A stretch of 64,000 nucleotides of DNA, taken from positions 6,956-70,955 of the forward strand of contig DAOUBG010000007.1 of assembly GCA_034432895.1 (NCBI GenBank), in the 5' to 3' direction. The position numbers were made by a program, and so were the translations under genes. Below the pieces are notes generated by a model. It saw only the letters and a program-made list of their open reading frames with translations. It was not told where the DNA came from and made no database searches. Positions 1-64,000 of this stretch are shown here, piece after piece. Numbering within the stretch: the stretch's first letter is position 1; each line of letters begins with the position of its first letter. This stretch comes from Anaerolineales bacterium (lineage in GTDB: Bacteria; Chloroflexota; Anaerolineae; Anaerolineales; Villigracilaceae).

Positions 1-1466
1 TCCGGTTCAGTGGGGACCAGGTTCAGTGCTGCACCGACGAAAAATTGGGTCGGCTGGCCGATGCTGACGCCGGAATGATCCACGCCTAGGTTGAAGCCCT
101 GTTTGATGAGCTTGATCAGCCCGGAGGGCACGAGATCGTAGTTATCCATGGCCTCCGGGTAGTCACCGATGGCCGTTGGATCGCCCATGACTACGAAGAC
201 ATTGCGAATGCCGAGGGCATGGGCAGCGAGCAGATCGCCTTGGACGCGGAGCAGGTTGCGGCCGCGGGTGGGGAAGTGGAGGGTGGTTTCGATGCCCACC
301 TGTCGTTGGATCACGTCGCAGACGGCCCAGGCTGACATGCGCATGCGTGCCATCGGTGTATCGGCGACGTTGATCACGTCCGCGCCAGCCTCCTGGAGCA
401 AAGCGGCGGCGGCGACCAGTTTGTGGGTCGAAAGGCCGCGTGGCGGGTCCATTTCAACCGAGATGACGAAGCGGCCTGCCTGTAGCTTTTGGGCCAATTG
501 CGAAGGTGGCTCAGTACTCTGGACGATCTCTTCCACAGGTTGTACCCATTCAATGGGTGGGGCAATGCAACCTTGGGAACGTGCCAGGGCCTCGTGCATG
601 GCTGCGATGTGAGAAGGGGTGGTTCCACAGCAGCCACCGACCACGCGTGCCCCGGCCTGGCAGAACGAGAGGGCATACTCACCGAAATAGGTGGCATCGG
701 CCGGGTACATGATGCGCCCTCCGACCTGCTCCGGCCAGCCGGCGTTGGGTTTGACCCAGAAACGCGCTTGGGGTGCTACGGCGCGCATTTGCTTCAAGAT
801 GCGCAAAATTTGTGCCGGGCCTCCGGAACAGTTGACGCCGATCACATCTGCACCGGCTTCGGCTAGGGTGCGCGCGGCTTGAGCCGGATCGTCGCCCAAA
901 AGGGTGCGGTCATCGCGGGTGAAAGTGAGCGAAGCGACGACGGGCAAGGTGCAAACTTCTCGCGCCGCCTCGATGGCTAGGCGCGCTTCGTTTAGATCGC
1001 TGATCGTTTCGATGACGATCAGATCGGCGCCGGACCCGGCCAAGACGCGAATTTGCTCGGCGAAGGCCTGGCGCGCTTCTTCGGCGCGCACACGGCCATA
1101 AGGAGCTACGCGCACGCCCAAGGGACCCACATCACCGGCGATGAAAACCGGCTCTTGTGTTCCCTCGGCAGCCCGACGCGCTAATTCCACCCCGGCGCGG
1201 TGGATCGCTTCGAGTTGAGAGGCTAGGCCGTGTCGCGCTAGCTTATAGCGGTTGGCGCCGAAGGTGTTGGTGAGTAGCAGCCGCGCGCCGGCCTCGATAT
1301 ATTGCCGGTGGATCTGGAGGACCAGTTCTGGTTGGGTTAGGTTCAATTCGTCAAAGCAGCGATCGAACGGAATGCCCTGGGCGTGGAGCATGGTGCCCAT
1401 GGCGCCATCGGCCAGCAGGGGAGAACTCGCCCGATCGAGAAATTCCAAGAAATTGGGCTTTTCCAT
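1..1466 (-). CDS. bifunctional homocysteine S-methyltransferase / 5,10-methylenetetrahydrofolate reductase (YitJ-like); the C-terminal end runs off the window
   Basis: Absent from the supplied ORF track because there is no stop in the window. Hand translation of the minus strand from the ATG at 1466 gives MEKPNFLEFLDRASSPLLADGAMGTMLHAQG...VVGGCCGTTPSHIAAMHEAL (Hcy-methyltransferase Zn/Cys motif), then ...RFVISVEMDPPRGLSTHKL...HFPTRGRNLLRVQGDLL (MTHFR-like). The frame stays open down to position 1. The start lies 13 nt downstream of the metH stop. Confidence 0.8.
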   Translation of the reverse strand, partial: MEKPNFLEFLDRASSPLLADGAMGTMLHAQGIPFDRCFDELNLTQPELVLQIHRQYIEAGARLLLTNTFGANRYKLARHGLASQLEAIHRAGVELARRAAEGTQEPVFIAGDVGPLGVRVAPYGRVRAEEARQAFAEQIRVLAGSGADLIVIETISDLNEARLAIEAAREVCTLPVVASLTFTRDDRTLLGDDPAQAARTLAEAGADVIGVNCSGGPAQILRILKQMRAVAPQARFWVKPNAGWPEQVGGRIMYPADATYFGEYALSFCQAGARVVGGCCGTTPSHIAAMHEALARSQGCIAPPIEWVQPVEEIVQSTEPPSQLAQKLQAGRFVISVEMDPPRGLSTHKLVAAAALLQEAGADVINVADTPMARMRMSAWAVCDVIQRQVGIETTLHFPTRGRNLLRVQGDLLAAHALGIRNVFVVMGDPTAIGDYPEAMDNYDLVPSGLIKLIKQGFNLGVDHSGVSIGQPTQFFVGAALNLVPTEP

Positions 1467-1478
1467 TTCGCCTTTTCC

Positions 1479-4400
1479 CTATTCCTTCATAAGTTGTTCG
1501 ACGCGGCTTCCGCCAACGCTGTAGTATTTCGCTTCGGGGTGGTGGACGATAATCGCCGCGGTAGATTGTTCCGGCACCAGCTGATAGGCTACGGTGAGCG
1601 ACATACCCAGTGCGCTTTCAGCCGGTAGCAGGTCAAAGACTTTGCGATGATCTTCTAAATCCGGGATGGCCGGGTAGCCCCAGGAATAACGTTTGCCCTG
1701 ACCTTCCGCCAGCCCCAGTTCCCGGCGGATGTGACGGTGGAGATATTCTGCCGTGGCTTCGGCGGTTTGCACCGCTAGACCATGGAAGAAATAGGCCTCG
1801 GAGTAGTTGCCTTCGGCCTGAAGTTGCTCAAAACGCTCTGTAGCCATATCGCCGACGGTGACTACCTGGAAGGCGACCACATCGAATTTGCCCGAATCTA
1901 CGCCAGCGAAGTAATCGGCCAGGCAGAGATGTTCCTGATCGGGTTGGCGCGGGAAGGTGAAGCGCATGATCTCTTCGGGTGAAGAGGATTGCAAAGTGGC
2001 CGGGTCGTAAATAATCAGATCATCCCCTTCCGATTGACAGGGCCAGTAGCCGTAAACGCCTTGCGGTTTTAGCCAACCGTGGCGCATGGCTTCTTTTTGC
2101 ATGTACGCCAGACGTTTTTCAAACTCCGCTTGCAGGTGCTCCCATTCCTCCCCATGTGCGTTTTTCGCGCCCCAGGAGAGGCGGAAGAGCTCGTTTTTGG
2201 AAAGACATTGGAAGACCAGCTCCAAGGGCATTTCTTTGACGATGCGGGGACCCCATTTGCTAGGGAAGGGGATCGGCTGCGGTACCACCGCGGACCGGAG
2301 ACGGGCACCGGCGCTCCGGGTCGAAGGGAGGCGCCCGATTTCCATTTCGGCTTCGCGCCGGATACGGTCGAGAAGTACTTCGCGCCGCTGCGGGTCGATA
2401 AGGGCGTCCATCGTCTCTAACCCTTCAAATGCGTCCTTGCAGTAGAAGACGCCGGGAGTATAGGGATGGCCCTCTTCGGTGAAGAGGATGCGCCGACCGA
2501 AACGGCGGTTGATGGCGGCACCGCCGATCAGCACGGGGAATTGCAGGCCGCGCCGTTGAAGCTCGTTCACGATCAGCGGCATTTGCCGCGAGGTGCTCAC
2601 CAGCAGCGCCGAAAGGCCGATCGCCGTGGCCTGCGTTTCAACGGCCGTCTGGATGATCTTTTCGGCCGGCACTTGCTTGCCGAGATCGATCACTTCGTAG
2701 CCGTTGTTGGCAAGGATAGTTTTGACCAGGTTTTTGCCGATGTCATGGACATCGCCGTAAACTGTGGCCAACACGATGCGCCCTTTGCTCACGCCCTCTT
2801 TCTTCTCCAAGTAGGTTTCCAAGTGGGCGACGGCACGTTTCATGACTTCGGCAGATTGGAGCACAAAGGGCAGGATTAGCTCTCCGGCGCCGAATTTATC
2901 GCCGACTTCTTTCATGGCTGGCAGGAGCACGGTGTTCAGGATGCGCACGGCGGAGGCATGTTGCCGCGCCCGGAGGGGTTGATCGCTCATTTCCTGTTCC
3001 AGGTCGCGGGTGATGATCTCGTCGATATCCGTTTCGACCCCTTCCTTGTGACGGTGTACTACGCGCCAATACAAGCGCTGTTCGGGGGGCATGCCGGCGG
3101 TTGGATCGGCAACCGCGCTTTCGGCCTGGGGGCTGACTTTTTCAAAGTATTCGATGTAGCGCTGGAGGGCATCCGGGCGGCGGTTGAAGATCAGGTCTTC
3201 GGCCAGTTCGCGGGCTTCGGTGGGGATATCGGCATAAGCGGTGACGTGGGCTGGGTTGATGATCGCCATATCCAGGCCGGCTTGGACGGCGTGATAGAGC
3301 ATGACCGAGTTCAGCACCGGGCGGGCATGCGGTGCTAGGCCGAAGGAGAGGTTGCTCACACCGAGCGAGGTGAGCACGCCGGGCAGGTTTTGTTTGATCA
3401 GGCGAATGCCTTCAAGCGTTTCGATGGCGGAGTTGGCGAATTCGGGATCGCCGGTGGCGAGGGTAAAGGTGAGGGCATCGAAAACCAGTGACTCAGGGGG
3501 CAGGCCATGATCTTTGACGGCGATCTCGTAAAGGCGCTGCGCTACTTCCAGCTTGCGTTCGCGGGTTTTGGCCATGCCTTGCTCGTCGATCGTCAGGCAG
3601 ATCACGGCAGCATTGTGTTCTTTGGCCAAACGGAAGACACGATCGGCTTTGGCGCGGCCGCCTTCGAGGTGGGTGGAGTTGATCAGGCAGCGACCGGGGG
3701 CCGTCTTGAGCGCCACTTCGAGCACTTCGACCTCGGTGGTATCGATCACCAGGGGCACTTCAACGCCCATGGAGAGCTTTTTGACGACTTTGCGCATCAG
3801 CTCCGCTTCATCGGGGCGCTCGGTGAGGGCCGTGGAAATATCCAGGGCATGAGCGCCGTTATTCACCTGCTCGCGTGCTAGTTCCAGGATGCCATCGTAA
3901 TCTTCGGCCAGCAGGAGTTGCTTGAATTTGCGACTCCCCTGGGCGTTACAACGTTCGCCGATCAGCATCGGTGGTGGGTTCTGACGCATGGGCATGGCCT
4001 GAATGGCCGAGGCCAGGCGCGGCAGGGAAAGGATGGGGCGGGGGGGATGGGGTTTGCCGTGCAATTTTTCGACCAGTAACTTTAGGTGCGCCGGCGTGGT
4101 GCCACAACAGCCACCCACGACGCTGATGTGGTGTTTTTCGACGAATTCGACCAGTGCTTCGGCAAATGGTTCGGGCTCGAGGGGATAAACGGCTTGACCA
4201 TCTACGTTCAACGGCAGGCCGGCATTGGGAATGCAGGATACCGGTAGGCGGGATTGTTCCCCCAGGATGCGGATCGGTTCGCGCATGTGTTCTGGGCCGG
4301 TGGAGCAGTTCAGGCCGATCACGTCGATCGGCAGGCCTTCTAGAATGGTAAGCGCGGCTTGAATATCCGTCCCCAGCAGCATGCGCCCGGTGGTATCCAG

Positions 4401-5012
4401 CGTTACCTGGGCCTGGATCGGCAGCCAAATGCCGGTTTCTTCAAAGGCGCGTTGTATGCCGTGAATGGCGGCTTTGACCTCGAGAATATCTTGGGAAGTC
4501 TCGATCAGCAGCACATCTACACCCCCTTGGATCAATCCTACCGCTTGTTCGCGGAAGACCTCGGCCAGTTCGTCGAAAGTGATGTTGGAGAGCTCAGGAT
4601 CGTCGGCGGAGGGCAATTTACCACTTGGGCCGATCGAGCCGGCCACGAAGCGGGGTTGGCCGCTGCGTGCGGCGTATTCATCAGCCAGACGACGGGCCAG
4701 GGAGGCTGCAGCGCGGTTGATCTCGATCACTCGATCGGCGAGGCCGTATTCTGCCAGAGTGATGCGGTTGGAGCGGAAGGTGTTGGTTTCGATCACATCT
4801 ACACCGATTTCCAGGAAGGAGCGATGGACGGCTTCCACTGCCTGAGGGTAGGTGATAACGAGGTAATCGTTGCAGCCGACATAGCGTTCACCGCCGAACT
4901 CTTTGGCGCCGAGGTTCATCTTTTGTAGATTGGTCCCCATGGCACCATCGTAGATCAATACGCGCTCTTCTAGAGCATCTAGATAACGACGGTTTGTGTA
5001 TTTGCGAGACAT
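1479..5012 (-). CDS. metH: cobalamin-dependent methionine synthase
   Basis: The 1197-aa ORF contains an Hcy domain (GGCCGTTPAHL), a pterin-binding domain, the B12-binding DxHxxG motif (GDVHDIGKNLV) and a C-terminal AdoMet activation domain. I place the start at the internal ATG at 5012 (MSRKYTNRRYLDALEE), preceded by GGAG. The upstream 20 codons of the ORF overlap the riboswitch terminator. Confidence 0.95.
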   Translation of the reverse strand: MSRKYTNRRYLDALEERVLIYDGAMGTNLQKMNLGAKEFGGERYVGCNDYLVITYPQAVEAVHRSFLEIGVDVIETNTFRSNRITLAEYGLADRVIEINRAAASLARRLADEYAARSGQPRFVAGSIGPSGKLPSADDPELSNITFDELAEVFREQAVGLIQGGVDVLLIETSQDILEVKAAIHGIQRAFEETGIWLPIQAQVTLDTTGRMLLGTDIQAALTILEGLPIDVIGLNCSTGPEHMREPIRILGEQSRLPVSCIPNAGLPLNVDGQAVYPLEPEPFAEALVEFVEKHHISVVGGCCGTTPAHLKLLVEKLHGKPHPPRPILSLPRLASAIQAMPMRQNPPPMLIGERCNAQGSRKFKQLLLAEDYDGILELAREQVNNGAHALDISTALTERPDEAELMRKVVKKLSMGVEVPLVIDTTEVEVLEVALKTAPGRCLINSTHLEGGRAKADRVFRLAKEHNAAVICLTIDEQGMAKTRERKLEVAQRLYEIAVKDHGLPPESLVFDALTFTLATGDPEFANSAIETLEGIRLIKQNLPGVLTSLGVSNLSFGLAPHARPVLNSVMLYHAVQAGLDMAIINPAHVTAYADIPTEARELAEDLIFNRRPDALQRYIEYFEKVSPQAESAVADPTAGMPPEQRLYWRVVHRHKEGVETDIDEIITRDLEQEMSDQPLRARQHASAVRILNTVLLPAMKEVGDKFGAGELILPFVLQSAEVMKRAVAHLETYLEKKEGVSKGRIVLATVYGDVHDIGKNLVKTILANNGYEVIDLGKQVPAEKIIQTAVETQATAIGLSALLVSTSRQMPLIVNELQRRGLQFPVLIGGAAINRRFGRRILFTEEGHPYTPGVFYCKDAFEGLETMDALIDPQRREVLLDRIRREAEMEIGRLPSTRSAGARLRSAVVPQPIPFPSKWGPRIVKEMPLELVFQCLSKNELFRLSWGAKNAHGEEWEHLQAEFEKRLAYMQKEAMRHGWLKPQGVYGYWPCQSEGDDLIIYDPATLQSSSPEEIMRFTFPRQPDQEHLCLADYFAGVDSGKFDVVAFQVVTVGDMATERFEQLQAEGNYSEAYFFHGLAVQTAEATAEYLHRHIRRELGLAEGQGKRYSWGYPAIPDLEDHRKVFDLLPAESALGMSLTVAYQLVPEQSTAAIIVHHPEAKYYSVGGSRVEQLMKE

Positions 5013-5027
5013 AGGTACTCCAGGTAA

Positions 5028-5055
5028 CAAAATAGCCTCTCTGGAATGAGAGGCC
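5028..5055 (-). terminator. intrinsic terminator / expression platform of the SAM riboswitch
   Basis: The minus strand reads GCCTCTC-ATTCCA-GAGAGGC followed by TATTTTGTT. It sits between the aptamer and the metH start. Confidence 0.6.
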
Positions 5056-5080
5056 GGAAGTGTTGAAAGCATCCATCCTG

Positions 5081-5194
<114 letters not shown>

Positions 5195-5206
5195 TTGCTG
5201 GGGGTA

Positions 5207-5235
5207 AGTGTATCACAGGAAGAGGGGAATGTCAA
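5207..5235 (-). promoter_or_regulatory. sigma-70-type promoter for the riboswitch-metH transcript
   Basis: The minus strand has TTGACA (5235-5230), a 17-nt spacer and TACACT (5212-5207), about 13 nt upstream of the aptamer. Confidence 0.55.
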
Positions 5236-5573
5236 ACAAACCTGGAGTCTATTGCAAAAGCCGCAGCTTGTCACTGCAAAAACTTTGTTTGTTCTATGGG
5301 CTCGATAGTAGAGGAACAAACGCGGATGACACGAAAAATTATGAAAAGCTTTGCGGTAAAAACGGTTTTTGACCACATTCCATCGTCGTACCGCAAACGA
5401 AAACGGCCGATCATGCCGCTGGGCGAATCCGTCGCCGGATAAATCTGGCGGCTATGGAACGGCGGATCGATCCGCCTTCGTACAGCACACATATCAGAAG
5501 CTGGAAACTAAGCTCGGAATGGTCTTGTGAAATGCTGTACCAAGGGAATGGGACACAAACGGATGCGACAATC

Positions 5574-5624
5574 GGTCCACAGTCCACGCTCTACCGTCCG
5601 CGGTCCACCCTCTATCCTCCATGG
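5574..5624 (+). repeat. C/T-rich word repeat, locus A
   Basis: The sequence is ggtccacagtccacgctctaccgtccgcggtccaccctctatcctccatgg. It shares the words GTCCAC, CCGCGGTCC and GGTCCACC with loci at 12722, 39427 and 61433. Confidence 0.6.
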
Positions 5625-5628
5625 GCAG

Positions 5629-5657
5629 TGGTATAATCTGACTGACCAGTCAGTCAG
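5629..5657 (+). promoter_or_regulatory. extended -10 promoter plus putative TetR operator palindrome
   Basis: TGgTATAAT (5629-5637) is followed directly by the perfect inverted repeat CTGACTGAC-ca-GTCAGTCAG (5638-5657), 14 nt upstream of the tetR ATG. Confidence 0.5.
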
Positions 5658-5670
5658 CGCGAGGTGAACG

Positions 5671-6264
5671 ATGCATCTCTTTCCACCCTCTTCGGCGCGC
5701 AATCGCGTCTTACAAGCGGCATTGGAGGTCTTTGCTGAAAAAGGTTATCACGAGGCCACGATGGACGAGGTGGCCAAGGTGGCCCAGGTTTCCAAGGGGG
5801 CTTTGTATTTGCATTTTCCCAGCAAGCAAGAGCTGTTCGCTTCGCTGCTAGATGCGGCCACCGAGATGCTTGTGAATGCGATGCGCGAGGCAATGGCGCC
5901 GCACGCCAGTCACCGACGGCGGATGTATGCCGCTCTTCAGGCGGCTTTCAGCCTTTTTCAGCAATATCGCACCCTGGCGCGTTTGATCTTCCTGCGGGTG
6001 GGGACCAATCCGCTGCTGGAACGCAAAATTTTCGAGGCGCATCGCCGCATTAGTGATCTGATCGAAGAGCAAATCCGCGCGGCTTGCACTTCAGAAGAGA
6101 TAGTGCAGGAGAATGTGCCCTTCCTGGCGCTGATGTGGACCGGAGCGATCTACGAGGTCCTGGTCTGGTGGCTGTATCAGGAGAATCCACCCGATTTGGC
6201 CACTCTGGTCGATCCACTTTATACGGTGCTGCTCCGTACTTTGAACCTTTTGCCGGAGGCCTGA
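5671..6264 (+). CDS. TetR/AcrR family transcriptional regulator
   Basis: The N-terminal HTH region reads RNRVLQAALEVFAEKGYHEATMDEVAKVAQVSKGALYLHFPSKQELF. The stop overlaps the menF start (TGATG). Confidence 0.9.
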   Translation: MHLFPPSSARNRVLQAALEVFAEKGYHEATMDEVAKVAQVSKGALYLHFPSKQELFASLLDAATEMLVNAMREAMAPHASHRRRMYAALQAAFSLFQQYRTLARLIFLRVGTNPLLERKIFEAHRRISDLIEEQIRAACTSEEIVQENVPFLALMWTGAIYEVLVWWLYQENPPDLATLVDPLYTVLLRTLNLLPEA

Positions 6265-7907
6265 TGCTTTGCTCGACGAAAATCAAGCATGTTTCGGAAT
6301 CGCTAGATGCCGCGATGCCTGTGCCGTACCTCCTACAGCGCTATATCTTGCGCTGGGAGGGCGAATTTCCCTCCATTGAGTGGTTGGAGGGTCATCTTGG
6401 CGCCTATTTGGTGATGCCGGCGCGCGGAGAACGCTTCCTGGCATTGGGGTGGTGTGCTCAATTTTCGCCGTGGCGTTCAGGGGATCTGCGCCTTTGGCTT
6501 GATGAACTGAACAAGCGATTGCATGATGCGGGAAAGGGGAAAGCGTTCCATCTACCTTTGCGCGCCTTCGGCAACTTTGCCTTTTCGGCTTCGATTCCGA
6601 ACTCGCAAATGCCACCGCGTTTTGGCTTGCCTGTGCTTCTATGGAGCGAGGAGAGGGGAGGTCGGTGGTTGACGCTTTACCACTGGGCACAGCAGCCGCA
6701 GGACGCGTTGACGGACGGTCAATTGCAAGCGCGGTTGACGGCTCTGATACACCGGGTGGGTTCGGTTATTGAATTTTGTGTAGCCAAGAGAGACACAATT
6801 GCCGTCAGCGCAAATAGCACTAGCATGGGTATTGCTGCCAGCACAAACAGTGTTAGCCTAGGTATCGCTGCCGAGACAAATAATGCCAGCAGAGGGATTG
6901 CCGATGGCAAAAGGAATAGCAACGGCAACGGTCACCGCAACGAGCATAGAAACGCGAATGCTGACGATAGCCCTGATGGTGAGGAGTATGCCGATCGGCG
7001 AGAGGGCAGGGTGCCGGGTATCATCTCTGCTGCCTGGGAAGGGCAGTTCCCGCGGCTCTGGGAGCGCTATCGGACAGGCGAGTTGCAAATTTCCCCATTC
7101 CCGGCCTTCGAGGAATGGAAGGTGCAAATTGTGACCTTGCAGGAAGCAATGCGCCGCGGGGAGGTGGAGAAGGTGGTGCTGGCACGCACCTTGCACCTGC
7201 AGCAGGAGGAGCGTTGGCGACCGGAGGCCGTTTTTCAGGCGCTGTGGCGCGCCTATCCAGAAAGTCATTTGTTCTTTTTCCGCTTTGAGGATGAAAAGAC
7301 GTTCTTGGGTGCGACGCCGGAGCGCTTGGTGCGGGTGGAAAACGGCCAATTGGAGACGATGGCACTGGCCGGTTCCCTGCCGCGCGGCGCCGAGGCTCAA
7401 GAGGATGCCATCTTGACGCAACGCTTGCTCACCGATCCGCGCTTGCGCTTGGAGCATCAGATTGTGGTGGAATCCATCTGCCGCCGCCTGGAACCATTGG
7501 CGCAACATATTGAGCTTTCTGAGGTGCGTCCGTTCTTGCTTCCCAATGTGCAGCATTTGCAGGTGCAGATTCGAGGTCAATTGGCTGCCGAATATGACGT
7601 TCTGGATGTCGTAGATGCGTTGCATCCGACGGCGGCGCTGGGTGGGGAGCCGCGCCAAGCGGCGCTAGCATGGATTGAACGCTTGGAACCGTTTGAGCGG
7701 GGTTGGTACGGCGCGCCGTTCGGTTGGGTGGATGCGAAGGGAAACGGCGATTTCTACGTGGCCCTACGTTGCGGGTTGCTGCGCCTGAAGGAAGCGCAGC
7801 TCTTTGCCGGGGCTGGCATTCTGCCGCAATCCGATCCGCAGGCGGAGTGGGAGGAGACGGCGCTCAAGTTTCGCCCGATGCTTCAGGCGCTGGAGGCAAG
7901 CCTATGA
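6264..7907 (+). CDS. menF: isochorismate synthase with a long N-terminal extension
   Basis: The C-terminal chorismate-binding domain includes GATPERLVRV, ALHPTAALGGEP, RGWYGAPFGW and AGAGILPQSDPQAEWEET. The start is taken at ATG 6264, in frame with ORF 6084..7907 and overlapping the tetR stop. Confidence 0.85.
   Translation: MLCSTKIKHVSESLDAAMPVPYLLQRYILRWEGEFPSIEWLEGHLGAYLVMPARGERFLALGWCAQFSPWRSGDLRLWLDELNKRLHDAGKGKAFHLPLRAFGNFAFSASIPNSQMPPRFGLPVLLWSEERGGRWLTLYHWAQQPQDALTDGQLQARLTALIHRVGSVIEFCVAKRDTIAVSANSTSMGIAASTNSVSLGIAAETNNASRGIADGKRNSNGNGHRNEHRNANADDSPDGEEYADRREGRVPGIISAAWEGQFPRLWERYRTGELQISPFPAFEEWKVQIVTLQEAMRRGEVEKVVLARTLHLQQEERWRPEAVFQALWRAYPESHLFFFRFEDEKTFLGATPERLVRVENGQLETMALAGSLPRGAEAQEDAILTQRLLTDPRLRLEHQIVVESICRRLEPLAQHIELSEVRPFLLPNVQHLQVQIRGQLAAEYDVLDVVDALHPTAALGGEPRQAALAWIERLEPFERGWYGAPFGWVDAKGNGDFYVALRCGLLRLKEAQLFAGAGILPQSDPQAEWEETALKFRPMLQALEASL
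6813..6911 (+). repeat. three imperfect in-frame 33-bp tandem repeats inside menF
   Basis: The units are aatagcactagcatgggtattgctgccagcaca / aacagtgttagcctaggtatcgctgccgagaca / aataatgccagcagagggattgccgatggcaaa. They encode NSTSMGIAAST / NSVSLGIAAET / NNASRGIADGK. By hand alignment, units 1 and 2 match at 23 of 33 positions. Confidence 0.8.
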
Positions 7908-9643
7908 ACTTGCCGGCCAATCGCAATTTGCTTTGGGCACGGGTTTTCCTGGCCGAGTGGATCGGGCAGGGGCTGCAGGCAGCCTGTGTGGCTTCTGGAT
8001 CGCGTTCCACGCCATTGGCAATGACGCTGGCGGAATTTGCCGCTCAGGGGGCGCTACGTCTCTATGTGCATAACGATGAACGCTCCACGGCGTATTTCGC
8101 TTTGGGCTTGGCGCGGGCTTCCGGCCGGCCGGTAGCGGTACTCTGCACTTCGGGGACGGCGGCGGCCAATTTTTACCCGGCGGTGATCGAGGCGGAGGCT
8201 TCGGAGGTGCCGTTGCTGCTGCTGACGGCCGATCGCCCGCCGGAACTGCGCGCCAGCGGAGCGAATCAGACGATCGATCAGGTGAAGCTTTTCGGAGATG
8301 CGGTGCGCACCTATGTGGAGGTGCCGTTGCCGGAGGCCGATCCATCTCCTGCCGCTTTGCGCGCCTTGCGCGGACTGGCGGCGCGCACCTGGTTGACGGC
8401 GCTTGCGCCGTTGCCGGGGCCGGTTCAGGTGAATTTCCCTTTCCACAAACCCTTGGAGCCTATCCCGGTGAGCGGGGATGTGCCGGCCTGGCTGGAAGCC
8501 GATCACGCGCTCTTGCGCCCGCAGGCACAGACGCATTTCGCCCTCCAGGCACGTTTGGAGCCTGCCTCGCCGGAGGTGAATTGGTTTTTGGAACGCCTGG
8601 AAGGGGCAGAGCGCCCGGCGATCGTATGCGGGCCGCGCAGCGCGCCGGATGCGGCGTTCGGGCCCGCGGTGCTTCGCCTGGCGGAGCGATTCGGCGCGCC
8701 GATCTTCGCCGATGCCCTTTCCGGGGTGCGCTTTGGACAGGAACATCCGCTGCTTTTCGGCGCGTATGATGCCTGGATTGCCCGCCTGCCTCGGCCGGAT
8801 TTCGTCCTGCGCTTCGGCGATCTTCCGACTTCCACCGCGTTGATGGATTGGCTGGATGAGGAGGGGATCGAGCATGTATATGTGGGGCGCTACCCGCGTT
8901 GGCGCGATGACCGTTTTCGTACGACGCGCTTCCTTTTAGCCGACCCGACAGCACTCTTAAGCGTCTTAAACGCCGCGGCTTCGGGTTCGGCGCGTCCCGC
9001 AACGGCTTGGTCTGAATCCGCCCGCCGCTATGCTCAGGCGTTTGACCAGGCCCTGAGTGCGGCACGTACCCATCCCGATTGCGAAGCTTGTGTCCTCCCC
9101 ATCCTTTTTGATTTTTTACCACCCGGAGAGGCACTGATGGTCTCCAGTAGCCTGCCGGTGCGGCATTTGGATCAGTTCATCTCGCCGAGGGCGAAGGAGG
9201 TGCGTATCTTTGCCAACCGCGGCGCCAGCGGGATTGATGGGGTGCTTTCGACCGGGCTGGGGTTGGCGGCGCATTTTGGGCATGTGACAATGGTGCTGGG
9301 TGACCTGGCGTTCTATCACGATATGAACGGGTTGTTAGCGTTGCGGCGCTATGGGCTGAAGGCGACCATCCTGGTGATCCAGAACGATGGCGGGGGGATT
9401 TTCTATCGCCTGCCGGTGGCGCATTTCGAGCCACCGTTCCGTGAATTGTTCGTTACGCCCCATGGGTTGCGGTTTGCGCCGGTGGCCGAACTTTATGGGT
9501 TGACCTATCATTTTGTCGAAAATGTGCAAGAGTTGCGGCAGGTGTTGAGCGACCTGAATTGGGAGCAACCGAGTTTGATCGAGGTGCGCACCGATGCCCA
9601 GGCTTTTGAAAATTGGCGCAGGCAGTTTTTTGCCACCCTATAA
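7904..9643 (+). CDS. menD: 2-succinyl-5-enolpyruvyl-6-hydroxy-3-cyclohexene-1-carboxylate (SEPHCHC) synthase
   Basis: The protein reads MNLPANRNLLWARVFLAEW...VLCTSGTAAANFYPAVIEA...LLLTADRPPELR and carries the ThDP motif GDLAFYHDMNGL. ATG 7904 overlaps the menF stop (ATGA). Confidence 0.93.
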   Translation: MNLPANRNLLWARVFLAEWIGQGLQAACVASGSRSTPLAMTLAEFAAQGALRLYVHNDERSTAYFALGLARASGRPVAVLCTSGTAAANFYPAVIEAEASEVPLLLLTADRPPELRASGANQTIDQVKLFGDAVRTYVEVPLPEADPSPAALRALRGLAARTWLTALAPLPGPVQVNFPFHKPLEPIPVSGDVPAWLEADHALLRPQAQTHFALQARLEPASPEVNWFLERLEGAERPAIVCGPRSAPDAAFGPAVLRLAERFGAPIFADALSGVRFGQEHPLLFGAYDAWIARLPRPDFVLRFGDLPTSTALMDWLDEEGIEHVYVGRYPRWRDDRFRTTRFLLADPTALLSVLNAAASGSARPATAWSESARRYAQAFDQALSAARTHPDCEACVLPILFDFLPPGEALMVSSSLPVRHLDQFISPRAKEVRIFANRGASGIDGVLSTGLGLAAHFGHVTMVLGDLAFYHDMNGLLALRRYGLKATILVIQNDGGGIFYRLPVAHFEPPFRELFVTPHGLRFAPVAELYGLTYHFVENVQELRQVLSDLNWEQPSLIEVRTDAQAFENWRRQFFATL

Positions 9644-9658
9644 ATTTTTCGGGAGGAA

Positions 9659-10495
9659 GTGACCATGGTTGAATGGGTGAAAGTGAAAGACTATCAGGAT
9701 ATTACCTACCATAAGGCGGAAGGGATGGCGCGCATTGCCTTCAATCGCCCGGAAGTGCGCAATGCCTTCCGCCCGTTGACCATCCAGGAGATGATCGAGG
9801 CGTTTGAGAATGCTTGGGAGGATCCGCGCATCGGCGTGATCCTGCTGACGGGCAACGGCCCGGCGAGCGATGGCAAATATGCCTTTTGCTCCGGCGGCGA
9901 TCAGCGCGTGCGCGGGAGCGCCGGCTATGTCGGTGAGGATGGCATTCCCCGCCTGAACGTGCTCAAGTTGCAGCGCATCATCCGCACCATTCCCAAGCCG
10001 GTGATCGCGCTGGTGGCCGGCTATGCCATCGGCGGTGGGCATGTGCTCCACGTGATGTGCGATCTGACCATTGCTGCCGATAACGCCATCTTCGGCCAGA
10101 CCGGCCCCAAGGTGGGCAGTTTCGATGGTGGTTTTGGCGCTTCCTATTTGGGGCGCATTGTCGGGCAGAAGAAAGCGCGCGAAATCTGGTATCTCTGCCG
10201 GCAATATACGGCACAAGAGGCGCTGGAGATGGGATTGGTCAACAAAGTGGTGCCGGTGGAAGAGCTGGAAGCGGAAGGCATTCGCTGGGCCCAGGAAATC
10301 CTGGAGAAAAGCCCGCTGGCAATTCGCGCCTTGAAATCGGCCTTCAATGCCGAGCTGGATGGTCAGGCCGGCATTCAGGAGTTGGCCGGCAACGCCACGC
10401 TGCTCTTCTACATGACCGAAGAAGGCCAGGAGGGGCGCAACGCCTACCTGGAAAAGCGCAAACCGAACTTCCGCAAGTACCCTTGGTTGCCGTGA
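9659..10495 (+). CDS. menB: 1,4-dihydroxy-2-naphthoyl-CoA synthase
   Basis: This is a crotonase-fold protein: [23 protein letters not shown]...[11 protein letters not shown]...[15 protein letters not shown]...[18 protein letters not shown]. Confidence 0.95.
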
Positions 10496-11937
10496 ACTTC
10501 GATCCCTTCTTCCGTCCACGCCTGGAAACTTCCCCGAACCTGCCGGCGCTGGTGATGCGCACGCCGCAAGGTCGCCTTTTGCTGACCTGGGCGGAGCTGG
10601 AGGTCCGCGCTCAGGGGATGGCCGGTTGGCTCTGGGAACAGGGCATGCGGCCGGGGGAGCGGTTGGGTCTCTATCTGGAGAATTCCCTTGCGCTGATCGA
10701 GGTGGTGCTGGCGGCGGTGCGGTTGGGGCTACACCTGGTGATCTTCCATCGGCGCCTGAGCCCGGCCGAGCTGGAATGGCAGGTGGAGCAGATCGCGCCG
10801 TCGCTAGTGCTGCGCGATGATCTCGGCGGGAGCGGTCATTTGGCCGGTCGGCGCTGGGTGGGCTGGGAGGCTTCCGAGCGACCGGTGGTTCCTCCGGCCC
10901 GCTCACCGGTGAGCATTGCGGCGCGCTTCACGTTCTTCACCTCCGGCACCAGCGGATATCCGAAAGCCGTCACCCTGAGCCTGGAAAACTTGCAGGCGGC
11001 GGCCCAGGCCTCTTCCCAAAGGTTGGGCACCCAGATGGGCGAGCGCTGGTTGCTTTGCCTGCCACTCTATCATATCGGTGGCCTTTCCATCCTTTTCCGC
11101 GCCGCCTGGGATGGGATGACGGTCATCTTCCAGCCGCGCTTCGAGGCTGAGGAGACGGCGCGCCTGGTCAAGGAGGAAGGAGCCAATCTGATCTCTTTGG
11201 TGCCGACCATGCTTTATCGGCTACTGCCCTTTTGGGAGGCCGAGCCGCCCCCTCAGGCCCTACGCTTGGTTTTGCTCGGCGGGGCGGCGGCGGACCCGGA
11301 ACTCCTGCAGCGCGCCCTGAGCGTTGGCCTCCCCGTCGCTTTGACTTATGGCCTGACCGAAGCCGCTTCTCAGGTTTGCACGGCGCTGCCGCAAGAGGTG
11401 CTTCGCAAACCGGGCACGGTCGGCAGGCCTTTGCCAGGGGTGGAAGTGCAGGTGCGAGACGAGGCGGGCGCTCTCTGCCCGCCGGGGCAGGTTGGCGAGA
11501 TCTGCGTGCGCGGGCCGGCCGTGGCGCGTGGTTATGAAGGTCAACCGCCGTTTGCCGGGGGAGTGCTGCGCACCGGCGATCTGGGCTATTGGGATGAGGA
11601 AGGCGATCTCTGGGTGCTGGCACGCCGCAGCGATCTCATCCTGAGCGGTGGGGAAAATATCTATCCGGCAGAAGTGGAGCGTGTGCTTCAAAGGCATCCA
11701 GCCGTCCGGGAAGTGTGCGTCTTCGGTCTGCCACACGCGGAATGGGGCGAGCAGGTGGCCGCAGCAGTTGTGAAGGCGGCGGACGTGACGGCAGAAGAAT
11801 TGATCGCCTTCGCACGCCGATCGCTGGCCGGGTATAAAGTGCCGCGCAGGCTCTTCTTCTTACCGGAATTGCCACGAACGGCCTCGGGTAAGGTGATGCG
11901 TTCGCGCCTGGCCGAGCTCGTTCGCCTGGAGGCGTGA
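10483..11937 (+). CDS. menE: o-succinylbenzoate-CoA ligase
   Basis: It is an adenylate-forming enzyme ([38 protein letters not shown]) in a men context. The true start may be GTG 10492, which overlaps the menB stop (GTGA). Confidence 0.85.
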
Positions 11938-11941
11938 TCGA

Positions 11942-12721
11942 ATGCTTGTGTTGCGTTCGGACCTGGTTTTCGATCCTTCGACGTTGGTGCTGATGGCCGG
12001 GCCGTGCTCGGTCGAATCGTATGAGCAGACGCGGCAAGTGGCGCAGAGGATGGCGCAACTTGGGCTGCATGTTTTGCGCGGAGGAGCGTTCAAGCCACGC
12101 ACCTCGCCGCATACGTTTCAAGGGCTGGGTTTGGAGGGGCTGAAAATTCTCCGCACCGTGGCCGATGAATTCGGCTTGCTGGTGGTGACCGAGGCACTGG
12201 GCGTGGAGCATGTGCCACTGGTGGCCGAATATGCCGATATTTTGCAGATTGGCAGTCGCAATATGCAACACTTTCCGCTTCTTTGGGCGGCGGCGGAGAC
12301 GGGCAAGCCGATCCTGCTCAAGCGCGGCTTTATGTCCACGATTGACGAGTGGCTGGCGGCCGCCGAACATATCCGCGTACGCGGCAATGAGCAGATCCTC
12401 CTTTGCGAGCGCGGCATCCGCAGCTTCGATCCCTCCACGCGCCATGTGCTGGATGTAGTGGCGATCCCGTTGTTGCGCTCCCGCGGCGTCTCCTACCCGC
12501 TGATCGCCGATCCGAGCCACGCCACTGGGCACGCCGACCTGGTGCTGCCGGCTTCTCTAGCGGCGGTCGCGGCCGGGGCCGATGGTCTGCTCGTAGAAGT
12601 GCATCCGAATCCGCAAGCGGCGCTCTCTGATGGGGCGCAATCGCTGGCGCTGGCCGATTTCCCGGCCTATGTGGAATCCATACGCCGGCTAGCGCAGGCA
12701 CTGGGACGCAGGGTGATATAA
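11942..12721 (+). CDS. aroF: 3-deoxy-7-phosphoheptulonate (DAHP) synthase, short type I-beta
   Basis: The protein reads [13 protein letters not shown]...[19 protein letters not shown]...[10 protein letters not shown]...LKRG...DPSHATG...[10 protein letters not shown]. Confidence 0.9.
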
Positions 12722-12778
12722 TGGCGGTGGACGGTAAGGAGGACCGTGGGAGGATGATGGACCGTGGTAACTGTGGCA
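12722..12778 (-). repeat. C/T-rich word repeat, locus D
   Basis: The minus strand reads ccacagttaccacggtccatcatcctcccacggtcctccttaccgtccaccgccat, in the aroF-aroA spacer. Confidence 0.5.
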
Positions 12779-12827
12779 TAGTCACAAGGCTTTAGGGGTA
12801 TGGCCTGGGAGTAGATGGTGAGAGAAA

Positions 12828-14114
12828 ATGACGATCCAAATCCAACCTTCTTCTTTTCTATATGGTGAGACACAGGTTCCCGGCGATAAGTCCATTTCCC
12901 ATCGCGCGGTGATGTTTAGCGCGCTGGCGCCGGGGATACACCGGGTACGCGGCTGGTTGGAGGCCGGCGATACGTTGGCGACGCTGGAGGCCATGCAGGC
13001 TTTGGGGTTGCGCGTCACGCGCCAGGCCGATGAAATGCGCATTGAATCACAGGGACTGCAGTCGCCGAGTTCCGGCGTGCTGAATTGCCGCAATTCGGGG
13101 ACGACGATCCGTCTCTTGAGCGGCTTGCTGGCCGGGGCCGGTTTTGAGGTCACGCTGGATGGTTCGGAGCAGTTACGGCGGCGACCGATGCGCCGGGTCA
13201 CAGAGCCGTTGCGTCGCATGGGAGCGCGCCTGGAAGATAGCGACGGACGGGCGCCGTTGTTCCTTCGTCCGGCGAAGCTGATCGGGGCAGAACATCATCT
13301 GGCGATCGCCAGTGCGCAGGTGAAAAGCGCGTTGCTCTTGGCCGGCTGTTTTGCCGAAGGGGAGACGAGGGTCTACGAGCCGGCGCGCTCGCGCGATCAC
13401 ACCGAGCGCCTGTTGCAGAGCATGGGAGTTCCGCTCCGCGTCGCTGCGGATGGGCTTTCCTGTTCCGTGCAAAGGCCTTCTGCGCCGCTTCACCCTCTCG
13501 ATATCACTGTCCCTGGCGATTTTTCTTCTGCCGCTTTCCTGCTCGTCGCAGCGACTTTGACACCGCGTGCGGAGATCGTCATTCGGAACGTGAATCTAAA
13601 CCCAACCCGCATCGGCCTGCTGCATATTCTGCGGCGCATGGGCGCAGCGATCGAAGTGGAAGAGAGAGCTTTGGACGGTGAGCCCGTGGGGAACTTATAC
13701 GTGCGTTCGGCCGATCTCCAGGCGACGCAGGTCGGCGGCAGCGAAATTCCTTTGACCATTGACGAACTGCCGATCCTGGCGCTGGCGGCGACCCAAGCTC
13801 ACGGGGAGACGGTGATCCGTGATGCGGCCGAATTACGGGTCAAGGAAACCGATCGCATTGCCCAAGTTTGTCAGATTCTGCGTGCCTTCGGCGCCGAGGT
13901 CGAGGAATTGCCGGATGGCATGGTGATCCGCGGGCCGCGCTCGCTTTCTGGAGCGCATCTTTCCAGCCGTGGCGATCATCGCCTGGGAATGCTGATCGCC
14001 GTGGCCGGCCTGATCGCCAAAGGTGAGACGCGGCTGGAAGAGGAAGAATGCATCGCCGATTCGTTCCCCGGCTTTTTCCCTATCCTGGCCGCTTTAGGAG
14101 CAAAGGTTGGATGA
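12828..14114 (+). CDS. aroA: 3-phosphoshikimate 1-carboxyvinyltransferase (EPSP synthase)
   Basis: Motifs: VPGDKSISHRAVMFSALA, NSGTTIRLL, LRVKETDRI and GDHRLGM. Confidence 0.95.
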   Translation: MTIQIQPSSFLYGETQVPGDKSISHRAVMFSALAPGIHRVRGWLEAGDTLATLEAMQALGLRVTRQADEMRIESQGLQSPSSGVLNCRNSGTTIRLLSGLLAGAGFEVTLDGSEQLRRRPMRRVTEPLRRMGARLEDSDGRAPLFLRPAKLIGAEHHLAIASAQVKSALLLAGCFAEGETRVYEPARSRDHTERLLQSMGVPLRVAADGLSCSVQRPSAPLHPLDITVPGDFSSAAFLLVAATLTPRAEIVIRNVNLNPTRIGLLHILRRMGAAIEVEERALDGEPVGNLYVRSADLQATQVGGSEIPLTIDELPILALAATQAHGETVIRDAAELRVKETDRIAQVCQILRAFGAEVEELPDGMVIRGPRSLSGAHLSSRGDHRLGMLIAVAGLIAKGETRLEEEECIADSFPGFFPILAALGAKVG

Positions 14115-14911
14115 GCGAACGGGTGGGCCTGATCGGATGGCCGTTAGGGCATAGTCTTTCGCCATTTCTCCACAATCGTGCTTTTGTCGCCTGCGGCCTG
14201 GATTGGCATTATGAGCTGCTGCCGGTCCAGGCGGAGGCGCTGGAAGCGCGCCTGGGCGGGTGGCTAGCCGAAGGTTACCGTGGCTTTAATGTCACCATCC
14301 CGCACAAGCGACGTGTGCTTGAGTTGCCGTTTGTTTCCGAACGCTCGCCGGAAGTAGAGCGTTTGCAAGCAGCGAATACGCTGGTGCGCCTGGAGGATGG
14401 TTCATTGCGTGCCGAAAACACCGATTGGTTGGGCTTTCTGCAGGATTTGCAAGCACACGGGATTGATGGGCATAGGGGGAGCTGTCTCATCCTAGGAACA
14501 GGCGGCTCGGCACAAGCAGTCGCTTTTGCGCTGGAGCGCTTGGGCGCCACGGCGATCGCGTTCGTCAGCCGAGCGCCCTCTCATCCTGCCCATCTTTCCT
14601 GGGAAACCTTGCGGCAACACCGAGATTGGCTGGAGCACGTCTCTCTGGTGGTGAATTGCACGCCGATCGGGATGTATCCGCAGATCGCCGCTTCTCCCTG
14701 GCCGCCGGATTTGCCCTTGCCGCCTCATGCGGTGGTTTACGATTTGGTCTACAACCCGCGCCGCACCCGTCTGATCGAACAGGCCGAGCAGGCCGGCCTG
14801 CGCGCCCTAGGTGGGATTGGCATGCTTTTGCGTCAGGCGGCTTTGAGCTTCACACTCTGGACCGGCCGAACGTTCGATTTCCTTTCGTTGCTGGCGGAGT
14901 TGCCTTTGTAG
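14111..14911 (+). CDS. aroE: shikimate dehydrogenase
   Basis: The protein reads MSERVGLIGWPLGHSLSPFLHNRAF...GFNVTIPHK...NTDWLGF...GTGGSAQA. ATG 14111 overlaps the aroA stop (ATGA). Confidence 0.9.
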   Translation: MSERVGLIGWPLGHSLSPFLHNRAFVACGLDWHYELLPVQAEALEARLGGWLAEGYRGFNVTIPHKRRVLELPFVSERSPEVERLQAANTLVRLEDGSLRAENTDWLGFLQDLQAHGIDGHRGSCLILGTGGSAQAVAFALERLGATAIAFVSRAPSHPAHLSWETLRQHRDWLEHVSLVVNCTPIGMYPQIAASPWPPDLPLPPHAVVYDLVYNPRRTRLIEQAEQAGLRALGGIGMLLRQAALSFTLWTGRTFDFLSLLAELPL

Positions 14912-14965
14912 AACAAGCATCGGCTTTGTTCTACGGGTGTTTGTTCAGGAGGAGCATCGTTCCGT

Positions 14966-16147
14966 ATGCCGTTACGTTTTCTGACTGCCGGTGAATCGCA
15001 TGGGCCGGCGTTGGTTGCCATCCTGGAGGGAATGGTGGCCGGTCTGCCTTTGAATATCGAGGAACTGGATCGGGAATTGGAGCGCCGTCAACGTGGGTTT
15101 GGGCGCGGCGGGCGCATGTCCATGGAGAAGGATCAGGTGGAGGTTCTGGCCGGGGTGATGGCCGGTCGGACCACCGGAGCGCCGATTGCCATGCTCATCC
15201 GCAATCGGGATGCCGAAAACTGGCGCGGGAATCCGATCGCTCCTTTCGTTGTGCCGCGGCCGGGCCATGCCGATCTGAGCGGGGCGCTCAAATATCGTCA
15301 CCGTGACCTGCGTCTGAGCCTGGAACGCGCCAGTGCCCGCGAAACAGCGGCGCGGGTGGCGATCGGAGCCGTTTGTAAGCAGTTTTTAGCGCAGTTCGGC
15401 ATCTTCGTCGGTGGGTATGTCTGCCAGATCGGGCGCGTGCGCACCGATTTGCCGCTCTCGCCGGACCCACAGGTCTACCTTGCACGCTTTGAACAGGCGG
15501 AAACAAACGATGTGCGCTGTCCCGAATTGCAAGCCGCCCAGGAGATGCGTGCCCATATTCAGGAAGCGATCCGCGCCCGCGATACGTTGGGCGGTGTCAT
15601 CGAAGTCTTTGCCGTTGGCCTGCCGCCGGGGCTGGGGAGCTACGCGCATGCCGATCGGCGTTTGGATGGGCGCTTGTTGGGCGCGCTGGCTTCGATCCCG
15701 GCGGTCAAAGGAGCCGAGATCGGGGATGCGTTTGCTCAGGCGGGCGAATTCGGCACGCGCGTCCACGATGCTATCCTGCGCGACGAGCAGGGAAACCTAT
15801 ACCGTCCGACGAACCGCGCCGGTGGCCTGGAAGGTGGCGTGACGAACGGCCTGCCGCTGGTGGTGCGCGCCGCGATGAAGCCGATCGCCACCACGCTGAC
15901 CCCGCAGCGGAGCGTCAACCTGGTGAGCGGAAAAGCCACGGAGACGGTCTACGAGCGTTCGGATATTTGCCCACTGCCGCGTGCCGTGGTGGTGGCAGAA
16001 GCGGTGGTCGCCTTCGTCCTGGCCGATACGTTGTTGGAGAAGCTCGGCGGCGATAGCCTGGAGGAAATTCGCCCGCGCTTTGAGTCTTTGCCACGCCCGC
16101 GCTTAGGCGATCTGCCGATGGATGGCGAAGCGCATGTCTTTTGGTAG
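14966..16147 (+). CDS. aroC: chorismate synthase
   Basis: The protein reads MPLRFLTAGESHGPALVAILEGMVAG...RPGHADL...GGLEGGVTNG. An AGGAGG lies 13 nt upstream. Confidence 0.95.
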   Translation: MPLRFLTAGESHGPALVAILEGMVAGLPLNIEELDRELERRQRGFGRGGRMSMEKDQVEVLAGVMAGRTTGAPIAMLIRNRDAENWRGNPIAPFVVPRPGHADLSGALKYRHRDLRLSLERASARETAARVAIGAVCKQFLAQFGIFVGGYVCQIGRVRTDLPLSPDPQVYLARFEQAETNDVRCPELQAAQEMRAHIQEAIRARDTLGGVIEVFAVGLPPGLGSYAHADRRLDGRLLGALASIPAVKGAEIGDAFAQAGEFGTRVHDAILRDEQGNLYRPTNRAGGLEGGVTNGLPLVVRAAMKPIATTLTPQRSVNLVSGKATETVYERSDICPLPRAVVVAEAVVAFVLADTLLEKLGGDSLEEIRPRFESLPRPRLGDLPMDGEAHVFW

Positions 16148-16149
16148 GA

Positions 16150-16158
16150 TGGTATAAT
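16150..16158 (+). promoter_or_regulatory. possible extended -10 box for the following operon
   Basis: TGgTATAAT lies immediately after the aroC stop and has the same form as the tetR promoter. I saw no clear -35 element. Confidence 0.35.
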
Positions 16159-16211
16159 TGCCATAATGTGTACAAATTTCACAAACAAAGGCATATCTGG
16201 GAGATTCTCCT

Positions 16212-17453
16212 ATGATCCAACTATGCTATAGCACCTTTGGAATGACCAAGCTGGATTTCATCGAGGCCATCGAGGCCGTCGATCGTGCCGGTTACGCCGG
16301 GGTGGAACTGGCCTTCCACCGCGATCAGTTCAACGTTTTCAACGTGACCGATGAGTACCTGGAGGCGATCCGCAAACGCTTTGAGACCTTGCGGGTGCGT
16401 CCGGCCTGTGTGGCGACTGCCTCCCATTTCTTCACGCCTTCGCGGCCTCACGAGCCTTCGCTGATGAGCCCGGATCTGGCCGGTCGCAAGCGCCGCATTG
16501 ACCTGATCCGCCGCGGCATTCACGTGGCTCGGAAGCTGGGGGTGCCGTTTGTCTCCTTCGGTAGCGGCTTCATTCGAGAAGAGCACCTTCTGCACCCGGA
16601 AGTCAATCCGCATGAGTTGCTGGTGGATAGCATTCATCAATGCCTGCGTGCGCTACGGGATGACGATGATATTACGCTTTTGATCGAACCGGAACCGGGT
16701 ATGTACATCGAAACGGTGGAACAGGCCATTCGCCTGGTGGAGGATGTCAACTCGCCGCGCTTCCGTTTGCATATTGACCTGTGTCACATGTATTGCTCGG
16801 AAAAGGATTTTATTGTCCAGCTGGGGCGCGTGGCACCGTATACCCGCTACCTGCACGTTTCCGATGCACGGCAGGGCTATAACCTGAAGATTTTGGCCTG
16901 GTCGCCCGATCTGGATTTAGACATGGATTTTGCCTCGTATCTGATCTATTTCCCGGATACGGCGGAATATCTGCTGGCGGATCGACAACACCCGATCTAC
17001 TTCTATGACGAATTCAAGCCCGGAGCGGCGCGGCGGAAGCAAATTGACGACCTTCTCGGCCGGGCCGGTGTGACGGCCTCGCTGCGCTACGTGGACTATA
17101 CCTCGCTATATGCCGGCGCTTCGCCTTTCGATGACGAAATCTTCACCTACCTGATTTCGGTGCCGCGCCTGAGCTTCGATGTGCTGGAGCGCGCCCGCCC
17201 GATCCTGCTCTATTTGCGCCGCCCGATCCACGATGGTAAACCCTTGGTCGATCGCATGGTGGCCAATACGCTGACCGGGATCGTCCACTTCCACGAAATC
17301 CCCGGTGAAGGCACGTTTGATTTTGCCGCGGCCTTTAAGGCGTTGACCGATCACGGCTATTCCGGCTATGCTTCGGTGGAGCTCTATCATCACGTGGAAT
17401 CGTGGGAGAAGGCGCTTCACGATAGTTACCGCCATCTTTCGCAGTTCGTTTGA
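16212..17453 (+). CDS. large xylose-isomerase-like TIM-barrel protein (sugar-phosphate isomerase/epimerase family; EboE-like size and layout)
   Basis: The 413-aa protein has AGYAGVELAF, LLIEPEPGMY, HIDLCHM, LHVSDAR and ASVELYHH, which are the metal-ligand blocks of the AP-endonuclease-2 / xylose-isomerase fold. A roughly 100-aa insertion separates the HVSD and HFHE blocks. Confidence 0.7.
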   Translation: MIQLCYSTFGMTKLDFIEAIEAVDRAGYAGVELAFHRDQFNVFNVTDEYLEAIRKRFETLRVRPACVATASHFFTPSRPHEPSLMSPDLAGRKRRIDLIRRGIHVARKLGVPFVSFGSGFIREEHLLHPEVNPHELLVDSIHQCLRALRDDDDITLLIEPEPGMYIETVEQAIRLVEDVNSPRFRLHIDLCHMYCSEKDFIVQLGRVAPYTRYLHVSDARQGYNLKILAWSPDLDLDMDFASYLIYFPDTAEYLLADRQHPIYFYDEFKPGAARRKQIDDLLGRAGVTASLRYVDYTSLYAGASPFDDEIFTYLISVPRLSFDVLERARPILLYLRRPIHDGKPLVDRMVANTLTGIVHFHEIPGEGTFDFAAAFKALTDHGYSGYASVELYHHVESWEKALHDSYRHLSQFV

Positions 17454-17474
17454 GATTTCCATCTGGAGGTATTT

Positions 17475-17954
17475 ATGGTTGATGTAAAAGCATTAGGCTG
17501 GGACCCTGCTACCGTCGGTGAACTCGATCACCGGTTGTTGAAAGCGCCCCACGTCAAGTTGCGCTCCTATAATGAGGGGCCGAACGGGGATGTTGTCTAT
17601 TGCATTGATTTGCGCATCAATCGCCCGAATGAAGAGTTCCTCTCATCCACAGAAATGCATTCCTTTGAGCACTTTCTGCTCTATGGTTTCCAGAAGTACA
17701 TGCCTCAGAATTTTCTTTCAGTAGGCTTGATGGGCTGTCAGACCGGCTTTTATCTCGTCCTGTATAACGAAGGCCGGGCGGAACGCATTTTCGCTACGTA
17801 TGAGCAAATTTTGAAGGACATTCTGACCGCTACTGAAGTGCCCTATGCCAATATTGCTCAATGCGGGAATTACCGCAATCACAGCCTGGAAGTGGCGCAG
17901 AATCTGGCAAGGAGGGTGCTGGCGGCGCGGGAACGCTGGGCAGAGATCGTATGA
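17475..17954 (+). CDS. luxS: S-ribosylhomocysteine lyase
   Basis: The protein aligns along its whole length with my recollection of B. subtilis LuxS. Matching blocks are ELDHRLLKAPHV, the metal ligands HSFEH and MGCQTGFY, and ANIAQCGNYRNHSL. A GGAGG RBS is present. Confidence 0.85.
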   Translation: MVDVKALGWDPATVGELDHRLLKAPHVKLRSYNEGPNGDVVYCIDLRINRPNEEFLSSTEMHSFEHFLLYGFQKYMPQNFLSVGLMGCQTGFYLVLYNEGRAERIFATYEQILKDILTATEVPYANIAQCGNYRNHSLEVAQNLARRVLAARERWAEIV

Positions 17955-19105
17955 ACACCTTGGGAATGTACAGTTACCGTCTAAGTTATCAGCACCTGAT
18001 CGAGTATGAGATCATTCACGCTCCGAATTTGTTCGCGCCGGATAACCCGGCGTTGCTTTCCTCCGGGCGCGGACGCGGCAGCCGGCGCTTTGTGGTTGTG
18101 GATGAGAACGTCTACGGCTATTACGGAGAGGCGATCTGGACTTATTTTGCGTTTCACGGCATCGAAGCCCGCATTGTGCCTCTGGCCGCCGGTGAAGAGC
18201 ATAAGACCCTGGAGAGCTATATCTTTCTGGCGCGTGAGCTGGATGCTTTCCCCATTCATCGGCGCGATGAACCGATTATCGCCATCGGTGGAGGGGTGCT
18301 CACCGATCTGGTCGGTTTTTTGGCCAGCACCTATCGCCGTGGCCTGCCCCACATCAAGGTGCCGACGACGTTGATGGGTTACGTGGATGCTTCGATTGGA
18401 ATTAAGACCGGCTTTAACTTTGATGGCAACAAAAACCGCCTGGGCTCATTCTATGCGCCTCAGAAAGTGTTGCTGGATAAAACCTTTTTCCGCACCCTTT
18501 CACGCCGTCACCTATTGAACGGTATTTGTGAGATCATCAAGCTGGCTGTGATCAAGGATGCGGAACTGTTTGAGATGCTGGAGCAATGGGGGGCGAGCAG
18601 CGTGGAACGAGCTTTCCAGGATCAAGAGAGCGATCGCATCCTGGATCGCGCCATCCGCGGCATGATCGAAGAGTTGGAGCCCAATCTCTTTGAAGAAGAA
18701 CTGGCGCGTAAGGTGGATTTCGGTCACACCTTTAGCTACGGTCTGGAAGCGCGCCATGAGGGACGGCTCTATCATGGGGAAGCCGTTCTGTTGGACATTC
18801 TCCTTTCGGTGTTGATTGCTCGTTCTCGCCGTCTGCTGAGCGAAAGTGAGAGCGAACGTGTTTTCCGCCTTACCGAAACTCTGGGCATTCACTTGGATAC
18901 CGCGGTGCTAGATGCGGAAACGCTTTGGGAATCGCTGCGCGAACGTACCTATCATCGCAATGGGTTGCAGCGTGTGCCGATGCCGGCCGGGATCGGCCGA
19001 TGCATTTTTCTGAATGATATTACCCGCTGCGAAGTGGAACGTGCGACTCAAGAACTCGAAACTCGCCTCTGGAAGATGAACCATGTCCTCGTTTATCAAC
19101 GCTGA
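17951..19105 (+). CDS. 3-dehydroquinate-synthase-family sugar-phosphate cyclase (non-canonical, EboD/EEVS-like)
   Basis: The protein has AIGGGVLTDLVGFLASTYRRGLPHIKVPTTLMGYVDASIGIKTGFNFDGNKNRLGSFYAP...CEIIKLAV...DFGHTFSYGLE...LYHGEAV. It deviates from AroB at GGKT to GIKT and GHAIE to SYGLE. ATG 17951 overlaps the luxS stop (ATGA). Confidence 0.75.
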   Translation: MNTLGMYSYRLSYQHLIEYEIIHAPNLFAPDNPALLSSGRGRGSRRFVVVDENVYGYYGEAIWTYFAFHGIEARIVPLAAGEEHKTLESYIFLARELDAFPIHRRDEPIIAIGGGVLTDLVGFLASTYRRGLPHIKVPTTLMGYVDASIGIKTGFNFDGNKNRLGSFYAPQKVLLDKTFFRTLSRRHLLNGICEIIKLAVIKDAELFEMLEQWGASSVERAFQDQESDRILDRAIRGMIEELEPNLFEEELARKVDFGHTFSYGLEARHEGRLYHGEAVLLDILLSVLIARSRRLLSESESERVFRLTETLGIHLDTAVLDAETLWESLRERTYHRNGLQRVPMPAGIGRCIFLNDITRCEVERATQELETRLWKMNHVLVYQR

Positions 19106-19787
19106 TCCTCAGGAAATTCAAAAATTCGATGCGGTTGCCCAATGGTGGGATCCGCGCGGCGAGATGGGCACATTGCACGTGATCAACCCGTTGCGGGTGC
19201 AGTTCATCCTTGAAAAAGTTGAGGTAGATCATCCGCGTGTGCTGGATGTTGGCTGTGGTGGCGGCATTTTGAGCGAAGCGCTGGCACGTCGCGGCGCTCA
19301 GGTGACGGGCATCGATCTTTCACAAGCGGCAATCGCAGTGGCGCAACGTCACGCTCAGGAACAGGGATTAGAAGTAGAATATCGCTATCAGAGTGCCGAG
19401 GCCCTGGCCGAAGCAATGCCAGAGTCGTTTGATATCGTCACTTGCCTGGAGATGCTAGAGCACGTCCCGCAGCCGCAAGCGGTGGTGGCGGCCTGTGCAC
19501 GCGCCGTCAAACCTGGCGGACACGTCATCTTTTCAACGATCAATCGCACCCCGAAGGCTTTTCTGTTCGTGATTATCGGCGGCGAATACATTCTGCGCCT
19601 GTTGCGCCCGGGAACTCATGACTACCGCAAATTCATTCGCCCTGCTGAGCTCCGCGCTTGGGCCGAGGCAAATGGCCTACGCTTCGTACGATTGGCCAGT
19701 TTGCTGTATAATCCTTTCACCCGTCGTTTTCGGATGGCAGAAGGTGTAGAGGATAATAATTACTTCATGCATTTCGTTAAACCCTGA
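19083..19787 (+). CDS. ubiG: UbiG-like SAM-dependent O-methyltransferase
   Basis: The protein is collinear with my recollection of E. coli UbiG: FDAVAQWWDPRGEMGTLHVINPLRVQFI, VLDVGCGGGILSEALARRGAQVTGIDL, DIVTCLEMLEHVPQPQAVV, KPGGHVIFSTINRT, GTHDYRKFIRPAEL. It overlaps the upstream gene by 23 nt. Confidence 0.8.
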   Translation: MSSFINADPQEIQKFDAVAQWWDPRGEMGTLHVINPLRVQFILEKVEVDHPRVLDVGCGGGILSEALARRGAQVTGIDLSQAAIAVAQRHAQEQGLEVEYRYQSAEALAEAMPESFDIVTCLEMLEHVPQPQAVVAACARAVKPGGHVIFSTINRTPKAFLFVIIGGEYILRLLRPGTHDYRKFIRPAELRAWAEANGLRFVRLASLLYNPFTRRFRMAEGVEDNNYFMHFVKP

Positions 19788-19798
19788 GGGAGGATGCG

Positions 19799-20701
19799 AT
19801 GCAGCGCTTCTTTGCTCTTTCGCGCACAACACACGGCATCTTGGATATTGCCGCTCCCGGTTTTGTCGCTTTGCTCTGGTTAGGTGATTTTCCGAGTTGG
19901 AGCACCTTGCTCCTTTCCCTTTTCACGGCCTTCGCTGCCTATACTGCGATTTATGCGTTGAATGACCTAGTCGGCGTGATGACCGATAAAGAGAAGGTGG
20001 CCGGTGGGCTGAAAGAGGGATATTCGGTGGAGGCTTCGGCGTTTCGTTACCCGCTGGCACAAGGCGTGCTCGATTATCGGAGTGGCGCGCTTTGGTTCTT
20101 GGGATGGTTCCTCGTGGCCCTGATCGGGTGTTATTGGCTCAACCCAGTTATCGTGTGGATCCTGTTCGCTGCTGCCGTTCTAGAGGTTATTTACTGCTTG
20201 TTGCTAAAGGTGACCTATCTGCGCACCCTGGTGAGCGGTTTGGTGAAGTCAAGTGGCCCGATCGCGGCGATCTTCGTCGTGCAGCCAAATCCGGATTGGC
20301 GTTGGTTGCTGCTGACACTAGCTTGGGTGTTTTTCTGGGAGATCGGCGGGCAGAATATCCCGGCCGATTGGAACGACGTAGAAGAGGACCAACGGGTAGG
20401 TGCAAAAACGATCATCATCCGTTTTGGCCCGCGCGTGGCCGGGATTATCGCTTTTCTTTCCTTGAGCGTAACCATGGTGCTAAGTCTTTTCCTACCACGC
20501 ATTTCCCCGCTTCCTCTAGGATGGCTTTACCTCGTGGGGACTATCCTGATCGGCTTTTTCCTGCTTTTGTGCCCGGTCTACCGTCTGTATCGCTTGCAGG
20601 ATGGACGACTGGCGGCACGCTTGTTCGATCATGCCAGCTACTACCCGCTGGCGCAGATGATATGGATTGCCGTTTTTGTGCTCTGGTATAAGTTCTTTTA
20701 G
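19799..20701 (+). CDS. UbiA-superfamily prenyltransferase (polytopic membrane protein)
   Basis: The protein has about 8-9 hydrophobic segments. The first Asp-rich motif is atypical (YALNDLVGVMTD, i.e. NDxxGxxxD). The second motif is canonical (NDVEEDQRVGAKT). Confidence 0.8.
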   Translation: MQRFFALSRTTHGILDIAAPGFVALLWLGDFPSWSTLLLSLFTAFAAYTAIYALNDLVGVMTDKEKVAGGLKEGYSVEASAFRYPLAQGVLDYRSGALWFLGWFLVALIGCYWLNPVIVWILFAAAVLEVIYCLLLKVTYLRTLVSGLVKSSGPIAAIFVVQPNPDWRWLLLTLAWVFFWEIGGQNIPADWNDVEEDQRVGAKTIIIRFGPRVAGIIAFLSLSVTMVLSLFLPRISPLPLGWLYLVGTILIGFFLLLCPVYRLYRLQDGRLAARLFDHASYYPLAQMIWIAVFVLWYKFF

Positions 20702-20709
20702 GAGGTTCT

Positions 20710-21177
20710 ATGGCTCCGATCGCTGGACAAACAGCGCCCGATTTTGCCCTTCCGGATGAAAACGGAACGATCCGCCGACTTTCGGATTTCCGCGGGCGAT
20801 ATGTCGTGCTGTATTTTTATCCCAAAGATGATACGCCCGGTTGTACAACAGAGGCCTGCGAGTTTCGTGATGTCTATACGGAGTATGAACAGGCCGGGGT
20901 AGTGATCTTAGGCGTGAGCCCGGATTCGCCGCGTTCCCATGCTCGTTTCAAGCAAAAGCATCACCTTCCCTTTCCGTTGCTTGCAGATGAAGACCATGCC
21001 GTTTGTCAACAATACGGAGTATGGGGACGCAAGAAGTTTATGGGCCGGGAATATGACGGTGTCTTGCGCACCACCTTTTTAATCGATCCGCAAGGGACGA
21101 TCGTGCGCGTCTTTGAAAACGTGAAGCCGGCAGGGCACAGTCGAGAAGTGCTGGCGGCTCTTCCCCAAAGCGATTAA
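20710..21177 (+). CDS. bcp: thioredoxin-dependent peroxiredoxin Bcp
   Basis: The protein reads GQTAPDFALPDENG...VVLYFYPKDDTPGCTTEACEFRD. Confidence 0.9.
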   Translation: MAPIAGQTAPDFALPDENGTIRRLSDFRGRYVVLYFYPKDDTPGCTTEACEFRDVYTEYEQAGVVILGVSPDSPRSHARFKQKHHLPFPLLADEDHAVCQQYGVWGRKKFMGREYDGVLRTTFLIDPQGTIVRVFENVKPAGHSREVLAALPQSD

Positions 21178-21197
21178 CCATCCTTTGCGCGGCGCAG

Positions 21198-22772
21198 ATG
21201 CCGTTCTCTTTTTCGGGCACAATGGAAAATAGAGCGTTCTCGTTACTGGGCGCGTTGATCGAGGCAGAAAGTGAAGAAGCCATCATACGTGCTGTTATGC
21301 GAGCCGGGCAAGAGATCCTCGGCGCCGAAGGATGTGCTTTTATCCCCTTTGCCGAATGGAAGGTTAACGAGAATTATCTGGTCGAAGGGCGAGTGCCTCA
21401 ATCATTCGATGCCTCTCCTTGGGAGGAACGTCTGAAGCTCCCGGCGACTCGCCAGGCCTGTAAGCACTGTACCGCTCGGGTTTCAGATCGCTCGTGTTTG
21501 CTGTTCGCGGATAGCATCATCGAATCGAATTACGTCTTTTGCCTGCCGTTGTACCATCCTGAGGAGAAGGAGATAGGGGTAGTTAGTTTTTTCCTGTATC
21601 ATCCGCCGTTCTTGACTCCTGAGGTTCGAGAAAAGTTGAACGCTATACAGCAATTAGCGGCCAAGGCGCTGGCACGGGTGCAGCGAAGCGAACGCGAAAT
21701 GGAGGTCTTACGGCAAGTCCTGCGCTCTGTGGACGCTCAGCTAGACCCAAAAGAGTGGACAGAGCCACTTTTGGGTCGTCTGTTAGAACTGAGCGGCGCG
21801 GATTGCGCGGCCTTGTGGGATCAGACGGGACATTTGGTCTCGTTTCCGCCTCAGATTACTTTACCGCCCGCGGAACAAATCAAACACTGGTGGAAAATGC
21901 TAAAGGAACAGGAGCACGCTCGGCTGTTTACCCTGGCAGATCCTTTTGTTTCCGGTCTCCATCCTCACTGGGTGGTATTACCTTTACGTTGGAAAGGCGC
22001 GACCGAAGGCTTGTTGTTATTGGGGCATCGTGCTCCTTTGGGCCTTTCACGGCGCTTGCGGCAGATTTTGCAAGTGGCCGCGTTGCAATGGGCGCTACTT
22101 TTGCATTACCAGCATATGCTGGAAAATCTGGAATATCAGACCATCTTGGAGGAGCGAACGCGCCTGGCGCGCGAAATCCATGATGGGATTGCTCAGACTC
22201 TGGCTTTTCTCCAAGTGGAGATCGGACGATTGCAACTTTATCTGAACGAGGGCCGATTGGATGCACTCTCTCAAGGATTGCAGGCGTTTCGGCGTACGTT
22301 GAACGACGCTTTCCTTGAGCTGCGTCTGGCGATCGATCAATTGCGTCATTCGCCCCACGGAGATTGGTCTGCGTGGTTGCGAGAAACGGCGGAGGGCTTT
22401 AGTCGTCAAAGTCGCATTGAAACGCGTTGTCAGATTGCTTCGCTACCTGGGCTTCCCTCCCATATACAGGCGCAATTGAGTCGTATTGTGCAAGAGGCGC
22501 TGACCAATGTCTGGAAACATGCACAAGCTCACTCGGTCACAATACGTTGTCATCGGCAAGGATGTTACCTGCAATTGGAAATTACCGACGATGGACGCGG
22601 CTTTGATACGGAAAGGGAATTCTCATCCCAACATGGTTTGCAGGGCATGCGTGAGCGTGCGGTCGCAGTAGGGGCCGATCTCCGTATTTTTTCTGCACCC
22701 GGGGCTGGAACGACCGTCCAGCTGTCCCTGGACTTGAAGAAGATAATCGAAATCTGCGATGGAAACGGATAA
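21198..22772 (+). CDS. cytoplasmic sensor histidine kinase (GAF-like N-terminus, HisKA_3 + HATPase)
   Basis: It has the H-box EERTRLAREIHDGIAQTL and ATPase blocks QEALTNVWKHA, DDGRGF and GLQGMRERA. No TM segment is visible. Confidence 0.85.
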   Translation: MPFSFSGTMENRAFSLLGALIEAESEEAIIRAVMRAGQEILGAEGCAFIPFAEWKVNENYLVEGRVPQSFDASPWEERLKLPATRQACKHCTARVSDRSCLLFADSIIESNYVFCLPLYHPEEKEIGVVSFFLYHPPFLTPEVREKLNAIQQLAAKALARVQRSEREMEVLRQVLRSVDAQLDPKEWTEPLLGRLLELSGADCAALWDQTGHLVSFPPQITLPPAEQIKHWWKMLKEQEHARLFTLADPFVSGLHPHWVVLPLRWKGATEGLLLLGHRAPLGLSRRLRQILQVAALQWALLLHYQHMLENLEYQTILEERTRLAREIHDGIAQTLAFLQVEIGRLQLYLNEGRLDALSQGLQAFRRTLNDAFLELRLAIDQLRHSPHGDWSAWLRETAEGFSRQSRIETRCQIASLPGLPSHIQAQLSRIVQEALTNVWKHAQAHSVTIRCHRQGCYLQLEITDDGRGFDTEREFSSQHGLQGMRERAVAVGADLRIFSAPGAGTTVQLSLDLKKIIEICDGNG

Positions 22773-23412
22773 GCCGATCTCGGTATTCGTCGTAGATGAT
22801 CATTCCTTGTTCCGCCGAGGGTTGATCGCTCTTCTGCGCGAAATGCCGGAGTTTCGCGTTCTCGGCGAGGCCGGAGATGCAGGGACGGCCTTCGGGCGAA
22901 TTCTGCAAACCCATCCCCAGGTCGTTTTGCTCGATATACATATGCCATCGTCGAGCGGGCTTGAGTTATTGGGACAACTACGTCGTGCGGGGTTTGGCGG
23001 AAAGATCTTGATCCTGACCGTTTCCCAGGATGAAAGGGATGTTTTAAAGGCAATTGCCGATGGGGCTGATGGTTATCTGCTCAAAAATATTGAGCCGGAG
23101 AATTTGCGCCGGGTGCTTTTGGATGTGGTTCGAGGGCAATCTGTTCTATCTTCGGAAGTGACGCAGCATGTGTTGGAGCTGGTGCGGCAAAAGGATGTGC
23201 CGCGTCCCTCGCAGTTGACACCACGGGAAATGGAAGTATTGCAGGCTTTGTGCAGTGGAAAAAGCACGGCCCAGATTGCGGCCGAGCTCTTCCTTTCCGA
23301 AAATACCGTCAAGACGCACATTCAGCACATTTTTGAAAAAATGGGGGTACGGAATCGTACGGAGGCCGTGATCCGGGCGATCGAATTGGGATGGACCTCG
23401 CCCAAAGTGTGA
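22759..23412 (+). CDS. NarL/LuxR-family response regulator
   Basis: It has a REC domain (VFVVDDHSLFRRGL...LLDIHMP) and a LuxR HTH (LTPREMEVLQALCSGKSTAQIAAELFLSENTVKTHIQHIFEKMGV). It overlaps the kinase gene by 14 nt. Confidence 0.92.
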   Translation: METDKPISVFVVDDHSLFRRGLIALLREMPEFRVLGEAGDAGTAFGRILQTHPQVVLLDIHMPSSSGLELLGQLRRAGFGGKILILTVSQDERDVLKAIADGADGYLLKNIEPENLRRVLLDVVRGQSVLSSEVTQHVLELVRQKDVPRPSQLTPREMEVLQALCSGKSTAQIAAELFLSENTVKTHIQHIFEKMGVRNRTEAVIRAIELGWTSPKV

Positions 23413-23450
23413 TAAACTATGCGCGCTATTTTCTCATCTCGGAGGGAGTT

Positions 23451-24014
23451 ATGTCCACACGCGAAACGTATACCGTTCAAATTGCCGGCCTGACGCGACA
23501 TTTGCCTTTGTTTGAGATCAAACCTGGCCTGCGCATCGCCATCCTCAACATCTTGGGGGATACAGAATTGGTCCAGGCCTGTGCTCGAGAACTGGCCCAA
23601 CGCCTGCGCCATCGGGAATTCGATTTGCTGGTCACTGCGGAGGCCAAGTCCATTCCGCTGGCTCATGCGCTTTCCGTGGAATTAGGAAAGCCCTATATCG
23701 TGCTGCGCAAAACATACAAACCCTATATGGGCGATGCCATCATGGCCGAAACGCTTTCCATCACTACCGGCCAGCCGCAGGTGCTGATCCTGGATGAAAA
23801 GGATCGCGAAGCGGTAAAGGGCAAGAAAGCGTTGATCGTGGATGATGTGATCAGCACCGGTTCTACCTTGCAGGGAATGCGCATGGTGCTGGAAAAGGCC
23901 GGTGCACAGGTGGTCGGTGAAGCGGCGATCATGACGGAAGGGGAACGGGCACGCTGGTCGCATATTATTTCATTGGGGCATCTGCCGCTTTTCACTTCTG
24001 ATACTACAACGTAA
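23451..24014 (+). CDS. phosphoribosyltransferase family protein (adenine/purine PRTase-like)
   Basis: It has the PRPP-binding motif ALIVDDVISTGSTL. The start is taken at ATG 23451 (MSTRETY), preceded by GGAGGGAG. Confidence 0.75.
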   Translation: MSTRETYTVQIAGLTRHLPLFEIKPGLRIAILNILGDTELVQACARELAQRLRHREFDLLVTAEAKSIPLAHALSVELGKPYIVLRKTYKPYMGDAIMAETLSITTGQPQVLILDEKDREAVKGKKALIVDDVISTGSTLQGMRMVLEKAGAQVVGEAAIMTEGERARWSHIISLGHLPLFTSDTTT

Positions 24015-24094
24015 GAGAAAGCACTGTTATCCAACGGGCGCCTTTTCTTGGCTCCTGCTTCGTCCTCGCGACTCAAACGCAAAATTCGGATGGG

Positions 24095-24700
24095 ATGGGC
24101 ACGCGGATGGAATCGGAAGTGCTGGAATTGATTAAGCAGAAGCTGCCGAAATTGCTCACCGGAGACCCTCAATTTCGCGAATGGGTATGGCGCATCGTTC
24201 ATGAGTATGCCCTGCTCGCGCTGAGACAGAAGACCATTTTGAACGACTGCTCGCCGAACTCCAACACCTGCCCAGGAACAAGGTAAAATTCTCAACTTGA
24301 TTATGGACGATGATCGTCATATCGCTCGCGCCATCAGCTCCTTGAACACCTGGTGGAGTGTCGTAATAGAAGGCTCGTTTCAGAGTGCCTTGGAATTTAT
24401 CCTGCAAAGATCATCGTCGATTGTTTTTGAACGGGTGGAGTACAGGGATGGAGGTGAAGTTTTTGGTAGGCCGGATATCGTGGAGCTGAATATCATCCTT
24501 TGCGATGGAGAAGTATTGGCATGCGAATTCAAAGCCTGGGTAAGCAAAAACGATCTCTATTCCTTTTGGCAGAAGGTCAAGTCCTATGAAAGCCGTTTTA
24601 ACCGCAAGGTGAATCGTGCCTTGCTCATGAGAAAGACCTCGTACTTGCCAAATCGTTGGGGCTTGAGATCCACGCAAGCGTTCAAGATGCTTTGTCATAA
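24095..24700 (+). pseudogene. frameshifted remnant of a DUF3782-like (PD-(D/E)xK-type) gene
   Basis: Three frames together give EVLELIKQKLPKLLTGDPQFREW..., then FERLLAELQHL..., then GGEVFGRPDIVELNIILCDGEVLACEFKAWVSKNDLYSFWQKVKSYESRFNRK..., then LAKSLGLEIHASVQDALS*. From memory this is collinear with intact family members from thermophiles and cyanobacteria. At least two frameshifts are needed. Confidence 0.6.
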
Positions 24701-24790
24701 CGCTTGTCGGTTTTCTCGTTGTGCCTGGGTTCGTCACAACGAGAAAGCAAAAAGACTCCTCTACCAAAGAGGAGCCTTTTTCTTTTTCAG

Positions 24791-24872
24791 TGCGCTGGGT
24801 GGGAGTTGAACCCACACGCCTCGCGGCACATGGCCCTCAACCATGCCTGTCTGCCAATTCCAGCACCAGCGC
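24791..24872 (-). tRNA. tRNA-Leu (anticodon GAG)
   Basis: The minus strand folds by hand: GCGCTGG acceptor, 3-bp D stem, CATGG-TTGAGGG-CCATG anticodon arm, long variable arm, GTGGG-TTCAACT-CCCAC T arm, CCAGCGC-A. No CCA is encoded. Confidence 0.9.
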
Positions 24873-24882
24873 AAGCACCCGT

Positions 24883-24910
24883 ATTATAATCGCCTTCGGA
24901 TACTTGTCAA
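24883..24910 (-). promoter_or_regulatory. consensus promoter of tRNA-Leu(GAG)
   Basis: The minus strand has TTGACA (24910-24905), a 16-nt spacer and TATAAT (24888-24883), about 10 nt upstream of the tRNA 5' end. Confidence 0.65.
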
Positions 24911-24990
24911 GCAAACTCGCCCCTCAGCGAGGCAATGGCGGAGCAATCATCAGATTGTCTAATGCAAACACCTTTCTCAGGAGGAAAAAG

Positions 24991-26016
24991 ATGCGCATAG
25001 CAGTAGATGCCATGGGAAGTGACCAATTCCCTCTCCCCGATGTGCAGGGAGCGGTGATGGCGGCGCGTGAGTATGGTGTGGAGATTCTCCTCGTCGGTGA
25101 TGAAGCGCGCGTGCGCCCGGTGCTGGAAGCGCAAAATGCGGCCGGGTTGCCAATTCGGTTGATCTACGCACCGGAGATGCTAACGATGGAGGATAAGGGC
25201 ATGGCGCTGGTGCTCAAGGCACGCCGCCCTCAAGCTCAAAACTCCATGGCTGTAGCGATTGACCTGGTAAAGAATGGCGAGGCGGATGCGTTTGTGACGG
25301 CAGGGAATACCGGCGCGGCAATGACCACTGCCTATTTTCGCCTGGGCACCCTGGCCGGTGTGGATAAGCCGGCCCTGGCTCCGGTCTTTCCGACGGCTAC
25401 CGGCTCTTGTGTCGTCCTAGATGTGGGTGCCAATCCCGATTGCAAGCCGGAAAATTTGTTGCAGTTTGCCATCATGGGCGCCACCTATGCCGAAGTGGTG
25501 CGTGGAGTTAAGAACCCATTGGTCGGTCTGATTTCCAACGGTGAGGAGGAAGGCAAAGGAAACGAGCTGGTGCGAGCTGCTACTCCTTTGCTCAAGGCCT
25601 CGGGATTGAATTTCTATGGCAATGTGGAGGGCAAAGAAGTAATTGGCGGCAAGGTGGATGTAGCCGTCACCGATGGTTTCACGGGAAATGTACTCCTCAA
25701 AACCGCCGAAGCGGTGGCGAAGTTGCTGAGCGATAAAATCAAGGAAGCCATTAAACAAGGTGGCCCGACGGCGCTCCTGGGAGGTATGTTGGTGCGTCCG
25801 GCGCTAGGAAAAGTAAAACAATTGCTCGATCCCAGCGAACATGGCGCGGCGCCCCTTTTGGGCGTGAACGGTTTGGTGTTTATCGGGCATGGCCGATCTG
25901 ATGCCATTGCCATTAAGAATGCTATTCGGGTGGCGAAGGAGGCCACCGAATCCGGCGTGCTGGAAGCGCTACGCACGGCGATTGAGGCCAATCTTGCCGC
26001 CAGGTCGGTGAGGTAA
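24991..26016 (+). CDS. plsX: phosphate acyltransferase PlsX
   Basis: The protein reads MRIAVDAMGSDQFP...DAFVTAGNTGA...DVGANPDCKPENLLQFA...TDGFTGNVLLKT. The start at 24991 follows AGGAGGAAAAAG. The longer ORF from 24721 runs across the tRNA gene. Confidence 0.93.
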   Translation: MRIAVDAMGSDQFPLPDVQGAVMAAREYGVEILLVGDEARVRPVLEAQNAAGLPIRLIYAPEMLTMEDKGMALVLKARRPQAQNSMAVAIDLVKNGEADAFVTAGNTGAAMTTAYFRLGTLAGVDKPALAPVFPTATGSCVVLDVGANPDCKPENLLQFAIMGATYAEVVRGVKNPLVGLISNGEEEGKGNELVRAATPLLKASGLNFYGNVEGKEVIGGKVDVAVTDGFTGNVLLKTAEAVAKLLSDKIKEAIKQGGPTALLGGMLVRPALGKVKQLLDPSEHGAAPLLGVNGLVFIGHGRSDAIAIKNAIRVAKEATESGVLEALRTAIEANLAARSVR

Positions 26017-26018
26017 CC

Positions 26019-26708
26019 ATGCGGATTGTGCGTAATGATAAATTGATCCAGCGCAATAGGCGCATTGGCCTGATCACCTCTTTGCTTTCGCTGGTGGTAT
26101 TGGGAGCCGGTGCGTTCATCTCACTGGGGATGAAAGAGCAATTCACCTGGGCGTTGGTAGCGCTGATCGTCGGTTTTCTCCTGAGCCAGGTGAGCATCTA
26201 TTACGGCAACCGTTGGGGGCGTTCGCCGCGCCCGGATCAAATCCTAGATGGAGTGCTCAAGGGATTGCCGGGACAGTATACGCTCTACCACTACGCGACT
26301 CCTGTTTCGCATTTGTTGATCGGGCCGGCCGGCGTTTGGGTGCTCTTGCCGTATTCTCAGAAGGGCACGATCCTCTATCGAAAAAAGCGTTGGATCCTGC
26401 GCGGCGGTGGGTTTTGGCAGGCTTATATGCGCATTTTTGGGCAGGAAGGGCTAGGACGCCCCGATGCCGAAGCCGAAGTCGAATTGCGTTATTTGCAGAA
26501 GGCCTTGCAGCGCCATTTTGGAATCGAATTACCCCCGCTGCGCGCCCTGTTGATCTTCACCCATCCCGAAAGCGAATTGCAACTGGAAGAAGAACCACTC
26601 TTCCCAGCTTTGCCGGCTAAAAAAGTGAAAGATTTCCTGCGCAAAGCGGCCAAAGAGGCCCCTTTGAGCGAATCCTGGCTGTGCAAGCTACAAGAGACCC
26701 TGGGCTGA
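26019..26708 (+). CDS. membrane protein with a NERD-like C-terminal domain
   Basis: Two N-terminal TM helices are followed by YTLYHYATPVSHLLIGPAGVWVLLPYSQKGTI. It starts 2 nt after the plsX stop. The functional call is weak. Confidence 0.5.
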   Translation: MRIVRNDKLIQRNRRIGLITSLLSLVVLGAGAFISLGMKEQFTWALVALIVGFLLSQVSIYYGNRWGRSPRPDQILDGVLKGLPGQYTLYHYATPVSHLLIGPAGVWVLLPYSQKGTILYRKKRWILRGGGFWQAYMRIFGQEGLGRPDAEAEVELRYLQKALQRHFGIELPPLRALLIFTHPESELQLEEEPLFPALPAKKVKDFLRKAAKEAPLSESWLCKLQETLG

Positions 26709-26719
26709 TCGACGAATTC

Positions 26720-29527
26720 ATGGCAGAGACCTTTGTCGCTTTGGATATCGAGACTACCGGCACCGATCCGCAGCGTGATGCTGTGATCGAGATCGGCGCC
26801 GTGCGCTTCACTCTGCGCCGGGTGGAGCAGACCTGGAGCACGCTTGTGAATCCCGGTCGCCCTATTCCGGAATATATCTCCAACCTGACCGGGATCACCA
26901 ACGAAATGGTGCGCTCGGCGCCGTGGCTGCAACATGTGTTAGAAGAGTTGGCTGAATTCGTCGGCGAAGCGATCATCGTCGGTCACAATATCCGCTTTGA
27001 CCTAGGCTTTTTTGACCGATATAAGCTCTTTTCCTACAACCCGGTGGTGGACACCTATGAGTTGGCGGCCGTTTTGCTCCCTTCGGCCAGCCGCTATGCT
27101 TTGGGATCCCTGGCACAATCTCTGGGAATTCCGTTGCCGCCGGGAGAGGAGTATCACCGCGCCCTCACCGATGCACGGGTTACGCAGGCGTTGTTTTTAC
27201 GCCTCTACGAGCGAGCCCGTGTTTTGCCGTTGGATACGGTGGCCGAAATTGTGCGCTTGAGCCAGAATGTTGAATGGGATGCGGCTTGGGTGTTTGAAGA
27301 TATCCTGAGACAACGCCTCCGCCACGAATCGCCGGTCAAACGTGCCTATGGCCCCTATCCGCCGGCTTGGTTTGAATCGGATGCTAAGGACCTTTCGCCT
27401 TTGCCTCCACCGAAGGAGGTGTATCCGCTCGATGCGGAGCATGTCGCCTCTTACTTACAGCATGGTGGCCCCTTTTCACGGTATTTTGCCACCTTTGAGC
27501 ATCGGCCGGAACAGGTGGAAATGGCGCGCGCTGTGACCCAGGCGCTTTCGCAAGGGCACCACCTAATGGTGGAGGCCGGCACTGGGGTGGGTAAATCGTT
27601 TGCCTATCTCCTTCCGGCCAGCCTGTTCGCGCTAAAAAACAACGCACGCGTGCTTATCTCTACCAACACCATTAATCTCCAGGAACAGTTGATCCAAAAG
27701 GATATCCCCGATCTCCGCGCCGCGTTGGGTTTGGATGAGCTACGGGTAGCGGTGCTCAAGGGACGCGCTAATTATCTGTGTCCGCGACGCTTCGATTCGC
27801 TGCGTCAGCAGGGACCCAAGGATGTCCACGAGATGCGTTTGTCGGCAAAGGTGTTGATCTGGCTACTGGATTCGCCTTCTGGCGATCGGAGCGAGATCAA
27901 CCTTCATACGAACGGGGAACGCGAGGCCTGGGCGCGGGTTTCGGCAGAAGACGATCGTTGCACAGGCGAAACCTGCCTGACACGCTACGGTGGCGGCTGT
28001 CCGTTCTATCGAGCTCGCCAGGCGGCGCTGGCCGCGCATTTGCTCATCGTCAACCATGCCCTGTTGCTCTCCGATGTTGCCACCGGTCACCGAGTGTTGC
28101 CGGAATACGATTATCTGATCGTAGACGAAGCGCACCATCTGGAAGCGGCAACCACCAACGCCCTGACCTTTCGCCTTGGTCGCTTGGAACTGCAACGTCT
28201 GTTGCGGGAGCTGGGTGGACCGAATGCTGCTTTGCTTGGTCGTCTGTTGACCGCCGTGAAACCCATGATGCGACCCTCGGATTTTGCCCTCTTGGGGCAG
28301 CAGGTGCACCATGCGGCCGATCTCATTTTCCGCGCCGAAGAATACTTGCAGCGCTTCTTCCAAACATTGGAACAATTTTCCCGCCAGCAACGCACCGGCG
28401 TTGCGGATAACGGCTATACCTGGCAGCTGCGTATCACCGCCGCTACGCGTACCCTGCCGATGTGGGATGAGGTGGAGTTGACCTGGGATGCGGCCGATGA
28501 GGCTTTGCGCCTGTTGATCCAGCATGTTGCTACGTTGGAACGAGAACTGGTAGAAGCCTTGGGGGATGAAATTGACTCTCTGGACGACGTATTAGGCGAG
28601 CTGGGCAACCTGCTTCGTCGCCTGAGTGATGCCGAAACTTCCGTCACGTCACTGGTGAGCAAACCGGATTCCAAGTTCGTTTACTGGCTGGAGGTCAAGC
28701 CAAACGGTGAGTCTCTTTTCCTGAACATTGCTCCACTGCGAGTGGGGCCATTGCTGGAAGAGTATCTCTGGCATGAGAAATCGAGCATTGTATTGACTTC
28801 GGCAACGCTCACGGCAAATGGCCGCTTCGATTACCTGCGCAGCACGTTGAATGCCGATGAAGCTGATGAGCTTTTGTTGGGCTCACCGTTCGATTATGAG
28901 AATTCGGCGCTGATCTACATCCCTAATGATATTGCGGAGCCGCATACGCCTTCGTATCAATCGCAGATCGAAAAGGCGATCGTCCAATCCTGCCTGGCCA
29001 GTGGAGGGCGCACGCTGGTGCTCTTTACTTCATATGCTCAGCTGCGCCGAACGGCACAGGCCATTGCCCCTGTCTTGGCCCGGCATGATATTGTGACCTA
29101 TGAGCAAGGTGAGGGTGCTTCCCCCAGCACACTTTTGGAATCTTTCAAGAGCAGCGAGCGCGCCGTGCTTTTGGGTACGCGTTCCTTCTGGGAAGGGGTA
29201 GATGTGCCCGGAGAGGCGCTTTCGGTGGTGATAATTGCCAAATTGCCCTTCGAGGTCCCCAACGATCCGCTGATCGAGGCGCGCGCTGAAACCTACGAGA
29301 ATCCGTTTGAAGAATACCATCTGCCGGAGGCCATTCTCAAGTTCCGCCAGGGCTTTGGCCGCCTGATCCGCACGGCCTCGGATCGGGGCGTGGTGGTCAT
29401 TCTGGATCGGCGCATTTTGAGTAAGAAGTACGGGCGACTCTTCCTGGAATCGCTGCCGCCTTGTACGGTGCGCCAGGGGCCGCTTTCGGCGCTTCCCAAT
29501 TGGGTCAAGCGTTGGCTTGGCCTATGA
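26720..29527 (+). CDS. dinG: DnaQ-type 3'-5' exonuclease fused to a DinG-family helicase
   Basis: Exo motifs are FVALDIETTGTDP and HNIRFDLGF...H(R)ALTDA. Helicase motifs are VEAGTGVGKSFAYLLPA and VDEAHHLE, plus C-terminal GTRSFWEGVD. Confidence 0.88.
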   Translation: MAETFVALDIETTGTDPQRDAVIEIGAVRFTLRRVEQTWSTLVNPGRPIPEYISNLTGITNEMVRSAPWLQHVLEELAEFVGEAIIVGHNIRFDLGFFDRYKLFSYNPVVDTYELAAVLLPSASRYALGSLAQSLGIPLPPGEEYHRALTDARVTQALFLRLYERARVLPLDTVAEIVRLSQNVEWDAAWVFEDILRQRLRHESPVKRAYGPYPPAWFESDAKDLSPLPPPKEVYPLDAEHVASYLQHGGPFSRYFATFEHRPEQVEMARAVTQALSQGHHLMVEAGTGVGKSFAYLLPASLFALKNNARVLISTNTINLQEQLIQKDIPDLRAALGLDELRVAVLKGRANYLCPRRFDSLRQQGPKDVHEMRLSAKVLIWLLDSPSGDRSEINLHTNGEREAWARVSAEDDRCTGETCLTRYGGGCPFYRARQAALAAHLLIVNHALLLSDVATGHRVLPEYDYLIVDEAHHLEAATTNALTFRLGRLELQRLLRELGGPNAALLGRLLTAVKPMMRPSDFALLGQQVHHAADLIFRAEEYLQRFFQTLEQFSRQQRTGVADNGYTWQLRITAATRTLPMWDEVELTWDAADEALRLLIQHVATLERELVEALGDEIDSLDDVLGELGNLLRRLSDAETSVTSLVSKPDSKFVYWLEVKPNGESLFLNIAPLRVGPLLEEYLWHEKSSIVLTSATLTANGRFDYLRSTLNADEADELLLGSPFDYENSALIYIPNDIAEPHTPSYQSQIEKAIVQSCLASGGRTLVLFTSYAQLRRTAQAIAPVLARHDIVTYEQGEGASPSTLLESFKSSERAVLLGTRSFWEGVDVPGEALSVVIIAKLPFEVPNDPLIEARAETYENPFEEYHLPEAILKFRQGFGRLIRTASDRGVVVILDRRILSKKYGRLFLESLPPCTVRQGPLSALPNWVKRWLGL

Positions 29528-29540
29528 GAAGGATACAGAG

Positions 29541-30263
29541 ATGACGAAGAGGCTTTTGCGCTTTTCTGCTCTTTGGCTTGTTCTTTTGTGGCTGCTGGCA
29601 TGCAATCTTCCGCGCCCTTTACCTGTCACTCCGGTAGCAAGCTCCCCGACTAGGTCAGTGCTTTTTACGCCTTCTCTACCTTCCGGCACTCCTACCTTCC
29701 CTCTACCCTCGCCATCGGCGACGCTGACCCCGGTGGAAGCGACGCCTTCTCTGTTCCTAGCCGAGGCCACACGCTGCCGTCAGGGACCCGGCGAGGCTTT
29801 TGCCATCCTGACCGTAGTGCCGGCCGGAACGCAGTTGCCGCTCCTCGGCCGGTGGGAGGACCAAAATTACTGGCTAGTGCGCCTGGAGGATGGGACAGTT
29901 TGCTGGATGTGGGGCGGGGCCGCTACGCCACAGGGGAGCCTTTCCTCGCTCACCGCGGTGACTCCGCCCCCAAGTCCGACCCTGAGTGCGCCCAGCGCGG
30001 TGCAAAACCTGCGCTATGTCTATTCGTGCGAATACGTTTCGGGTGGCACTCAGGTCACCGTTTCTCTTACCTGGAACGAGGTCCCCGGCGCCGAGGGCTA
30101 TCGTATCTATCGTAATGACCTGCGGATCGCCGAAGTCACGACTCCTTTTTTCAGTGAAGTGACCTCTGTCGCTTTGCCGAGCCAAGTATTGACCTATCGC
30201 GTGGAGGCTTTTAATGCCGGCGGTGCATCCTCTCCCAAAAGCATCTCCTTCTCCTGTCAGTGA
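29541..30263 (+). CDS. lipoprotein with SH3-like and fibronectin-III-like domains
   Basis: It has a signal peptide and lipobox (MTKRLLRFSALWLVLLWLLAC), a P/S/T-rich linker, then CRQGPGEAFAILTVVPAGTQLPLLGRWEDQNYWLV, then LTWNEVPGAEGYRIYRN. Confidence 0.65.
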   Translation: MTKRLLRFSALWLVLLWLLACNLPRPLPVTPVASSPTRSVLFTPSLPSGTPTFPLPSPSATLTPVEATPSLFLAEATRCRQGPGEAFAILTVVPAGTQLPLLGRWEDQNYWLVRLEDGTVCWMWGGAATPQGSLSSLTAVTPPPSPTLSAPSAVQNLRYVYSCEYVSGGTQVTVSLTWNEVPGAEGYRIYRNDLRIAEVTTPFFSEVTSVALPSQVLTYRVEAFNAGGASSPKSISFSCQ

Positions 30264-31731
30264 TCTCTCGCGCAAGCATCTCTTCATCTTATTCCTGCTT
30301 TCTGTAGTGGGAGTGGGCCTTTTCCTGCTCACCGCCGCGCTGAAGTTCCGCCTTGGGTTTCCGCTGGATGATTCCTGGATTCATCAGACCTATGCGCGCA
30401 ACCTGGCGCTGCGTGACGAGTGGAGCTTCTTGCCCGGTCAGCCTTCTGCCGGTTCGACTTCTCCGCTTTGGACCTTTCTGCTTTCGATCGGTTATCGTCT
30501 TCACCTGGCGCCTTATTTTTGGACTTGGTTGCTAGGAGTGCTGGAGTTGTGGGCGATGGGGATACTCCTGGAGAGCGCGGCGCGGCGTTTGCTCCCGTTC
30601 TATTCTCCCTCGTTGCCGTGGGTAGGCATGATCACCGTGCTCGAATGGCGCATGGTGTGGATGGCGGCTTCGGGGATGGAGACCTTATTCCACGCGTTGC
30701 TGCTGACCTTGGCGGCGATCTTTCTCCTGAGCGCCACGCCACGGTATCTGACCTTGGGCTTGATCGCCGGTTTAACGATCTGGACGCGGCCGGATGGATT
30801 GTTGCTTTTCCCCTTCCTGGCGCTGGAGGCATTGTTGCGCCCCGCACCTTCGATGAGGGAACGGTTACAACGTCTCCTGAACCTGAGCTTGGGTTTCGGG
30901 TTGCTCTTTGGGCTATACCTTTTCTTTCATTTGCTCCTGGAAGGCTCCCCTTGGCCAAATACATTCTATGCCAAGCAAGCGGAATACCTTCCCTGGCAAC
31001 ATAGGTCGTTTTTAGAGCGCTTGGGAACGTATTTACGGGAATGGAGCTATGGCTCTACCCTTTTGCTCTTATCGGGGGTGCTTGTTTTCTTCATCCGCCT
31101 GATCTATAGACGGAACGAGCCCTATGCCCGATCGATGTGGCTTTTGCTTTTGTGGTGGATCACCTTTTTCACCGTTTACCTCTTACGCCTGCCACCTTAT
31201 CACCATGCGCGTTATATCATGCCGCTTTTGCCGCTCTTCCTCCTCTGGGGCATGGCAGGGTTCTTGCTCGTTGCTCGTCGAGTAGATATTCCCTATTATC
31301 GCATCTTTTTTCCGGTTTGGTGCCTGAGCTTGACGTTTTTATTGGTGCTTTATCTCTTCTTTGGCGCGTTGGCTTATGCCGAAGAAGTGAGCTATATTGA
31401 GCATCAAATGGTGGATACGGCACGCTGGGTTCAGGCGAACTTGCCGCCCCAAGCAGTGATCGCCGCGCATGATATCGGCGCGCTGGGCTATTTTGATACG
31501 CATCCGTTGGTTGATTTGGCGGGGTTGATCACACCGCAGGTGATCCCCCTCCTAAATGATGAGCAGGCTCTGGCGAATTACCTGGATGCACAGAGGGTGG
31601 ATTATTTAATCGTCATCCAGGGCATCTATCCCCGGTTAGAGGCTGGGCATGAGGTTGTTTATCGCGGTCCCCAGGAAGGGTTGACCTTGACACAAAACGT
31701 GCCGATGCTGGTGTATCGATGGAGAAGATAG
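30214..31731 (+). CDS. polytopic membrane protein, GT-C-fold glycosyltransferase-like
   Basis: It has at least 10 hydrophobic segments, an N-terminal loop motif FPLDDSWIHQTYARNLA, and a C-terminal soluble domain. ATG 30214 overlaps the upstream gene by 50 nt, and I found no in-frame alternative start close by. Confidence 0.55.
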   Translation: MPAVHPLPKASPSPVSDLSRKHLFILFLLSVVGVGLFLLTAALKFRLGFPLDDSWIHQTYARNLALRDEWSFLPGQPSAGSTSPLWTFLLSIGYRLHLAPYFWTWLLGVLELWAMGILLESAARRLLPFYSPSLPWVGMITVLEWRMVWMAASGMETLFHALLLTLAAIFLLSATPRYLTLGLIAGLTIWTRPDGLLLFPFLALEALLRPAPSMRERLQRLLNLSLGFGLLFGLYLFFHLLLEGSPWPNTFYAKQAEYLPWQHRSFLERLGTYLREWSYGSTLLLLSGVLVFFIRLIYRRNEPYARSMWLLLLWWITFFTVYLLRLPPYHHARYIMPLLPLFLLWGMAGFLLVARRVDIPYYRIFFPVWCLSLTFLLVLYLFFGALAYAEEVSYIEHQMVDTARWVQANLPPQAVIAAHDIGALGYFDTHPLVDLAGLITPQVIPLLNDEQALANYLDAQRVDYLIVIQGIYPRLEAGHEVVYRGPQEGLTLTQNVPMLVYRWRR

Positions 31732-31769
31732 GGTGTTTTCACGTGCAGCGTTTTTGGGGCTGCAGCATT

Positions 31770-32750
31770 CTAAATCCAGAATTTCAGTAGCCAGAAGGCG
31801 CCCGCCGCCAGCAGAGCGGTAATAGGCATGGTGAGCAACCAAGCGATGAGCATTTCCTGCCCGACTTGCCAACGCACTTTTCCGAGCCGTTCGGCCGCGC
31901 CGGCGCCGATCACCGAAGAACTGATGACGTGGGTGGTGCTGACCGGAGCTCCTAACCAGGCCGCCAAGGCGATCACCGAGGAACTGCTGAGCTGGGAAGC
32001 AACGCCGTGGATCGGGCGGACGCGGTAAACCCGCCCTCCCAGGGTGCGGATGTTGCGCCAGCCGCCGAGTGCGCTTCCGATGGCAATTGCCGTGGCACAA
32101 AGTAGGATGACCCAAAAAGGCACGTGAAAGGTAGTCAATGAACCGCTCAGCACAAGTGCCAGTGTGATGATCCCCATGCTTTTTTGGGCATCGTTTGCGC
32201 TGTGTGCTAGGCTCATGCCGAAGAGTGTGATGATCTGGAGCAGGCGAAAGAGCGTATTGATCCGGGGTGATGCGCCATTCGCCAGGAAATAGATCACGCG
32301 CGTCAGGAGAAAACCTGCCAGAAAGCCCACCAAGGGGGAAAAGAAGAGACCGAAAAGGATCCTCAGGAGCCCTTTGCTCTGGATCACCGAGGGATCGCCG
32401 GAAGCGATCAGCGCAGCGCCGAGCAGCCCACCGAACAAGGCATGGGATGAGGAAGATGGAATCCCCAATCGCCCGGTGAGAAAATTCCAGAAAACGGCGG
32501 CGATCAGCGCGGCCAGGATGACCAGCAGGCTAAGGCTTTCGTGCCTGAGCAAATCTTGGCCGATCGTAGTTGCTATTGCTACGCCGAACAAGAACGGCCC
32601 TAAGAATTCACCGATCGCGGCCAAGCGCAGAGCCTGACGTGGCGAAAGCGCATGGGATGAGATCACCGTTGCGGTGAGTGCGCCGCTATCGTTGTAACCG
32701 TTAATCAGATCGTAAAAGATTGCCAGGGCAATACATGTCCATAAGAGCAT
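31770..32750 (-). CDS. pit: inorganic phosphate transporter, PiT family
   Basis: It has two copies of the PiT signature (FYDLINGYNDSGA and MSLAHSANDAQK) and is highly hydrophobic. Confidence 0.9.
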   Translation of the reverse strand: MLLWTCIALAIFYDLINGYNDSGALTATVISSHALSPRQALRLAAIGEFLGPFLFGVAIATTIGQDLLRHESLSLLVILAALIAAVFWNFLTGRLGIPSSSSHALFGGLLGAALIASGDPSVIQSKGLLRILFGLFFSPLVGFLAGFLLTRVIYFLANGASPRINTLFRLLQIITLFGMSLAHSANDAQKSMGIITLALVLSGSLTTFHVPFWVILLCATAIAIGSALGGWRNIRTLGGRVYRVRPIHGVASQLSSSSVIALAAWLGAPVSTTHVISSSVIGAGAAERLGKVRWQVGQEMLIAWLLTMPITALLAAGAFWLLKFWI

Positions 32751-32766
32751 AATAATCTATGCTTGG

Positions 32767-33549
32767 CTAGCGGAAAAGGTCCATCTCTTTAGGGCGCAGC
32801 AAATCCCCCAATTTGCCCTCGCTGAGGGGATAGGGAAAGCCACGAATGTGGATGGCCGGGGTTCCCTCGGCGGCCTGCCCCATCAGCAAACTGGCCGCCG
32901 CGGCCAGCTCATCTGCCACGCCGACTACAGTGACGCGCAGCTCGTAGTCAAAGAGGTCTTTCCAGCCGCGCTCATCCACGATGGCCGGCAAACCGGAAAG
33001 CCCAATGCAGGCACCGACCGTGCCAATCCTCCAGGCGCGACCGTGCGAATCTACGATCAGAATGCCCAGGTGCTTGCCGCTGCGGAATTCCAAGGCTTTG
33101 CGCAGGCGAGCGGCGGAGGCATCCGGATTTTCCGGGAGCAGGAGAACCCATTCTTCCGACGCGAGCTCTGCTGGGGCATTCGGCGGTGGTGCGACGTTAG
33201 AGTGATCGATCCCGGCGTTTGCGCAAACGAAACCGAGACGGTGTTCAACGATGATCGTGCCGGGACGTACTCGCAGCACTTCACGGCTTTCGCCGAGGAT
33301 CAGCTCGATCAGCCGCGGGTCCTTTTCGCAGCGTGCGGCCAGTTCCAGTGCCTGTTCGGAGGGCGTAACCTGAGAAAGGTGTACCAATCGCCCCTCGGAT
33401 TTGCTGACGATCTTCGAGGCCAGCGCAAGAATATCCCCATTTCGCAGCCGAATACGAGCTCTTTCCAAGGCTTGCCAGAGGATCTCGGCCAGATCGTCAC
33501 CGGGTTGGATGAGCGGAATGCCTGGTAGGGTGGTGAGGGTGAGCTTCAT
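32767..33549 (-). CDS. cofE: coenzyme F420-0:L-glutamate ligase
   Basis: The protein reads [11 protein letters not shown]...[17 protein letters not shown]...[16 protein letters not shown]...VDSHGRAWR. Confidence 0.85.
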
Positions 33550-34223
33550 GCCGGTCGCGTGACTCCCGTAATGCGGATGCCGGCATGGGTGCTGCCGTAT
33601 TGCTTGTTGATGTAAATCAGGATGCTGGTCAGGCCTTCCACTACTACCGAATTCTGGATCGGTCCGGCATCCCAGCCGATCAGGCCGGCATCTTTTACCA
33701 GCTGCAGGGTGCGTTGACGGGCAGCTTTGCTCGTGCCAGTTACCAGCACGTCACACTCGACCTCTCCATTCCCAAGCAGGTGCTCATAAGAAATATTCTG
33801 AAAAGCCGCACAGATTTCCACACCTTCGCCGAGGATTTCCAATGCTTCCTGTGTCGCCGAGCCGGCCGGCGGCATCTGTACCTGCGTCACTTTTGGGGGA
33901 ACCAGGGGCACGGTGACATCGATCAGCAATTTGCCCTGCAGCGCTTCTTTGAGCGTTTCCAGCATTTGCCGGTGTGCAGCATAAGGAACGGTGAGCACGA
34001 TCACTTCGGCGCGCGTTGCGGCGCTGAAATTTTCCATGCCTTCCAGGTTTGCCGAATTGCCGAACAGTTGCTGCACTTCTGCAACCGCCTGTTGGGCTTT
34101 TTCGGCTGTGCGCGAACCGATGATCACATGATGACCGGCTTTTGCCCAGCGATAGGCCAGGCCTTTGCCTTCTTTGCCGGTGCCGCCAATGATGGCAATG
34201 GTGAGGGGAGATGGGTTATCCAT
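33546..34223 (-). CDS. npdG: NADPH-dependent F420 reductase
   Basis: The protein reads MDNPSPLTIAIIGGTGKEGKGLAYRWAKAGHHVIIGSRTAEKA. The stop overlaps the cofE start (ATGA). The start is taken at the internal ATG 34223. Confidence 0.8.
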   Translation of the reverse strand: MDNPSPLTIAIIGGTGKEGKGLAYRWAKAGHHVIIGSRTAEKAQQAVAEVQQLFGNSANLEGMENFSAATRAEVIVLTVPYAAHRQMLETLKEALQGKLLIDVTVPLVPPKVTQVQMPPAGSATQEALEILGEGVEICAAFQNISYEHLLGNGEVECDVLVTGTSKAARQRTLQLVKDAGLIGWDAGPIQNSVVVEGLTSILIYINKQYGSTHAGIRITGVTRPA

Positions 34224-34794
34224 GAACAGACTCCAAAGAGGGCTTTTCTGCAACGATCCAGGCGCTATAGCGCTCGGTATGGATCGAAATTTTTGCACCT
34301 ATGCGTTCCAGGTCCTGCCCGATGGCGCGCGGGTGGCGGAAATGACTGCGCATGAGCAGCAACTTTTCGACCAAGGCAACCCCCTTGACCAATGGGTGAC
34401 GGATATCCGGTTCTTCGATGATCAGCTTGCCGCCAGGACGCAGGACACGCCAGGCTTCCTTGAGGGCCTCTTGTTGATTGAGCAAATGATGATAAGAATC
34501 TACCATCAGGACGATCTCAAAATGTGCGTTGGGAAAAGGGAGATATTCGGCCAGGGCACGAACGGGTATTACCCCTTCGCTGTTTTTCGCCTGCTTGAGC
34601 ATACTGGCAGATATATCGGCGATGAGTCGCCATCCGACCAGGCCGTCTAACGCCTTAACGACGCGCCCGGTGCCGCCGCCAATATCAAGCAGATCGCCCT
34701 TCCGTGGCAACCCGGCCAATTCTTTTAGACGAGTAGGATCGTAAGAAAAACGGGCGTAAAGGGGAGCAATCCAGTCGAAGTGATCGAATCTCAT
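34216..34794 (-). CDS. class I SAM-dependent methyltransferase
   Basis: Motif I is LLDIGGGTGRVV and the post-I region is FPNAHFEIVLMVDSYHHL. Its 3' end overlaps npdG by 8 nt. Confidence 0.8.
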   Translation of the reverse strand: MRFDHFDWIAPLYARFSYDPTRLKELAGLPRKGDLLDIGGGTGRVVKALDGLVGWRLIADISASMLKQAKNSEGVIPVRALAEYLPFPNAHFEIVLMVDSYHHLLNQQEALKEAWRVLRPGGKLIIEEPDIRHPLVKGVALVEKLLLMRSHFRHPRAIGQDLERIGAKISIHTERYSAWIVAEKPSLESVHG

Positions 34795-34819
34795 CGTTTA
34801 CCGGTCGAAACTATAGAGA

Positions 34820-35431
34820 TTATTCTCCCACGGTGATCAGGTCGCGAATGCGATCTAGCAGTGCTTCTCCGATACCTTCCACGTTGAGCAATTCCTCGAT
34901 ATCCACGAAAGGGCCGTATTCTTCTCGATACTTGATGATGTGCTGCGCCAGAACCGGCCCGATGCCGGGTAGGGTTTCCAGCTCTTCCTGGGTGGCGTAG
35001 TTGATGTTAATTTTTGTGGGGGAGGATGGAGTGCTGTCGCTCTGGGAGGATCCTATAGCAGGAGTGGGAGTGACCTCTACCAACGGAGCGAAGCCGGCCT
35101 TGTAAGGTACATCAATTCGTTCCCCATCTGCCAGCAGGCGTGCCAAGTTGAGGGATTGGAGGTTGGCTTCCGCCAAAGGGCCGCCGGCGGCCTGGATGGC
35201 ATCCCTCAAGCGACTGCCGGCGGGTAAGGAATAGACGCCGGGGTGCACTACCGCGCCTTCCACCTGAACCACCCAGAGCGGATCGGTGGGAGCCGGGCGC
35301 AGGGTGATGGCCTGTCCCTGCGGTTGGTTCCCGATCAAGATCACCAGGGCTGTGGCGATCAATCCCAAACCTATGCCGATGATTACTTTTAGTAGGCCCT
35401 GGACGGCCGGATGGTACAGGAGAGATTTCAT
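34820..35431 (-). CDS. comEA: ComEA-family DNA-binding protein (TM + SLBB + helix-hairpin-helix)
   Basis: The protein reads VHPGVYSLPAGSRLRDAIQAAGG...INYATQEELETLPGIGPVLAQHIIKYREEYGPF. Confidence 0.85.
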   Translation of the reverse strand: MKSLLYHPAVQGLLKVIIGIGLGLIATALVILIGNQPQGQAITLRPAPTDPLWVVQVEGAVVHPGVYSLPAGSRLRDAIQAAGGPLAEANLQSLNLARLLADGERIDVPYKAGFAPLVEVTPTPAIGSSQSDSTPSSPTKININYATQEELETLPGIGPVLAQHIIKYREEYGPFVDIEELLNVEGIGEALLDRIRDLITVGE

Positions 35432-35898
35432 TCAATATTCAGGATTTTGAGACGCACAATCCCGTCGGGCGTCTGCACTTCGACGATATCGCCCACTTTG
35501 TGATCGAGCAAGGCGCGTCCGATGGGGGATTCGTTAGAAATTTTGCCGTTGCGCGGATCGGCCTCTTTGGCACCGACCAGGTGATAGGTTTCGGGCGGGA
35601 AGCCTTCTTCCTGGATGGTCACGCGCGCGCCTAGGGTAACGACATCGCGCGGCCCGTTCTCTTCGATCAGGACGGCGTTGCGCAGCAGGTATTCCAATTC
35701 CTGGATGCGCCCTTCCAAGAAGGCCTGATCTTCTTTGGCTTTGTGGTAATCGGCATTTTCAGAGAGATCGCCCATCTGGATGGCGGCGCGCAGGCGGGCA
35801 GCCAGCTCTTGGCGCCGTGGGCCTTTCAGTTCCTCAAGTTCGGCTTTTAGGCGAGCCATTCCTTCGGCGGTCAGGTAAACCGGTTGATTGACACTCAT
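35428..35898 (-). CDS. greA: transcription elongation factor GreA
   Basis: The protein reads LTAEGMARLKAELEELK...GDLSENADYHKAKEDQAFLEGRIQELE. The stop overlaps the comEA start. Confidence 0.95.
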   Translation of the reverse strand: MSVNQPVYLTAEGMARLKAELEELKGPRRQELAARLRAAIQMGDLSENADYHKAKEDQAFLEGRIQELEYLLRNAVLIEENGPRDVVTLGARVTIQEEGFPPETYHLVGAKEADPRNGKISNESPIGRALLDHKVGDIVEVQTPDGIVRLKILNIE

Positions 35899-35927
35899 CT
35901 TTGCTCCTTCACTTTCTAGGGCTTGTT

Positions 35928-37079
35928 CTAAGGCTTGATTTGAGGATCGAACAAACGTTGATGCTCCTCAATGGCATACCGATCGGTCATACCGGCAATG
36001 TAATCGCAGATGGTGCGTTCCAGGCCACGGAGTGGGATGATCTTTTGAACGTGATCGGGAAGGATAGAGGGCTCGGCGCGATAGGCCTGAAAGAGATCGG
36101 TGAGGATGTGTTCGGCCTTCGTCTGCATGCGCACAATGCGATAGTTGCGGTACATGTTGTGATAGAGGAAATCTTTCAGTTCCCGGTTGCGGCGGCGCAT
36201 TTCGTCGCTGTGACCGACGAGGTTGTACGCTAGGCGCTGCACGTCCAGTGGCGAAGCGACGCCGCTTTCGCGTATCCGAGCCTCGCTGGTCTCGATCACG
36301 TCGGTGACCTCTAACCCGATCAGGCGGCGGATCAACCGATGGCGATCTAATTCGTTCAACTCCGGGCCTCGCCAGTGGATGGATTCGGTGAGGATCTCCC
36401 AAATGGCAATACCGTTGAGCATGGCTGGGGTGATTAAGCCGGATCGCAGGCCATCATCCAGGTCATGAGCCGTATAGGCCAGCTCATCAGCGATGTTTGC
36501 GATTTGGGTTTCCAGGTTGCCGCGTAGTTCGGGGTTGTAATCGCGCGCATCGGAAACATCGTATTCCGTTTCGTGTTTGACTAGCCCCTCGCGCACTTCC
36601 CAAGTCAAATTCAGGCCGGGGAATTCGGCATAGCGTTGCTCCAGCTCGGTGACGATGCGCAAGGATTGTTTGTTGTGATCGAAGCCGCCATGATCTTTCA
36701 TCAGGCGGGCCAAGGCGCTTTCGCCGGAATGCCCAAAGGGAGGATGACCGAGATCGTGAGCCAGACAAATGGCCTCGACCAGGTCTTCGTTCACGCCGAG
36801 GGCGCGGGCAATGGTGCGCCCGATCTGCGCCACCTCGAGGGTGTGGGTGAGCCGCGTGCGGTAATAATCGCCTTCGTAGGTGATGAAAACCTGAGTTTTA
36901 TATTCCAACCGACGGAAAGCGGTAGTGTGCAGAATGCGATCGCGATCCCGCTGAAAGGCTGTGCGGTAATCCGGTTCGCGATCCAAATAGGCGCGACCCT
37001 TGCTGTTTTTGCTCCGCACGGCGTAGGGGGCCAGGGTGCGATCTTCAATTTCCTCTAGTATAGTGCGAGAGAAATACAT
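35928..37079 (-). CDS. dgt: dGTP triphosphohydrolase-like HD-domain protein
   Basis: The protein reads RTRLTHTLEVAQIGR...CLAHDLGHPPFGHSGE...DELAYTAHDLDD. The start is taken at ATG 37079, because the longer ORF reads through the tRNA gene. Confidence 0.9.
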   Translation of the reverse strand: MYFSRTILEEIEDRTLAPYAVRSKNSKGRAYLDREPDYRTAFQRDRDRILHTTAFRRLEYKTQVFITYEGDYYRTRLTHTLEVAQIGRTIARALGVNEDLVEAICLAHDLGHPPFGHSGESALARLMKDHGGFDHNKQSLRIVTELEQRYAEFPGLNLTWEVREGLVKHETEYDVSDARDYNPELRGNLETQIANIADELAYTAHDLDDGLRSGLITPAMLNGIAIWEILTESIHWRGPELNELDRHRLIRRLIGLEVTDVIETSEARIRESGVASPLDVQRLAYNLVGHSDEMRRRNRELKDFLYHNMYRNYRIVRMQTKAEHILTDLFQAYRAEPSILPDHVQKIIPLRGLERTICDYIAGMTDRYAIEEHQRLFDPQIKP

Positions 37080-37129
37080 AGTTGCCTCACAGGAACAAGA
37101 ACGGGAACTCACTGAGTCCCCGTTGAAGG

Positions 37130-37215
37130 TGGGGCGAGTGGGGGTCGAACCCACATGAGGTGTTACCCTCGGAGGATTTTAAGTCCTCTGCGTCTGCCGA
37201 TTCCGCCATCGCCCC
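37130..37215 (-). tRNA. tRNA-Leu (anticodon UAA)
   Basis: The minus strand folds by hand: GGGGCGA acceptor, GAGGA-CTTAAAA-TCCTC anticodon arm, long variable arm, GTGGG-TTCGACC-CCCAC T arm, TCGCCCC-A. No CCA is encoded. Confidence 0.9.
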
Positions 37216-37231
37216 GTTATGGCGTGAAAAT

Positions 37232-37260
37232 ATTCTACAGTGAGAAAGGGGAAATGTCAA
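37232..37260 (-). promoter_or_regulatory. consensus promoter of tRNA-Leu(UAA) and probably the downstream dgt-greA-comEA genes
   Basis: The minus strand has TTGACA (37260-37255), a 17-nt spacer and TAGAAT (37237-37232). Confidence 0.6.
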
Positions 37261-37526
37261 TGTTGTCTCTGTGGCTATCGGGGCTTTTCATTGTTTTCAT
37301 TCTCCGGTTGGTCGCAGATGAAAAATCGGGAAATGTCATGGCGTAGTACAAGCACAAGTCTCGTAAAAAGGGCACGGCAGACCCATGGATTTTAGTCTAG
37401 GAGATCGTGCACAAGCACAAGGCGCTCGCTTGAGCTCTCCCAAAGGGCAAAGCCGCGAAAGCCTCGTCTTGGTATATAAGGCGGCAAACGGCGGTATAAT
37501 CAGAGCAATTCGGTCGAAATAGCGAG

Positions 37527-38360
37527 GTGAAAATGCTCTCTCCCAGTGCGACGATCTCCTACCGTCGTTTTGAATTCCAGAAGTGGGAAGATATTCAGGC
37601 GGAAACCATTGTCGAAGCGCCGCTTTCGGTGGCCGTAAATGGCATTCCTTGGTTGACGCTTATGTGCACACCGACCGAAGCGGAAGCGCTGGCGCTCGGA
37701 TTCCTTTACAACGAGGGGGTGATCCAGAGCATGGAAGAGGTCGCCGATGTGCGCCTATGTGAGCATGGAGATAACGTGGATATTTGGCTCTATCATGCCG
37801 CGGAGCGGCCACAATCCTGGCGGCGAACCTCCGGCTGCAGCGGTGGCATGACGGCGGTGGATGCCCAGGCGCTCCCGGAGATTTCTTTGGTCAGTTCAGG
37901 CCCTCGGTTAACTCCGCAGCAAGTGGAAGCGTTGGTTGAGGCTTTGCTCGAAGGGCAAGAGCTTTACCGCGAGACCGGGGGAGTCCATACCTCCATTCTG
38001 AGCGATGGGGAACGAGTACTGCTGCGCGCCGAGGATATCGGCCGTCACAATACGTTGGATAAGATCGCCGGGCTAATGCTTTTGAAAGATGTTTGGCCGG
38101 TTTCTCGCGTGCTGGTCACCACCGGGCGCATCAGCTCCGAGATGCTGCAGAAGGTGGCGCGCCTGCAGGCGGCGATCCTCATTTCGCGCACCTCGCCAAA
38201 TTCACTCTCGATAGCCTTAGCCGAGCGGTATGGGATCACATTAATCGGTTACGCGCGGCGCCATCGCTTTAACCTCTATACACATCCATGGCGCATTGCG
38301 GAAAACGAGGTTTTGCTTTCGAGGCCGAGGCTCGAGGCACAAAAAGCAATTTCAGAATAG
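37527..38360 (+). CDS. fdhD: formate dehydrogenase accessory sulfurtransferase FdhD
   Basis: The protein reads LSVAVNGIPWLTLMCTPTEAEALALGFLYNEGVI...SGCSGG...GGVHTS...EDIGRHNTLDKIAG. Confidence 0.9.
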   Translation: MKMLSPSATISYRRFEFQKWEDIQAETIVEAPLSVAVNGIPWLTLMCTPTEAEALALGFLYNEGVIQSMEEVADVRLCEHGDNVDIWLYHAAERPQSWRRTSGCSGGMTAVDAQALPEISLVSSGPRLTPQQVEALVEALLEGQELYRETGGVHTSILSDGERVLLRAEDIGRHNTLDKIAGLMLLKDVWPVSRVLVTTGRISSEMLQKVARLQAAILISRTSPNSLSIALAERYGITLIGYARRHRFNLYTHPWRIAENEVLLSRPRLEAQKAISE

Positions 38361-38364
38361 ATGG

Positions 38365-39426
38365 CTACTGGATAATACCGCCCCCTATCACGATCTCATC
38401 CTGGTAAAAAACTGCTGCCTGCCCGGGGGTTATATCGCGTAGCGGCACGTCAAACGTGACCTTGGCTCGATCTACGCCCTGTGGCTCCACCCAAGCCGGA
38501 ACTTCGCGCGCCGTGTAACGGATCTTGACTTCGGCGCGGAAGCTCTTTTCGGGGATCAGGCCCGAGGTCCAAGTGATGTTTGCGACCTGCGCTTCACGCT
38601 GACCCAGCGCTTCGGCCGGGCCGACGATCAGGGTGTTGGTGCTCAAATCTTTGGCGATGACGTAGAGCGGGTACGGCGCGGCGATTCCCAACCCTTTGCG
38701 CTGACCGATGGTATAGGCCGCCAGTCCCTGATGGGTGCCCAGTTGGCGTCCCTCTATATCTACGATTGGGCCGGGTTGCAGGATTTCCGGCGCATTCCGG
38801 CGCAAAAAGGCGCGGTAATCTTCGCCGGCCAAAAAGCATAAATCCTGGCTATCCGGCCGCTTGGCGCTCGGCAGTCCGAATTGTTCGGCCAGGGCGCGCA
38901 CCTGCTCTTTGGTGTATTCGCCGATCGGGAACAAGGCCCGTGCCAGTTTTTCCTGGGTGAGCACGTGGAGCACGTAAGATTGATCTTTGGCCCGATCGAC
39001 GGCGCGAAGCAGCTCGTAGCGGCCGTCTTCAGTGCGACGCAAACGGGCGTAGTGACCGGTCGCCATAGCTTCGGCTCCCAGCGCCAGCGCGTGCTGCAGC
39101 AAAAATTCCCAGCGGATCCGGCGATTGCAAACCAGACAGGGATTCGGCGTCAGACCGCGGCGATATCCATCCAGAAAGGCCTCGACGACGGTGTTGCGGA
39201 AGATCTCTTTCGCATCGAGGACGTAAAAAGGGATGCCGAGTCGAACGGCAATCCGACGGGCCAGCGCCATCGAATCGGGGGTGCAGCAGCGATTGGAATC
39301 TTCCTTGCCCGGCTCCGACCATAGCCGTAGCATCATTCCGATCACCTCGTAGCCCTGTTCCCGAAGCAAGGCCGCGGCGACGGATGAATCTACTCCACCG
39401 GACATGGCAACGACGATGCGCTTCAT
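38365..39426 (-). CDS. mnmA: tRNA 2-thiouridine(34) synthase
   Basis: It has the PP-loop VAMSGGVDSSVAA, plus CC(T)PDS and KDQSYVL. Confidence 0.95.
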   Translation of the reverse strand: MKRIVVAMSGGVDSSVAAALLREQGYEVIGMMLRLWSEPGKEDSNRCCTPDSMALARRIAVRLGIPFYVLDAKEIFRNTVVEAFLDGYRRGLTPNPCLVCNRRIRWEFLLQHALALGAEAMATGHYARLRRTEDGRYELLRAVDRAKDQSYVLHVLTQEKLARALFPIGEYTKEQVRALAEQFGLPSAKRPDSQDLCFLAGEDYRAFLRRNAPEILQPGPIVDIEGRQLGTHQGLAAYTIGQRKGLGIAAPYPLYVIAKDLSTNTLIVGPAEALGQREAQVANITWTSGLIPEKSFRAEVKIRYTAREVPAWVEPQGVDRAKVTFDVPLRDITPGQAAVFYQDEIVIGGGIIQ

Positions 39427-39499
39427 GTTCGACCGTAGACCGTAGATCGTAGATCGTGGATGAGGAATGGTGGATGGCGGGGGGCGGTGGACTGTTGGA
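39427..39499 (-). repeat. C/T-rich word repeat, locus B
   Basis: The minus strand reads ...gatccaacagtccaccgccccccgccatccaccattcctcatccacgatctacgatctacggtctacggtcgaac and fills the whole desulfurase-mnmA spacer. Confidence 0.6.
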
Positions 39500-40681
39500 T
39501 CATGCGATTGCTCGACTTAACTTCTGCCCCTGCAAGGTGCGTGCCTGCTCCACGCAGCGTGGTAGAGCATCCAGGAAGGCCTCGATCTCCTGATGGGTAG
39601 TGTGCATGCCGAGCGTCACGCGCAACGAGCCCAGTGCCCATTCGCGCTTATGACCGCATGCCAGGAGCACTTCGCTGGGCTCAGGGTTGCCGGTCTTACA
39701 AGCGGAGCCGGAAGAGCAGGCGAAGCCGGCGGCATCCAGAATCTGTAACAGCAGATTGCCATCCACGCCTTTGAAGAGAAAGGAGGCGTGATTGGGCAGG
39801 CGGTGAATAGGATGACCGCTCAGGCGAGAATCCGGAATATTTTTCAAAACATCGCGGATCAGGCGATCGCGCAGGCGCTGCACCCATTCCGATCGCCGAT
39901 CGCGTTCCTCAACGGTCAGCTCTAGGGCCTTTGCAAAGCCGACGATGTAGGGGACGTTGTGCGTGCCGGCGCGGCGACCTTCTTCCTGTGAACCGCCGGT
40001 TTGAATCGGCAAAAGCGGCGTTCCTTTGCGCACGTAGAGCGCGCCTACGCCTTTTGGACCGTAGAATTTATGCGCGCCGAGGGAGAGCAAGTCAACGCCG
40101 AGAGCTTGCACATTTATTGGAAGATAGGCGGCGGCCTGGACGGCATCGGTATGGAAGGGGATGCCGCGGGCGCGGCACAGGGCGGCTATGTGGGCGATGG
40201 GATTGATGCTCCCGATTTCGTTGTTGGCATACATAATCGAGACCAGCGCGACGCGGTCATCCAGTGCCCGTTCAACGGTTTCCGGGTGAACGATGCCGTA
40301 TTCATCCACTTCCAGCCATTCCACCTGAAAGCCCTCTTCGCGTTCCAGGGCCTGGGCAGTTTTGGCTACGGCCGGGTGTTCGGTGCGGGCGGTCAGGATG
40401 CGGTATGTGCCTTGCTGGAGGCGCCTGGCACGGGCTACGCCCCGGAGCGCCAGATTGTCCGATTCACTACCGCCGGAGGTGAAAACGATCTCCTGGGGAT
40501 GTGCTCCTAGCAGTTCGGCAATGCGTTCCCTGGCCTGCTCGATGGCGTACTCGGCTTGTTGACCGTAAAAGTGGATGGACGAGGGGTTGCCGAAGGTCCG
40601 AGAAAAGTACGGAAGCATGGCTTCCAGGACGCGTTCGTCCAAGGGGGTGGTGGCGGCATAATCCAGGTAAATGCGATTCAT
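39500..40681 (-). CDS. cysteine desulfurase (NifS/IscS class)
   Basis: The protein reads MNRIYLDYAATTPLD...PLP-Lys SLGAHKFYGPKG...active-site CSSGSAC. The start is taken at the internal ATG 40681. Confidence 0.9.
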   Translation of the reverse strand: MNRIYLDYAATTPLDERVLEAMLPYFSRTFGNPSSIHFYGQQAEYAIEQARERIAELLGAHPQEIVFTSGGSESDNLALRGVARARRLQQGTYRILTARTEHPAVAKTAQALEREEGFQVEWLEVDEYGIVHPETVERALDDRVALVSIMYANNEIGSINPIAHIAALCRARGIPFHTDAVQAAAYLPINVQALGVDLLSLGAHKFYGPKGVGALYVRKGTPLLPIQTGGSQEEGRRAGTHNVPYIVGFAKALELTVEERDRRSEWVQRLRDRLIRDVLKNIPDSRLSGHPIHRLPNHASFLFKGVDGNLLLQILDAAGFACSSGSACKTGNPEPSEVLLACGHKREWALGSLRVTLGMHTTHQEIEAFLDALPRCVEQARTLQGQKLSRAIA

Positions 40682-40694
40682 AGAGACTCCATTC

Positions 40695-42104
40695 TTAGCC
40701 GATGAAAGGCTGGCGGGGGATGAATTGACCCATGCCGCGCTGACCGAGCCAACGATTGTCATCTACAATTAGTTTGCCGCGCAGGAAAACCTTTTCGGGA
40801 TAGCCTACCAGTTCCCAACCTTCGTATAGGTTGTAATCGGTGCGTTGATGGGACCAGGCTACACCGTAGGTCAGGCGGCGGTCCGGGTTCCAGATCACCA
40901 GATCGGCATCCGAGCCGGGTAAGAGAGCTCCTTTGCGTGGGTAGAGGCCGAAGATTTTGGCCGGATTGGTGCTGGTCAGGGCGACGAATTGATTGGGCGT
41001 GATGCGCCCGGCGCGCACCCCGTAAGTCCAGAGAATGGGCAAACGGTCCTGGACGCCGGGCAGGCCGTTGGGAATTTTGGTGAAATTATCCGCTCCCAGC
41101 TCTTTGCCGGGAATGGCGATGGGTTTTCCTTCGTAAAGGATCGGTTTTGTCCCGTCATAGAAGAAGGGGCAATGATCGGTGCCGATGGTATCGAGGATGC
41201 CCTCTTTCAGGCCTTCCCAAAGGCGAGCGTTATCGGCTGCGGTGCGCAGGGGCGGAGAACAGATCCATTTTGCGCCGTCCGGCCGTCGCAAGTGATCTTC
41301 GGTGAAAAAGAGATATTGGGGGCAAGTTTCGCCGAAAATTTTGGCGCCTTGTTGACGCGCGTATTGTAACATATCCACTTCGCCGGCCGCGTTCATGTGG
41401 ACGATATAGAGCGCGGCGCCGCTGACTGCGGCCATGCCGGCCAATCGCAGGCCGGATTCCACCGCTCCCCAGGCCGGGCGGGTGTGGGCGTGCCATTCAG
41501 GGGTGGTGTGACCGGCCGCCAACGCCTGCTCAACCAGGGTTTCGATCACATCGCCGTTTTCACAATGGGCTAGGACGAGGATGCCATGTTTCTGGGCAAC
41601 TTGCATGGCTTGGAAGATTTCTTTATCTCCTAGCCGCAAGCGTCCGTTGTAGGCGGTAAAGACCTTGACCGAAGGCATGCCGGCTTCGACCAGCCAGGGC
41701 ATTTCTGCGGCGATCGTTTCATCCCAGCGTGTCAGGTTCATATGGAAGGAGTAGTCGATGGCAGCTTTGGCCGCTTTTTCTTTCCACGCGGCAACCGATT
41801 GGCGGAAAGTGGGAAAATCAAACGAAACAAAATCGATCACCGTGGTCGTGCCGCCGAAGGCCGCTGCTTTGTGGCCGGTGTAGTGATCGTCGCTTGAAAC
41901 GGTGCCGAACATGGGCAGATCGAAGTGCGTGTGAGGATCGATGCCGCCGGGGGTGATGAATTTTCCCCGGGCATCGATCACTTCCGCCCTCGGGATGTTG
42001 AGGTCGCGGCCGATTTGGACGATCTGTTCCCCTTCGATGAGCAGATCGGCCTCGAAGGTCTCCGAAGCGGTGATCAAGGTGCCATTTTGGATGAGTAGGG
42101 TCAT
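40695..42104 (-). CDS. dihydropyrimidinase / D-hydantoinase
   Basis: This is a cyclic amidohydrolase: GGIDPHTHFDLPMFG...VKVF(T)AY...HCENGD...GTDHCPF. Confidence 0.88.
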   Translation of the reverse strand: MTLLIQNGTLITASETFEADLLIEGEQIVQIGRDLNIPRAEVIDARGKFITPGGIDPHTHFDLPMFGTVSSDDHYTGHKAAAFGGTTTVIDFVSFDFPTFRQSVAAWKEKAAKAAIDYSFHMNLTRWDETIAAEMPWLVEAGMPSVKVFTAYNGRLRLGDKEIFQAMQVAQKHGILVLAHCENGDVIETLVEQALAAGHTTPEWHAHTRPAWGAVESGLRLAGMAAVSGAALYIVHMNAAGEVDMLQYARQQGAKIFGETCPQYLFFTEDHLRRPDGAKWICSPPLRTAADNARLWEGLKEGILDTIGTDHCPFFYDGTKPILYEGKPIAIPGKELGADNFTKIPNGLPGVQDRLPILWTYGVRAGRITPNQFVALTSTNPAKIFGLYPRKGALLPGSDADLVIWNPDRRLTYGVAWSHQRTDYNLYEGWELVGYPEKVFLRGKLIVDDNRWLGQRGMGQFIPRQPFIG

Positions 42105-42216
42105 AGGTCCTCCGAAAGGGGTAGAGAGACAATTCGATTATAACCCAAGCATCCCTTTTGTCCGTTTTGGCATAAGTTAGGGTATAATTTTTACAACTCT
42201 TTTCCTCGAGGCTTCC

Positions 42217-43029
42217 ATGGCGCTACGTGGGAATTTACGAGATTTTACGATCACCCAATTGCTCAACCTGGTCAGCTTGGCACAAAAGACCGGCACGCTC
42301 TTGATAGATGGACCGGGAAATGAACAGGCCAAAGCCAGTTTTCGCGAAGGCAAACTGGCGTATGCGCATATTGATCAGGAAGATGATCGCCTAGTTACGA
42401 TCTTGCACAAGGCTGGGAAGATCAGTGCCAATCAATATCGTGCCATCCTAGAGCGCGCCCATCAGATGAGCGATAAGGAGCTAGGCCTTTTGTTGGTCAA
42501 CGCGGGCTATCTTGCCCAGGAGGAGATCTTGCTGCTGCTCCAGGCACACTATACAGATGTGGTGCGTCGTCTGTTCACCTGGGTGGAGGGTGTTTTTCGT
42601 TTTGAAAGCGAGCTTCCTCCACCTCCCGATCGTATTCACGTGCGGATTGATCTGGAGAATCTGATCATCGAAGGCGCGCGTCAACTGCGAGAATGGGAGC
42701 AGCTGCAAGAGGAGATCCCAAGCCTGGATATGGCGCTTAAGTTTACCGATCGCCCGCTCCGGAATGTGAATTTGAGCATCGAAGAGTGGCGCGTCGTTTC
42801 ATACATCAACCCGAAAAACACCATTCGGCAGATTGCGGCAGCGAATAAAATGAACGAATTAGAGATTCGCCGCATTGTCTATGGCTTGCTTCAGGCTGGT
42901 TTGGTGGAATTGGTGCGTCCGGAAGGGGCCAAAGCGCCGGTGGCAACGCCACGCATGTTCCCCACGGAAAACCGCGAAGAGCAAAAATCTTTGATCAACA
43001 AACTCATTGGGCGTATTCGCAGCCTGTAA
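42217..43029 (+). CDS. DUF4388 / PATAN-domain protein with a C-terminal wHTH-like segment
   Basis: The N-terminus reads LRGNLRDFTITQLLNLVSLAQKTGTLLIDG...FREGKLAYAHI. The C-terminus reads NTIRQIAAANKMNELEIRRIVYGLLQAGLVELV. Confidence 0.75.
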   Translation: MALRGNLRDFTITQLLNLVSLAQKTGTLLIDGPGNEQAKASFREGKLAYAHIDQEDDRLVTILHKAGKISANQYRAILERAHQMSDKELGLLLVNAGYLAQEEILLLLQAHYTDVVRRLFTWVEGVFRFESELPPPPDRIHVRIDLENLIIEGARQLREWEQLQEEIPSLDMALKFTDRPLRNVNLSIEEWRVVSYINPKNTIRQIAAANKMNELEIRRIVYGLLQAGLVELVRPEGAKAPVATPRMFPTENREEQKSLINKLIGRIRSL

Positions 43030-43050
43030 TCCCCTGATGGAGATAGATGT

Positions 43051-43581
43051 ATGCAAACCGTAAAAATGGTCGTCACAGGTCCTTTCAATGCAGGTAAGAC
43101 GGAGTTCATTCAATCGGTGAGCGAGATCGACGTTGTCTCTACGGAGCGAAAGATCTCCAGTGCGGCTGAACGAGCGGTGAAAGAAGCGACTACGGTGGCA
43201 ATGGATTTTGGCCGTATCACGGTAGATGACGATCTGGTGCTTTATCTCTTTGGCACTCCCGGGCAGAAACGCTTTGACTTCATGTGGGAAATTCTTTCCG
43301 AGGGAATGTTGGGTTTTATTGTGCTGGTGGATTCCACCCGTCCGGAGACGTTCCGTGAGGCGCGCACCATTTTGGAGACTTTCCGGGCTTATGCTCCCAC
43401 GCCGTATGTGGTAGCAGCTAATAAGCAGGATTTGCCGGACGCGTGGGACTTGGAAGATATGCGCCATGCCTTGCGCTTGGATCCGAAGGTGAAACTCCTC
43501 CCATGTGTGGCGAAGGATAAGGAGTCGGTCAAGAAGGTGCTTTTGGAGCTTCTGTATAGCATTCTCGAAGAGATTGAATAG
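43051..43581 (+). CDS. small Ras-like GTPase of the CvnD / MglA-related (ATP/GTP-binding protein) family
   Basis: It has G1 GPFNAGKT, G3 LFGTPGQKRF and G4 ANKQD. The TTVAMDFGRI block is typical of conservon GTPases. Confidence 0.8.
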   Translation: MQTVKMVVTGPFNAGKTEFIQSVSEIDVVSTERKISSAAERAVKEATTVAMDFGRITVDDDLVLYLFGTPGQKRFDFMWEILSEGMLGFIVLVDSTRPETFREARTILETFRAYAPTPYVVAANKQDLPDAWDLEDMRHALRLDPKVKLLPCVAKDKESVKKVLLELLYSILEEIE

Positions 43582-43583
43582 CC

Positions 43584-44381
43584 GTGTCCTCGATCACAAC
43601 CGATCAGGGTATCGTTCACTACGAAGTGTATGGGCGCGGCCGGCCGGTCATCTTACTTCATGGCTGGTTGGGCTCTTGGGGGTTGTGGCAAGATACCATG
43701 ACCGTTCTGGGGCGTTTTTATCGTACGTATGCCCTCGATTTTTGGGGTTTTGGCGAATCGGGAAAGAAGCGCACCACCTATGCGGTGCAGGATTTCGTCA
43801 GCCTGGTCGATCAGTTCATGGAGCAATTGGGTATTACGCGTGCGCCGCTGGTTGGACACAGCATGGGAGGCACGGTTAGCCTATCGGTAGCGGTCGAGTA
43901 TCCTGAACGGGTGAGCAAGGTGGTCGTAGTTGGTTCGCCGATTGTCGGTTCCTCTTTGGCATTGCCTCTCAAGCTGGCCGGTTATCGCTGGATTGCTTAT
44001 TTGCTGTTCAGCAATATGCACCTTTTCCGTTGGGGATTGCGTCAGGCTTCTCCGCTGATTTGCCGCGATCCGCGTTTCCCGGATATGATGGATCGGGATC
44101 TTTCGCGCACCACCTTGGAATCATTCTTGCTCAGTATTGCCTCGCTGCGGCGCACCGATTTGCGTCCATTTTTACCTTCCATCCGCGTTCCGGTCATGGG
44201 AATTTATGGCGATAAGGATAATATTGTGCATCCGCGCCAATGGCAGCCTCTCCAAAAGGGAGTTCCGCATGCCGTGATCCGCCGCTTTCCGAAATCCGGC
44301 CATTTCCCGATGCTCGAAGAACACCAACGTTTTGTTGAAATGCTGAAAGCTTTTTTGGATGAACCGGAGGTAATGTTATGA
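43584..44381 (+). CDS. alpha/beta-fold hydrolase (paralogue 1)
   Basis: Motifs: VILLHGWLGSWGLW, the nucleophile elbow GHSMGG, the acid GDKDNIV, and His in SGHFPMLE. It has a GTG start 2 nt after the GTPase stop. Confidence 0.85.
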   Translation: MSSITTDQGIVHYEVYGRGRPVILLHGWLGSWGLWQDTMTVLGRFYRTYALDFWGFGESGKKRTTYAVQDFVSLVDQFMEQLGITRAPLVGHSMGGTVSLSVAVEYPERVSKVVVVGSPIVGSSLALPLKLAGYRWIAYLLFSNMHLFRWGLRQASPLICRDPRFPDMMDRDLSRTTLESFLLSIASLRRTDLRPFLPSIRVPVMGIYGDKDNIVHPRQWQPLQKGVPHAVIRRFPKSGHFPMLEEHQRFVEMLKAFLDEPEVML

Positions 44382-44971
44382 GTGCCATCTCTGGGGCGAA
44401 TGCAGTGACGCGTAGTTTTTGGATGGCTCTGGAAGAGATCCTGGGGCAAGAACAGGCGCAAAGAGTTGGTGAGCGTTCTCTGCAACTCTCGGATGGTTCT
44501 TCCTTTTCGCTGACGCAGCTGGCTGCTTTGCAAGGAGCATTGGAAGGCATGTATGGCATTGCAGCAGGGCGAGGGGTTGCTGTGCGCAGCGGACGGGCTT
44601 GGGTAAAGTATGGATTTCGATTGTTCTATGAAGAACTGGGATGGAACCGGATTGAATTTCGCCTATTGCCCCGTACCCATCGACTCGAACGCGGGTTGAG
44701 GGATCTGGCCAACTGGATGAATGCTCATTTGCATGAGCACTTTGAGGTGCGGCGAATTCCTGAAGGCTGGATTTGGCAGATTGAGGGTGTTCCAGGCAGC
44801 GTGGAAGCAATGGAAAGCACCCCAGGATGTTATTGGATGATCGGTGTGCTCGAAGAAGTTCTCCACCGACTGGGAGATGGGAAAATCTTCCTGGTGCGCG
44901 AGATTTCTTGTCGGGTCAGTGGTGCTCTTTCTTGTTTATTTGAAATCCCGGCCCGGCCGCTGGGAGATTGA
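44378..44971 (+). CDS. V4R (4-vinyl reductase) domain protein
   Basis: The C-terminus shows the V4R Cys pattern: GCYWMIGVLEEVLHRLGDGKIFLVREISCRVSGALSCLFEI. ATG 44378 overlaps the upstream stop (ATGA). Confidence 0.7.
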   Translation: MSAISGANAVTRSFWMALEEILGQEQAQRVGERSLQLSDGSSFSLTQLAALQGALEGMYGIAAGRGVAVRSGRAWVKYGFRLFYEELGWNRIEFRLLPRTHRLERGLRDLANWMNAHLHEHFEVRRIPEGWIWQIEGVPGSVEAMESTPGCYWMIGVLEEVLHRLGDGKIFLVREISCRVSGALSCLFEIPARPLGD

Positions 44972-44972
44972 G

Positions 44973-46247
44973 ATGCTCAAAGTTGTCTTGCACGCGCCGA
45001 ATCCGATTTTCCCGTTCCATGAGCCGGCGCGCGATCTGCGCATTCAGAATCATCCGCTTTGGCTCTGGCAACGCACCGTGCTCGCTCCGTATGTAGATCG
45101 AGAGCTGGAGCTCCGCCAAGGTCAGCCTCTTCCGCAGCGGCGCGAGGAGATGATCGTCTACCGCGATAATCTCTTTTTTGACGCGCCCTATATTGAGAAA
45201 TTCATTCAAGAAGCTCGGCGTGAGAAACGCGCGGTGCGCGCGGCTTTCTCTGCCGATGATCCGGCTTTTCGGGAACATGCTTTACCGCTTTCAATCTCTT
45301 ACACTCCTGCAGGGAACTTATATCTAGCCGATCTCTGGTACTATCCCAATGGACCTGTGCCGGATGCAGAGCCGCTGGTGATCGACTTAGAAGCTCGAGA
45401 GATCGGCTATTACCACGTTCCGAGCTATATGGCCGGCCAAACCGGTGATCTGACTTTTCAGGTTCCGCTGCGTGCCCTGATAGCTATTGATTCCTGGGTG
45501 CATATTTTTATTGCCGATATTGTTTTTGGTCTTTTTGCGCGTGGCGCTCGCTTCGAGAAGCGACTGAAGGAGAACCTGGGCTTCAAATTAAAGATCCTGG
45601 CTCGTGCTTTATATGAGGGCAAGCAACTCCTAGAGTGTTCTGAACTGGTGAAAATTGGAAAGAATTGCGTGATCGATCCGAGGGCCATTATTCACGGCCC
45701 GACGACTATAGGCGATAATGTCACCATTGGTGCCGGTACGGTGATCGAGAATTGCATTATCGGCAGCAACGTGAACATTTCTCAGGATTGCCAATTGATG
45801 CTTTCGGTTGTGGGGGATGGCACTTTTCTGCCTTTTCGCGCCTCGTTGTTTATGACCACGGTTATGGAGCACAGCATGGTGGCGCAAAATACCTGTTTAC
45901 AGATGTGCGTGGTCGGTCGCAATACGTTTATCGGTGCAGGTTCGACTTGGACGGATTATAATTTGATCCCTATTCCGATCCGTGCCCGTGATGGGCATGG
46001 CGAGTTGAAGCCGGCAAATCGGCCGGTGATGGGCGGATGTGTGGGCCATAACTGCCGAATCGGTTCGGGGATGGTGGTCTATCCGGCGCGCATTATTGAC
46101 TCGGATGTCGTTTTGGCGGCCTCTCAAGAACGGCGTGTGATCACCCGAGATGTGCTCTTTGAGGAGAGTGATCACCATCGTTGGAAACAGGGCTATTTGC
46201 ATCAGGCCCTTTATCATCGCCCCAAACCGGATGCGGAATCCTGGTGA
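44973..46247 (+). CDS. left-handed beta-helix (hexapeptide-repeat) protein with a GlmU-like degenerate nucleotidyltransferase-type N-domain
   Basis: Hexapeptide runs are present: IGKNCVIDPRAIIHGPTTIGDNVTIGAGTVIENCIIGSNVNISQDC...VGRNTFIGAGS...VGHNCRIGSGMVV. The start is at ATG 44973, 1 nt after the V4R stop. Confidence 0.7.
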   Translation: MLKVVLHAPNPIFPFHEPARDLRIQNHPLWLWQRTVLAPYVDRELELRQGQPLPQRREEMIVYRDNLFFDAPYIEKFIQEARREKRAVRAAFSADDPAFREHALPLSISYTPAGNLYLADLWYYPNGPVPDAEPLVIDLEAREIGYYHVPSYMAGQTGDLTFQVPLRALIAIDSWVHIFIADIVFGLFARGARFEKRLKENLGFKLKILARALYEGKQLLECSELVKIGKNCVIDPRAIIHGPTTIGDNVTIGAGTVIENCIIGSNVNISQDCQLMLSVVGDGTFLPFRASLFMTTVMEHSMVAQNTCLQMCVVGRNTFIGAGSTWTDYNLIPIPIRARDGHGELKPANRPVMGGCVGHNCRIGSGMVVYPARIIDSDVVLAASQERRVITRDVLFEESDHHRWKQGYLHQALYHRPKPDAESW

Positions 46248-47350
46248 TGGATACATTTGCTTTTATCATTCACCCGATCGATCCTAAGCGGGATGTCAGC
46301 CGCAAGTTTCCGTTCCTCGGCAAAGTATTGAGCGAACGGCAGATCGACTTTTTCTCTACTTTCTTTCCTCCTGTCTACATTTCGGAGATGGAAGGAATTG
46401 TTTCTGCTGACACCGGTAAAGAGATCAAGGGGTGGTTTGTAGCTTGCCCTTTGACCCCTCGGCGCATGCTGGAATTGCCGGTTTCGCAGGTGTATCAGAA
46501 AATTATCCAGACCGGACGGTTGGCCGAACGTTTGGGCGCAAAAATCCTGGGATTGGGCGCCTTCACCTCGGTGGTCGGTGATGCCGGAATCACGATTGCT
46601 CGCGCATTGGAGATACCGGTGACCACAGGCGATGCATATACGATTGCCATAGCCGTGCAGGCAACGATGAAGGCCGCCGAGATCATGGATTTGCCCCTCT
46701 CAGATGTGACTGTCGCTGTGGTGGGGGCGACCGGCGCGATTGGACGCGTCTGTGCCCATCTTTTGGCCTCGCAGGCCGGGCGCCTACTTTTGATTGCTCG
46801 CAATCCTGAAAAATTGGAAATGCTTGCAATGCAATTGAAGCCTCAGTCGTATGGAGAGGTTGTCTGGAGTACTGATCTATCCGATTTGCGGCAGGCGGCG
46901 GTCATTCTTACCGTTACCAGCGCAATTCATAGTATCATTGAGCCACAGCATTTGATGCCTGGAAGTGTAGTTTGTGATGTGGCACGCCCTCGTGATGTTT
47001 CTGCAATGGTAGCTGCCAGCAGAGATGATATATTGGTAATTGAGGGCGGCATGGTGGATGTTCCCGGTGCCGTGAACTTTCATTTTGATTTTGGATTTCC
47101 GCCCGGCAAAGCCTATGCTTGTATGGCCGAGACAATGGCATTGGCCCTCGAGGGACGTTTTGAGGATTATACTTTAGGAAAAGAGATCTCCCTGGAGCGC
47201 GTTCAGGAGATCACGCGAATCGCTGAGAAACACGGTTTTCGTTTGAGCGGCTTTCGCGCCTTTGAAAAAAACGTGACCGAAGAGCAAATTGAAACGGTCA
47301 AACAGAAGGCGCGATGGAAGCGTGCCGCAGCGAAGCATTCGTCGATCTGA
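46247..47350 (+). CDS. acyl-ACP reductase (AAR)-like NAD(P)-dependent oxidoreductase
   Basis: The protein is collinear with my recollection of cyanobacterial AAR: FAFIIHP, LGLGAFTSVVGD, TTGDAYT, VAVVGATGAIGRVCAHLL, and YACMAETMALALEG with the putative catalytic Cys retained, then ITRIAEKHGFR. The start overlaps the upstream stop (TGATG). Confidence 0.7.
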   Translation: MDTFAFIIHPIDPKRDVSRKFPFLGKVLSERQIDFFSTFFPPVYISEMEGIVSADTGKEIKGWFVACPLTPRRMLELPVSQVYQKIIQTGRLAERLGAKILGLGAFTSVVGDAGITIARALEIPVTTGDAYTIAIAVQATMKAAEIMDLPLSDVTVAVVGATGAIGRVCAHLLASQAGRLLLIARNPEKLEMLAMQLKPQSYGEVVWSTDLSDLRQAAVILTVTSAIHSIIEPQHLMPGSVVCDVARPRDVSAMVAASRDDILVIEGGMVDVPGAVNFHFDFGFPPGKAYACMAETMALALEGRFEDYTLGKEISLERVQEITRIAEKHGFRLSGFRAFEKNVTEEQIETVKQKARWKRAAAKHSSI

Positions 47351-47371
47351 AATCCTCTGCAGGAGGTTCTC

Positions 47372-48274
47372 ATGGGAAAAGCTCGTTTGCTCATTGTGGA
47401 AGATGATCCCGACATTGCCAACATGCTCAAAATCTATTTCACCAGCTTGGATTATGATGTGGAGATCGCCCCTCGAGGTAGGGATGCTCTTGAAAAGACG
47501 CGCCAGGGAATGCCTCATCTCATCATCTTGGATATCATGCTTCCGGATATTGATGGTTACGAGGTATGTCGCACGCTGCGCATGAATACGCGCACTAGTC
47601 ATATTCCGGTGATCTTCCTGACCCAAAAGGATGAACGCAGCGACAAATTACAGGGTCTAGAACTGGGAGCGGATGACTACATTACCAAACCCTTTGATAT
47701 TGAGGAGTTAAAACTGCGTGTCCAGGGTGCCATCCGACGGGCAGAGCGCGAAAGCTTGACCGATCCGCGTTCCGGTTTACCTGCAGGGCGGTTGATCGAG
47801 GATCAACTACGGCGCATCATCCGAGAAAAAGGTTGGGCTTTGCTCGATATCCGCATTAATCACTTTGAAGCCTTTCGCGATGTCTATGGGTTTGTGGCCG
47901 GTGACGATGTGCTGCGCTTTACGGCTATGCTCTTAAGCGAGGTCGTGGATGAACTGGGCACGCCGGATGATTTTATTGGCCATCCGGGAGGAGATAACTT
48001 TATTATTATTACATCTGAGATAGCAGCCCCCAGCATTAAACAGCGGTTGAAAACACGCTTTGCTGAGGAGGTGCTTTCACATTATAACTTTATCGATCGT
48101 CAACAAGGCTTTATGGTGGCGCCTAACAAGGATGGTGTGTTGGAAAAAGTACCTTTTATGAACCTGGCGATCGGTATTTTGCCTTCTACGGAGCATACGT
48201 TTACCGACATTCGCGAAATCACCGAAATGGCGGCTGAAATGCGGCGTCAGGATGTGACATCCAGCCCGGCGTGA
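47372..48274 (+). CDS. response regulator with a degenerate GGDEF output domain
   Basis: It has a REC domain (LLIVEDDPDI...ILDIMLPDIDG...GADDYITKPF) and a GGDEF-like domain whose signature is GGDNF. The upstream FKxxNDxxGH block reads FEAFRDVYGF. Confidence 0.85.
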   Translation: MGKARLLIVEDDPDIANMLKIYFTSLDYDVEIAPRGRDALEKTRQGMPHLIILDIMLPDIDGYEVCRTLRMNTRTSHIPVIFLTQKDERSDKLQGLELGADDYITKPFDIEELKLRVQGAIRRAERESLTDPRSGLPAGRLIEDQLRRIIREKGWALLDIRINHFEAFRDVYGFVAGDDVLRFTAMLLSEVVDELGTPDDFIGHPGGDNFIIITSEIAAPSIKQRLKTRFAEEVLSHYNFIDRQQGFMVAPNKDGVLEKVPFMNLAIGILPSTEHTFTDIREITEMAAEMRRQDVTSSPA

Positions 48275-48293
48275 GATCGTTTGAGATCGGATT

Positions 48294-51200
48294 ATGTTTG
48301 CTAATTTGGGCATTGGACTTACTCTACTCATATCAGGGCTTGGGATCATGCTCTTAATCATCGGCGCTGTGAATTTGTTGCAGCGGCAACAGAGACGCAC
48401 GCCGAGTTCTCCATCCTTTTCTTTGTCTGAAATCTCCGTTGGAGAGGGGCAGGAGGGCATTCTAATTCTGGTGGGAGGTAGGGTTGAATATATCAATGCC
48501 CAAGCGCGTGCCCTTTTTGGCTTGGCGGAAGATGAGTTCCCTGATCTGGAGCGCCTCACGCGCCGTGCCCGTCCGGCCGAAGATTTTCTCGACCTGTGTG
48601 CTTTGCCATCGGAGAAATACTTCACGGTCAATGGTCAACGAGTAGAGGCCCATTCTTATGCTTTGCCTCTTTTTACTGCTGCCACTTTTGTTCGTTTACG
48701 CCCTTTAGAATCCGCCGATACGATTGAAACGCAGAGTGTTCTCAGGGCGTTCATGGAATTTATTCAGGAGATCGGCACGGAAACGAACCTTCCGGATGGT
48801 TTGCAAAAGATTGCTTATCACTTAGCCCACTTTTTTGCCTATGAGTTCCTAGAAATTAAACTTTGGCATCCTGAGCGCGAAGAATGGACTCTTTACACGT
48901 TTAGCGAACGAGATCAATATTTGCCTCGCTCTATTGCGTTCGATGCTTCGCGCTTTGGCGCACAATATCTGAGGCTTTCTTCTGAAAATCCCATACTGGT
49001 TTCTTTTGTCGATGAGTCCTCGGATGCGCCTATTCGTTCTTATCTTGGTCTGTTTTTGGAAATAGGAGGGGAGAAGATTGGGGTACTAGAAATGGGGGCG
49101 TTAGCAGTAGATCGATTTAGTGAAAAAGACGCGCATTTCCTTCAAATGCTGAGAATTCCTCTCAGCATCGCGTTGCACAATATTCTCAAGCAGGAAACAT
49201 TACAACGCCGTTTGGAAGAACTAAGCGGACCGGTTCATTTGGCCCAGGCAATCGGAGCAATCCAAGAACCACAGGAACTGTTTTCACGCTTGATCGAGCA
49301 TCTGCGTCCGTTCTTTCCTGCCGAAGTGCTCGGATTCCTGTTGTATGATGCGGAACGAAATCTGCTTTACGCTCAAAAACCCTTCTATGGCCTACCGGAG
49401 CATATTATCGATATCTATCACGCCATTGTTCCCATTGGCAGCCAGGGTGAAAAGTTGCTCGGAAGACATGATATTGCTTTTACGGCCGATCCGGGAAGTG
49501 ATCCGCTTTGGGTGAGCTTGGGAATTCACACGGTGGCATTAGCAGCCAGTTTGCGTAATGCCGTCCTGGCACCGCTGGTTTCAGGGGAAGAATTCATCGG
49601 CTATTTGCAGATTGCCAATTATCGAGAGGAGACTCCGTTTTCGGATGAGGAGAAACGTGTTCTCGAAAGCTTGATGCCGCAGATCACCAGCATTGTGAAG
49701 GGTGCTCTGTTGGTGCAGCAAGCGCGTCAGCGCTTCCAACGTACTGAGGCACTTCGAAGGATCGCCCAGCTGGTTGTTTCAGAGGTGCCTTTAGATGAGA
49801 TCCTCAAGTTTTCTTTGCAAGAGATGGCACGCCTTTTTCAGGCCGATTTTGGTGCCATCTATTTGCTGGATGAGGAGCGCGGTCGCCTAATCTTACATCG
49901 GCTTTCGTTGTGGAATGTTTCTCCCGAACAAGCAACGCATCTCGAAGAATTGTATCTGGGACAAGATTACTATCACACCATTTCCGGCGCACAATGTCCC
50001 TTTATCTCGAGTTATTTGAGCCGTGATGAGCGCGTACTGCCGCTCTATCGTGGGATTGTTGAACGTTTTGGGGTAGAGTCCTCTATGGTCGTCCCTTTGA
50101 TTGCGCGTGGTCGGAGCCTGGGGGAATTGATGTTGGGGAAAAAGGCCACCAACGCCTTTCGCCATGAGGACCTACAGGTATTGTTAACGGCTGTCAGCCA
50201 ATTGGCTAGTGCTATTGAGAGTCGTCGTCTGTATGGCCTGACAGACGAAGCATTGCAACGCCGCTTGGACCTTTTTTCTGCAATGACCCGTATTACCCGT
50301 GAGTTGCATGTTGTTTTGGATGTTAAGCGGGTGATGCGGGTGATTCACGACGAAAGCTTACGGTTGTTGAAGGCCGATTGTGGTTCGATTTACCTTTTGG
50401 TCGAAAATGGCTCTGAGGCTTCGCCACGCTTTGAGCGGCTTTTCGGGTGTGAAATGGAATCCTTGCTTCCTTATGAAATCGAAGCGATCCAGAAACGAGA
50501 AACCCTATTCCTGGATTTTTCTCAAAAGGAAACTTCTCTTTCGCCGCACGAGGAAGTGCGTTCAGCGTTGGTCTCTCCGATCCTGTATGGGGATCGGGCG
50601 ATCGGTTTGCTCGATCTTCACTTTCACCGTCGTCGTTCTGTAGATGAAGACACCATCCAGATTCTTGAAATGTTAGCCGCTCAAGCCGGGATTGCCTTGG
50701 TCAATGCCCGCGCCTACGCAAAAGAGCTGGAACAGGCCGCCCTTTTCCGTATCCGTGCTCAGGCGCTCCAGGAACTGGAATCCTTGAACCGGCGACTGAG
50801 TGCAACTTCTTCGCTGGAAGAAGCTTTGCATGAGGTGGCCGTTTCGATCACTCGTGTCTCGCCGTTTGACGTGGCGCTGATTAGCGTTTATCAGCCCCAA
50901 GAAGGAATGTTGCGCCGTGTGGCTGGAGTGGGGATTGCACCGGAAACGATGCGGGAACTATTGCTCAGGCATCAGCCCTGGGAAGCCTTACAGACCTTAT
51001 TACGACCGGAATTTCGGATTGAGCAGGCTTATTTCATTCCTGCCGAGCAAATGCCGGTCATTCCTCCTGAAGTGCACACGGTTACCCTGGCTACGGCCGC
51101 TTCTGAATCCCAGGCAAATGTCTGGAACCCTGAAGATTTCCTGCTCTTTCCGCTTTTGGATGCCGATGGGAGCCCGGTAGGTCTGATCAGTGTGGATATG

Positions 51201-54200
51201 CCGCGTGACAAGCGTCGCCCGGATCGGGTGACCATCGAGGTAATTCAAGCCTTCGCTGCCCAGGCGACGCGCTGGATTTTGCACTTCCGGCGGTTAGAAG
51301 AGGCGCAAACGGAAGTTGAACGGACGCAGATCGCCTTGCAGCGTCAGCAGATGCTGTTCTCGGTGGCGCAAGGACAATTACCGGTTCTGTTGCATAACGA
51401 TCTGGAGCATGTTCTGTCATTGCACGCGCTGGAAAGCCGGCAGCGTCGTATTCGCGCGATCTTGACGATTACCGAGGTGGTCAGCCGTCAGCCGGATGTT
51501 AATATGGCATTGACCCAATTGGGACGGGAACTGCTCACCCGTCTGGAGATGAGCACAGTGCTGGTGGCCGAAGCGAGCGCTGAGGGACCTGTGCTGCGCC
51601 AAGTTTTCGGACAGATTCCTGCAGATGCTTATGTAGAAACGCTCTTCGGCCAACGTAATCCTTTGCGCGTAGCCCTCCAAAGCGGTGAATTGATGTTGGT
51701 CTCCACTCTTGAGGAAAGCGAGGAATGGCGCGATAACCCTCTATTAAACGCTTTGAACACCAAGGGTTTCATCTGCTTACCGCTAGTGGTGGGCGAAAAT
51801 CCGAGCGCGGCCGTGCTGGCGATTAGTAACCAGCCTTTGCCGGCTTTTACCGAGGATGATCGAGCGCTCTATGCACAGGTTAGCCGACAGTTAGCCATTA
51901 TTCTCCAGAATATTTCTCTGTTCACCCAAACACGCCGCCGCTTGCAGGAAGTTAACCTGTTGTTGGAATTCAGCCGACGTATTGCTGGGGCCGGGCCGAT
52001 AGAAATCTTCGAACTTCTGTTGAGCAATGTGCGTCAGGTGATCACAGCAGCGCATGCCGGCGTGGCGTTGCTTTGGAATGAACGCGAACGCGTTTTGGAA
52101 CCTGTGGTGGCACAGGGCTATATGGATAGCAAAGCCATGCTGGCCATGCGCTATCGCAGCGGGGAAGCCTTACCCGGCCAGGTCTTTGAGAGCCGTCGAG
52201 TGCGTCGGGTGGTGGAAGTTAACTTTATGCGCGATTACCCACTGAACCCGGAGCAACTATCGCTTTATCGTCAAGCTGTTGCCCAGCGCTTACCGGTTTC
52301 GTCGTTAGTGGTGCCTATCCAAAGTGCTAATACTACTCTGGGTGTGCTTGTGTTGGATAATTTCAATCAGCCGCAAGCCTTTTCCCAGGCAGATGAAGAT
52401 CTGGTTCTCTCTCTGACACAACAGGTAACGTTGTTCCTGGAGAATATGCGCCTGTTGCAGGCCGCTCAGGAGCGTGCTTTGCAGATGGAGGCGCTTTCCT
52501 CGGCAGCCACCGAACTCACTGCACGCCTCCACCGCGAGGATATTATTGCCACCCTTCTGGATCGACTCAAGGGGATTCTTCCTTACGATGCGGCAATCCT
52601 GTGGTTGCGAGAAGGGGATCGAATGCGTGTCTGGGCGGCGCGCGGTTTTTCCGATCTGGAAGAGTATCAGGGACTTTCCCTTTCGATTCACGAGAGCGCT
52701 TTGCTCCAAGAGATGATACGGACCGGCCAACCGCTCTCAGTCGAGGATGTACGCAACGATCCACGCTTTCCACCAATGGAGGCGGCGCGTCTTTCTTGGT
52801 TGGGGCTGCCGTTGATGGCAAAAGGTGAATTGATCGGCGTGATCGCTTTGGAAAAATGGGAGGCCCATTTTTATACCCATGAGAAAATTCAGCTAGGTTT
52901 GACGTTTGCAAACCAAGCCGCGATCGCTCTGGAGAATGCCCGCCTATTTGACGAAAGCCAACAACGCGCGGCAGAACTTGATGAACGTTCTCGCCGTCTG
53001 AGCGTGCTCAATCGCCTTTCGGGCAGGTTGGCCGCAACGTTGGACGCGGATGAGATTTTACGCCTGACCGCCGGAGAGCTCTTCGGCGCGCTAAATGCTG
53101 ATTTTCTTGCGGGCATTGTCTTTGTAGAAGAACACCCGTATTTGCATTCCGTGCTTCCTTCGGGGCGGTTGGCATCCACGGAAATTTCCCCTTCTCCTCT
53201 TTTCCAACGGTTTATCGAGGGGAGTGGTGTCTTTGTGACCGAAAGGGCGGCTCAAGAGCCCGACCTGCAACCCCTTTTACCGGCATGGAGACAGGAACTG
53301 CCGTATTTGCTTGCCTTGCCTTTGATGATCGGCGAGGCCTTGCGAGCTGTCTACCTGATTCAGCGATTGAACACTCCTTTCACCGCTGCGGAGATCGAAC
53401 TGGCGCGCACCATGGCCAACCAGACCTCCATTGCTCTGGAAAACGCGCGTCTCTATCAATCTACTGTACGCACCGCCGAACGCTTTGCTATTCTGAACCA
53501 AGTGAGCGCGGAGATCGGCGCAACACTGGAGATCGAAGAACTTGCCCAAACGGTATATCAGGCTGCTACCCGTCTTTTCCCGCTGGAGGCGTTTGTCTTT
53601 GCCCTGGCCAATGAGGCCGAGCGTGTGGTGGAGGTCGCCTATCTTGTAGATAAAGGAGAAGTGCTGACTCCAATGCGGCTGAAATGGGGTCAAGGGATTA
53701 GTGGACAAGTTATCGCCGGTGGCGAGCCCATTCTGACGCATACGTTGGAGGAGAGCAGAGCCTTGCGCGCAGCACCGCGTGGCGAATTGCCCGCATCCAT
53801 TTTAGCCGTGCCTATTCGTCAGGGAGAAAAGGTTGTCGGTGCGCTTTCGATCCAGAGCTATCGTCCCTATGCTTACACCGACGAGGATTTGCAAATTTTC
53901 AGCACGTTATCCAACCAGGTGAGCGTGGCATTGCAGAATGCGCGCCTGTTTGCCGAGGCGCAGGCGCTGGCCGAAAACCTCGAACAACGGGTGCGCGAAC
54001 GTACGGCGGAACTGGAGCGCGAGAAGCGCAATACCGAAACCCTCTTGCGCATTTTCAGCGAAGTCTCTGCCACGCTGGATCTCGACCGTGCCTTACATCG
54101 TACCCTGAGCCTGCTCAACGATGCAGTGGGGGCAGAGCAAGGCACGATCATGCTTCTAAATCCGCAGGATTTTCTTCTCTACTATCGTGCTGGATATGGA

Positions 54201-55646
54201 TATGCATCTGAGCGCGCTGAGGATGCAGTCCAGAAAAAAGGCTTCCGTATTGGAGAGGGATTGGCCGGTTGGGTTGTTGCTCATCGCGAGGCTGTTTTGA
54301 TCGAAGATTTGACCAAAGATGAGCGCTGGGTTCCGACAGAGACTTCCCGAGAACATCGTAGTGCTGTCGGCGTTCCTTTGATGGTGGGCGAAAATATCTT
54401 GGGTGTATTAATGGTGTTCCATCGCCAGGTGGGCTTTTTCAACCAGGATTCCCTCAATTTGATCAAGGCCATCGCCGGCCAGGTTTCGATCGCCATCAAT
54501 AATGCCAATCTATATCAATTGATCCGTGAGCAATCCGAACGCCTGGGTTATCTCTATCGCCAGCAAGCGGAAGAGGCTAGCCGTTCTCAGGCCATCCTGG
54601 AGGCTGTGGCCGATGGTGTGTTGGTAACCGATGCCGAAAACCGTATTTCCTTCCTCAACCGCTCAGCCGAGCGCATTTTGCACCTTGAAGCGACGCGCAT
54701 TCTCGGACAATCGTTGGCGGATTTTGCTGGATTGTTCGGCAAGGCGGCTCGCGAGTGGATCAACACGATTCATCGCTGGTCCGAGGATCCCTCCTCCTAT
54801 CAGCCCGGTGAATCCTATGTGGAGCGCATTGAACTGGATGATGGACGAGTGGTACTGGTACACCTGGCGCCGGTAATCCTCCAAAACGAATTTCTAGGTA
54901 CCGTTTCTATTTTCCGTGATATTACTCACGAAGTCGAAGTGGATCGTTTGAAATCCGAATTTGTTGCCACGGTGAGCCACGAATTGCGCACTCCGATGAC
55001 TTCGATCCGTGGCTATGTGGACCTCTTGCTGATGGGCGCGGCCGGCGCTCTGAATGAGATGCAGGCGAATTTCTTGAACGTGATCAAAAGCAATACCGAG
55101 CGCTTGAACGCGCTGGTTGCCGATCTGCTCGATATTTCCCGTATCGAAGCCGGAAGGGTTATGCTTACGCCGCAGCCGCTCAACTTGCGCCACATCGCCG
55201 AAGAATCGTTGGCAGAAATCCAACGCCGCTCACAACAAGAGAATAAACCGATGACTTTCACGTTAGAAGCGGCGACACCTTTGCCTTTGGCCTTTGGGGA
55301 TATGGAACGAGTACGTCAGATCATCGGCAATTTGCTCGAAAACGCGTATTCCTATACCCCGGCCGGGGGCCGAATCCAGGTGCGCCTGCATGCTGAGGGC
55401 AACGAAGTTCAGGTAGATGTACAAGATAGTGGAATCGGCATTTCACCACAGGACCAGGCGCGCGTTTTTGAGCGCTTCTATCGTGGGGAGCATCCTCTGG
55501 TGATCGAAACTCCGGGCACCGGTTTGGGGCTTTCCATTGTCAAGCAACTGGTTGAAATGCACGGTGGACGCATCTGGGTCACCTCGAGCGGCGTGTACGG
55601 GGAAGGAAGTACATTCTCTTTCACGCTTCCAATCTATACAAGTTAG
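48294..55646 (+). CDS. membrane-anchored hybrid-size sensor histidine kinase: TM, PAS-like, 11 GAF, PAS, HisKA, HATPase_c
   Basis: The 2450-aa protein has one N-terminal TM helix. Eleven GAF-terminal helices of the form Q(A/V)(A/S)IAL-NARL(F/Y) can be counted in the translation. The H-box is SEFVATVSHELRTPMTSIRGY, with N/G boxes NLLENAYSYTP, DSGIGI and GTGLGLSIVK. Confidence 0.9.
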   Translation: MFANLGIGLTLLISGLGIMLLIIGAVNLLQRQQRRTPSSPSFSLSEISVGEGQEGILILVGGRVEYINAQARALFGLAEDEFPDLERLTRRARPAEDFLDLCALPSEKYFTVNGQRVEAHSYALPLFTAATFVRLRPLESADTIETQSVLRAFMEFIQEIGTETNLPDGLQKIAYHLAHFFAYEFLEIKLWHPEREEWTLYTFSERDQYLPRSIAFDASRFGAQYLRLSSENPILVSFVDESSDAPIRSYLGLFLEIGGEKIGVLEMGALAVDRFSEKDAHFLQMLRIPLSIALHNILKQETLQRRLEELSGPVHLAQAIGAIQEPQELFSRLIEHLRPFFPAEVLGFLLYDAERNLLYAQKPFYGLPEHIIDIYHAIVPIGSQGEKLLGRHDIAFTADPGSDPLWVSLGIHTVALAASLRNAVLAPLVSGEEFIGYLQIANYREETPFSDEEKRVLESLMPQITSIVKGALLVQQARQRFQRTEALRRIAQLVVSEVPLDEILKFSLQEMARLFQADFGAIYLLDEERGRLILHRLSLWNVSPEQATHLEELYLGQDYYHTISGAQCPFISSYLSRDERVLPLYRGIVERFGVESSMVVPLIARGRSLGELMLGKKATNAFRHEDLQVLLTAVSQLASAIESRRLYGLTDEALQRRLDLFSAMTRITRELHVVLDVKRVMRVIHDESLRLLKADCGSIYLLVENGSEASPRFERLFGCEMESLLPYEIEAIQKRETLFLDFSQKETSLSPHEEVRSALVSPILYGDRAIGLLDLHFHRRRSVDEDTIQILEMLAAQAGIALVNARAYAKELEQAALFRIRAQALQELESLNRRLSATSSLEEALHEVAVSITRVSPFDVALISVYQPQEGMLRRVAGVGIAPETMRELLLRHQPWEALQTLLRPEFRIEQAYFIPAEQMPVIPPEVHTVTLATAASESQANVWNPEDFLLFPLLDADGSPVGLISVDMPRDKRRPDRVTIEVIQAFAAQATRWILHFRRLEEAQTEVERTQIALQRQQMLFSVAQGQLPVLLHNDLEHVLSLHALESRQRRIRAILTITEVVSRQPDVNMALTQLGRELLTRLEMSTVLVAEASAEGPVLRQVFGQIPADAYVETLFGQRNPLRVALQSGELMLVSTLEESEEWRDNPLLNALNTKGFICLPLVVGENPSAAVLAISNQPLPAFTEDDRALYAQVSRQLAIILQNISLFTQTRRRLQEVNLLLEFSRRIAGAGPIEIFELLLSNVRQVITAAHAGVALLWNERERVLEPVVAQGYMDSKAMLAMRYRSGEALPGQVFESRRVRRVVEVNFMRDYPLNPEQLSLYRQAVAQRLPVSSLVVPIQSANTTLGVLVLDNFNQPQAFSQADEDLVLSLTQQVTLFLENMRLLQAAQERALQMEALSSAATELTARLHREDIIATLLDRLKGILPYDAAILWLREGDRMRVWAARGFSDLEEYQGLSLSIHESALLQEMIRTGQPLSVEDVRNDPRFPPMEAARLSWLGLPLMAKGELIGVIALEKWEAHFYTHEKIQLGLTFANQAAIALENARLFDESQQRAAELDERSRRLSVLNRLSGRLAATLDADEILRLTAGELFGALNADFLAGIVFVEEHPYLHSVLPSGRLASTEISPSPLFQRFIEGSGVFVTERAAQEPDLQPLLPAWRQELPYLLALPLMIGEALRAVYLIQRLNTPFTAAEIELARTMANQTSIALENARLYQSTVRTAERFAILNQVSAEIGATLEIEELAQTVYQAATRLFPLEAFVFALANEAERVVEVAYLVDKGEVLTPMRLKWGQGISGQVIAGGEPILTHTLEESRALRAAPRGELPASILAVPIRQGEKVVGALSIQSYRPYAYTDEDLQIFSTLSNQVSVALQNARLFAEAQALAENLEQRVRERTAELEREKRNTETLLRIFSEVSATLDLDRALHRTLSLLNDAVGAEQGTIMLLNPQDFLLYYRAGYGYASERAEDAVQKKGFRIGEGLAGWVVAHREAVLIEDLTKDERWVPTETSREHRSAVGVPLMVGENILGVLMVFHRQVGFFNQDSLNLIKAIAGQVSIAINNANLYQLIREQSERLGYLYRQQAEEASRSQAILEAVADGVLVTDAENRISFLNRSAERILHLEATRILGQSLADFAGLFGKAAREWINTIHRWSEDPSSYQPGESYVERIELDDGRVVLVHLAPVILQNEFLGTVSIFRDITHEVEVDRLKSEFVATVSHELRTPMTSIRGYVDLLLMGAAGALNEMQANFLNVIKSNTERLNALVADLLDISRIEAGRVMLTPQPLNLRHIAEESLAEIQRRSQQENKPMTFTLEAATPLPLAFGDMERVRQIIGNLLENAYSYTPAGGRIQVRLHAEGNEVQVDVQDSGIGISPQDQARVFERFYRGEHPLVIETPGTGLGLSIVKQLVEMHGGRIWVTSSGVYGEGSTFSFTLPIYTS

Positions 55647-55666
55647 GTGAGATATAGAGGTAAAAG

Positions 55667-56041
55667 ATGGCAAAAATTCTGGCTGCAGAAGACGAACGCG
55701 ATATTCGAGATCTGATCGCCTTTACCTTGCGCTTTGCAGGTCATGAGGTTACCACTGCCACGAATGGTGAAGAGGCGGTGGCAATGGCCGAACAGGTTCA
55801 GCCGGACCTGATTTTGCTGGATGTGCGCATGCCGCGTATGAATGGCTATGATGCCTGTCGTGCTATCAAAGCCAACCCACGTCTAAAGGATATACCGGTG
55901 ATTTTCCTTTCGGCAAAAGGGCAGGAGTCCGAGGTCCAGGCAGGGTTGCAGGCCGGAGCCGAGGAATATCTCCTCAAGCCCTTTGCTCCTGATCAATTGA
56001 TCGAGCGTGTGCGAGCGATTCTGGCAAAATTCGGGAAATAG
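55667..56041 (+). CDS. single-domain CheY-like response regulator
   Basis: The protein reads ILAAEDERDIRDLI...ILLDVRMPRMNGYD...SAKGQ...YLLKPF. Confidence 0.92.
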   Translation: MAKILAAEDERDIRDLIAFTLRFAGHEVTTATNGEEAVAMAEQVQPDLILLDVRMPRMNGYDACRAIKANPRLKDIPVIFLSAKGQESEVQAGLQAGAEEYLLKPFAPDQLIERVRAILAKFGK

Positions 56042-56053
56042 CTTGCTACTACT

Positions 56054-56842
56054 ATGAGCGCCATTTTGCTGGATGGTTCAATTGTGCACTATGAGGTGTT
56101 GGGGCGTGGCCGCCCCATCATCTTCCTGCATGGTTGGCTTGGCTCATGGCGCTATTGGATTTCCTCGATGCAGGTTACTTCCACCCTCTTTCGCTCCTAT
56201 GCTCTCGATCTGTGGGGCTTCGGCGATACTGCCCGTCTGAAAGAGGGATATTCGATCGATCGGCAGGCGTTGCTGGTACGCCAGTTTATGGAAAATATGG
56301 GGATCGGAAAAGTCGCGCTGATCGGTCATTCTTTGGGCGGGCTGGTAGCTTTTCGCTTCGCGGCACGCTGGCCTGAATCGGTAGACCGCATGATGGTTAT
56401 CAGCACGCCTCTTGATGCCACTGCCATTTCCCCGCGTTGGTTGAACGCTTCTTTGCCCGATCTACTCAACTGGTTGACCAGCCGTTCTCCAGAAGCGCAA
56501 AATGCTCTTTCCGATGCTCTGCGTGCCGATCCTCAAACGCTCACCGTTTCTTTCCAAACGACGAGCTTTTCTCGCCTTTTCAACGAAATGCTTCCGACTC
56601 GCATTCCTTGCCTGCTCGTCTACGGGGAAAACGATCCGGCCGTGGTTGCCCCGTTGCTTGAGCAAGTCTTCCCCCTTCCTTCGCATATTCACCAGATCGT
56701 CCTTGAAGATACTGCCCATTTCCCCATGCTGGATCAACTGGCGCTCTTTCAGCGCTTACTGGTTGATTTCCTGGCCTTGGCCTCCGGCGATAGCCCGCGC
56801 GAACTGCAATTGAAAGAGGAGTGGCGTCGCCGCGTAAGATAA
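56054..56842 (+). CDS. alpha/beta-fold hydrolase (paralogue 2)
   Basis: Its N-terminus, GSIVHYEVLGRGRPIIFLHGWLGSWRYW...YALDLWGFGDT, parallels the 43584 gene. The triad is GHSLGG, GENDPAV and TAHFPML. Confidence 0.85.
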   Translation: MSAILLDGSIVHYEVLGRGRPIIFLHGWLGSWRYWISSMQVTSTLFRSYALDLWGFGDTARLKEGYSIDRQALLVRQFMENMGIGKVALIGHSLGGLVAFRFAARWPESVDRMMVISTPLDATAISPRWLNASLPDLLNWLTSRSPEAQNALSDALRADPQTLTVSFQTTSFSRLFNEMLPTRIPCLLVYGENDPAVVAPLLEQVFPLPSHIHQIVLEDTAHFPMLDQLALFQRLLVDFLALASGDSPRELQLKEEWRRRVR

Positions 56843-56864
56843 GTTATAATAGAGCTGACAATAC

Positions 56865-56950
56865 AACGGGGAGCCTGTAGCACAGGCTGAGAGGAGCGTG
56901 TTACGCTCGACCCGCTGAACCTGATCCGGGTCATGCCGGCGGAGGGAAAA
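56865..56950 (+). promoter_or_regulatory. TPP (THI-box) riboswitch
   Basis: The sequence CGGGGAGCCTGTAGCACAGGCTGAGAGGAGCG...CGACCCGCTGAACCTGATCCGGGTCATGCCGGCGGAGGGAA matches the conserved CTGAGA and ACCTGATC-GG-TAATGCC-GCG-AGGGA blocks. A TATAAT box lies at 56845-56850. Confidence 0.9.
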
Positions 56951-56970
56951 TATGGGTTCGAATGCCATGA

Positions 56971-56998
56971 CCATCCTCCGCCGTGGAGGATGGTTTTT
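56971..56998 (+). terminator. riboswitch expression platform: terminator hairpin that also sequesters the SD
   Basis: CCATCCTCC-gccgt-GGAGGATGG is followed by TTTTT and then directly by the thiN ATG (56999). The 3' arm contains GGAGGA. Confidence 0.7.
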
Positions 56999-57643
56999 AT
57001 GTCCGAACGCGTGGTGATCTTCGCGAATGGGAGCCTCCCGGCTCCGCAGCGCCTGCGTCTCCTTTTGCAGGAGGGGGATATCCTGCTCGGCGCGGATGGC
57101 GGTGCTCGTCATATCCTTGCCCTGGGTTTGAAGCCCCAGGCTGTGATCGGCGATTTTGATTCGCTCTCTCCGCAAATCCTGAACTTCCTTTCTACCGAGG
57201 GGACGCGCCTGCATCGCTATCCTGCCGATAAGGATGAAACGGACCTTGAACTGACCTTGCGCCACGCCTTGGAATATCGGCCGCGTGCCATCCGCATCGT
57301 TGCCGCGCTCGGCGATCGCCTCGATCAGACGTTGGGCAATCTTGCCCTCCTGAGCGCACCCTGGCTGGAAGGCGTGGATGTGCGCTTGGAAGATGGCTTG
57401 GAAGAGGTCTTCCTCGTGCGCACCGAAGCCGCCATCCAGGGATCGATCGGCGAAACTGTTTCGCTCATCCCCTGGGGCGGGGCGGCTGAAGGCGTTTTCA
57501 CGCAAGGATTGCGTTGGGCCCTCCGCGGCGAGACGCTCTATCCCTACCGCACACGCGGTATCAGCAACGAGCTCATCCATCCCCAGGCGCAGATCCGCCT
57601 GACCCGTGGTTCCCTGATTGTCGTCCATCGTCATTCTGACTAA
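56999..57643 (+). CDS. thiN: thiamine pyrophosphokinase
   Basis: The protein reads VVIFANGSL...LLGADGGARHILALGLKPQAVIGDFDS...DKDETDLELTL. Confidence 0.85.
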   Translation: MSERVVIFANGSLPAPQRLRLLLQEGDILLGADGGARHILALGLKPQAVIGDFDSLSPQILNFLSTEGTRLHRYPADKDETDLELTLRHALEYRPRAIRIVAALGDRLDQTLGNLALLSAPWLEGVDVRLEDGLEEVFLVRTEAAIQGSIGETVSLIPWGGAAEGVFTQGLRWALRGETLYPYRTRGISNELIHPQAQIRLTRGSLIVVHRHSD

Positions 57644-57656
57644 AAGGAGGTCGTCT

Positions 57657-58697
57657 ATGCGTCGTCTGCTGTTCCTGTTTCCTCTCGTGGCCTTCTTGGC
57701 ACTGACAGCTTGTGGTCCGCGCCAGCCGGCTGCGCTGACCGTGATGACTCATGATTCCTTCGCCGCCAGCCAAGAGGTCATCCAAGAATTTGAGCGCGAG
57801 AACAACGTCAAAGTCACTTTTTTGCCGTCCGGCGATACCGGTGCTGCCTTGAACAAGGCGATTCTCTCCAAAGAAGCCCCTTTGGCCGATGTCTTCTATG
57901 GTGTGGATAATACCTTTCTCTCTCGCGCCTTAGCGGCCGATATCTTCGAGCCCTATCGCTCGCCTTTGCTGGAAGAAATCCCGGCCGAGTTCCGCCTCGA
58001 TCCACAAAATCGCGTCACGCCGGTGGATTATGGGGATGTGTGCATCAACTATGATAAGGCCTATTTCGCCGAAAAGAACTTGCCCATTCCGCAACGCCTA
58101 GAAGATCTCACCCGCCCGGAATACAAAGGCTTGTTAGTGGTCGAAAATCCGGCCACCTCTTCGCCCGGCCTGGCCTTCCTGCTGGCGACGGTTGCCCACT
58201 TCGGCGATCCGGGCTACTTGAATTTCTGGCGCGATTTGAAAGCCAATGAGGTCGTCATCGTCCCAGATTGGGAGACAGCCTACTATACCAACTTCAGCGG
58301 CTCATCGGGCAAAGGACCACAGCCAATGGTGGTTTCCTATGGCTCTAGCCCGCCTGCCGAAGTGATCTTCGCCGAACAACCGCGCGAGAATGCGCCGACC
58401 GCTTCCCTAACCGGTCCCGATATGTGCTTCCGCCAGATCGAATTCGTCGGCATCCTCAAAGGGACAAAGCAACGTGCCCTGGCGCGCAAATTTGTGGACT
58501 TTATGCTCGGCCAACGCTTCCAGGAAGATATGCCGCTGCAGATGTTCGTCTTCCCGGTCAATCCCAAAGCGCAGCTGCCGGAAGCTTTCGTCAAATATGC
58601 CCAGATTCCAAGCCAGCCTGCCAGGCTAGACCCGGCGCAAATTGCCGCCAATCGCGAAAAATGGATCCAAGCCTGGTCGGAGCTGATGCTGAAGTGA
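57657..58697 (+). CDS. thiB: thiamine ABC transporter substrate-binding lipoprotein
   Basis: It has the lipobox LALTAC and a periplasmic-binding fold (VMTHDSFA...VFYGVDNTF...VVSYGSSPPAE), in a TPP-riboswitch context. Confidence 0.8.
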   Translation: MRRLLFLFPLVAFLALTACGPRQPAALTVMTHDSFAASQEVIQEFERENNVKVTFLPSGDTGAALNKAILSKEAPLADVFYGVDNTFLSRALAADIFEPYRSPLLEEIPAEFRLDPQNRVTPVDYGDVCINYDKAYFAEKNLPIPQRLEDLTRPEYKGLLVVENPATSSPGLAFLLATVAHFGDPGYLNFWRDLKANEVVIVPDWETAYYTNFSGSSGKGPQPMVVSYGSSPPAEVIFAEQPRENAPTASLTGPDMCFRQIEFVGILKGTKQRALARKFVDFMLGQRFQEDMPLQMFVFPVNPKAQLPEAFVKYAQIPSQPARLDPAQIAANREKWIQAWSELMLK

Positions 58698-58699
58698 AA

Positions 58700-60400
58700 A
58701 TGAAAGCCGTTGCTCTGCGTCTGGGTGCTCGTTGGGGAGGGAAGGGAGGCTTCTCTTCCCTCCTTCTTTTGCCGGCCTTGGCCTTCCTGGCGATTTTCTT
58801 TTTCTACCCGTTGGCGCGTATTTTTGCCTATGCCTTAGATGGGCAATTGTTGACCCAGCCTGCCGCCTGGACCCTGCTGCGTAAGGTGCTCGGCTTCACG
58901 ATCTATCAAGCGGCACTTTCCACGTTTCTTACCCTGCTGGTGGCGATCCCGCTGGCCTTTCTTTTTGGGCGCTATACTTTCCCTGCGAAGTCCTTCTGGA
59001 AGGCCATCGTCAGCATGCCCTTCCTCCTGCCCACGCTGGTGGTCGCGGCCGGTTTCAATGCTTTTTTGGGGGAGCGCGGCTGGCTAAACCTCGGCCTAAT
59101 GCGCCTGGTAGGACTTTCCAAGCCACCCATCCCTTTCAGCGGCACACTGGTGGCGATCCTGATCACCCATGTCTTTTACAATACTACGCTGCTTGTGCGC
59201 ATTCTCGTCTACACCCTGGAACACCTCGATCCTCGGCTGGAGCAGGCGGCGCGCCTTTTGGGAGCTGATGAGCGCCGCGTCTTTTGGCACGTGATAGTTC
59301 CAATTCTACGTCCGGCGCTCCTGGCCGGCGCCTCTCTGGTCTTCTTATTCGATTTCACCAGCTTTGGTGTGATCCTGCTGCTCGGTGGGCCGCGCTTTGC
59401 GACGCTCGAGGTCGAAATTTACGTTCAGGGGGTACACATGCTCAACCTACCCTTGGCGGCTTTCCTTTCAGTGGTGCAGCTCATGTGCACGGCAATTTTA
59501 GGGTATCTCTATACGTTCCTCTTACGACGGGCAGCGGTGCCCCTTTCGCCGCGTGCTGCCCCAAACAATATCCGCCGGCCGAAGCATTGGCGGGAACGGT
59601 TCTTTTTGACCCTGATGTGGGTGCTGCTCCTTGGACTTTTTCTGTTGCCGATGCTTTCGCTACCCTTGCGCTCCGTGTTGCGCTTGGAAGCCGCGCGTGG
59701 CGAGCGCGGCCAGGTGCAATACGGCCTGACGCTCGATTATTACCGAGAACTTTTCATCAACCGGCGCGGCTCGTTGCTCTATGTTCCGCCCCTGGATGCC
59801 ATGCGTAATTCACTTGTTTTTGCCGCTTTGACGATCGTCTTTTCCCTTTCCTTGGGCATTCCGGCGGCGCTGGCTTTCCGCCGGAGCTTTCTCTTGGCGC
59901 GCCTGACCGATGGCCTTTTGCTCCTTCCGCTCGGCACCTCTGCCGTAACGCTCGGTCTGGGCTTCATCCTAGCCTTTGGCCGGGCGGTGACCTCACCGCT
60001 GCTGATCCCGTTGGCGCACACGTTGATCGCCTTGCCTCTGGTGATCCGCACCCTTCAGCCGGCCATGGCAACTTTTCCCATGCGCTTGCACGAGGCGGCG
60101 CTGGTGCTGGGCGCTTCTCCCTGGCGCGCTTGGTGGTCGGTGGAATGGCCGATCCTTTGGCGTGCCGTGTTGACGGCTGCTGCGTTCGCTTTTACCGTTT
60201 CGGTCGGGGAATTCGGCGCCACGCTACTTATCGCGCGTCCGGAGTATCCAACTCTACCGCTGGCCATCTATCGCTTTCTTTCTCAGCCGGGTGGGCTGAA
60301 TTATGGTCAGGCCATGGCCATGACCACGTTGCTGATGGCCTTTACGCTTGTGGGGTTGATCTGGATCGAGCGTTTGCGATGGTCTGGGAGAGAATTTTGA
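58700..60400 (+). CDS. thiP: thiamine/iron-type ABC transporter permease (fused double permease)
   Basis: The 566-aa protein has about 12 TM segments and two EAA-like loops (LEQAARLLGADERRVFWHVIVP and LHEAALVLGASPWRAWWSVEWP). The start is at ATG 58700, 2 nt after the thiB stop. Confidence 0.8.
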   Translation: MKAVALRLGARWGGKGGFSSLLLLPALAFLAIFFFYPLARIFAYALDGQLLTQPAAWTLLRKVLGFTIYQAALSTFLTLLVAIPLAFLFGRYTFPAKSFWKAIVSMPFLLPTLVVAAGFNAFLGERGWLNLGLMRLVGLSKPPIPFSGTLVAILITHVFYNTTLLVRILVYTLEHLDPRLEQAARLLGADERRVFWHVIVPILRPALLAGASLVFLFDFTSFGVILLLGGPRFATLEVEIYVQGVHMLNLPLAAFLSVVQLMCTAILGYLYTFLLRRAAVPLSPRAAPNNIRRPKHWRERFFLTLMWVLLLGLFLLPMLSLPLRSVLRLEAARGERGQVQYGLTLDYYRELFINRRGSLLYVPPLDAMRNSLVFAALTIVFSLSLGIPAALAFRRSFLLARLTDGLLLLPLGTSAVTLGLGFILAFGRAVTSPLLIPLAHTLIALPLVIRTLQPAMATFPMRLHEAALVLGASPWRAWWSVEWPILWRAVLTAAAFAFTVSVGEFGATLLIARPEYPTLPLAIYRFLSQPGGLNYGQAMAMTTLLMAFTLVGLIWIERLRWSGREF

Positions 60401-60509
60401 GCCGGGGAACGGAACGGCTCTTACAGAAAATTGATCTTTTTCTGCGCGTTTTCTGATCCAGGGAAGGTACGATTAGGGCAAATCATAATGTTTCAATAGG
60501 AGGATTCCT

Positions 60510-60890
60510 ATGACGATCTATGTGCGTACCTTCCCCCCGCGACGCCGCTGGATGGAATGGCGAGCAGAGGCCGAGCGCTGGCTGGCAGTCAACGTGCGAG
60601 ATGAGGGCGATGCCTATGTATTGACCGCCTTTGTGCCGGGTGTCAAGCCAGAGGACCTAAAAATTCAGGTGATAGATGATACGGTGGCCATCGAAGGGCA
60701 TTATCCAAAAGAGGAGCACGAGTATCTTCTCTGCGAGTTGCCCTCCGGCTCCTTCCAGCGCATTCTGCGCCTACCGACTTCACTGGATGCCAATGCTGTT
60801 GACGCGACTTTGCAACACGGCGTGCTGACCTTGCGCTTGCCGAAAGCTGCTTCGGCCCGTCCAAAGGCCATTCAGGTCAAGGCAGGCTGA
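60510..60890 (+). CDS. Hsp20/alpha-crystallin small heat-shock protein
   Basis: The protein reads VNVRDEGDAYVLTAFVPGVKPEDLKIQVIDDTVAIEG...GSFQRILRLPTSLDANAVDATLQHGVLTLRLPK. Confidence 0.9.
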   Translation: MTIYVRTFPPRRRWMEWRAEAERWLAVNVRDEGDAYVLTAFVPGVKPEDLKIQVIDDTVAIEGHYPKEEHEYLLCELPSGSFQRILRLPTSLDANAVDATLQHGVLTLRLPKAASARPKAIQVKAG

Positions 60891-60896
60891 TAAATA

Positions 60897-60925
60897 GTAG
60901 GTCAAATGCAAAGCATTTGACCTAC
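60897..60925. terminator. bidirectional intrinsic terminator between convergent genes
   Basis: A perfect 13-bp stem GTAGGTCAAATGC-aaa-GCATTTGACCTAC has T-rich flanks on both strands. Confidence 0.75.
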
Positions 60926-60941
60926 TTGTTTAAGTGCTGAA

Positions 60942-61220
60942 TCATTTTTCTTCTTTTGCTTCTTGCTTTCGCAGCCCCCAAAAGATCACGGCTGTGCCAC
61001 TGCCCAGCGCGAAAGCACCCAGCGCGCCGGCGGTGGCATAGCGCACGAAAATGGCGGCCAAAGCAAAGAATCCTAAAATGGCGGTGACTTGGAGCTGCCA
61101 ACTGCCCTTGCGGTAGGCGTCCAGGCTGAACCAACCAACTGCCAGGCCGAAAACGATCAGCCCGCTGAAACGCACCAAGATTCCCAGGATGTCGAAAATG
61201 GTTTCAAGGATCGGGTTCAT
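60942..61220 (-). CDS. small membrane protein (3 predicted TM helices), function unknown
   Basis: The 92-aa protein is hydrophobic with a K/E-rich tail (RKQEAKEEK). An SD-like GGAGGAA lies upstream of ATG 61220. Confidence 0.55.
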   Translation of the reverse strand: MNPILETIFDILGILVRFSGLIVFGLAVGWFSLDAYRKGSWQLQVTAILGFFALAAIFVRYATAGALGAFALGSGTAVIFWGLRKQEAKEEK

Positions 61221-61432
61221 TGGGTTCCTCCGAAAGGGAAAGTAGAAAAGCGTTGATGGAAATTATAGTCGAAGATCCTCGCATATTGTCGAAATCGCGT
61301 GGTTGGAGGGTCGGTTGGTTGCGTCGTCGGATGGTTGGGCGAGTAAGAGGGAAGTTGTGTGGGCGTCGGGGCTTTTTGTTGCGCCAGTGACCGGCGATTA
61401 CCTTGCACTGAGCGGCAAACCTGAGCGCCATT

Positions 61433-61510
61433 TTCCACCTTCCACAGTCTACGGTCTATGATCCATGCCCAGAATCCACCGTCCACCTTCCGCGGTCTAC
61501 GGTCCACCAT
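61433..61510 (+). repeat. C/T-rich word repeat, locus C
   Basis: The sequence is ttccaccttccacagtctacggtctatgatccatgcccagaatccaccgtccaccttccgcggtctacggtccaccat, immediately upstream of dnaG. Confidence 0.6.
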
Positions 61511-61548
61511 AACTTTCCCCTTTTTATACAATCGTCTATAATAACAAT

Positions 61549-63465
61549 ATGTCGGCGATCGAGGAGATCAAATCGCGCCTTTCGATTGTGGATATCGTCT
61601 CCGAAAGTGGCGTGAAGCTGCGCAAATCGGGCCGGACGTATATCGGCTTCTGCCCGTTTCATGCCAATACGCGCACGCCGGCCTTCGTCGTTTGGCCGGA
61701 GACAGGGACATGGCGCTGCTTCGGTCAGTGCAATGAGGGGGGAGATGTTTTCAAGTTCGTGATGAAAAAAGAGAACGTGGATTTTGGCGAGGCTTTGCGC
61801 CGCTTGGCCGCGCGTGCCGGGGTGACGCTTGAACCCTTGCGACCCGAACGAGCGGAAGAAAAAGAAGTCCAGGAGCATTTGCGGGCCCTGCTCGAAGAGG
61901 CGGTGCTCTTTTATCGTGGGCAGCTCTTGCAAAGGCCGGATGTGCTCGAATATTTACAGGTGAAGCGCCGGTTGCGGGCGGAGACGATCGAGGTGTTCGG
62001 CTTAGGGTATGCGCCGGCCGGGTGGGATGTGACGTTGCAACATTTCCTGCGCCGTGGCTATTCCGAGGAGAACTTGATCGCAGCCGGTTTGGTCAGCGTG
62101 CACGAGGAGGGGGAGCGAAAGCGCTTGTTTGACCGTTTTCGCAATCGCATTATGATCCCCATTCGCGATGACCAGGGGCGGATGGCCGGCTTTGGGGCGC
62201 GCGCTTGGGAGGCGGAAGATCAGCCGAAGTTCCTGAATTCGCCGGAGACGCCGCTTTTCAATAAGGGGCGCCTGCTCTATGGATTGGATCGGGCGCGTAA
62301 GGCGATCCGCACAGCCGATCAGGCGGTGATCGTGGAAGGCTATTTTGACGTGATGGCACTCCATCAGGCCGGGTTCGAGAACGTGGTTTCGCCAATGGGC
62401 ACTGCCTTGACCGCCGATCAGTTGCGCTTGCTCAAACGCTTCACGCGGCGATTAGTGCTGGCACTTGACCCGGATGCGGCCGGGCAGAAGGCGGTCTTGC
62501 GTGGGCTGGATGCAGTGCGCGAGGCGATGGACCGTGAGCAAGAGATCGCTTTTGACCCGTGGCGACTGATGCACTTCGAGAGCCGGTTACAGGCCGATCT
62601 GCGCGTGGTGACTCTGCCGCCGGGGTACGACCCCGATGATTTGGTGGCTCAGGATGTCACTGTATGGCCGCGGCTGCTTGCCGAAGCCCGCCCGGTGGTG
62701 ATCTACGTGATGGAAACGCTGGCCGAAGGCCGCGATTTGAACGATCCCAAGGTGAAGAGCGAGATCGCCGCTCAGGTTTTGCCTTTGATTAACGAGGTCC
62801 CGGATGCGGTGGAGCGCGATGCTTATCGGCAAGCGTTGGCACGTCTGCTACGGGTGGATGAACGCGTGTTCTTGGGCAGCGGTGCCCAAGGTCCCGCCAC
62901 GAGCCGCCGCCGAAAGAGGCCAGAAGCCCTGCCGGTTGCCGAAAGCAGGTCGGAAGGAGCAGCGCCCACGTGGCGCGGTTTTCGCCCAATGGAATCCTAT
63001 TGTTTGGCGATCTTGGTGCAATATCCCTATTTGCTCTATCGTTTAGACCGTTTGCTTCAGGAGCAGGGGCTATCTCCCCTGAGCACGGAAGATTTCGAGT
63101 ATACTGATCATCGTCAGTTGGTGAAGCTCTTGAGGCAAGCGCTGACCCAAGATGCTTTAGATTTCCAGGCGTACCTTTGGGAACATATCCCGGCGGAGTT
63201 GCAGGAGCGTTTGCGGGAGCTGGAAGGATTGGTCATTGCGGAGAAGCTGGAGGATCGTTTGCTGGAGGAGTTAGCGCGTAATGTGATCCATTTGCGCCGG
63301 CGGTTATATCAGGAAGGATTGGGACAATTGCGTTTCTTGCAAGAGGAGGCCCAGCAGGAGAAAGATGAGCGCCTGACGATTTACCAACAGATGGCGCGGG
63401 ATTACGCACATCTATTGCGCACGTTAGATATGGCATATCGTCATTTGATGATGGTGAGAGAATGA
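61549..63465 (+). CDS. dnaG: DNA primase
   Basis: It has the Zn finger CPFHANTRTPAFVVWPETGTWRCFGQC and TOPRIM blocks (VIVEGYFDVMALHQAG, LDPDAAGQKA). Confidence 0.93.
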   Translation: MSAIEEIKSRLSIVDIVSESGVKLRKSGRTYIGFCPFHANTRTPAFVVWPETGTWRCFGQCNEGGDVFKFVMKKENVDFGEALRRLAARAGVTLEPLRPERAEEKEVQEHLRALLEEAVLFYRGQLLQRPDVLEYLQVKRRLRAETIEVFGLGYAPAGWDVTLQHFLRRGYSEENLIAAGLVSVHEEGERKRLFDRFRNRIMIPIRDDQGRMAGFGARAWEAEDQPKFLNSPETPLFNKGRLLYGLDRARKAIRTADQAVIVEGYFDVMALHQAGFENVVSPMGTALTADQLRLLKRFTRRLVLALDPDAAGQKAVLRGLDAVREAMDREQEIAFDPWRLMHFESRLQADLRVVTLPPGYDPDDLVAQDVTVWPRLLAEARPVVIYVMETLAEGRDLNDPKVKSEIAAQVLPLINEVPDAVERDAYRQALARLLRVDERVFLGSGAQGPATSRRRKRPEALPVAESRSEGAAPTWRGFRPMESYCLAILVQYPYLLYRLDRLLQEQGLSPLSTEDFEYTDHRQLVKLLRQALTQDALDFQAYLWEHIPAELQERLRELEGLVIAEKLEDRLLEELARNVIHLRRRLYQEGLGQLRFLQEEAQQEKDERLTIYQQMARDYAHLLRTLDMAYRHLMMVRE

Positions 63466-64000
63466 CAGATAAAGATTCCAAAGAAAAAGAATTTGAAGCC
63501 AGGAACGATCTAGAGCCGCAGGTCGAATGGGAGGAGCAGGAGGATTGGCTGGACTTTGATGATCGTTTGCTGGAAGAAGCGCTACAGGAGGATCCGGTGC
63601 GCCTGTATTTGCGCGAGATTTCGCAGGTGCCGCTACTGAGCCCAGAGCAGGAGTTCCGCCTGGTAGCGCGCTTGGAGGGGCAGCGTGTGCTCCAGAGCTT
63701 GAGTGCCGAAAAAAGCCTGCGATCGCGCTTTCTGTGCCTGGGAGAGCGAATGTGCGGTTTGTGGCAAGGGGTTCTGCAAGGTGCCGAGGCGATGCCCGAT
63801 CTTTCGCTGATGGTGGCAGAGGCGCTGGCGCTACAAAAGGATTGGCAGGACGCGCTGCCTTCTTATACTTATGCCTGGTTGGATGGGCTGCCACGGGCGA
63901 AGGAGGGAGAATGGGGGGATCAGGCGGTGCGCTTATACGATCTATTCATTTGCTTTTATCTGTTGCCGCTGGAAACTGGCGAATGGTTGCTAGAATGGAC
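63462..64000 (+). CDS. rpoD: primary-type sigma-70 factor, N-terminal part (continues beyond the window)
   Basis: Not in the ORF track because there is no stop in the window. Hand translation from ATG 63462 (ATGA overlap with the dnaG stop) gives MTDKDSKEKEFEARNDLEP...EDPVRLYLREISQVPLLSPEQEFRLVARLEG (region 1.2) and the frame stays open to the window end. Confidence 0.75.
   Translation, partial: MTDKDSKEKEFEARNDLEPQVEWEEQEDWLDFDDRLLEEALQEDPVRLYLREISQVPLLSPEQEFRLVARLEGQRVLQSLSAEKSLRSRFLCLGERMCGLWQGVLQGAEAMPDLSLMVAEALALQKDWQDALPSYTYAWLDGLPRAKEGEWGDQAVRLYDLFICFYLLPLETGEWLLEW

Follow-up and report, generated by a model that had tools for sequence, protein, structure and literature searches.

Five co-directional genes in the DNA studied here look like an undescribed route to a membrane quinol that would need neither oxygen nor the usual aromatic precursor. 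We tentatively read them, giving the idea close to but short of an even chance, as a self-contained cassette for a cyclitol-derived, prenylated and O-methylated quinol-type membrane lipid, the ring of which would come from the pentose-phosphate intermediate sedoheptulose 7-phosphate and not from chorismate. In the literature searched we found neither a description of this gene set, as the initial annotation had surmised, nor a function assigned to it. The genes occupy positions 16212-20701 on the + strand of the 64 kb stretch that was analysed (the window), where they lie at the end of the co-directional run menF-menD-menB-menE-DAHP synthase-aroA-aroE-aroC (Table 1).

Table 1. Genes of the cassette and its putative promoter element, with positions in the window.
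Feature	Position	Strand	Description
Extended -10 box TGGTATAAT	16150-16158	+	putative promoter of the cassette; sequence reading
TIM-barrel protein gene	16212-17453	+	413 aa; PF01261 xylose-isomerase-like, 128 bits
LuxS-like protein gene	17475-17954	+	159 aa; PF02664 LuxS, 113 bits
Cyclase gene	17951-19105	+	384 aa; DHQ_synthase N and C domains
UbiG methyltransferase gene	19083-19787	+	234 aa; TIGR01983 UbiG equivalog, 258 bits vs cut-off 103
Prenyltransferase gene	19799-20701	+	300 aa; PF01040 UbiA, 93 bits

The ORF list and a reading of the sequence bore out the five gene calls, their coordinates and operon-like packing, and the extended -10 box, all as originally described. A 21-nt gap separates the TIM-barrel and LuxS-like genes, the LuxS-like and cyclase genes overlap in an ATGA at 17951-17954 (the ATG inside it being the start taken for the cyclase in Table 1), the cyclase and UbiG genes share 23 nt (ATG at 19083, TGA at 19103-19105), and the 11 nt between the UbiG and prenyltransferase genes contain a GGAGG. 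The next gene, for a Prx/BCP peroxiredoxin (20710-21177), follows after 8 nt. On the other side, the aroC stop codon (16145-16147) immediately precedes TGGTATAAT, which from its sequence is likely the promoter of the cassette; a two-hexamer promoter scan did not have 16150-16158 among the sites it listed. There are three copies of TGNTATAAT in the window, where 0.57 would be expected, and by the ORF coordinates each lies on the + strand, shortly before menF, aroA or the cassette.

Relatives of the TIM-barrel protein occur in at least 565 species genomes, and in about 65 of the 80 loci that we sampled from these genomes the cassette is colinear; the remainder are mostly contigs ending inside the cassette, and further variants beyond these approximately 65 are colinear as well. 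The arrangement is very widely conserved, as the initial annotation required for its reading to hold, and is far from chance. Its hosts are Anaerolineales (Chloroflexota), Xanthomonadales, Burkholderiales and Legionellales, which belong to at least two phyla. Among the sampled loci there is no sixth conserved gene and the flanks are unrelated, so five functions appear to suffice, and the set has the stoichiometry of the chemistry proposed below: a cyclase, two elimination catalysts, a prenyltransferase and a bifunctional O-methyltransferase.

By its sequence the cyclase belongs to the sugar-phosphate cyclases of the DHQ-synthase superfamily, and among them to the EEVS type; it is not AroB, DDGS or EboD. 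Its matches among PDB sequences are ValA (4p53, 310 bits) and DDGS (5tpr, 253 bits), with true DHQ synthases at 144 bits or less, and it reaches only 222 bits against the aroB equivalog cut-off of 305, in agreement with the initial annotation, which had taken it for something other than canonical AroB. It has an Asp before GHT and the His of 'YHRNG', as in ValA, the residues at these positions being Ala and Thr in DDGS and Asn and Lys in DHQS; the Asp is kept in 71/71 cassette copies and the His in 70 of 71.

The methyltransferase, which had been called UbiG-like, is a true UbiG orthologue, that is, a SAM-dependent O-methyltransferase whose substrates would be polyprenyl-quinol intermediates. 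It matches E. coli UbiG (4kdc) over its full length with 245 bits and 51% identity, and the methyltransferases of distant cassette variants are also UbiG equivalogs (267-275 bits). Since the UbiG proteins of the two cassette clades themselves share only about 60% identity, an identity of 51% to the E. coli enzyme argues for a UbiG-like substrate. The product of the last gene is a divergent UbiA-superfamily membrane enzyme, consistent with its first assignment to the UbiA family, and is not MenA (16 bits). The NCBIfam models that match it best are of the 4-hydroxybenzoate type or 'ubiA_other', each with a score far short of the cut-off, and no PDB sequence matched it, even with a profile. It carries the conserved motifs NDLxGxxxD and DxxED, the middle Asp of the first motif being replaced by Gly. 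Enzymes of the UbiA family prenylate non-aromatic acceptors too, and both the Gly and the great distance from 4-hydroxybenzoate prenyltransferases count against a quinol product.

The TIM-barrel protein, which reaches no NCBIfam equivalog, has some 135 residues (roughly 222-355) inserted as a subdomain, and its sequence identity is about 70% within Anaerolineales and 65-68% with its relatives in Proteobacteria. The best Foldseek matches of its AlphaFold model (pLDDT 78) are UlaE, ketose 3-epimerases, IolI, keto-glucal hydratase, YcjR and AsbF. That its nearest folds are keto-sugar and inosose epimerases, isomerases, hydratases and a dehydroshikimate dehydratase (AsbF) favours a role in the route to a quinol, and we propose that the protein acts as an epimerase/dehydratase on a keto-cyclitol. 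Residues E159, E161, D189, H192, H215, D218 and E390 are invariant in our TIM-barrel alignment (A1) and are candidate metal and acid-base residues.

The LuxS-like protein had been considered a genuine LuxS, which we doubt. It shares with LuxS (S-ribosylhomocysteinase, AI-2 synthase) the PF02664 fold, the metal site (HxxEH and Cys) and the catalytic residues Glu57 and Cys84, and H54, E57, H58, C84, C126, H11 and R39 are invariant in 76/76 cassette copies. Unlike LuxS, it reaches none of the NCBIfam LuxS equivalog cut-offs (best 124 bits vs 208), has Asp at position 78 in none of the 76 copies and R65 in only eight, and always adjoins, or is fused to, the TIM barrel and cyclase. In LuxS, E57, R65 and D78 bind the substrate (PMC2656534). 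The loss of Asp78 extends beyond the cassette clade, other LuxS subgroups having Tyr, Leu or Asn, and this counts against the quinol reading. In other lineages (at least six 50%-identity clusters) the LuxS-like part forms the C-terminus of the TIM-barrel protein itself, and the fusion loci that we examined continue directly with the cyclase and UbiA genes. Together, the fusion, the retained metal and catalytic residues and the loss of Asp78 indicate that the two enzymes act together and not in general recycling of S-adenosylhomocysteine (SAH). The protein is probably a paralogous LuxS-fold metalloenzyme that no longer cleaves S-ribosylhomocysteine, and we propose that it is an isomerase/beta-eliminase in ring aromatisation.

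What, then, would these five enzymes make? From family membership and atom bookkeeping we infer a short sequence of steps. The EEVS-type cyclase would convert sedoheptulose 7-phosphate to 2-epi-5-epi-valiolone (C7H12O6). The TIM-barrel and LuxS-fold enzymes may then jointly carry out a double dehydration, as both families use metal-stabilised enolates and beta-elimination, so that loss of two waters and tautomerisation of the ring would give 5-methylbenzene-1,2,3,4-tetrol (C7H8O4) in a redox-neutral process. The single unsubstituted ring carbon would be prenylated by the UbiA-like enzyme, and two adjacent hydroxyls would be methylated by UbiG. The valiolone pattern (C1=O, C2-C4 OH, C5 bearing the seventh carbon, C6 H2) matches the ubiquinol ring at every atom, and the simplest end product would therefore be ubiquinol or a close methoxy-methyl-polyprenyl-benzoquinol. 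If this is true, no O2-dependent hydroxylase, decarboxylase or C-methyltransferase would be required. The initial annotation had suggested a methylated cyclitol or a quinol-like lipid, and the latter is a fair guess at the product.

That the product is ubiquinol itself we regard as possible but doubtful. With the canonical ubiquinone pathway (UbiC, A, D/X, I, G, H, E, F and the O2-independent UbiT/U/V) the cassette shares a UbiG orthologue, a UbiA-superfamily prenyltransferase and, by prediction, the ubiquinol pattern of ring substitution. It differs in that its ring, predicted to derive from sedoheptulose 7-phosphate, would have all its oxygens from the start and in that its prenyltransferase falls far below the cut-offs for 4-hydroxybenzoate prenyltransferases; chorismate lyase, the decarboxylase, a hydroxylase, UbiE and UbiU/V are absent from the cassette and flanks of all loci. 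In Proteobacteria such a route would duplicate the canonical pathway, which counts against it. To our knowledge cultured Anaerolineae have menaquinones only, which likewise speaks against a ubiquinol-type product, and the absence of UbiG from the cluster in two loci (L084 and L015) weighs against the quinol reading in general.

The chief alternative, which we hold to be unlikely yet worth weighing seriously, is that the TIM-barrel and LuxS-like enzymes do no more than epimerise the ring or remove one water from it, that the UbiA-like enzyme forms an ether or C-prenyl bond and that the methyltransferase caps an enol or hydroxyl, the product being a prenylated, O-methylated, non-aromatic C7 cyclitol (a membrane-anchored carbasugar or gadusol-like enol) comparable to the long-proposed ebo product. 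Sedoheptulose 7-phosphate cyclisation by EEVS or DDGS followed by O-methylation is the logic of the gadusol and mycosporine-like amino acid (MAA) pathways (PMC12904256), epimerases are the closest folds to the TIM barrel, the acceptor range and divergence of the prenyltransferase fit, and the L084 variant, in which fatty-acid-synthase-like and radical-SAM genes adjoin the cassette, looks like specialised lipid chemistry. The cassette differs from those pathways in the family of its methyltransferase (UbiG), in having no ATP-grasp or NRPS-like gene and in having a membrane prenyltransferase. Against the alternative, every variant tested has as its methyltransferase a UbiG orthologue of full length and not one of the gadusol/MAA type. 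Two elimination-type enzymes, sometimes fused, exceed the needs of epimerisation, and the very slow sequence divergence, together with the occurrence of the TIM-barrel family in at least 565 species genomes, suggests core metabolism and not a strain-specific metabolite. In addition, the ebo product is itself now proposed to arise from an intermediate that is aromatised and prenylated (bioRxiv 10.64898/2026.05.21.724671).

The closest precedent for the proposed quinol chemistry, compared by its described chemistry, is the BE-40644 cluster of Actinoplanes sp. A40644, in which an EEVS forms 2-epi-5-epi-valiolone and dehydration and UbiA-family prenylation then lead to an isoprenoid quinone (PMC5133447; bioRxiv 10.1101/2020.02.06.932020). 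It differs from the cassette in that its product is an antibiotic, specific to the actinomycete strain, whose farnesyl chain is cyclised, and in that neither a LuxS-fold enzyme nor a UbiG orthologue is reported for it in the literature searched.

The cassette had originally been read as a remodelled ebo cluster, and it is true that eboA-F of cyanobacteria, Bacteroidota and eustigmatophyte plastids likewise bring together in one operon a sugar-phosphate cyclase of the DHQ-synthase superfamily, a UbiA-superfamily prenyltransferase and a TIM barrel of some 400 aa that resembles xylose isomerase, and that their product is believed to be a prenylated compound derived from a cyclitol (PMC5133447; bioRxiv 10.64898/2026.05.21.724671). 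As far as sequence can tell, this likeness is one of logic and not of family. The TIM barrel, taken for EboE, scores 15.6 bits against the TIM_EboE cut-off of 250, over only about 45 residues; no EboC model matched the supposed EboC even at E <= 10; and the supposed EboD is closest to ValA, grouping with it and DDGS, whereas EboD converts mannose 6-phosphate to a C6 cyclitol (PMC12904256). By these comparisons none of the three is an orthologue of its ebo counterpart, and eboA, eboB and eboF, which the initial annotation had noted as absent, occur in 0/89 loci, the LuxS-fold enzyme and UbiG being present instead. That the cassette is a diverged ebo cluster with the same class of product is contradicted by the HMM tests, and we consider it very improbable.

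Least credible of all is an accidental neighbourhood in which the cyclase is the AroB of the adjoining aro genes, LuxS recycles S-adenosylhomocysteine and UbiG and UbiA serve the standard quinone pathway: DAHP synthase, aroA, aroE and aroC do lie directly upstream and no aroB was seen within the window, but at nearly every other locus the five genes keep together and no aro genes accompany them, the cyclase scores below the aroB cut-off and carries EEVS residues at the positions that bind the DAHP carboxylate in DHQS, other lineages have LuxS and the TIM barrel as one fusion protein, and G+C differs between the men/aro block (aroA-aroC 0.59-0.65) and the cassette (0.54-0.56).

In the window, the four men genes and four shikimate-pathway genes upstream support a link to quinones, and in another locus (L001) mevalonate-pathway genes precede the cassette, supporting a link to isoprenoids. 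Neighbours or upstream sites in several loci of independent lineages point to anaerobic respiration: one cassette (L088) lies near NarI, HemN, NnrS and a CRP/FNR-family regulator and has a perfect TTGAC-N4-GTCAA upstream, the L084 variant has a qNOR neighbour, and two loci (L085 and L086) have a perfect TTGAT-N4-ATCAA at -78. A further case is NirS in SURF MAG 42 (PMC8756737). The pattern TTGA-N6-TCAA occurs in 5/86 loci (four organisms) against a background of 1.3%, and another scan found FNR-type boxes in 4/19, a weak enrichment.

The five genes of the cassette form a compact block. All five ORFs of the initial annotation were recovered, on the + strand (see table), and the junctions it described can be read directly off the sequence: successive genes are separated by 21 nt, overlap by ATGA (17951-17954), overlap by 23 nt and are separated by 11 nt, the last gap containing a GGAGG ribosome-binding site before the UbiA-like gene. 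The mechanical ORF of the cyclase begins at 17861, within the LuxS-like gene; in other loci the homologous proteins are 371-392 aa long, and this length together with the alignment to ValA supports the ATG at 17951 as the probable start rather than 17861. The claimed extended -10 box, TGGTATAAT at 16150-16158, is also present, 3 bases past the aroC stop. Three copies of TGNTATAAT occur in the 64 kb window relative to 0.57 expected by chance, and the location of every copy shortly before a gene block suggests that there are three promoters inside the long co-directional run. An Rfam scan detected no RNA family in or adjoining the cassette.

Positions of the features discussed (window coordinates unless a cassette locus from another genome is named)
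Feature	Position	Strand	Remark
TIM-barrel gene	16212-17453	+	cassette
LuxS-like gene	17475-17954	+	cassette
Putative EEVS-type cyclase gene	17951-19105	+	cassette
UbiG gene	19083-19787	+	cassette
UbiA-like prenyltransferase gene	19799-20701	+	cassette
menF, menD, menB, menE, DAHP synthase, aroA, aroE, aroC	6084-16147	+	co-directional run directly upstream of cassette
Exact TGNTATAAT extended -10 box	5629-5637	+	just upstream of menF (ORF coordinates)
Exact TGNTATAAT extended -10 box	12714-12722	+	just upstream of aroA (ORF coordinates)
Exact TGNTATAAT extended -10 box	16150-16158	+	just upstream of cassette (ORF coordinates)
Prx/BCP peroxiredoxin gene	start 20710	+	8 nt past cassette
Peroxiredoxin, then GAF-HisKA_3 histidine kinase, then LuxR/NarL-type response regulator	20710-23412	+	kinase best matches NarQ/NarX
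TIM (N-terminal)-LuxS (C-terminal) single-polypeptide fusion	L082, 3313-5082
TIM (N-terminal)-LuxS (C-terminal) single-polypeptide fusion	L084, 10001-11659
TIM (N-terminal)-LuxS (C-terminal) single-polypeptide fusions			database proteins P0126, P0131, P0135, P0139, P0154, P0182, P0271, P0272
FabH-like, two FabA-like, ketosynthase, ACP, phosphopantetheinyl transferase, AhbD/NirJ-like radical-SAM, TIM-LuxS fusion, cyclase, UbiA	L084, 4712-13684
Cassette between molybdenum-cofactor biosynthesis genes and CRP/FNR-family regulator, NnrS, HemN, PPIase and NarI genes	L088, 1-17272

The arrangement is widely conserved. When one genome per species was scanned for relatives of the TIM-barrel protein, at least 565 genomes were found to encode one, and about 65 of the best 80 loci have the genes in the order TIM-LuxS-cyclase-UbiG-UbiA, the remainder being mostly contigs that end within the cassette. 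The hosts are mainly Anaerolineales, including two MAG contigs with 97-98% protein identity to the window, and also Xanthomonadales (Dokdonella, Thermomonas, Lysobacter, Xanthomonas) and Burkholderiales (Ottowia and Castellaniella, including isolate FW104-7C03). Identity between phyla is 55-68% for all five proteins, and for three of the five the copies from Proteobacteria group as a single clade by neighbour-joining. No sixth conserved gene emerged from all-against-all ORF clustering of 81 loci, in which flanking synteny was lineage-specific only (mnmA, an amidohydrolase, peptide ABC permeases), and the genes flanking the cassette in Castellaniella, in Thermomonas and in the atypical loci proved unrelated when scanned with Pfam. 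The lack of a sixth conserved gene and the unrelated flanks across lineages lead to the conclusion that the five genes are a self-contained, mobile yet slowly evolving unit. PLSDB contained no plasmid-borne orthologue (best match 30% identical). PRTase genes near two cassettes have no homology to each other past the PRPP motif and were set aside.

The sequence matches of the cyclase in the PDB were ValA (4p53) at 310 bits, DDGS at 253, DHQS at 144 or less and DOIS at 93. In the alignment the cyclase carries the Asp that precedes the GH(S/T) metal ligand and the His of the C-terminal loop of ValA, whereas DDGS has Ala and Thr at these positions, which we assume discriminate EEVS from DDGS; the Asp and His are kept in 71/71 and 70/71 cassette copies, respectively. 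One neighbouring position is unlike both, with Tyr in the cyclase versus Pro in ValA and DDGS. Judged by sequence, the cyclase is EEVS-type, closer to EEVS than to DHQS, DDGS or DOIS, and 2-epi-valiolone synthase may be an alternative identity compatible with its sequence. That it is AroB, serving the upstream aro genes, is ruled out by its score with the aroB equivalog (222 bits vs a cut-off of 305), its active-site residues and its retention in the cassette elsewhere.

For the last two enzymes the initial calls were borne out. The methyltransferase scored 258 bits with TIGR01983 (UbiG; cut-off 103) and matched E. coli UbiG (4kdc) over its full length at 245 bits (residues 6-230 to 17-242; 115/224 identical, 51%), and what had been termed UbiG-like is by these measures a genuine UbiG orthologue. 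The prenyltransferase has a PF01040 domain (93 bits vs a cut-off of 34) and two Asp-rich motifs, NDLxGxxxD, with Gly for the middle Asp, and DxxED, in agreement with a UbiA-like assignment. It fell short of the 4-hydroxybenzoate prenyltransferase equivalogs (TIGR01474, 40 bits vs 275; TIGR01475, 63 vs 181), scored 16 bits with MenA and had no solved relative by sequence or profile. It is a divergent UbiA-superfamily protein without a close characterised or solved relative.

The TIM-barrel protein belongs to PF01261 (128 bits vs a gathering score of 31), reached no named NCBIfam equivalog, and has a subdomain of some 135 residues inserted in it. Its model (pLDDT 78) superposed best on UlaE, ketose 3-epimerases, IolI, keto-glucal hydratase, YcjR and the dehydroshikimate dehydratase AsbF, with a Foldseek probability of 1.00 for the first three; all of these enzymes form a metal-stabilised enolate beside a carbonyl. 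Its LuxS-like neighbour had been called a genuine LuxS, and this held only in part. The fold (PF02664, 113 bits) is present, and the HxxEH/Cys metal site and catalytic Glu57 and Cys84 are invariant in 76/76 cassette copies, but the protein is under every LuxS equivalog cut-off (best 124 bits vs 208), Asp78 is missing in all 76 copies and just eight have retained Arg65. In B. subtilis LuxS, Asp78 was reported to bind substrate together with Glu57 and Arg65 (PMC2656534). The loss of these residues is suggestive of a function other than that of S-ribosylhomocysteinase, although the absence of Asp78 from some other LuxS subgroups as well keeps it from being decisive.

There is a further indication of what the LuxS-like protein does. 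When the LuxS-like protein was used as a query against 1.8 billion representative proteins, at least six clusters were identified in which this domain is joined to the C-terminus of the same TIM barrel. In a Legionellales MAG (L082/L083) the fusion gene, which bears the bare annotation "S-ribosylhomocysteine lyase", is followed by cyclase, UbiG, UbiA and an MFS transporter. Such fusions show joint action of the TIM and LuxS-fold enzymes, which makes a housekeeping role of the LuxS-like protein less likely. Public records give the LuxS-fold gene the same lyase name, and AI-2 quorum sensing may consequently be wrongly inferred in cassette carriers.

Could these enzymes suffice to build a quinol? 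From family chemistry and atom counting, we infer the following route. The cyclase would convert sedoheptulose 7-phosphate to 2-epi-5-epi-valiolone, the EEVS product (C7H12O6), which has a C1 ketone, hydroxyls on C2-C4, both OH and CH2OH on C5, and CH2 at C6. The TIM barrel and a recruited LuxS paralogue, as two enzymes of enolisation/beta-elimination families, would then take away two waters, without net oxidation or reduction, to give 5-methylbenzene-1,2,3,4-tetrol (C7H8O4), which is the ring of ubiquinol before prenylation and methylation. The UbiA-like enzyme would prenylate the only free ring carbon, and UbiG would carry out both O-methylations of the ring, as it does in the canonical pathway. 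The cassette contains no hydroxylase, decarboxylase or C-methyltransferase, and the proposed route would need none. It is possible, though we hold the idea tentatively, that the cassette is a complete O2- and chorismate-independent pathway from sedoheptulose 7-phosphate to ubiquinol. Points against this are that the prenyltransferase is too divergent for its acceptor to be deduced, that UbiG is missing from the L084 cluster, with its fatty-acid-type genes, and from that of L015, and that in Proteobacteria such a route would be redundant. The main rival, in which the product is a non-aromatic prenylated methyl-cyclitol, is one that we hold just as tentatively.

That the cassette is a remodelled ebo cluster, as originally proposed, did not survive comparison. 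The TIM barrel scored 15.6 bits with NF035939 (TIM_EboE; cut-off 250), over residues 147-192 only; no EboC model was among the 16 NCBIfam matches of the prenyltransferase at E <= 10, the presence of such a model in the library being unconfirmed; the C6 cyclase BtrC matched the cassette cyclase at only 93 bits, the C7 cyclases ValA and DDGS being nearest in a comparison set without EboD; and neither the recurrent neighbours of 81 loci nor the Pfam-annotated neighbourhoods included eboA (or eboG), TatD-like eboB or phosphodiesterase-like eboF. What the cassette does share with the ebo and BE-40644 pathways is a common logic of cyclase, then ring tailoring, then UbiA-family prenylation. For ebo, aromatisation of the cyclitol is now proposed to precede EboC prenylation (bioRxiv 10.64898/2026.05.21.724671), and there is a precedent in BE-40644, an isoprenoid quinone that derives from EEV and whose synthesis uses a UbiA-family enzyme (PMC5133447; bioRxiv 10.1101/2020.02.06.932020). 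As to whether the gene set had been described, our full-text literature search bore out the initial annotation: it gave no functional description, and the sole mention that it returned is a gene-neighbour table in which the five genes are entered without comment (PMC8756737).

Supporting context comes from links with anaerobic respiration in several lineages. In addition to the gene neighbourhood of L088 (see table), a qNOR-type (quinol-type) NO reductase is near the L084 cluster, and NirS is beside the cassette of a Chloroflexota MAG (PMC8756737). Also near the L084 cluster is a multicopper oxidase, and a more distant unfused cassette (L085/L086) is beside hydrogenase genes. A radical-SAM gene of the AhbD/NirJ-like kind seen in L084 recurs in L089, where it overlaps the TIM start. 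A perfect TTGAC-N4-GTCAA palindrome, TTGACCTAGGTCAA, is at 7909-7922 of L088, 79-92 nt upstream of the TIM gene, the first gene; L085/L086 has a perfect TTGAT-N4-ATCAA at -78; and in Thermomonas an FNR-like box is about 29 nt upstream of a TATAAAAT. Overall the enrichment of upstream FNR-type boxes is weak (4/19 vs a 7% background in one scan, 5/86 loci vs 1.3% in another), with a few textbook examples (L066, L085/L086, L088), and the window's own copy has no such box upstream.

The canonical route to ubiquinone requires three ring hydroxylations, via O2 or the UbiU/V system, and ubiquinone is not known to be made from anything but a chorismate- or tyrosine-derived aromatic acid. If our proposal is true, the cassette would be a third route, of four to five enzymes, and would give Chloroflexota a high-potential quinone that has spread by interphylum transfer and serves in nitrate or NO respiration. 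A ready-oxygenated ring from sugar phosphate would alter genome-based inference of quinone content and redox lifestyle, and would bear on reconstructing the evolution of high-potential quinones. Carriers include denitrifying Proteobacteria as well as Anaerolineales, a group abundant in wastewater and sediments. The hypothesis can be tested directly, given the small size of the cassette and its occurrence in Castellaniella sp. FW104-7C03, a cultured isolate. Should the product be another prenylated lipid, the pathway is still an uncharacterised one with strong conservation and very wide distribution.

Quinone and isoprenoid genes also neighbour the cassette, namely mevalonate-pathway genes in L001 and, in the window, the men/aro run of which the cassette is the downstream end and which the initial annotation had not mentioned. 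The G+C content is 0.55 at menF, rises to 0.59-0.65 across aroA-aroC and is 0.53-0.56 in the cassette and downstream DNA, a contrast from which the aroA-aroC block and the cassette are probably separate evolutionary units. Among the window ORFs annotated there was no aroB, aroK, aroD/Q, menA, menC or menH. In three Xanthomonadales-type loci (L068, L079, L081) aroC is divergent beside the cassette, and in the window it is co-directional; this could be coincidence or reflect a link with chorismate metabolism. Downstream, the peroxiredoxin gene, also previously unmentioned, begins a peroxiredoxin-kinase-regulator trio whose layout resembles DosS/DosR-type hypoxia or NO sensors and which is retained in the closest relatives only (L002-L004).

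Elsewhere in the window, a SAM riboswitch (Rfam RF00162, 85 bits; 5079-5196, - strand) heads the gene for a 1197-aa B12-dependent methionine synthase (MetH; 1479-5072, - strand), and there are a TPP riboswitch (RF00059, 72.5 bits; 56857-56964, + strand) and an ORF of 2450 aa (48294-55646, + strand). Adjacent genes, one for an F420-0:gamma-glutamyl ligase and the other for a protein of the F420-dependent NADP oxidoreductase family (32767-34298, - strand), suggest that coenzyme F420 is in use in this Anaerolineales genome.

Follow-up and report, generated by a model that had tools for sequence, protein, structure and literature searches.

The window, a stretch of 64,000 nucleotides, carries a block of ten + strand open reading frames (g1 to g10) at 42217–56842, and a direct check of the sequence found all ten, with no gap above 21 nt and with the proposed overlaps, where the sequence-only reading had placed them. 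The genes and boundary features are as follows:

42105..42216, + strand, divergent spacer of 112 nt lying 5′ of g1, read from the sequence
42217..43029, + strand, g1, PATAN (DUF4388/PatA_N) protein with a helical insertion (Pfam DUF4388, 98.5 bits)
43051..43581, + strand, g2, small Ras-like GTPase of the MglA/CvnD kind (ATP_bind_1, 77.8 bits; Ras, 40 bits)
43584..44381, + strand, g3, alpha/beta hydrolase with a GTG start (Abhydrolase_1, 113.8 bits)
44378..44971, + strand, g4, stand-alone V4R-fold protein (V4R, 29.6 bits against a Pfam cut-off of 31)
44973..46247, + strand, g5, degenerate sugar-1-P-nucleotidyltransferase-like domain plus left-handed beta-helix (LbH; Hexapep, 54.8 bits)
46247..47350, + strand, g6, AAR/PigE-N-type NAD(P)H thioester reductase (NCBIfam PigE, 219 bits)
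47372..48274, + strand, g7, receiver (REC) plus degenerate GGDEF domain, GGDNF (Response_reg, 104 bits; GGDEF, 43 bits)
48294..55646, + strand, g8, histidine kinase of 2450 aa (one N-terminal TM helix, 11 GAF, PAS, HisKA, HATPase_c)
55667..56041, + strand, g9, stand-alone CheY-like receiver (Response_reg, 109.7 bits)
56054..56842, + strand, g10, second alpha/beta hydrolase, GHSLGG (Abhydrolase_1)
56857–56964, + strand, TPP riboswitch aptamer (72.5 bits), the downstream boundary, outside the system
56969–56995, + strand, terminator-like hairpin of the TPP riboswitch, outside the system

Spacings at the nine junctions are 21 (g1/g2), 2 (g2/g3), −4 (g3/g4), 1 (g4/g5), −1 (g5/g6), 21 (g6/g7), 19 (g7/g8), 20 (g8/g9), and 12 nt (g9/g10), with start–stop overlaps at g3/g4 (ATGA, 44378–44381) and g5/g6 (TGATG, 46245–46249). 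Neither promoter-like sites (16 vs. 11.3 ± 3.4 in shuffled sequence) nor terminator-like sites (20 vs. 18.8 ± 3.9) are in excess inside the block, and we counted the tight or overlapping junctions, together with the lack of a terminator excess, for a single operon. The sequence-only reading had bounded the block by a spacer with a TATAAT box at one end and a new promoter plus riboswitch at the other. Upstream, the spacer and its TATAAT (42183–42188) are present, with no convincing −35 box and no other promoter evidence ahead of g1; downstream, the riboswitch begins 14 nt past the g10 stop, and no new promoter was found ahead of it. Flanking genes are unrelated to the block: those upstream, on the − strand, encode an amidohydrolase and an aminotransferase, and those downstream a thiamin pyrophosphokinase and an ABC transporter.

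Family searches bore out the proposed PATAN, CvnD/MglA-like GTPase, V4R, AAR-like, degenerate GGDEF, and 11-GAF assignments. Among the first four genes (module A), g1 has no REC domain, and its C-terminal ∼100 aa match MarR_2 (E = 0.034) and, with a 15-sequence profile, a MarR structure (E = 0.012), which points weakly to a winged-helix-like region. PATAN serves as an output domain and binds PilB1/PilC (bioRxiv 10.1101/2021.06.11.447907). The GTPase g2 is almost unchanged between species (orthologues 75–92% identical); its P-loop (GPFNAGKT), G3 (GTPGQ, without Asp), and NKQD motifs are all conserved in orthologues, and its PDB matches include an Asgard Arf (2.9e-9) and MglA (1e-6). In g3, which matches generic esterases and C–C hydrolases in the PDB, we find a nucleophile elbow (GHSMGG, conserved in ≥98% of 73 orthologues) and a C-terminal His. 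Its proposed paralogy with g10 holds (34% identity), and the GHSxGG elbow is conserved in orthologues of both. The remaining member, g4, falls 1.4 bits below the Pfam V4R cut-off, and its orthologues give a full V4R match. An AF2 model of g4, built from just eight sequences (pLDDT 80, pTM 0.82), matches H-NOX, PoxR/MopR, and TRAPPC3 in Foldseek. Three Cys are conserved (Cys151, Cys186, and one at ∼178), and g4 is the fastest-evolving gene of the block (∼30% identity vs. 75–86% for its neighbors). We rejected H-NOX as an identity for g4, which lacks the heme-ligating His and the YxSxR motif. The V4R/TRAPPC3/H-NOX fold binds small ligands, palmitate in TRAPPC3 and phenols in PoxR (PMC10933270).

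Module B (g5–g10) opens with a two-domain protein whose AF2 model (pLDDT 88.8, pTM 0.90) finds full-length Foldseek matches in ST0452 (1e-13) and then GMPPA/B, GlmU, and eIF2B (E from 1e-13 to 1e-6), at 10–16% identity. The protein keeps hexapeptide repeats and YRDNLFF, a (G/R)DN(I/L)F-like motif, and g5 is 73–97% identical in 80 species genomes; the family alignment shows that the GxGTR NTP loop and the following Lys are missing throughout. The predicted architecture is thus that of GlmU/ST0452/GMPPA/eIF2B-gamma/epsilon with the NTP-binding loop lost, and g5 is therefore no normal nucleotidyltransferase. A role as a lipid LbH acyltransferase (LpxA/LpxD type) was rejected, as the closest structures are sugar-1-P nucleotidyltransferase/acetyltransferases and regulatory pseudoenzymes. 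Distant members of the family adjoin nonhomologous extended SDRs of the nucleotide-sugar epimerase/dehydratase type or, in L086 and L088, directly precede the gene of a 7TM-GAF histidine kinase; their partners are SDR reductases and GAF kinases, not lipid genes.

The reductase g6 keeps its catalytic Cys (ACMAET) and GATGAIG, with the Cys and GxGxxG conserved in orthologues. Its PDB matches (4ppm, 1e-38; 6jzq, 2e-25) align the Cys, and it scores well under both the AAR and the PigE equivalog cut-offs (114.7 vs. 449.7 bits for AAR). The PigE N-domain is a thioester reducer (PMC8341465). The g7 receiver retains its acceptor Asp, as do its orthologues, g7 lacks an RxxD I-site, and the GGDNF motif is conserved in ≥90% of 74 orthologues. 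In g8 the proposed TM helix, 11 GAF domains, second PAS (the single one found, residues 2097–2214), and kinase stand, with a canonical H-box (SHELRTP) in HisKA; an N-terminal PAS was not confirmed. Its orthologues are ∼49% identical and 1295–2641 aa long, mostly ∼2480 aa. The second receiver, g9, is conserved in 56 orthologues, and its acceptor Asp is likewise kept, in g9 itself and across orthologues.

Whether other genomes share the gene order had been proposed beforehand as a test of the block, and the order recurs overwhelmingly across a comparison set of 138 related loci (g5 48–97% identical). Well over 100 Anaerolineae genomes share it; it is retained in species-level genomes and metagenome contigs that together exceed 100, and persists to ∼52% g5 identity while flanking genes vary; in one locus (L095) all ten genes lie inside 14 kb. 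Among loci with enough flank, each gene keeps its position in 83–98% (g1, 99/104; g2, 104/111; g3, 106/114; g4, 101/122; g6, 115/121; g7, 107/109; g8, 97/99), and in 51 loci with flank long enough to show it, g10 follows g9. Orthologue identity is 70–80% for g5, g7, g3, g6, and g9. The tightest core of the block is the LbH protein (g5), REC-GGDNF (g7), the GAF kinase (g8), and REC (g9), g5 being the gene tied most tightly to g7 and g8. Seven loci carry g5–g9 without g1–g4 (L014, L044, L053, L057, L131, L144, and L147), and unrelated genes are inserted, rarely, at two junctions (g2/g3 and g5/g7). Because g6 is lost in some lineages and g1–g4 are elsewhere nonadjacent, the ten genes are not an indivisible unit. 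We found no published description of such a cluster, in line with the initial impression of novelty, and the block looks like one undescribed signaling system. With moderate confidence, we read it as a lineage-wide composite GTPase and two-component signaling operon of Anaerolineae (Chloroflexota), with two separable modules, ligand-handling enzymes, and a nontranscriptional output.

A more specific proposal, which we consider doubtful, is a lipid circuit in which g5, g6, g3, and g10 make or turn over a fatty-acyl aldehyde or ester that V4R and GAF domains sense and relay to the GTPase and GGDNF protein. LbH enzymes often take acyl-CoA or acyl-ACP as donor, g6 is homologous to two characterized thioester-to-aldehyde reductases and keeps their Cys, both hydrolases keep the nucleophile elbow, with the C-terminal His present, and V4R relatives bind palmitate and phenols. 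However, the g5 fold is not of the LpxA/LpxD type, which weakens the suggested lipid-reductase pair, g6 scores far under the AAR cut-off, and neither the block nor its immediate surroundings contain an acyl carrier protein or fatty-acid gene. Moreover, g6 is absent from 6/121 loci that retain all other genes they cover, so aldehyde formation is not essential to the system. That last observation also weighs against an equally unlikely reading, in which the enzymes are the output and the kinase, receivers, and GTPase control, by protein–protein contacts, an envelope- or storage-compound-modifying pathway (g3, g5, g6, and g10). In these filamentous bacteria, such a pathway might acylate or reduce a precursor linked to a sugar or a lipid. 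None of the ten proteins has a DNA-binding output domain at family thresholds, which makes control of co-encoded enzymes a simple alternative; the enzymes are conserved as strongly as the signaling proteins, and the SDR neighbors of distant g5 relatives are of a nucleotide-sugar type. Yet g5 lacks the NTP-binding loop, and the block has no linked glycosyltransferase, flippase, or other gene of such a pathway. Chance packing of two or three independent, vertically inherited operons (GTPase module, enzyme pair, and two-component system) would account for the separated modules and the insertions, but is very improbable given an order fixed despite changing flanks, overlapping start and stop codons, and enzyme and signaling genes interleaved in both modules.

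Reading the block as a composite signaling operon, we draw functional links from conserved adjacency and family analogies. In module A, g2 sits with three partners (g1, g3, and g4). Of these, g1 and g4 would stand in for the Roadblock and DUF742 proteins that accompany the GTPase in conservons and MglAB, and would control the nucleotide state or location of g2; in the manner of H-NOX or PoxR sensor domains, g4 would signal the presence of a small hydrophobic ligand. In module B, the membrane-anchored kinase g8 would phosphorylate receivers g7 and g9; g7, presumably unable to make c-di-GMP, may serve as a phosphorylation-controlled adaptor. For the LbH protein g5, the likeliest role is that of a regulatory subunit that binds a metabolite or transfers an acyl group, rather than that of a pathway enzyme; g6, as a Cys-dependent thioester-to-aldehyde reductase, and g3/g10 would make, convert, or destroy a ligand of the acyl (thio)ester or aldehyde type. 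The intact catalytic residues, like the V4R fold, would fit a molecule that the block both produces and detects through V4R and GAF, and sensing of a locally made lipid signal is plausible. As no clear DNA-binding output is encoded, output would be posttranslational, through the PATAN/GTPase arm, with envelope, polarity, or surface machinery as possible targets. Most described Anaerolineae are nonmotile, and the PATAN/type IV pilus analogy may therefore not transfer.

Individual components resemble known proteins in other settings. Like H-NOX, g4 stands as a small protein of its own, with a kinase and a GGDEF-type protein encoded alongside, and like PoxR it has a Cys cluster; in contrast to PoxR/MopR/DmpR, it carries no fused AAA+ activator. 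TRAPPC3 (Bet3) is a member of a complex acting on a Rab GTPase, and action of g4 on g2 is a conjecture. The predicted g5 fold shares its two-domain plan over full length with GlmU/ST0452/GMPPB and the pseudoenzymes GMPPA and eIF2B gamma/epsilon, whereas, unlike GlmU/ST0452/GMPPB, g5 lacks the GxGTR loop and Lys and is encoded inside a signaling operon. Similarly, g6 is homologous end to end to cyanobacterial AAR and the PigE N-terminal thioester reductase, with the NAD(P) motif and aligned Cys, but has no aldehyde-deformylating oxygenase or aminotransferase partner.

The likeness to conservons and MglA/MglB, with Roadblock absent, had been recognized from the outset and is upheld. Conservons unite a histidine kinase, an MglA-family GTPase, and GTPase-regulating accessory proteins in one operon (PMC4316618, PMC12236503, PMC11343762). 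As in conservons (CvnA-D) and mycobacterial mfp, a kinase and an ATP_bind_1 GTPase are co-encoded with no classical transcription-factor output. Conservon hosts are Actinomycetota, whereas this host belongs to Chloroflexota; the block lacks Roadblock/LC7 (CvnB/MfpD) and DUF742 (CvnC/MfpC) and has PATAN and V4R there instead, its kinase, a canonical HisKA/HATPase enzyme, carries 11 GAF domains and has two cognate receivers, and four enzyme-like genes are interleaved. Like MglA (TVPGQ), g2 lacks the G3 aspartate and has a PATAN gene adjacent; unlike MglA/MglB, the block has no MglB and no motility-gene link was seen at it. PATAN occurs occasionally beside MglA-family GTPases of groups 1 and 5, including in Chloroflexi (Wuichet and Sogaard-Andersen 2014, PMC4316618), whereas here the neighborhood is fixed and adds V4R, hydrolase, LbH, reductase, and a phosphorelay.

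The block is a conserved, tightly packed two-module operon (g1-g4 and g5-g10) in which the functional motifs of the signalling proteins are intact. Ten + strand ORFs lie within 42217-56842, as the sequence-only reading had described, with junction gaps from g1 to g10 of 21, 2, -4, 1, -1, 21, 19, 20 and 12 nt (a range of -4 to 21 nt) and both proposed overlaps present (ATGA at 44378 and TGATG at 46245-46249). Within the block, the numbers of sites resembling promoters or terminators do not rise above shuffled expectation. On the 5′ side, a 112-nt spacer separates g1 from a divergent amidohydrolase gene, and on the 3′ side a TPP riboswitch is followed by genes for a thiamin pyrophosphokinase and then an ABC transporter. 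The elements at the two boundaries are:

42183-42188, TATAAT in the 112-nt spacer, which holds no good -35 box for it
56474-56503, candidate promoter site TTGACC-18-CAAAAT, inside g10
56857-56964, + strand, TPP riboswitch aptamer (72.5 bits), beginning 14 nt past the g10 stop
56969-56995, expression platform of the TPP riboswitch, the sole strong hairpin plus T-run

No terminator lies between the g10 stop and the TPP riboswitch (56843-56995). Either a promoter for the riboswitch sits within g10, or transcription of the ten-gene operon continues into the thiamin pyrophosphokinase/ABC-transporter unit, with the 56969-56995 terminator as its gate. The remainder of the window encodes housekeeping functions. 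A SAM riboswitch (5079-5196, - strand, 85 bits) sits directly 5′ of the gene for a 1197-aa B12-dependent methionine synthase, MetH (1479-5196 for the pair). G+C content is 0.60-0.64 in positions 1-16000, with menaquinone and shikimate genes, and 0.52-0.58 in 16000-64000; the operon, at 0.48-0.55, is the window's lowest region (48000-50000 in particular), and its immediate flanks are at 0.57-0.59.

Relatives of g5 number in the thousands in public protein collections. Scanning one genome per GTDB species with a g5 alignment yielded at least 561 matching stretches, and the best 80 of these all come from Anaerolineales or Chloroflexota MAGs, with g5 72-97% identical. A metagenome scan with more distant g5 family members added 66 further loci, many of which carry clusters with g5 just 51-58% identical to that of the window. 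We counted neighbours and compared proteins across these related loci from other genomes and metagenome contigs (designated by L numbers).

Recurrence and conservation of the block genes. Counts are loci with the gene in window order, among 138 loci with a g5 orthologue; denominators are the loci with enough flank. Identities are those of the window protein to a typical orthologue.
g1, PATAN protein: 99/104; 71%
g2, Ras-like GTPase: 104/111; ~86% (75-92% between species)
g3, alpha/beta hydrolase: 106/114; 77%
g4, V4R protein: 101/122, an undercount as g4 is very divergent; ~30%
g5, LbH/GlmU-like protein: reference gene for the counts; 77%
g6, AAR/PigE-N-like reductase: 115/121; 74%
g7, REC-GGDNF protein: 107/109; 79%
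g8, 11-GAF histidine kinase: 97/99; 49%
g9, receiver: 76%
g10, alpha/beta hydrolase: after g9 in 51 loci

The sequence-only reading had staked itself chiefly on the genes being co-localised in other genomes; the order g1-g8 recurs across the 138 loci, and the reading therefore survives its main test. The flanks of the block vary from genome to genome. One contig, L081, is labelled Syntrophothermus sp. (Firmicutes) and is probably mis-binned, since its g5 is 76% identical to Anaerolineales proteins. The near-invariant g2 and the strongly constrained g5 and g7 fit proteins with many fixed partners, and the fast-evolving g4 and GAF array of g8 fit input elements.

Exceptions to the common order reveal the block's modular build. 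Seven loci have g5-g9 without g1-g4 upstream; in one of them (L014, 4499-9670) a 1337-aa PDZ-GAF histidine kinase and a FIST-domain sensor protein precede g5, which suggests that another input module occupies the g1-g4 position. The reductase gene g6 is missing in six loci, in most of which g7 directly follows g5, and L144 and L147 keep no more than a remnant of it. Insertions are rare: a DUF4062-NB-ARC-TPR (STAND) NTPase lies between g2 and g3 in L065 (5801-8341), and an opposite-strand oligopeptide (Opp) ABC transporter with a zf-HC2 protein replaces g6 in L140 (9336-14345). Given the loci without g1-g4, the loci without g6 and these insertions, the tightest core is g5 + g7 + g8 + g9 (+ g10), with g1-g4 a second, usually attached module. 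In Chloroflexi and Dehalococcoidia MAGs, a distant g5 subfamily of 25-30% identity lies immediately 5′ of a HisKA_7TM-GAF histidine kinase gene in 2/5 loci and beside an extended SDR (Epimerase/3-beta-HSD/NAD_binding_4) in 3/5, with one more nearby. The loci of this subfamily include:

L086, 10001-13558
L088, 6821-11569
L089, 6928-9200
L090, 8001-10265

A still more distant g5 relative lies near a classical SDR. Because distant g5 relatives adjoin SDRs and a GAF kinase, the trio of g5-family protein, NAD(P) reductase and GAF kinase predates the Anaerolineae operon, and the reductase partner has been swapped for a non-homologous one.

The GTPase arm is well defined at the level of domains and motifs. 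The 176-aa g2 protein matches ATP_bind_1 at 77.8 bits (cut-off 27) and Ras at 40 bits, and carries G1 (GPFNAGKT), G3 (GTPGQ) and G4 (NKQD) motifs, all in keeping with a CvnD-type small GTPase. Its LFGTPGQ, a G3 without Asp of the xxPGQ form characteristic of the MglA family, is kept in at least 98% of 70 orthologues, and among solved structures Asgard Arf-like proteins and MglA come closest to g2 (MglA structures at E ~1e-6). The g1 protein has a PATAN/DUF4388 match of 98.5 bits and no Response_reg match, and so is not a PatA-type PATAN-REC fusion. Its C-terminal 100 residues give only weak winged-helix/MarR-like signals; DUF742 was rejected there, as no match to it was detected. The two alpha/beta hydrolases, g3 and g10, are 34% identical and both have an intact nucleophile elbow. 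RsbQ/KAI2-type receptor hydrolases were rejected, as the matches in the PDB are to esterases, C-C hydrolases and epoxide hydrolases of generic kinds. A BchO/BchJ analogy (hydrolase plus V4R) was rejected too, since the BchO model reaches 53.6 bits where its cut-off is 172.55 and is outscored by many other hydrolase models.

The assignment of g4 rests on several lines of evidence. Its Pfam V4R score is 29.6 bits against a gathering cut-off of 31, for a model just 62 positions long, and PF02830 (V4R) is carried by its orthologues in L003 and L005 and by four matches from the g4 protein search (P0390-P0393). The AlphaFold model (pLDDT 80, pTM 0.82) has Foldseek matches to H-NOX domains, to the V4R domains of the phenol sensors PoxR and MopR (19-20% identity) and to TRAPPC3, which, together with conserved Cys residues (Cys151, Cys186 and a third at ~178), points to a V4R/Bet3 fold with a Cys cluster. 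We rejected H-NOX identity despite its top Foldseek rank: the heme motifs are missing, both the proximal His and the heme-propionate motif YxSxR, no instance of which occurs in the g4 sequence. The likeness to H-NOX is one of fold, shared with V4R. Across L003-L156, g4 (window 44378-44971) shows only ~27-35% identity where the genes beside it reach 70-90% between the same genomes, a striking rate gap inside one operon; despite this divergence, the three Cys and a small number of Gly/Arg positions do not change. A word-indexed search with g4 returned 7 matches only, because g4 evolves fast.

The kinase arm has the sequence features expected of a two-component phosphorelay: an H-box and HATPase_c in g8 and receivers with a conserved acceptor Asp in g7 and g9. 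The g8 kinase comprises one TM helix, 11 GAF domains, one PAS, a SHELRTP H-box and HATPase_c (HisKA 80 bits, HATPase_c 107 bits); an N-terminal PAS that had been proposed was undetected. Among 66 loci its length (window 48294-55646) is ~2480 aa in most and 1295-2641 aa across lineages, reflecting varying GAF repeat number; the common length is kept despite sequence identities of only ~49%. A bilin photoreceptor array was rejected for g8, which lacks a CH motif and has only 5 Cys among its 2450 residues. The receivers of g7 and g9 score 104 and 110 bits, and g9 is a single receiver. In g7 the receiver is joined to a degenerate GGDEF domain (43 bits, covering profile positions 3-107 of 161), in which the diguanylate cyclase active-site motif GG(D/E)EF is replaced by GGDNF in at least 90% of 74 orthologues. 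An anti-phage defence system was rejected, as PADLOC matches are generic REC-domain hits of 18-25 bits.

The enzyme-like proteins g5 and g6 bear on what the block might do. Pfam hexapeptide repeats in g5 are confined to residues 224-285. Its AlphaFold model (pLDDT 88.8, pTM 0.90; 38-sequence family alignment) has whole-length matches to ST0452, GMPPA/GMPPB, VTC1, GlmU and eIF2B gamma/epsilon (ST0452 Foldseek E=1.3e-13, TM 0.49-0.57), suggesting a two-domain sugar-1-phosphate nucleotidyltransferase/LbH fold. The g5 N-terminus reads MLKVVLHAPNPIFPF; the glycine-rich NTP-binding loop GxGTR is missing there in all 38 family members aligned, and g5 has no NTP_transferase Pfam match. The family keeps a YRDNLFF motif, which we take to resemble the RmlA motif GDNIF. 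None of the family's public names ("multidrug transporter", "carbonic anhydrase/acetyltransferase-like", "DapH/DapD/GlmU-related") fits the full-length fold. The g6 protein matches the PigE N-terminal domain (219 bits; PDB 4ppm, E 1e-38), which reduces thioesters to aldehydes (PMC8341465), and cyanobacterial acyl-ACP reductase (PDB 6jzq, E 2e-25); at 114.7 bits it does not reach the cut-off (449.7) of the long-chain acyl-ACP reductase equivalog TIGR04058. Its catalytic-Cys motif ACMAET, which aligns with ACFAEA of AAR, and its NAD(P)-binding GATGAIG (GxGxxG) are highly conserved in 77 orthologues.

We infer the wiring among these proteins as follows. The whole block is best read as a composite GTPase plus two-component signalling system, in which g1 PATAN and g4 V4R would stand in for the Roadblock and DUF742 partners of conservons and MglAB, and g4 would sense a small ligand in the fashion of H-NOX or PoxR. 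On the kinase arm, g7 would be a non-catalytic adaptor under phosphorylation control and g5 a GMPPA/eIF2B-like subunit, metabolite-binding or acyl-transferring; the ligand handled by g6, g3 and g10 would be an acyl (thio)ester or an aldehyde. Output is probably post-translational, since no DNA-binding domain was detected at family thresholds. By analogy, the strongest candidate for the effector is the PATAN domain, given that such a domain binds the Synechocystis pilus motor (bioRxiv 10.1101/2021.06.11.447907). An autogenous lipid-signal circuit, in which the block's own enzymes would make or process the signal that it senses, as the sequence-only reading had supposed, is less probable: both the g5 fold and the dispensability of g6 weaken it. 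That the enzymes are instead the output of the block is about as likely as this circuit. Chance adjacency of genes with so recurrent an order is unlikely.

Within the composite signalling system, a more specific and rather improbable proposal is that g4, as a bacterial TRAPPC3/Bet3-fold homologue, and g1 form a ligand-gated GEF- or GAP-like regulator of g2, with g5 a second metabolite-sensing subunit on the kinase arm. If true, the action of a V4R/TRAPP-fold protein on a small GTPase would have a precedent in prokaryotes, and free-standing V4R proteins would gain their first function. Sediments, soils, digesters and activated sludge harbour abundant Anaerolineae, which are to our knowledge almost untouched genetically; a lineage-wide ten-gene operon likely controls something central to their filamentous lifestyle. 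More broadly, study of the block could give a first function to free-standing V4R proteins, to the NTP-loop-less, currently mis-annotated GlmU-like proteins of the g5 family and to AAR-like reductases outside cyanobacteria.

The block shares the kinase-plus-GTPase logic of conservons (CvnA-D) but fails two of their four membership features: none of its ten proteins matches Robl_LC7 (Roadblock/LC7, CvnB) at E<=0.01, bearing out the earlier remark that Roadblock is missing, and none matches DUF742 (CvnC). Likewise, g2 has the MglA-family G3 of MglA/MglB modules, but the adjacent MglB, a Roadblock GAP, is missing from the ten proteins. PATAN domains occasionally neighbour MglA-family GTPases (groups 1 and 5, including Chloroflexi; PMC4316618). 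In the literature searched we found no description of the block's gene combination and nothing that ties a small GTPase to V4R proteins, AAR-like reductases or GlmU-like pseudoenzymes; Podar 2008 leaves GTPases and gene neighbourhoods unmentioned. In the block, a bacterial small GTPase without Roadblock, with PATAN and V4R partners and a classical phosphorelay attached, can be studied as a defined, testable case. Because the PATAN-GTPase neighbourhood and the conservon logic are known, and the link of V4R, g5 and g6 to a GTPase is unreported, we classed the ten-gene block with small-GTPase signalling operons rather than as a separate category.

Follow-up and report, generated by a model that had tools for sequence, protein, structure and literature searches.

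Small Ras-like GTPases of the MglA family are normally encoded together with a Roadblock/MglB gene, as the initial annotation of this Anaerolineales locus assumed and as a survey of such GTPases reported (390 out of 449 coupled; Wuichet and Sogaard-Andersen 2015, PMC4316618). In the 64-kb stretch of DNA analysed here (the window), the GTPase gene is instead accompanied by genes for a PATAN/DUF4388 protein, an alpha/beta hydrolase and a V4R protein, and it had been proposed that V4R acts in place of Roadblock. We asked whether the lineage dispenses with Roadblock and which role the V4R protein might play.

The open reading frames were found where the initial annotation had placed them, and the identities that it gave to the products of 42217-44971 were borne out by Pfam, by sequence motifs and by AlphaFold2 modelling with Foldseek. 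These four genes are the first of ten tightly packed genes that form one operon (42217-56842), hereafter operon 1, with junctions of 1-21 nt or overlaps (Table 1). The hydrolase gene starts with a GTG 2 nt past the GTPase stop, the start of the V4R gene overlaps the hydrolase stop (ATGA), the start of the reductase gene overlaps the stop of the left-handed beta-helix (LbH) gene (TGATG), and the second hydrolase gene begins 12 nt past the stand-alone receiver (REC) gene. Since the homologues of the LbH protein are 424-425 aa long, its start was set at the ATG at 44973 and not at 44844. A terminator-like hairpin downstream likely marks the end of the operon.

Table 1. Genes of operon 1 and the downstream hairpin, in window positions
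Feature	Position	Strand	Evidence
PATAN/DUF4388 protein, 270 aa	42217..43029	+	Pfam DUF4388 E 3.7e-28, residues 4-161
MglA-family (Group 5-like) small Ras-like GTPase, 176 aa	43051..43581	+	Pfam ATP_bind_1 1.4e-21, Ras 3.8e-10, Arf
Alpha/beta-fold serine hydrolase, 265 aa	43584..44381	+	Abhydrolase_1 1.3e-32, 113.8 bits
V4R-fold protein (V4R-C, cassette paralogue), 197 aa	44378..44971	+	Pfam V4R E 7e-7 and AF2/Foldseek
Left-handed beta-helix (LbH, hexapeptide) protein, 424 aa	44973..46247	+	Hexapep and LbH_EIF2B matches
Acyl-ACP reductase / PigE N-terminal-like reductase, 367 aa	46247..47350	+	NCBIfam and PDB matches
Response regulator, receiver and degenerate GGDEF-like domain (GGDNF)	47372..48274	+	Response_reg 5.9e-30, GGDEF 4.7e-11
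Giant multi-GAF histidine kinase, 2450 aa	48294..55646	+	ORF; Pfam lists of orthologues
Stand-alone receiver domain protein, 124 aa	55667..56041	+	Response_reg 1.1e-31
Second alpha/beta hydrolase, 262 aa, final operon gene	56054..56842	+	Abhydrolase_1 5.9e-24
Terminator-like hairpin, 12-bp stem then T-run	56969..57005	+	Consensus scan, best-ranked site; pattern match only

The GTPase carries the motifs G1 GPFNAGKT at residue 10, G2 TT at 47-48, G3 GTPGQ at 68 and G4 NKQD at 124. Among 85 orthologues, G2, G3 and G4 were invariant and G1 was near-invariant, with two variable positions (GPF[S/N]AGKT, mostly S where the window has N); the median identity to the window copy across species was 88%, and the best PDB sequence matches were Asgard Arf and MglA. 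We used the published criteria for the MglA groups (P-loop GxxxxGK[ST], GTPGQ, a Thr replacing the intrinsic Arg finger, and G4), according to which a canonical [NT]KxD G4 sets Groups 1, 4 and 5 apart from Groups 2 and 3 (PMC4316618). The window GTPase presented the P-loop, GTPGQ, a Thr next to the G2 Thr and a canonical G4, as Group 5 does. In the same survey, Anaerolinea thermophila ANT_06780 is tabulated as MglA Group 5 '<MglA><PATAN>', and we regard it as the orthologue by its length of 179 aa and its PATAN coupling rather than by its sequence. Motifs and listing together point to an MglA Group 5-like GTPase; a coupled MglB/Roadblock gene within four genes, which is typical of the family and not obligatory, was absent. 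The earlier label 'CvnD-like' is only approximate; CvnD itself (actinobacterial MglA Group 2) was rejected because G4 is NKQD and not NxFD and the G5 region is CVAK and not DAR.

The PATAN protein consists of a PATAN domain with an alpha-helical insertion and a C-terminal region that looks, from its sequence, like a winged helix-turn-helix; a profile of 23 orthologues gave only weak MarR-family matches for residues 174-236 (E 0.022-0.7). Its median identity to the window copy was 73% (82 loci). In the hydrolase, Ser93 (within GHSMGG), Asp212 and His240 were invariant in 83 orthologues, so that the GxSxG, Asp and His expected of an alpha/beta serine hydrolase are all present and the catalytic triad is intact, as had been claimed. 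The LbH protein (median identity 74%) has its beta-helix domain at residues ~225-330, preceded by ~220 aa to which no domain was assigned. The reductase matched the NCBIfam model for the PigE N-terminal region at 1.3e-64 and that for AcACP_reductase at 6.8e-33, in each case far below the cut-off, and the PDB entries 4ppm (1e-38) and 6jzq (2e-25). In the response regulator the GGDEF match was partial (profile positions 3-107 of 161) and GGDNF was kept in 60 of 63 orthologues; an identity as diguanylate cyclase was rejected, as the motif is not GG[DE]EF and the domain is not full-length. Precomputed Pfam lists showed many GAF matches in the giant kinase orthologues of homologous loci, and HisKA/HATPase_c for a shorter version at one of them (L009).

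The V4R protein of the window (V4R-C) scored 29.6 bits against Pfam V4R (PF02830), for which the gathering score is 31, and the match (E 7e-7) was limited to the C-terminal residues 148-190; a precomputed PF02830 match is present in many members of the family. No PDB match was obtained at the sequence level, even with a family profile. The AlphaFold2 model (pLDDT 84, pTM 0.85) matched H-NOX (1e-6), PoxR (5e-4), MopR (1e-3), DmpR (3e-3) and TRAPPC3 (3e-3) in Foldseek, each with probability 1.0. The TRAPPC3/Bet3 chains (E 3e-3 to 8e-3, TM 0.42-0.52) were weaker matches than H-NOX and PoxR. The model thus has a V4R/H-NOX/Bet3-type fold with a helical layer and a four-stranded sheet, as in the sensor domains of PoxR, MopR and DmpR, and V4R-C is a predicted small-molecule binding subunit. 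The cysteine pattern had been misread as C-x(24)-C-x(7)-C; C151, C178 and C186 give C-x26-C-x7-C. Across the family, C151, E160, C186 and the arginines R73 and R95 were invariant, and E175 and C178 near-invariant. The positions of C151, E175, C178 and C186 may correspond to the zinc site of the PoxR/MopR/DmpR sensor domains, a Cys/Glu cluster that ties the sheet to the final helix. The window protein falls into a divergent subclade of 7 members in which four cysteines carried by most of the family have been lost, and its closest relatives (P0005-P0007) additionally lack E175 and C178, which suggests that the metal site may be degenerating there, perhaps together with ligand binding.

We then considered 80 species-level Anaerolineales genomes (GTDB species representatives). 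The arrangement of operon 1 is far from chance: it was found again in all 80 loci, with differing flanking genes. PATAN, GTPase, hydrolase and V4R were almost always kept together: of the 77 loci whose sequence extends far enough downstream, 74 have a V4R gene after the hydrolase or the GTPase. All eight genes occurred in order in 48 of the 80 loci, and nearly all of the others were truncated at contig ends or lacked one accessory gene. In at least five species the four-gene core stood alone beside unrelated housekeeping genes. V4R-C was absent in three species and the hydrolase in two, indicating that neither is strictly required. The flagged genes thus belong to a real and widely conserved signalling operon of Anaerolineales.

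The absence of a Roadblock gene from the operon was upheld by every search. Neither the operon products nor 10 other small ORFs of the window matched Roadblock in Pfam, and an unfiltered Roadblock HMM run over the six frames of the 64 kb returned nothing at E<=10. When aligned with the Roadblock profile by hhalign, PATAN, V4R and LbH reached probabilities of 1.0%, 0.2% and 0.1%. A Roadblock fold for the 197-aa V4R-C, an outcome that would have weakened the initial proposal, was rejected, as the model is of the V4R/H-NOX type and gave no Foldseek match to Roadblock; PATAN is excluded at the profile level, its single-sequence AlphaFold2 model having a pLDDT of 44. No Roadblock gene was found within 10 kb in 89 out of 90 related loci, and only one of the 80 GTDB loci had one.

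A search of 1.56 Mb (the window and the related loci) with the Roadblock HMM returned a single match, at positions 64-435 of locus L077 (E 2.5e-27; Pfam Robl_LC7 66 bits). The order there is Roadblock, V4R, REC-GGDEF-like regulator and GT2 glycosyltransferase, followed by PATAN, GTPase and hydrolase. When the Roadblock protein of this locus was used for a scan, at least 498 metagenomic relatives of 86-93% identity were recovered; conservation among sampled relatives was similar to that of the GTPase relatives. The next gene after Roadblock was a V4R paralogue (V4R-R, Pfam score 43 bits) in 63 of 64 loci, separated from it by a median of 11 nt. A second REC-GGDEF-like regulator (RECb) came after V4R-R in 35 of 46 loci, and V4R-R still lay beside Roadblock in the 11 loci without RECb. 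This set of genes (Roadblock/MglB, V4R-R, RECb and GT2) constitutes operon 2, which was seen in relatives and not in the window; the genomes of these relatives suggest its presence in the source organism as well. In three assemblies (L077, L099 and L101) operon 2 immediately precedes the PATAN-GTPase operon, contiguous and co-directional with it, while the GTPase cassette was not found within 10 kb in eight Roadblock loci of 20 kb. The Roadblock protein of L077 retains the Asp-Gly pair that Wuichet et al. (PMC4316618) report for the MglB partners of Group 2-5 MglA, and for Anaerolinea thermophila the 2015 table of that survey has a single MglA, coupled to PATAN, and a single MglB, an orphan. 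The idea that V4R stands in for Roadblock is at odds with these loci. Of the two findings said to weaken the proposal when combined, a Roadblock gene elsewhere as conserved partner was observed and a lack of V4R co-occurrence was not, V4R genes accompanying both the GTPase and Roadblock.

By their sequences, V4R-C and V4R-R are distinct paralogues. The nearest neighbour of each of 146 V4R sequences was of the same context type, cassette or Roadblock-linked, in all cases; pairs of different type shared 42% identity, cassette pairs 52% and Roadblock-linked pairs 74%. V4R-C was the fastest-evolving protein of the cassette: the window copy shared on average ~32% identity with other cassette V4Rs, compared with ~88% for the GTPase relative to its window copy. 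Members of the V4R family also occur fused to TIR domains. Fast evolution and TIR fusions are more readily reconciled with a ligand sensor than with a GAP or a GEF.

We propose, with a probability of about 0.5, that an MglA/MglB switch is split over two operons and that V4R is a sensor partner of each half rather than a Roadblock substitute. The window operon would form one of the two halves of a G-protein signalling system that is spread over two operons and conserved across Anaerolineales, and the unlinked Roadblock protein would be the cognate MglB-type GAP of the window GTPase. V4R-C on the GTPase side and V4R-R on the GAP side would serve as ligand-binding regulatory subunits, making the GTP/GDP switch responsive to a small, probably hydrophobic, molecule. 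PATAN could act as the adaptor in operon 1, the V4R ligand may be produced or converted by the hydrolase, reductase and LbH enzymes encoded alongside, and the GAF kinase and REC proteins would tie the switch to phosphorelay signalling. Both V4R copies lie near REC-GGDEF-like paralogues, an observation that speaks against this model in that V4R might serve that branch and not the GTPase.

It is conceivable, if somewhat unlikely, that V4R is unrelated to the switch, being a sensor or carrier for the enzyme branch, where it would bind a substrate or product of the hydrolase, LbH and reductase enzymes, or a partner of the REC-GGDEF-like regulators and the GAF kinase, and shares its operons with the GTPase and Roadblock only through a common pathway. 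Each V4R paralogue indeed has a REC-GGDEF-like paralogue nearby (RECb after V4R-R, and the gene of the operon 1 regulator two to three genes past V4R-C), V4R-C evolves far faster than the GTPase, the V4R domains of PoxR, MopR and DmpR serve as sensors that bind effectors, TRAPPC3 holds an acyl chain and the operon encodes lipid-type enzymes, and the TIR fusions show a module that plugs into differing effectors. The close spacing of Roadblock and V4R-R persists, however, where RECb is missing, and V4R-C is kept with PATAN, GTPase and hydrolase in the core-only species, whose loci lack LbH, reductase, REC and kinase genes. Alternatively, the Roadblock-V4R operon might serve another GTPase or NTPase, its adjacency to operon 1 being coincidental and the window GTPase a genuine orphan under the control of PATAN or of its intrinsic hydrolysis. 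That the operons are usually unlinked, as in the eight Roadblock loci, and that 59 MglA and 328 MglB genes have been counted as orphans (PMC4316618) would agree with this reading, which is nevertheless quite improbable given the two paralogous gene pairs (V4R and REC-GGDEF-like) common to both operons, their contiguity in three independent assemblies, the single MglA-family GTPase and single MglB of Anaerolinea thermophila and the similar conservation of both proteins. The original suggestion, that V4R replaced Roadblock and is itself the GAP or GEF, draws on the lack of Roadblock in and around operon 1, on V4R being a conserved neighbour of the GTPase, on the invariant R73 and R95, which could in principle be catalytic, and on a fold common to Bet3, a subunit of the TRAPP Rab-GEF. 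We consider it very improbable, as the lineage encodes a highly conserved Roadblock that carries the Group 2-5 Asp-Gly signature and is joined to operon 1 in three assemblies, and an orphan MglB occurs in Anaerolinea thermophila; moreover, the low identity of V4R-C beside that of the GTPase would be unusual for a catalytic partner, and three species have the operon without it.

The split switch that we favour has partial counterparts in known systems. It resembles the MglA Group 5/PATAN/MglB modules (PMC4316618; PATAN, Makarova et al. 2006) in GTPGQ, a G2 Thr in place of the intrinsic Arg, NKxD and a PATAN gene immediately upstream of the GTPase gene. In contrast to the usual MglB-PATAN-MglA triad, MglB lies in a separate operon. 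V4R and REC-GGDEF-like paralogues occur in both operons alongside enzymes and a giant GAF kinase, components that the survey of those modules does not mention. The 2015 tables already list Anaerolinea with a PATAN-MglA pair that has no MglB next to it (PMC4316618). As in the actinobacterial conservon (CvnA histidine kinase, CvnB Roadblock, CvnC DUF742 and CvnD GTPase), a small GTPase of the MglA family shares its operon with a histidine kinase and accessory regulators, and CvnD-type proteins too carry the annotation 'ATP/GTP-binding protein'. However, operon 1 encodes PATAN and V4R in place of DUF742 and Roadblock, its giant kinase is cytoplasmic with multiple GAF domains, and G4 is NKQD where CvnD has NxFD with a DAR G5. 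The DUF4388-GTPase-Roadblock-protoglobin clusters of Thermus/Deinococcus megaplasmids share a PATAN-GTPase pair of 47-53% identity, a stand-alone sensor right after the GTPase and right after Roadblock, and c-di-GMP-type genes nearby. They differ in having a haem protoglobin instead of V4R, Roadblock in the same operon, and no hydrolase, LbH or reductase. We counted the protoglobin sensors at the equivalent Thermus positions in favour of a sensor role for V4R.

No comparative-genomic study placing V4R and Roadblock in the same GTPase neighbourhoods, as invoked by the initial annotation, was found, and the searchable literature yielded no description of V4R in GTPase/Roadblock operons. The sensor domains of the phenol-responsive activators PoxR, MopR and DmpR match V4R-C in fold at 16-21% identity; V4R-C, unlike them, is stand-alone and not fused to an AAA+ activator. 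A further comparison is with the TRAPP core, in which Bet3/TRAPPC3-family and longin subunits act on Rab, and with the Asgard TRAPPC3/V4R proteins (PMC10933270; Podar et al. 2008, PMC2253512). The V4R fold matches TRAPPC3/Bet3, and in Anaerolineales it is linked genomically to a platform protein of the Roadblock type and to a small Ras-like GTPase. The system differs from TRAPP in that it is bacterial and has no membrane-trafficking context, the link is a genomic one, Roadblock is not longin, and the similarity to TRAPPC3 is weaker than to H-NOX, PoxR and MopR. As the fold is common to Bet3/TRAPPC3, the bacterial linkage of V4R, Roadblock and a small GTPase is moderately interesting. For the Asgard TRAPPC3/V4R proteins a ligand-binding role has been proposed and a Zn site reported (PMC10933270).

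The operon comprises ten genes on the + strand, spanning 42217-56842 with spacings of -4 to +21 nt at their junctions. The initial annotation had described the first four of them and the GTPase motifs, and had suggested that, in place of Roadblock/MglB, the V4R protein may be the GAP/GEF-like or ligand-sensing partner of the GTPase. The four genes and the motifs were as claimed, and the hydrolase triad (Ser93/Asp212/His240) was invariant in 83 orthologues. The only factual slip concerned the cysteine spacing of the V4R protein, previously given as x24 and x7, which is actually C151-x26-C178-x7-C186.

Features of the ten-gene operon and its 3' flank
Feature	Place	Coordinates	Strand	Length or basis
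PATAN/DUF4388 protein	gene 1		+	270 aa
Small GTPase	gene 2		+	176 aa
Alpha/beta hydrolase	gene 3		+	265 aa
V4R-like protein	gene 4	44378-44971	+	197 aa
Left-handed beta-helix (LbH) protein	gene 5	start ATG 44973	+	424 aa
Reductase resembling acyl-ACP reductase and the N-terminal region of PigE	gene 6		+	367 aa
Receiver-GGDEF-like regulator	gene 7	47372-48274	+	
Multi-GAF histidine kinase	gene 8		+	2450 aa
Stand-alone receiver, then second alpha/beta hydrolase	genes 9-10, 3' of the giant kinase	55667-56842	+	
Terminator-like hairpin, strong, 12-bp stem	3' of operon	56969-56995		pattern match

The Pfam V4R match of the 197-aa protein reached 29.6 bits (E 7e-7), against a curated cut-off of 31 bits. 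A V4R family profile search retrieved 784 proteins, many of them named '4-vinyl reductase' or 'predicted hydrocarbon binding protein', and a set of 1.84 billion cluster representatives, searched exhaustively, returned 1348 clusters at E <= 0.001. PDB sequence searches with the single sequence and with a 51-sequence profile yielded nothing meaningful, and the fold search was the only informative route to structure matches. The AlphaFold2 model, built on 51 family members, was confident (pLDDT 84, pTM 0.85). With this model, Foldseek ranked H-NOX domains at the top (E 1e-6, TM about 0.6) and also recovered PoxR, MopR and DmpR through their V4R sensor domains (up to 21% identity, E 5e-4 to 3e-3) as well as TRAPPC3/Bet3 (E 3e-3 to 8e-3), a set of folds that is grouped together in the Asgard TRAPPC3 structural paper (PMC10933270). 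The family alignment revealed invariant C151, E160 and C186 and near-invariant E175 and C178. These Cys/Glu positions appear to resemble the zinc site of the MopR/PoxR structures. Despite the top fold match, a canonical haem H-NOX appears untenable on sequence grounds: no histidine is invariant in the family, which displays a Cys-rich pattern typical of V4R. By fold, the protein was V4R and not Roadblock, in line with the initial annotation. No V4R-GTPase or V4R-Roadblock fusion was present among 150 family representatives, the long ones being TIR-V4R proteins or carrying unassigned N-terminal extensions. P0363 (396 aa) and P0327 (355 aa) combine an N-terminal TIR domain (TIR_2, 3e-26 and 3e-23) with a C-terminal V4R of the same subfamily, which suggests that V4R can serve as a sensor for TIR-type effectors.

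We then considered where the Roadblock partner is encoded. A Roadblock HMM, made from seven annotated Roadblock genes beside homologous GTPases on plasmids of Thermus, Deinococcus, Streptomyces and Euzebya, was run unfiltered on all six-frame segments of the window and 90 related loci (1.56 Mb). It gave no match in the 64-kb window, and hhalign against the Roadblock alignment returned probabilities of 0.2% for V4R, 1.0% for PATAN and 0.1% for LbH. A Roadblock domain hidden in V4R, the PATAN C-terminus or the LbH N-terminus was thus ruled out at the HMM and hhalign level, and the earlier statement that no operon product is a Roadblock was upheld. PATAN was tested by profile-profile comparison; its alignment-free AlphaFold2 model, at pLDDT 44, was unusable. 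The sole HMM match among the 90 loci was at 64-435 of contig L077 (E 2.5e-27; Pfam Robl_LC7, 66 bits), where the gene order is Roadblock, V4R (Pfam, 43 bits), REC-GGDEF-like, GT2 glycosyltransferase, PATAN, GTPase and hydrolase. This Roadblock protein had at least 498 relatives in metagenome contigs, and the best 80 were 86-93% identical to it, a conservation equal to that of the GTPase. The Roadblock alignment contained an invariant Asp-Gly pair, as reported for MglB coupled to Group 2-5 MglA (PMC4316618). Of the 64 loci that extended far enough downstream, 63 had a V4R gene directly 3' of Roadblock (median gap 11 nt); further 3', 35 of 46 loci had a REC-GGDEF-like gene and 34 of 39 had a GT2 gene. 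Genes 5' of Roadblock were not conserved, which suggests that the operon starts with this gene. Two further contigs (L099 and L101) contained all 12 genes in one array, in which the Roadblock operon immediately precedes the PATAN-GTPase operon. A tblastn search of 72,556 plasmids with the Roadblock-linked V4R found no match. One 4146-bp metagenome contig (L129, 569-3810) carried two tandem Roadblock-V4R pairs in the order Roadblock-V4R-GT2-Roadblock-V4R, which could reflect duplication or misassembly.

The V4R proteins of the two operons belonged to distinct lineages. Cassette V4Rs (n=82) and Roadblock-linked V4Rs (n=64) parted cleanly, each sequence having its nearest neighbour within its own type, and the Roadblock-linked proteins formed one single cluster. 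Identity was 42% between the types, 52% inside the cassette type and 74% inside the Roadblock-linked type. Within the cassette type, the window V4R falls in a divergent branch of seven members. Four cysteines that most of the family retains, at positions 138, 141, 150 and 181, have been lost in this branch, and E175 and C178 are gone as well in P0005-P0007, relatives of the window V4R.

Conservation of the cassette was surveyed with one genome per GTDB species. Among the best 80 of at least 559 relatives, the full order PATAN-GTPase-hydrolase-V4R-LbH-reductase-REC/GGDEF-kinase was found in 48 loci, and most of the remaining loci ended at contig edges or were without the reductase only. V4R was absent from 3 of the 80 loci, and the hydrolase from one of the 80 (L086) and from one context locus (L009). 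At least five species carried a bare PATAN-GTPase-hydrolase-V4R set followed by unrelated housekeeping genes, and the 5' flanks varied from clade to clade. Because this order is conserved across the surveyed species, the V4R link to the GTPase subfamily is real and under selection. Median identity to the window proteins was 88% for the GTPase, 77% for the hydrolase and the REC-GGDEF-like regulator, 74% for LbH, 73% for PATAN and 71% for the reductase; the window V4R, at an average of only about 32% to other cassette V4Rs, was the most variable member. The GTPase itself had more than 8000 close homologues, with the top 120 at 86-100% identity and every taxon-named one among these from Chloroflexota. 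It contains TT in G2, GTPGQ in G3 and a canonical NKQD G4. The TT/GTPGQ criteria define MglA Groups 2-5 (Wuichet and Sogaard-Andersen, PMC4316618), and the canonical G4 points to Group 5 and away from the actinobacterial CvnD group, so the previous label 'CvnD-like' is approximate. Table S2 of that study lists the 179-aa Group 5 protein ANT_06780 of Anaerolinea thermophila as '<MglA><PATAN>' with no coupled MglB, alongside a single orphan MglB, ANT_03760, in the same organism; equivalent 176-aa PATAN-MglA pairs without MglB are reported for Chloroflexus, Roseiflexus and Herpetosiphon. The MglB-less pair of Chloroflexi had thus been catalogued before, in a paper that mentions neither V4R nor the cassette enzymes, and the V4R link was found in no paper of the searchable literature.

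The expected co-occurrence of V4R with this GTPase subfamily was borne out, but its presence in place of Roadblock was not, as a V4R paralogue follows Roadblock itself. On the simplest account, V4R would be a companion of Roadblock and not its replacement, within a split MglA/MglB system: one operon would supply the GTPase with a PATAN adaptor, the other the Roadblock GAP, and each also includes a V4R and a REC-GGDEF-like paralogue of its own. That V4R would act as the signal-input subunit is suggested by ligand binding in its fold family, the fast evolution of the cassette copy, the existence of TIR-V4R fusions and the protoglobin sensors that hold the same positions in Thermus brockianus; candidates for producing or processing its ligand are the hydrolase, reductase and LbH enzymes, all of them conserved. 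The main competing explanation places V4R in the REC-GGDEF-like or enzyme branch, with a tie to the G-protein at the pathway level only. However, the Roadblock-linked V4R stays tight to Roadblock in loci that lack the regulator gene, and the cassette V4R remains with PATAN-GTPase-hydrolase where the kinase half is absent, both of which weaken this alternative. All interactions proposed here among V4R, Roadblock, GTPase and PATAN are predictions. That both V4R paralogues and Roadblock, possibly with PATAN, form one lipid-like-ligand-responsive regulatory complex on the MglA-type GTPase, in which a Bet3-fold subunit joins a Roadblock/longin-type platform, is an improbable extension.

A comparable arrangement occurs on the Thermus brockianus plasmid pTB1 (L092, NZ_CP016313.1, 5354-11848; also L091), with genes for DUF4388, GTPase, protoglobin, a protoglobin-like protein, Roadblock, protoglobin, EAL and HD-GYP, that is, a PATAN-MglA-MglB module with haem sensors adjoining c-di-GMP turnover genes. 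Bet3/TRAPPC3, which shares its fold with V4R, is a core subunit of TRAPP, the eukaryotic exchange factor for Rab GTPases. We know of no established role of prokaryotic V4R proteins beyond aromatic-sensing activators, and, to our knowledge, their earlier link to small GTPases or Roadblock/longin platforms consisted of structural similarity and Asgard domain inventories. In the searchable literature, V4R, Roadblock and GTPase appeared together only in the Asgard TRAPPC3 study (PMC10933270) and unrelated works, and no paper there was found to link V4R to bacterial MglA/MglB; GTPase neighbourhoods are not discussed by Podar et al. 2008 on V4R/Bet3 (PMC2253512). Conserved gene order now ties V4R to an MglA-family GTPase (80 species) and, via its paralogue, to the matching Roadblock. 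The two-operon split would probably account for a class of 'orphan' MglA and MglB genes, and the cassette with Roadblock-V4R offers a concrete bacterial system for testing whether V4R-fold proteins regulate small GTPases. Although the organisms have not been cultured or are difficult to cultivate, the proteins are all small and look soluble, which makes in vitro tests feasible. A V4R-Roadblock-GTPase complex, if real, would constitute a prokaryotic functional analogue or distant relative of TRAPP-Rab logic outside archaea and eukaryotes.

Several other products of the operon showed particular features. The mechanical ORF list started LbH at GTG 44844, with a 128-nt overlap with the V4R gene; the true start is ATG 44973, as indicated by the length of its homologues (424-425 aa) and by a gap of 1 nt to the V4R stop. 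Its N-terminal ~220 aa (44973-45630) matched no Pfam, NCBIfam or PDB family, and the protein is ~74% identical to the window copy across species with very many invariant residues, which marks this region as a putative uncharacterised, strongly constrained domain. The receiver-GGDEF-like regulator has a non-canonical GGDNF motif, kept in 60 of 63 orthologues, and matches the first two-thirds of the GGDEF model only, so it is probably not an active cyclase; the paralogue beside Roadblock-V4R (L077, 1049-1933) lacks a GGDEF motif entirely. Profile searches of the PATAN C-terminus gave only a weak likeness to MarR-type winged helices. The PATAN helical insertion (residues 61-109; 42397-42543) gave a weak, below-cut-off match to the MshEN-type c-di-GMP-binding motif (NCBIfam NF053729, E 0.0035), whose key arginine is seemingly replaced in the second repeat; the match is of note in that the same operon encodes a GGDEF-like protein. 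Finally, G+C content was 62-64% at 8000-16000 of the window versus ~52% in the GTPase operon region.
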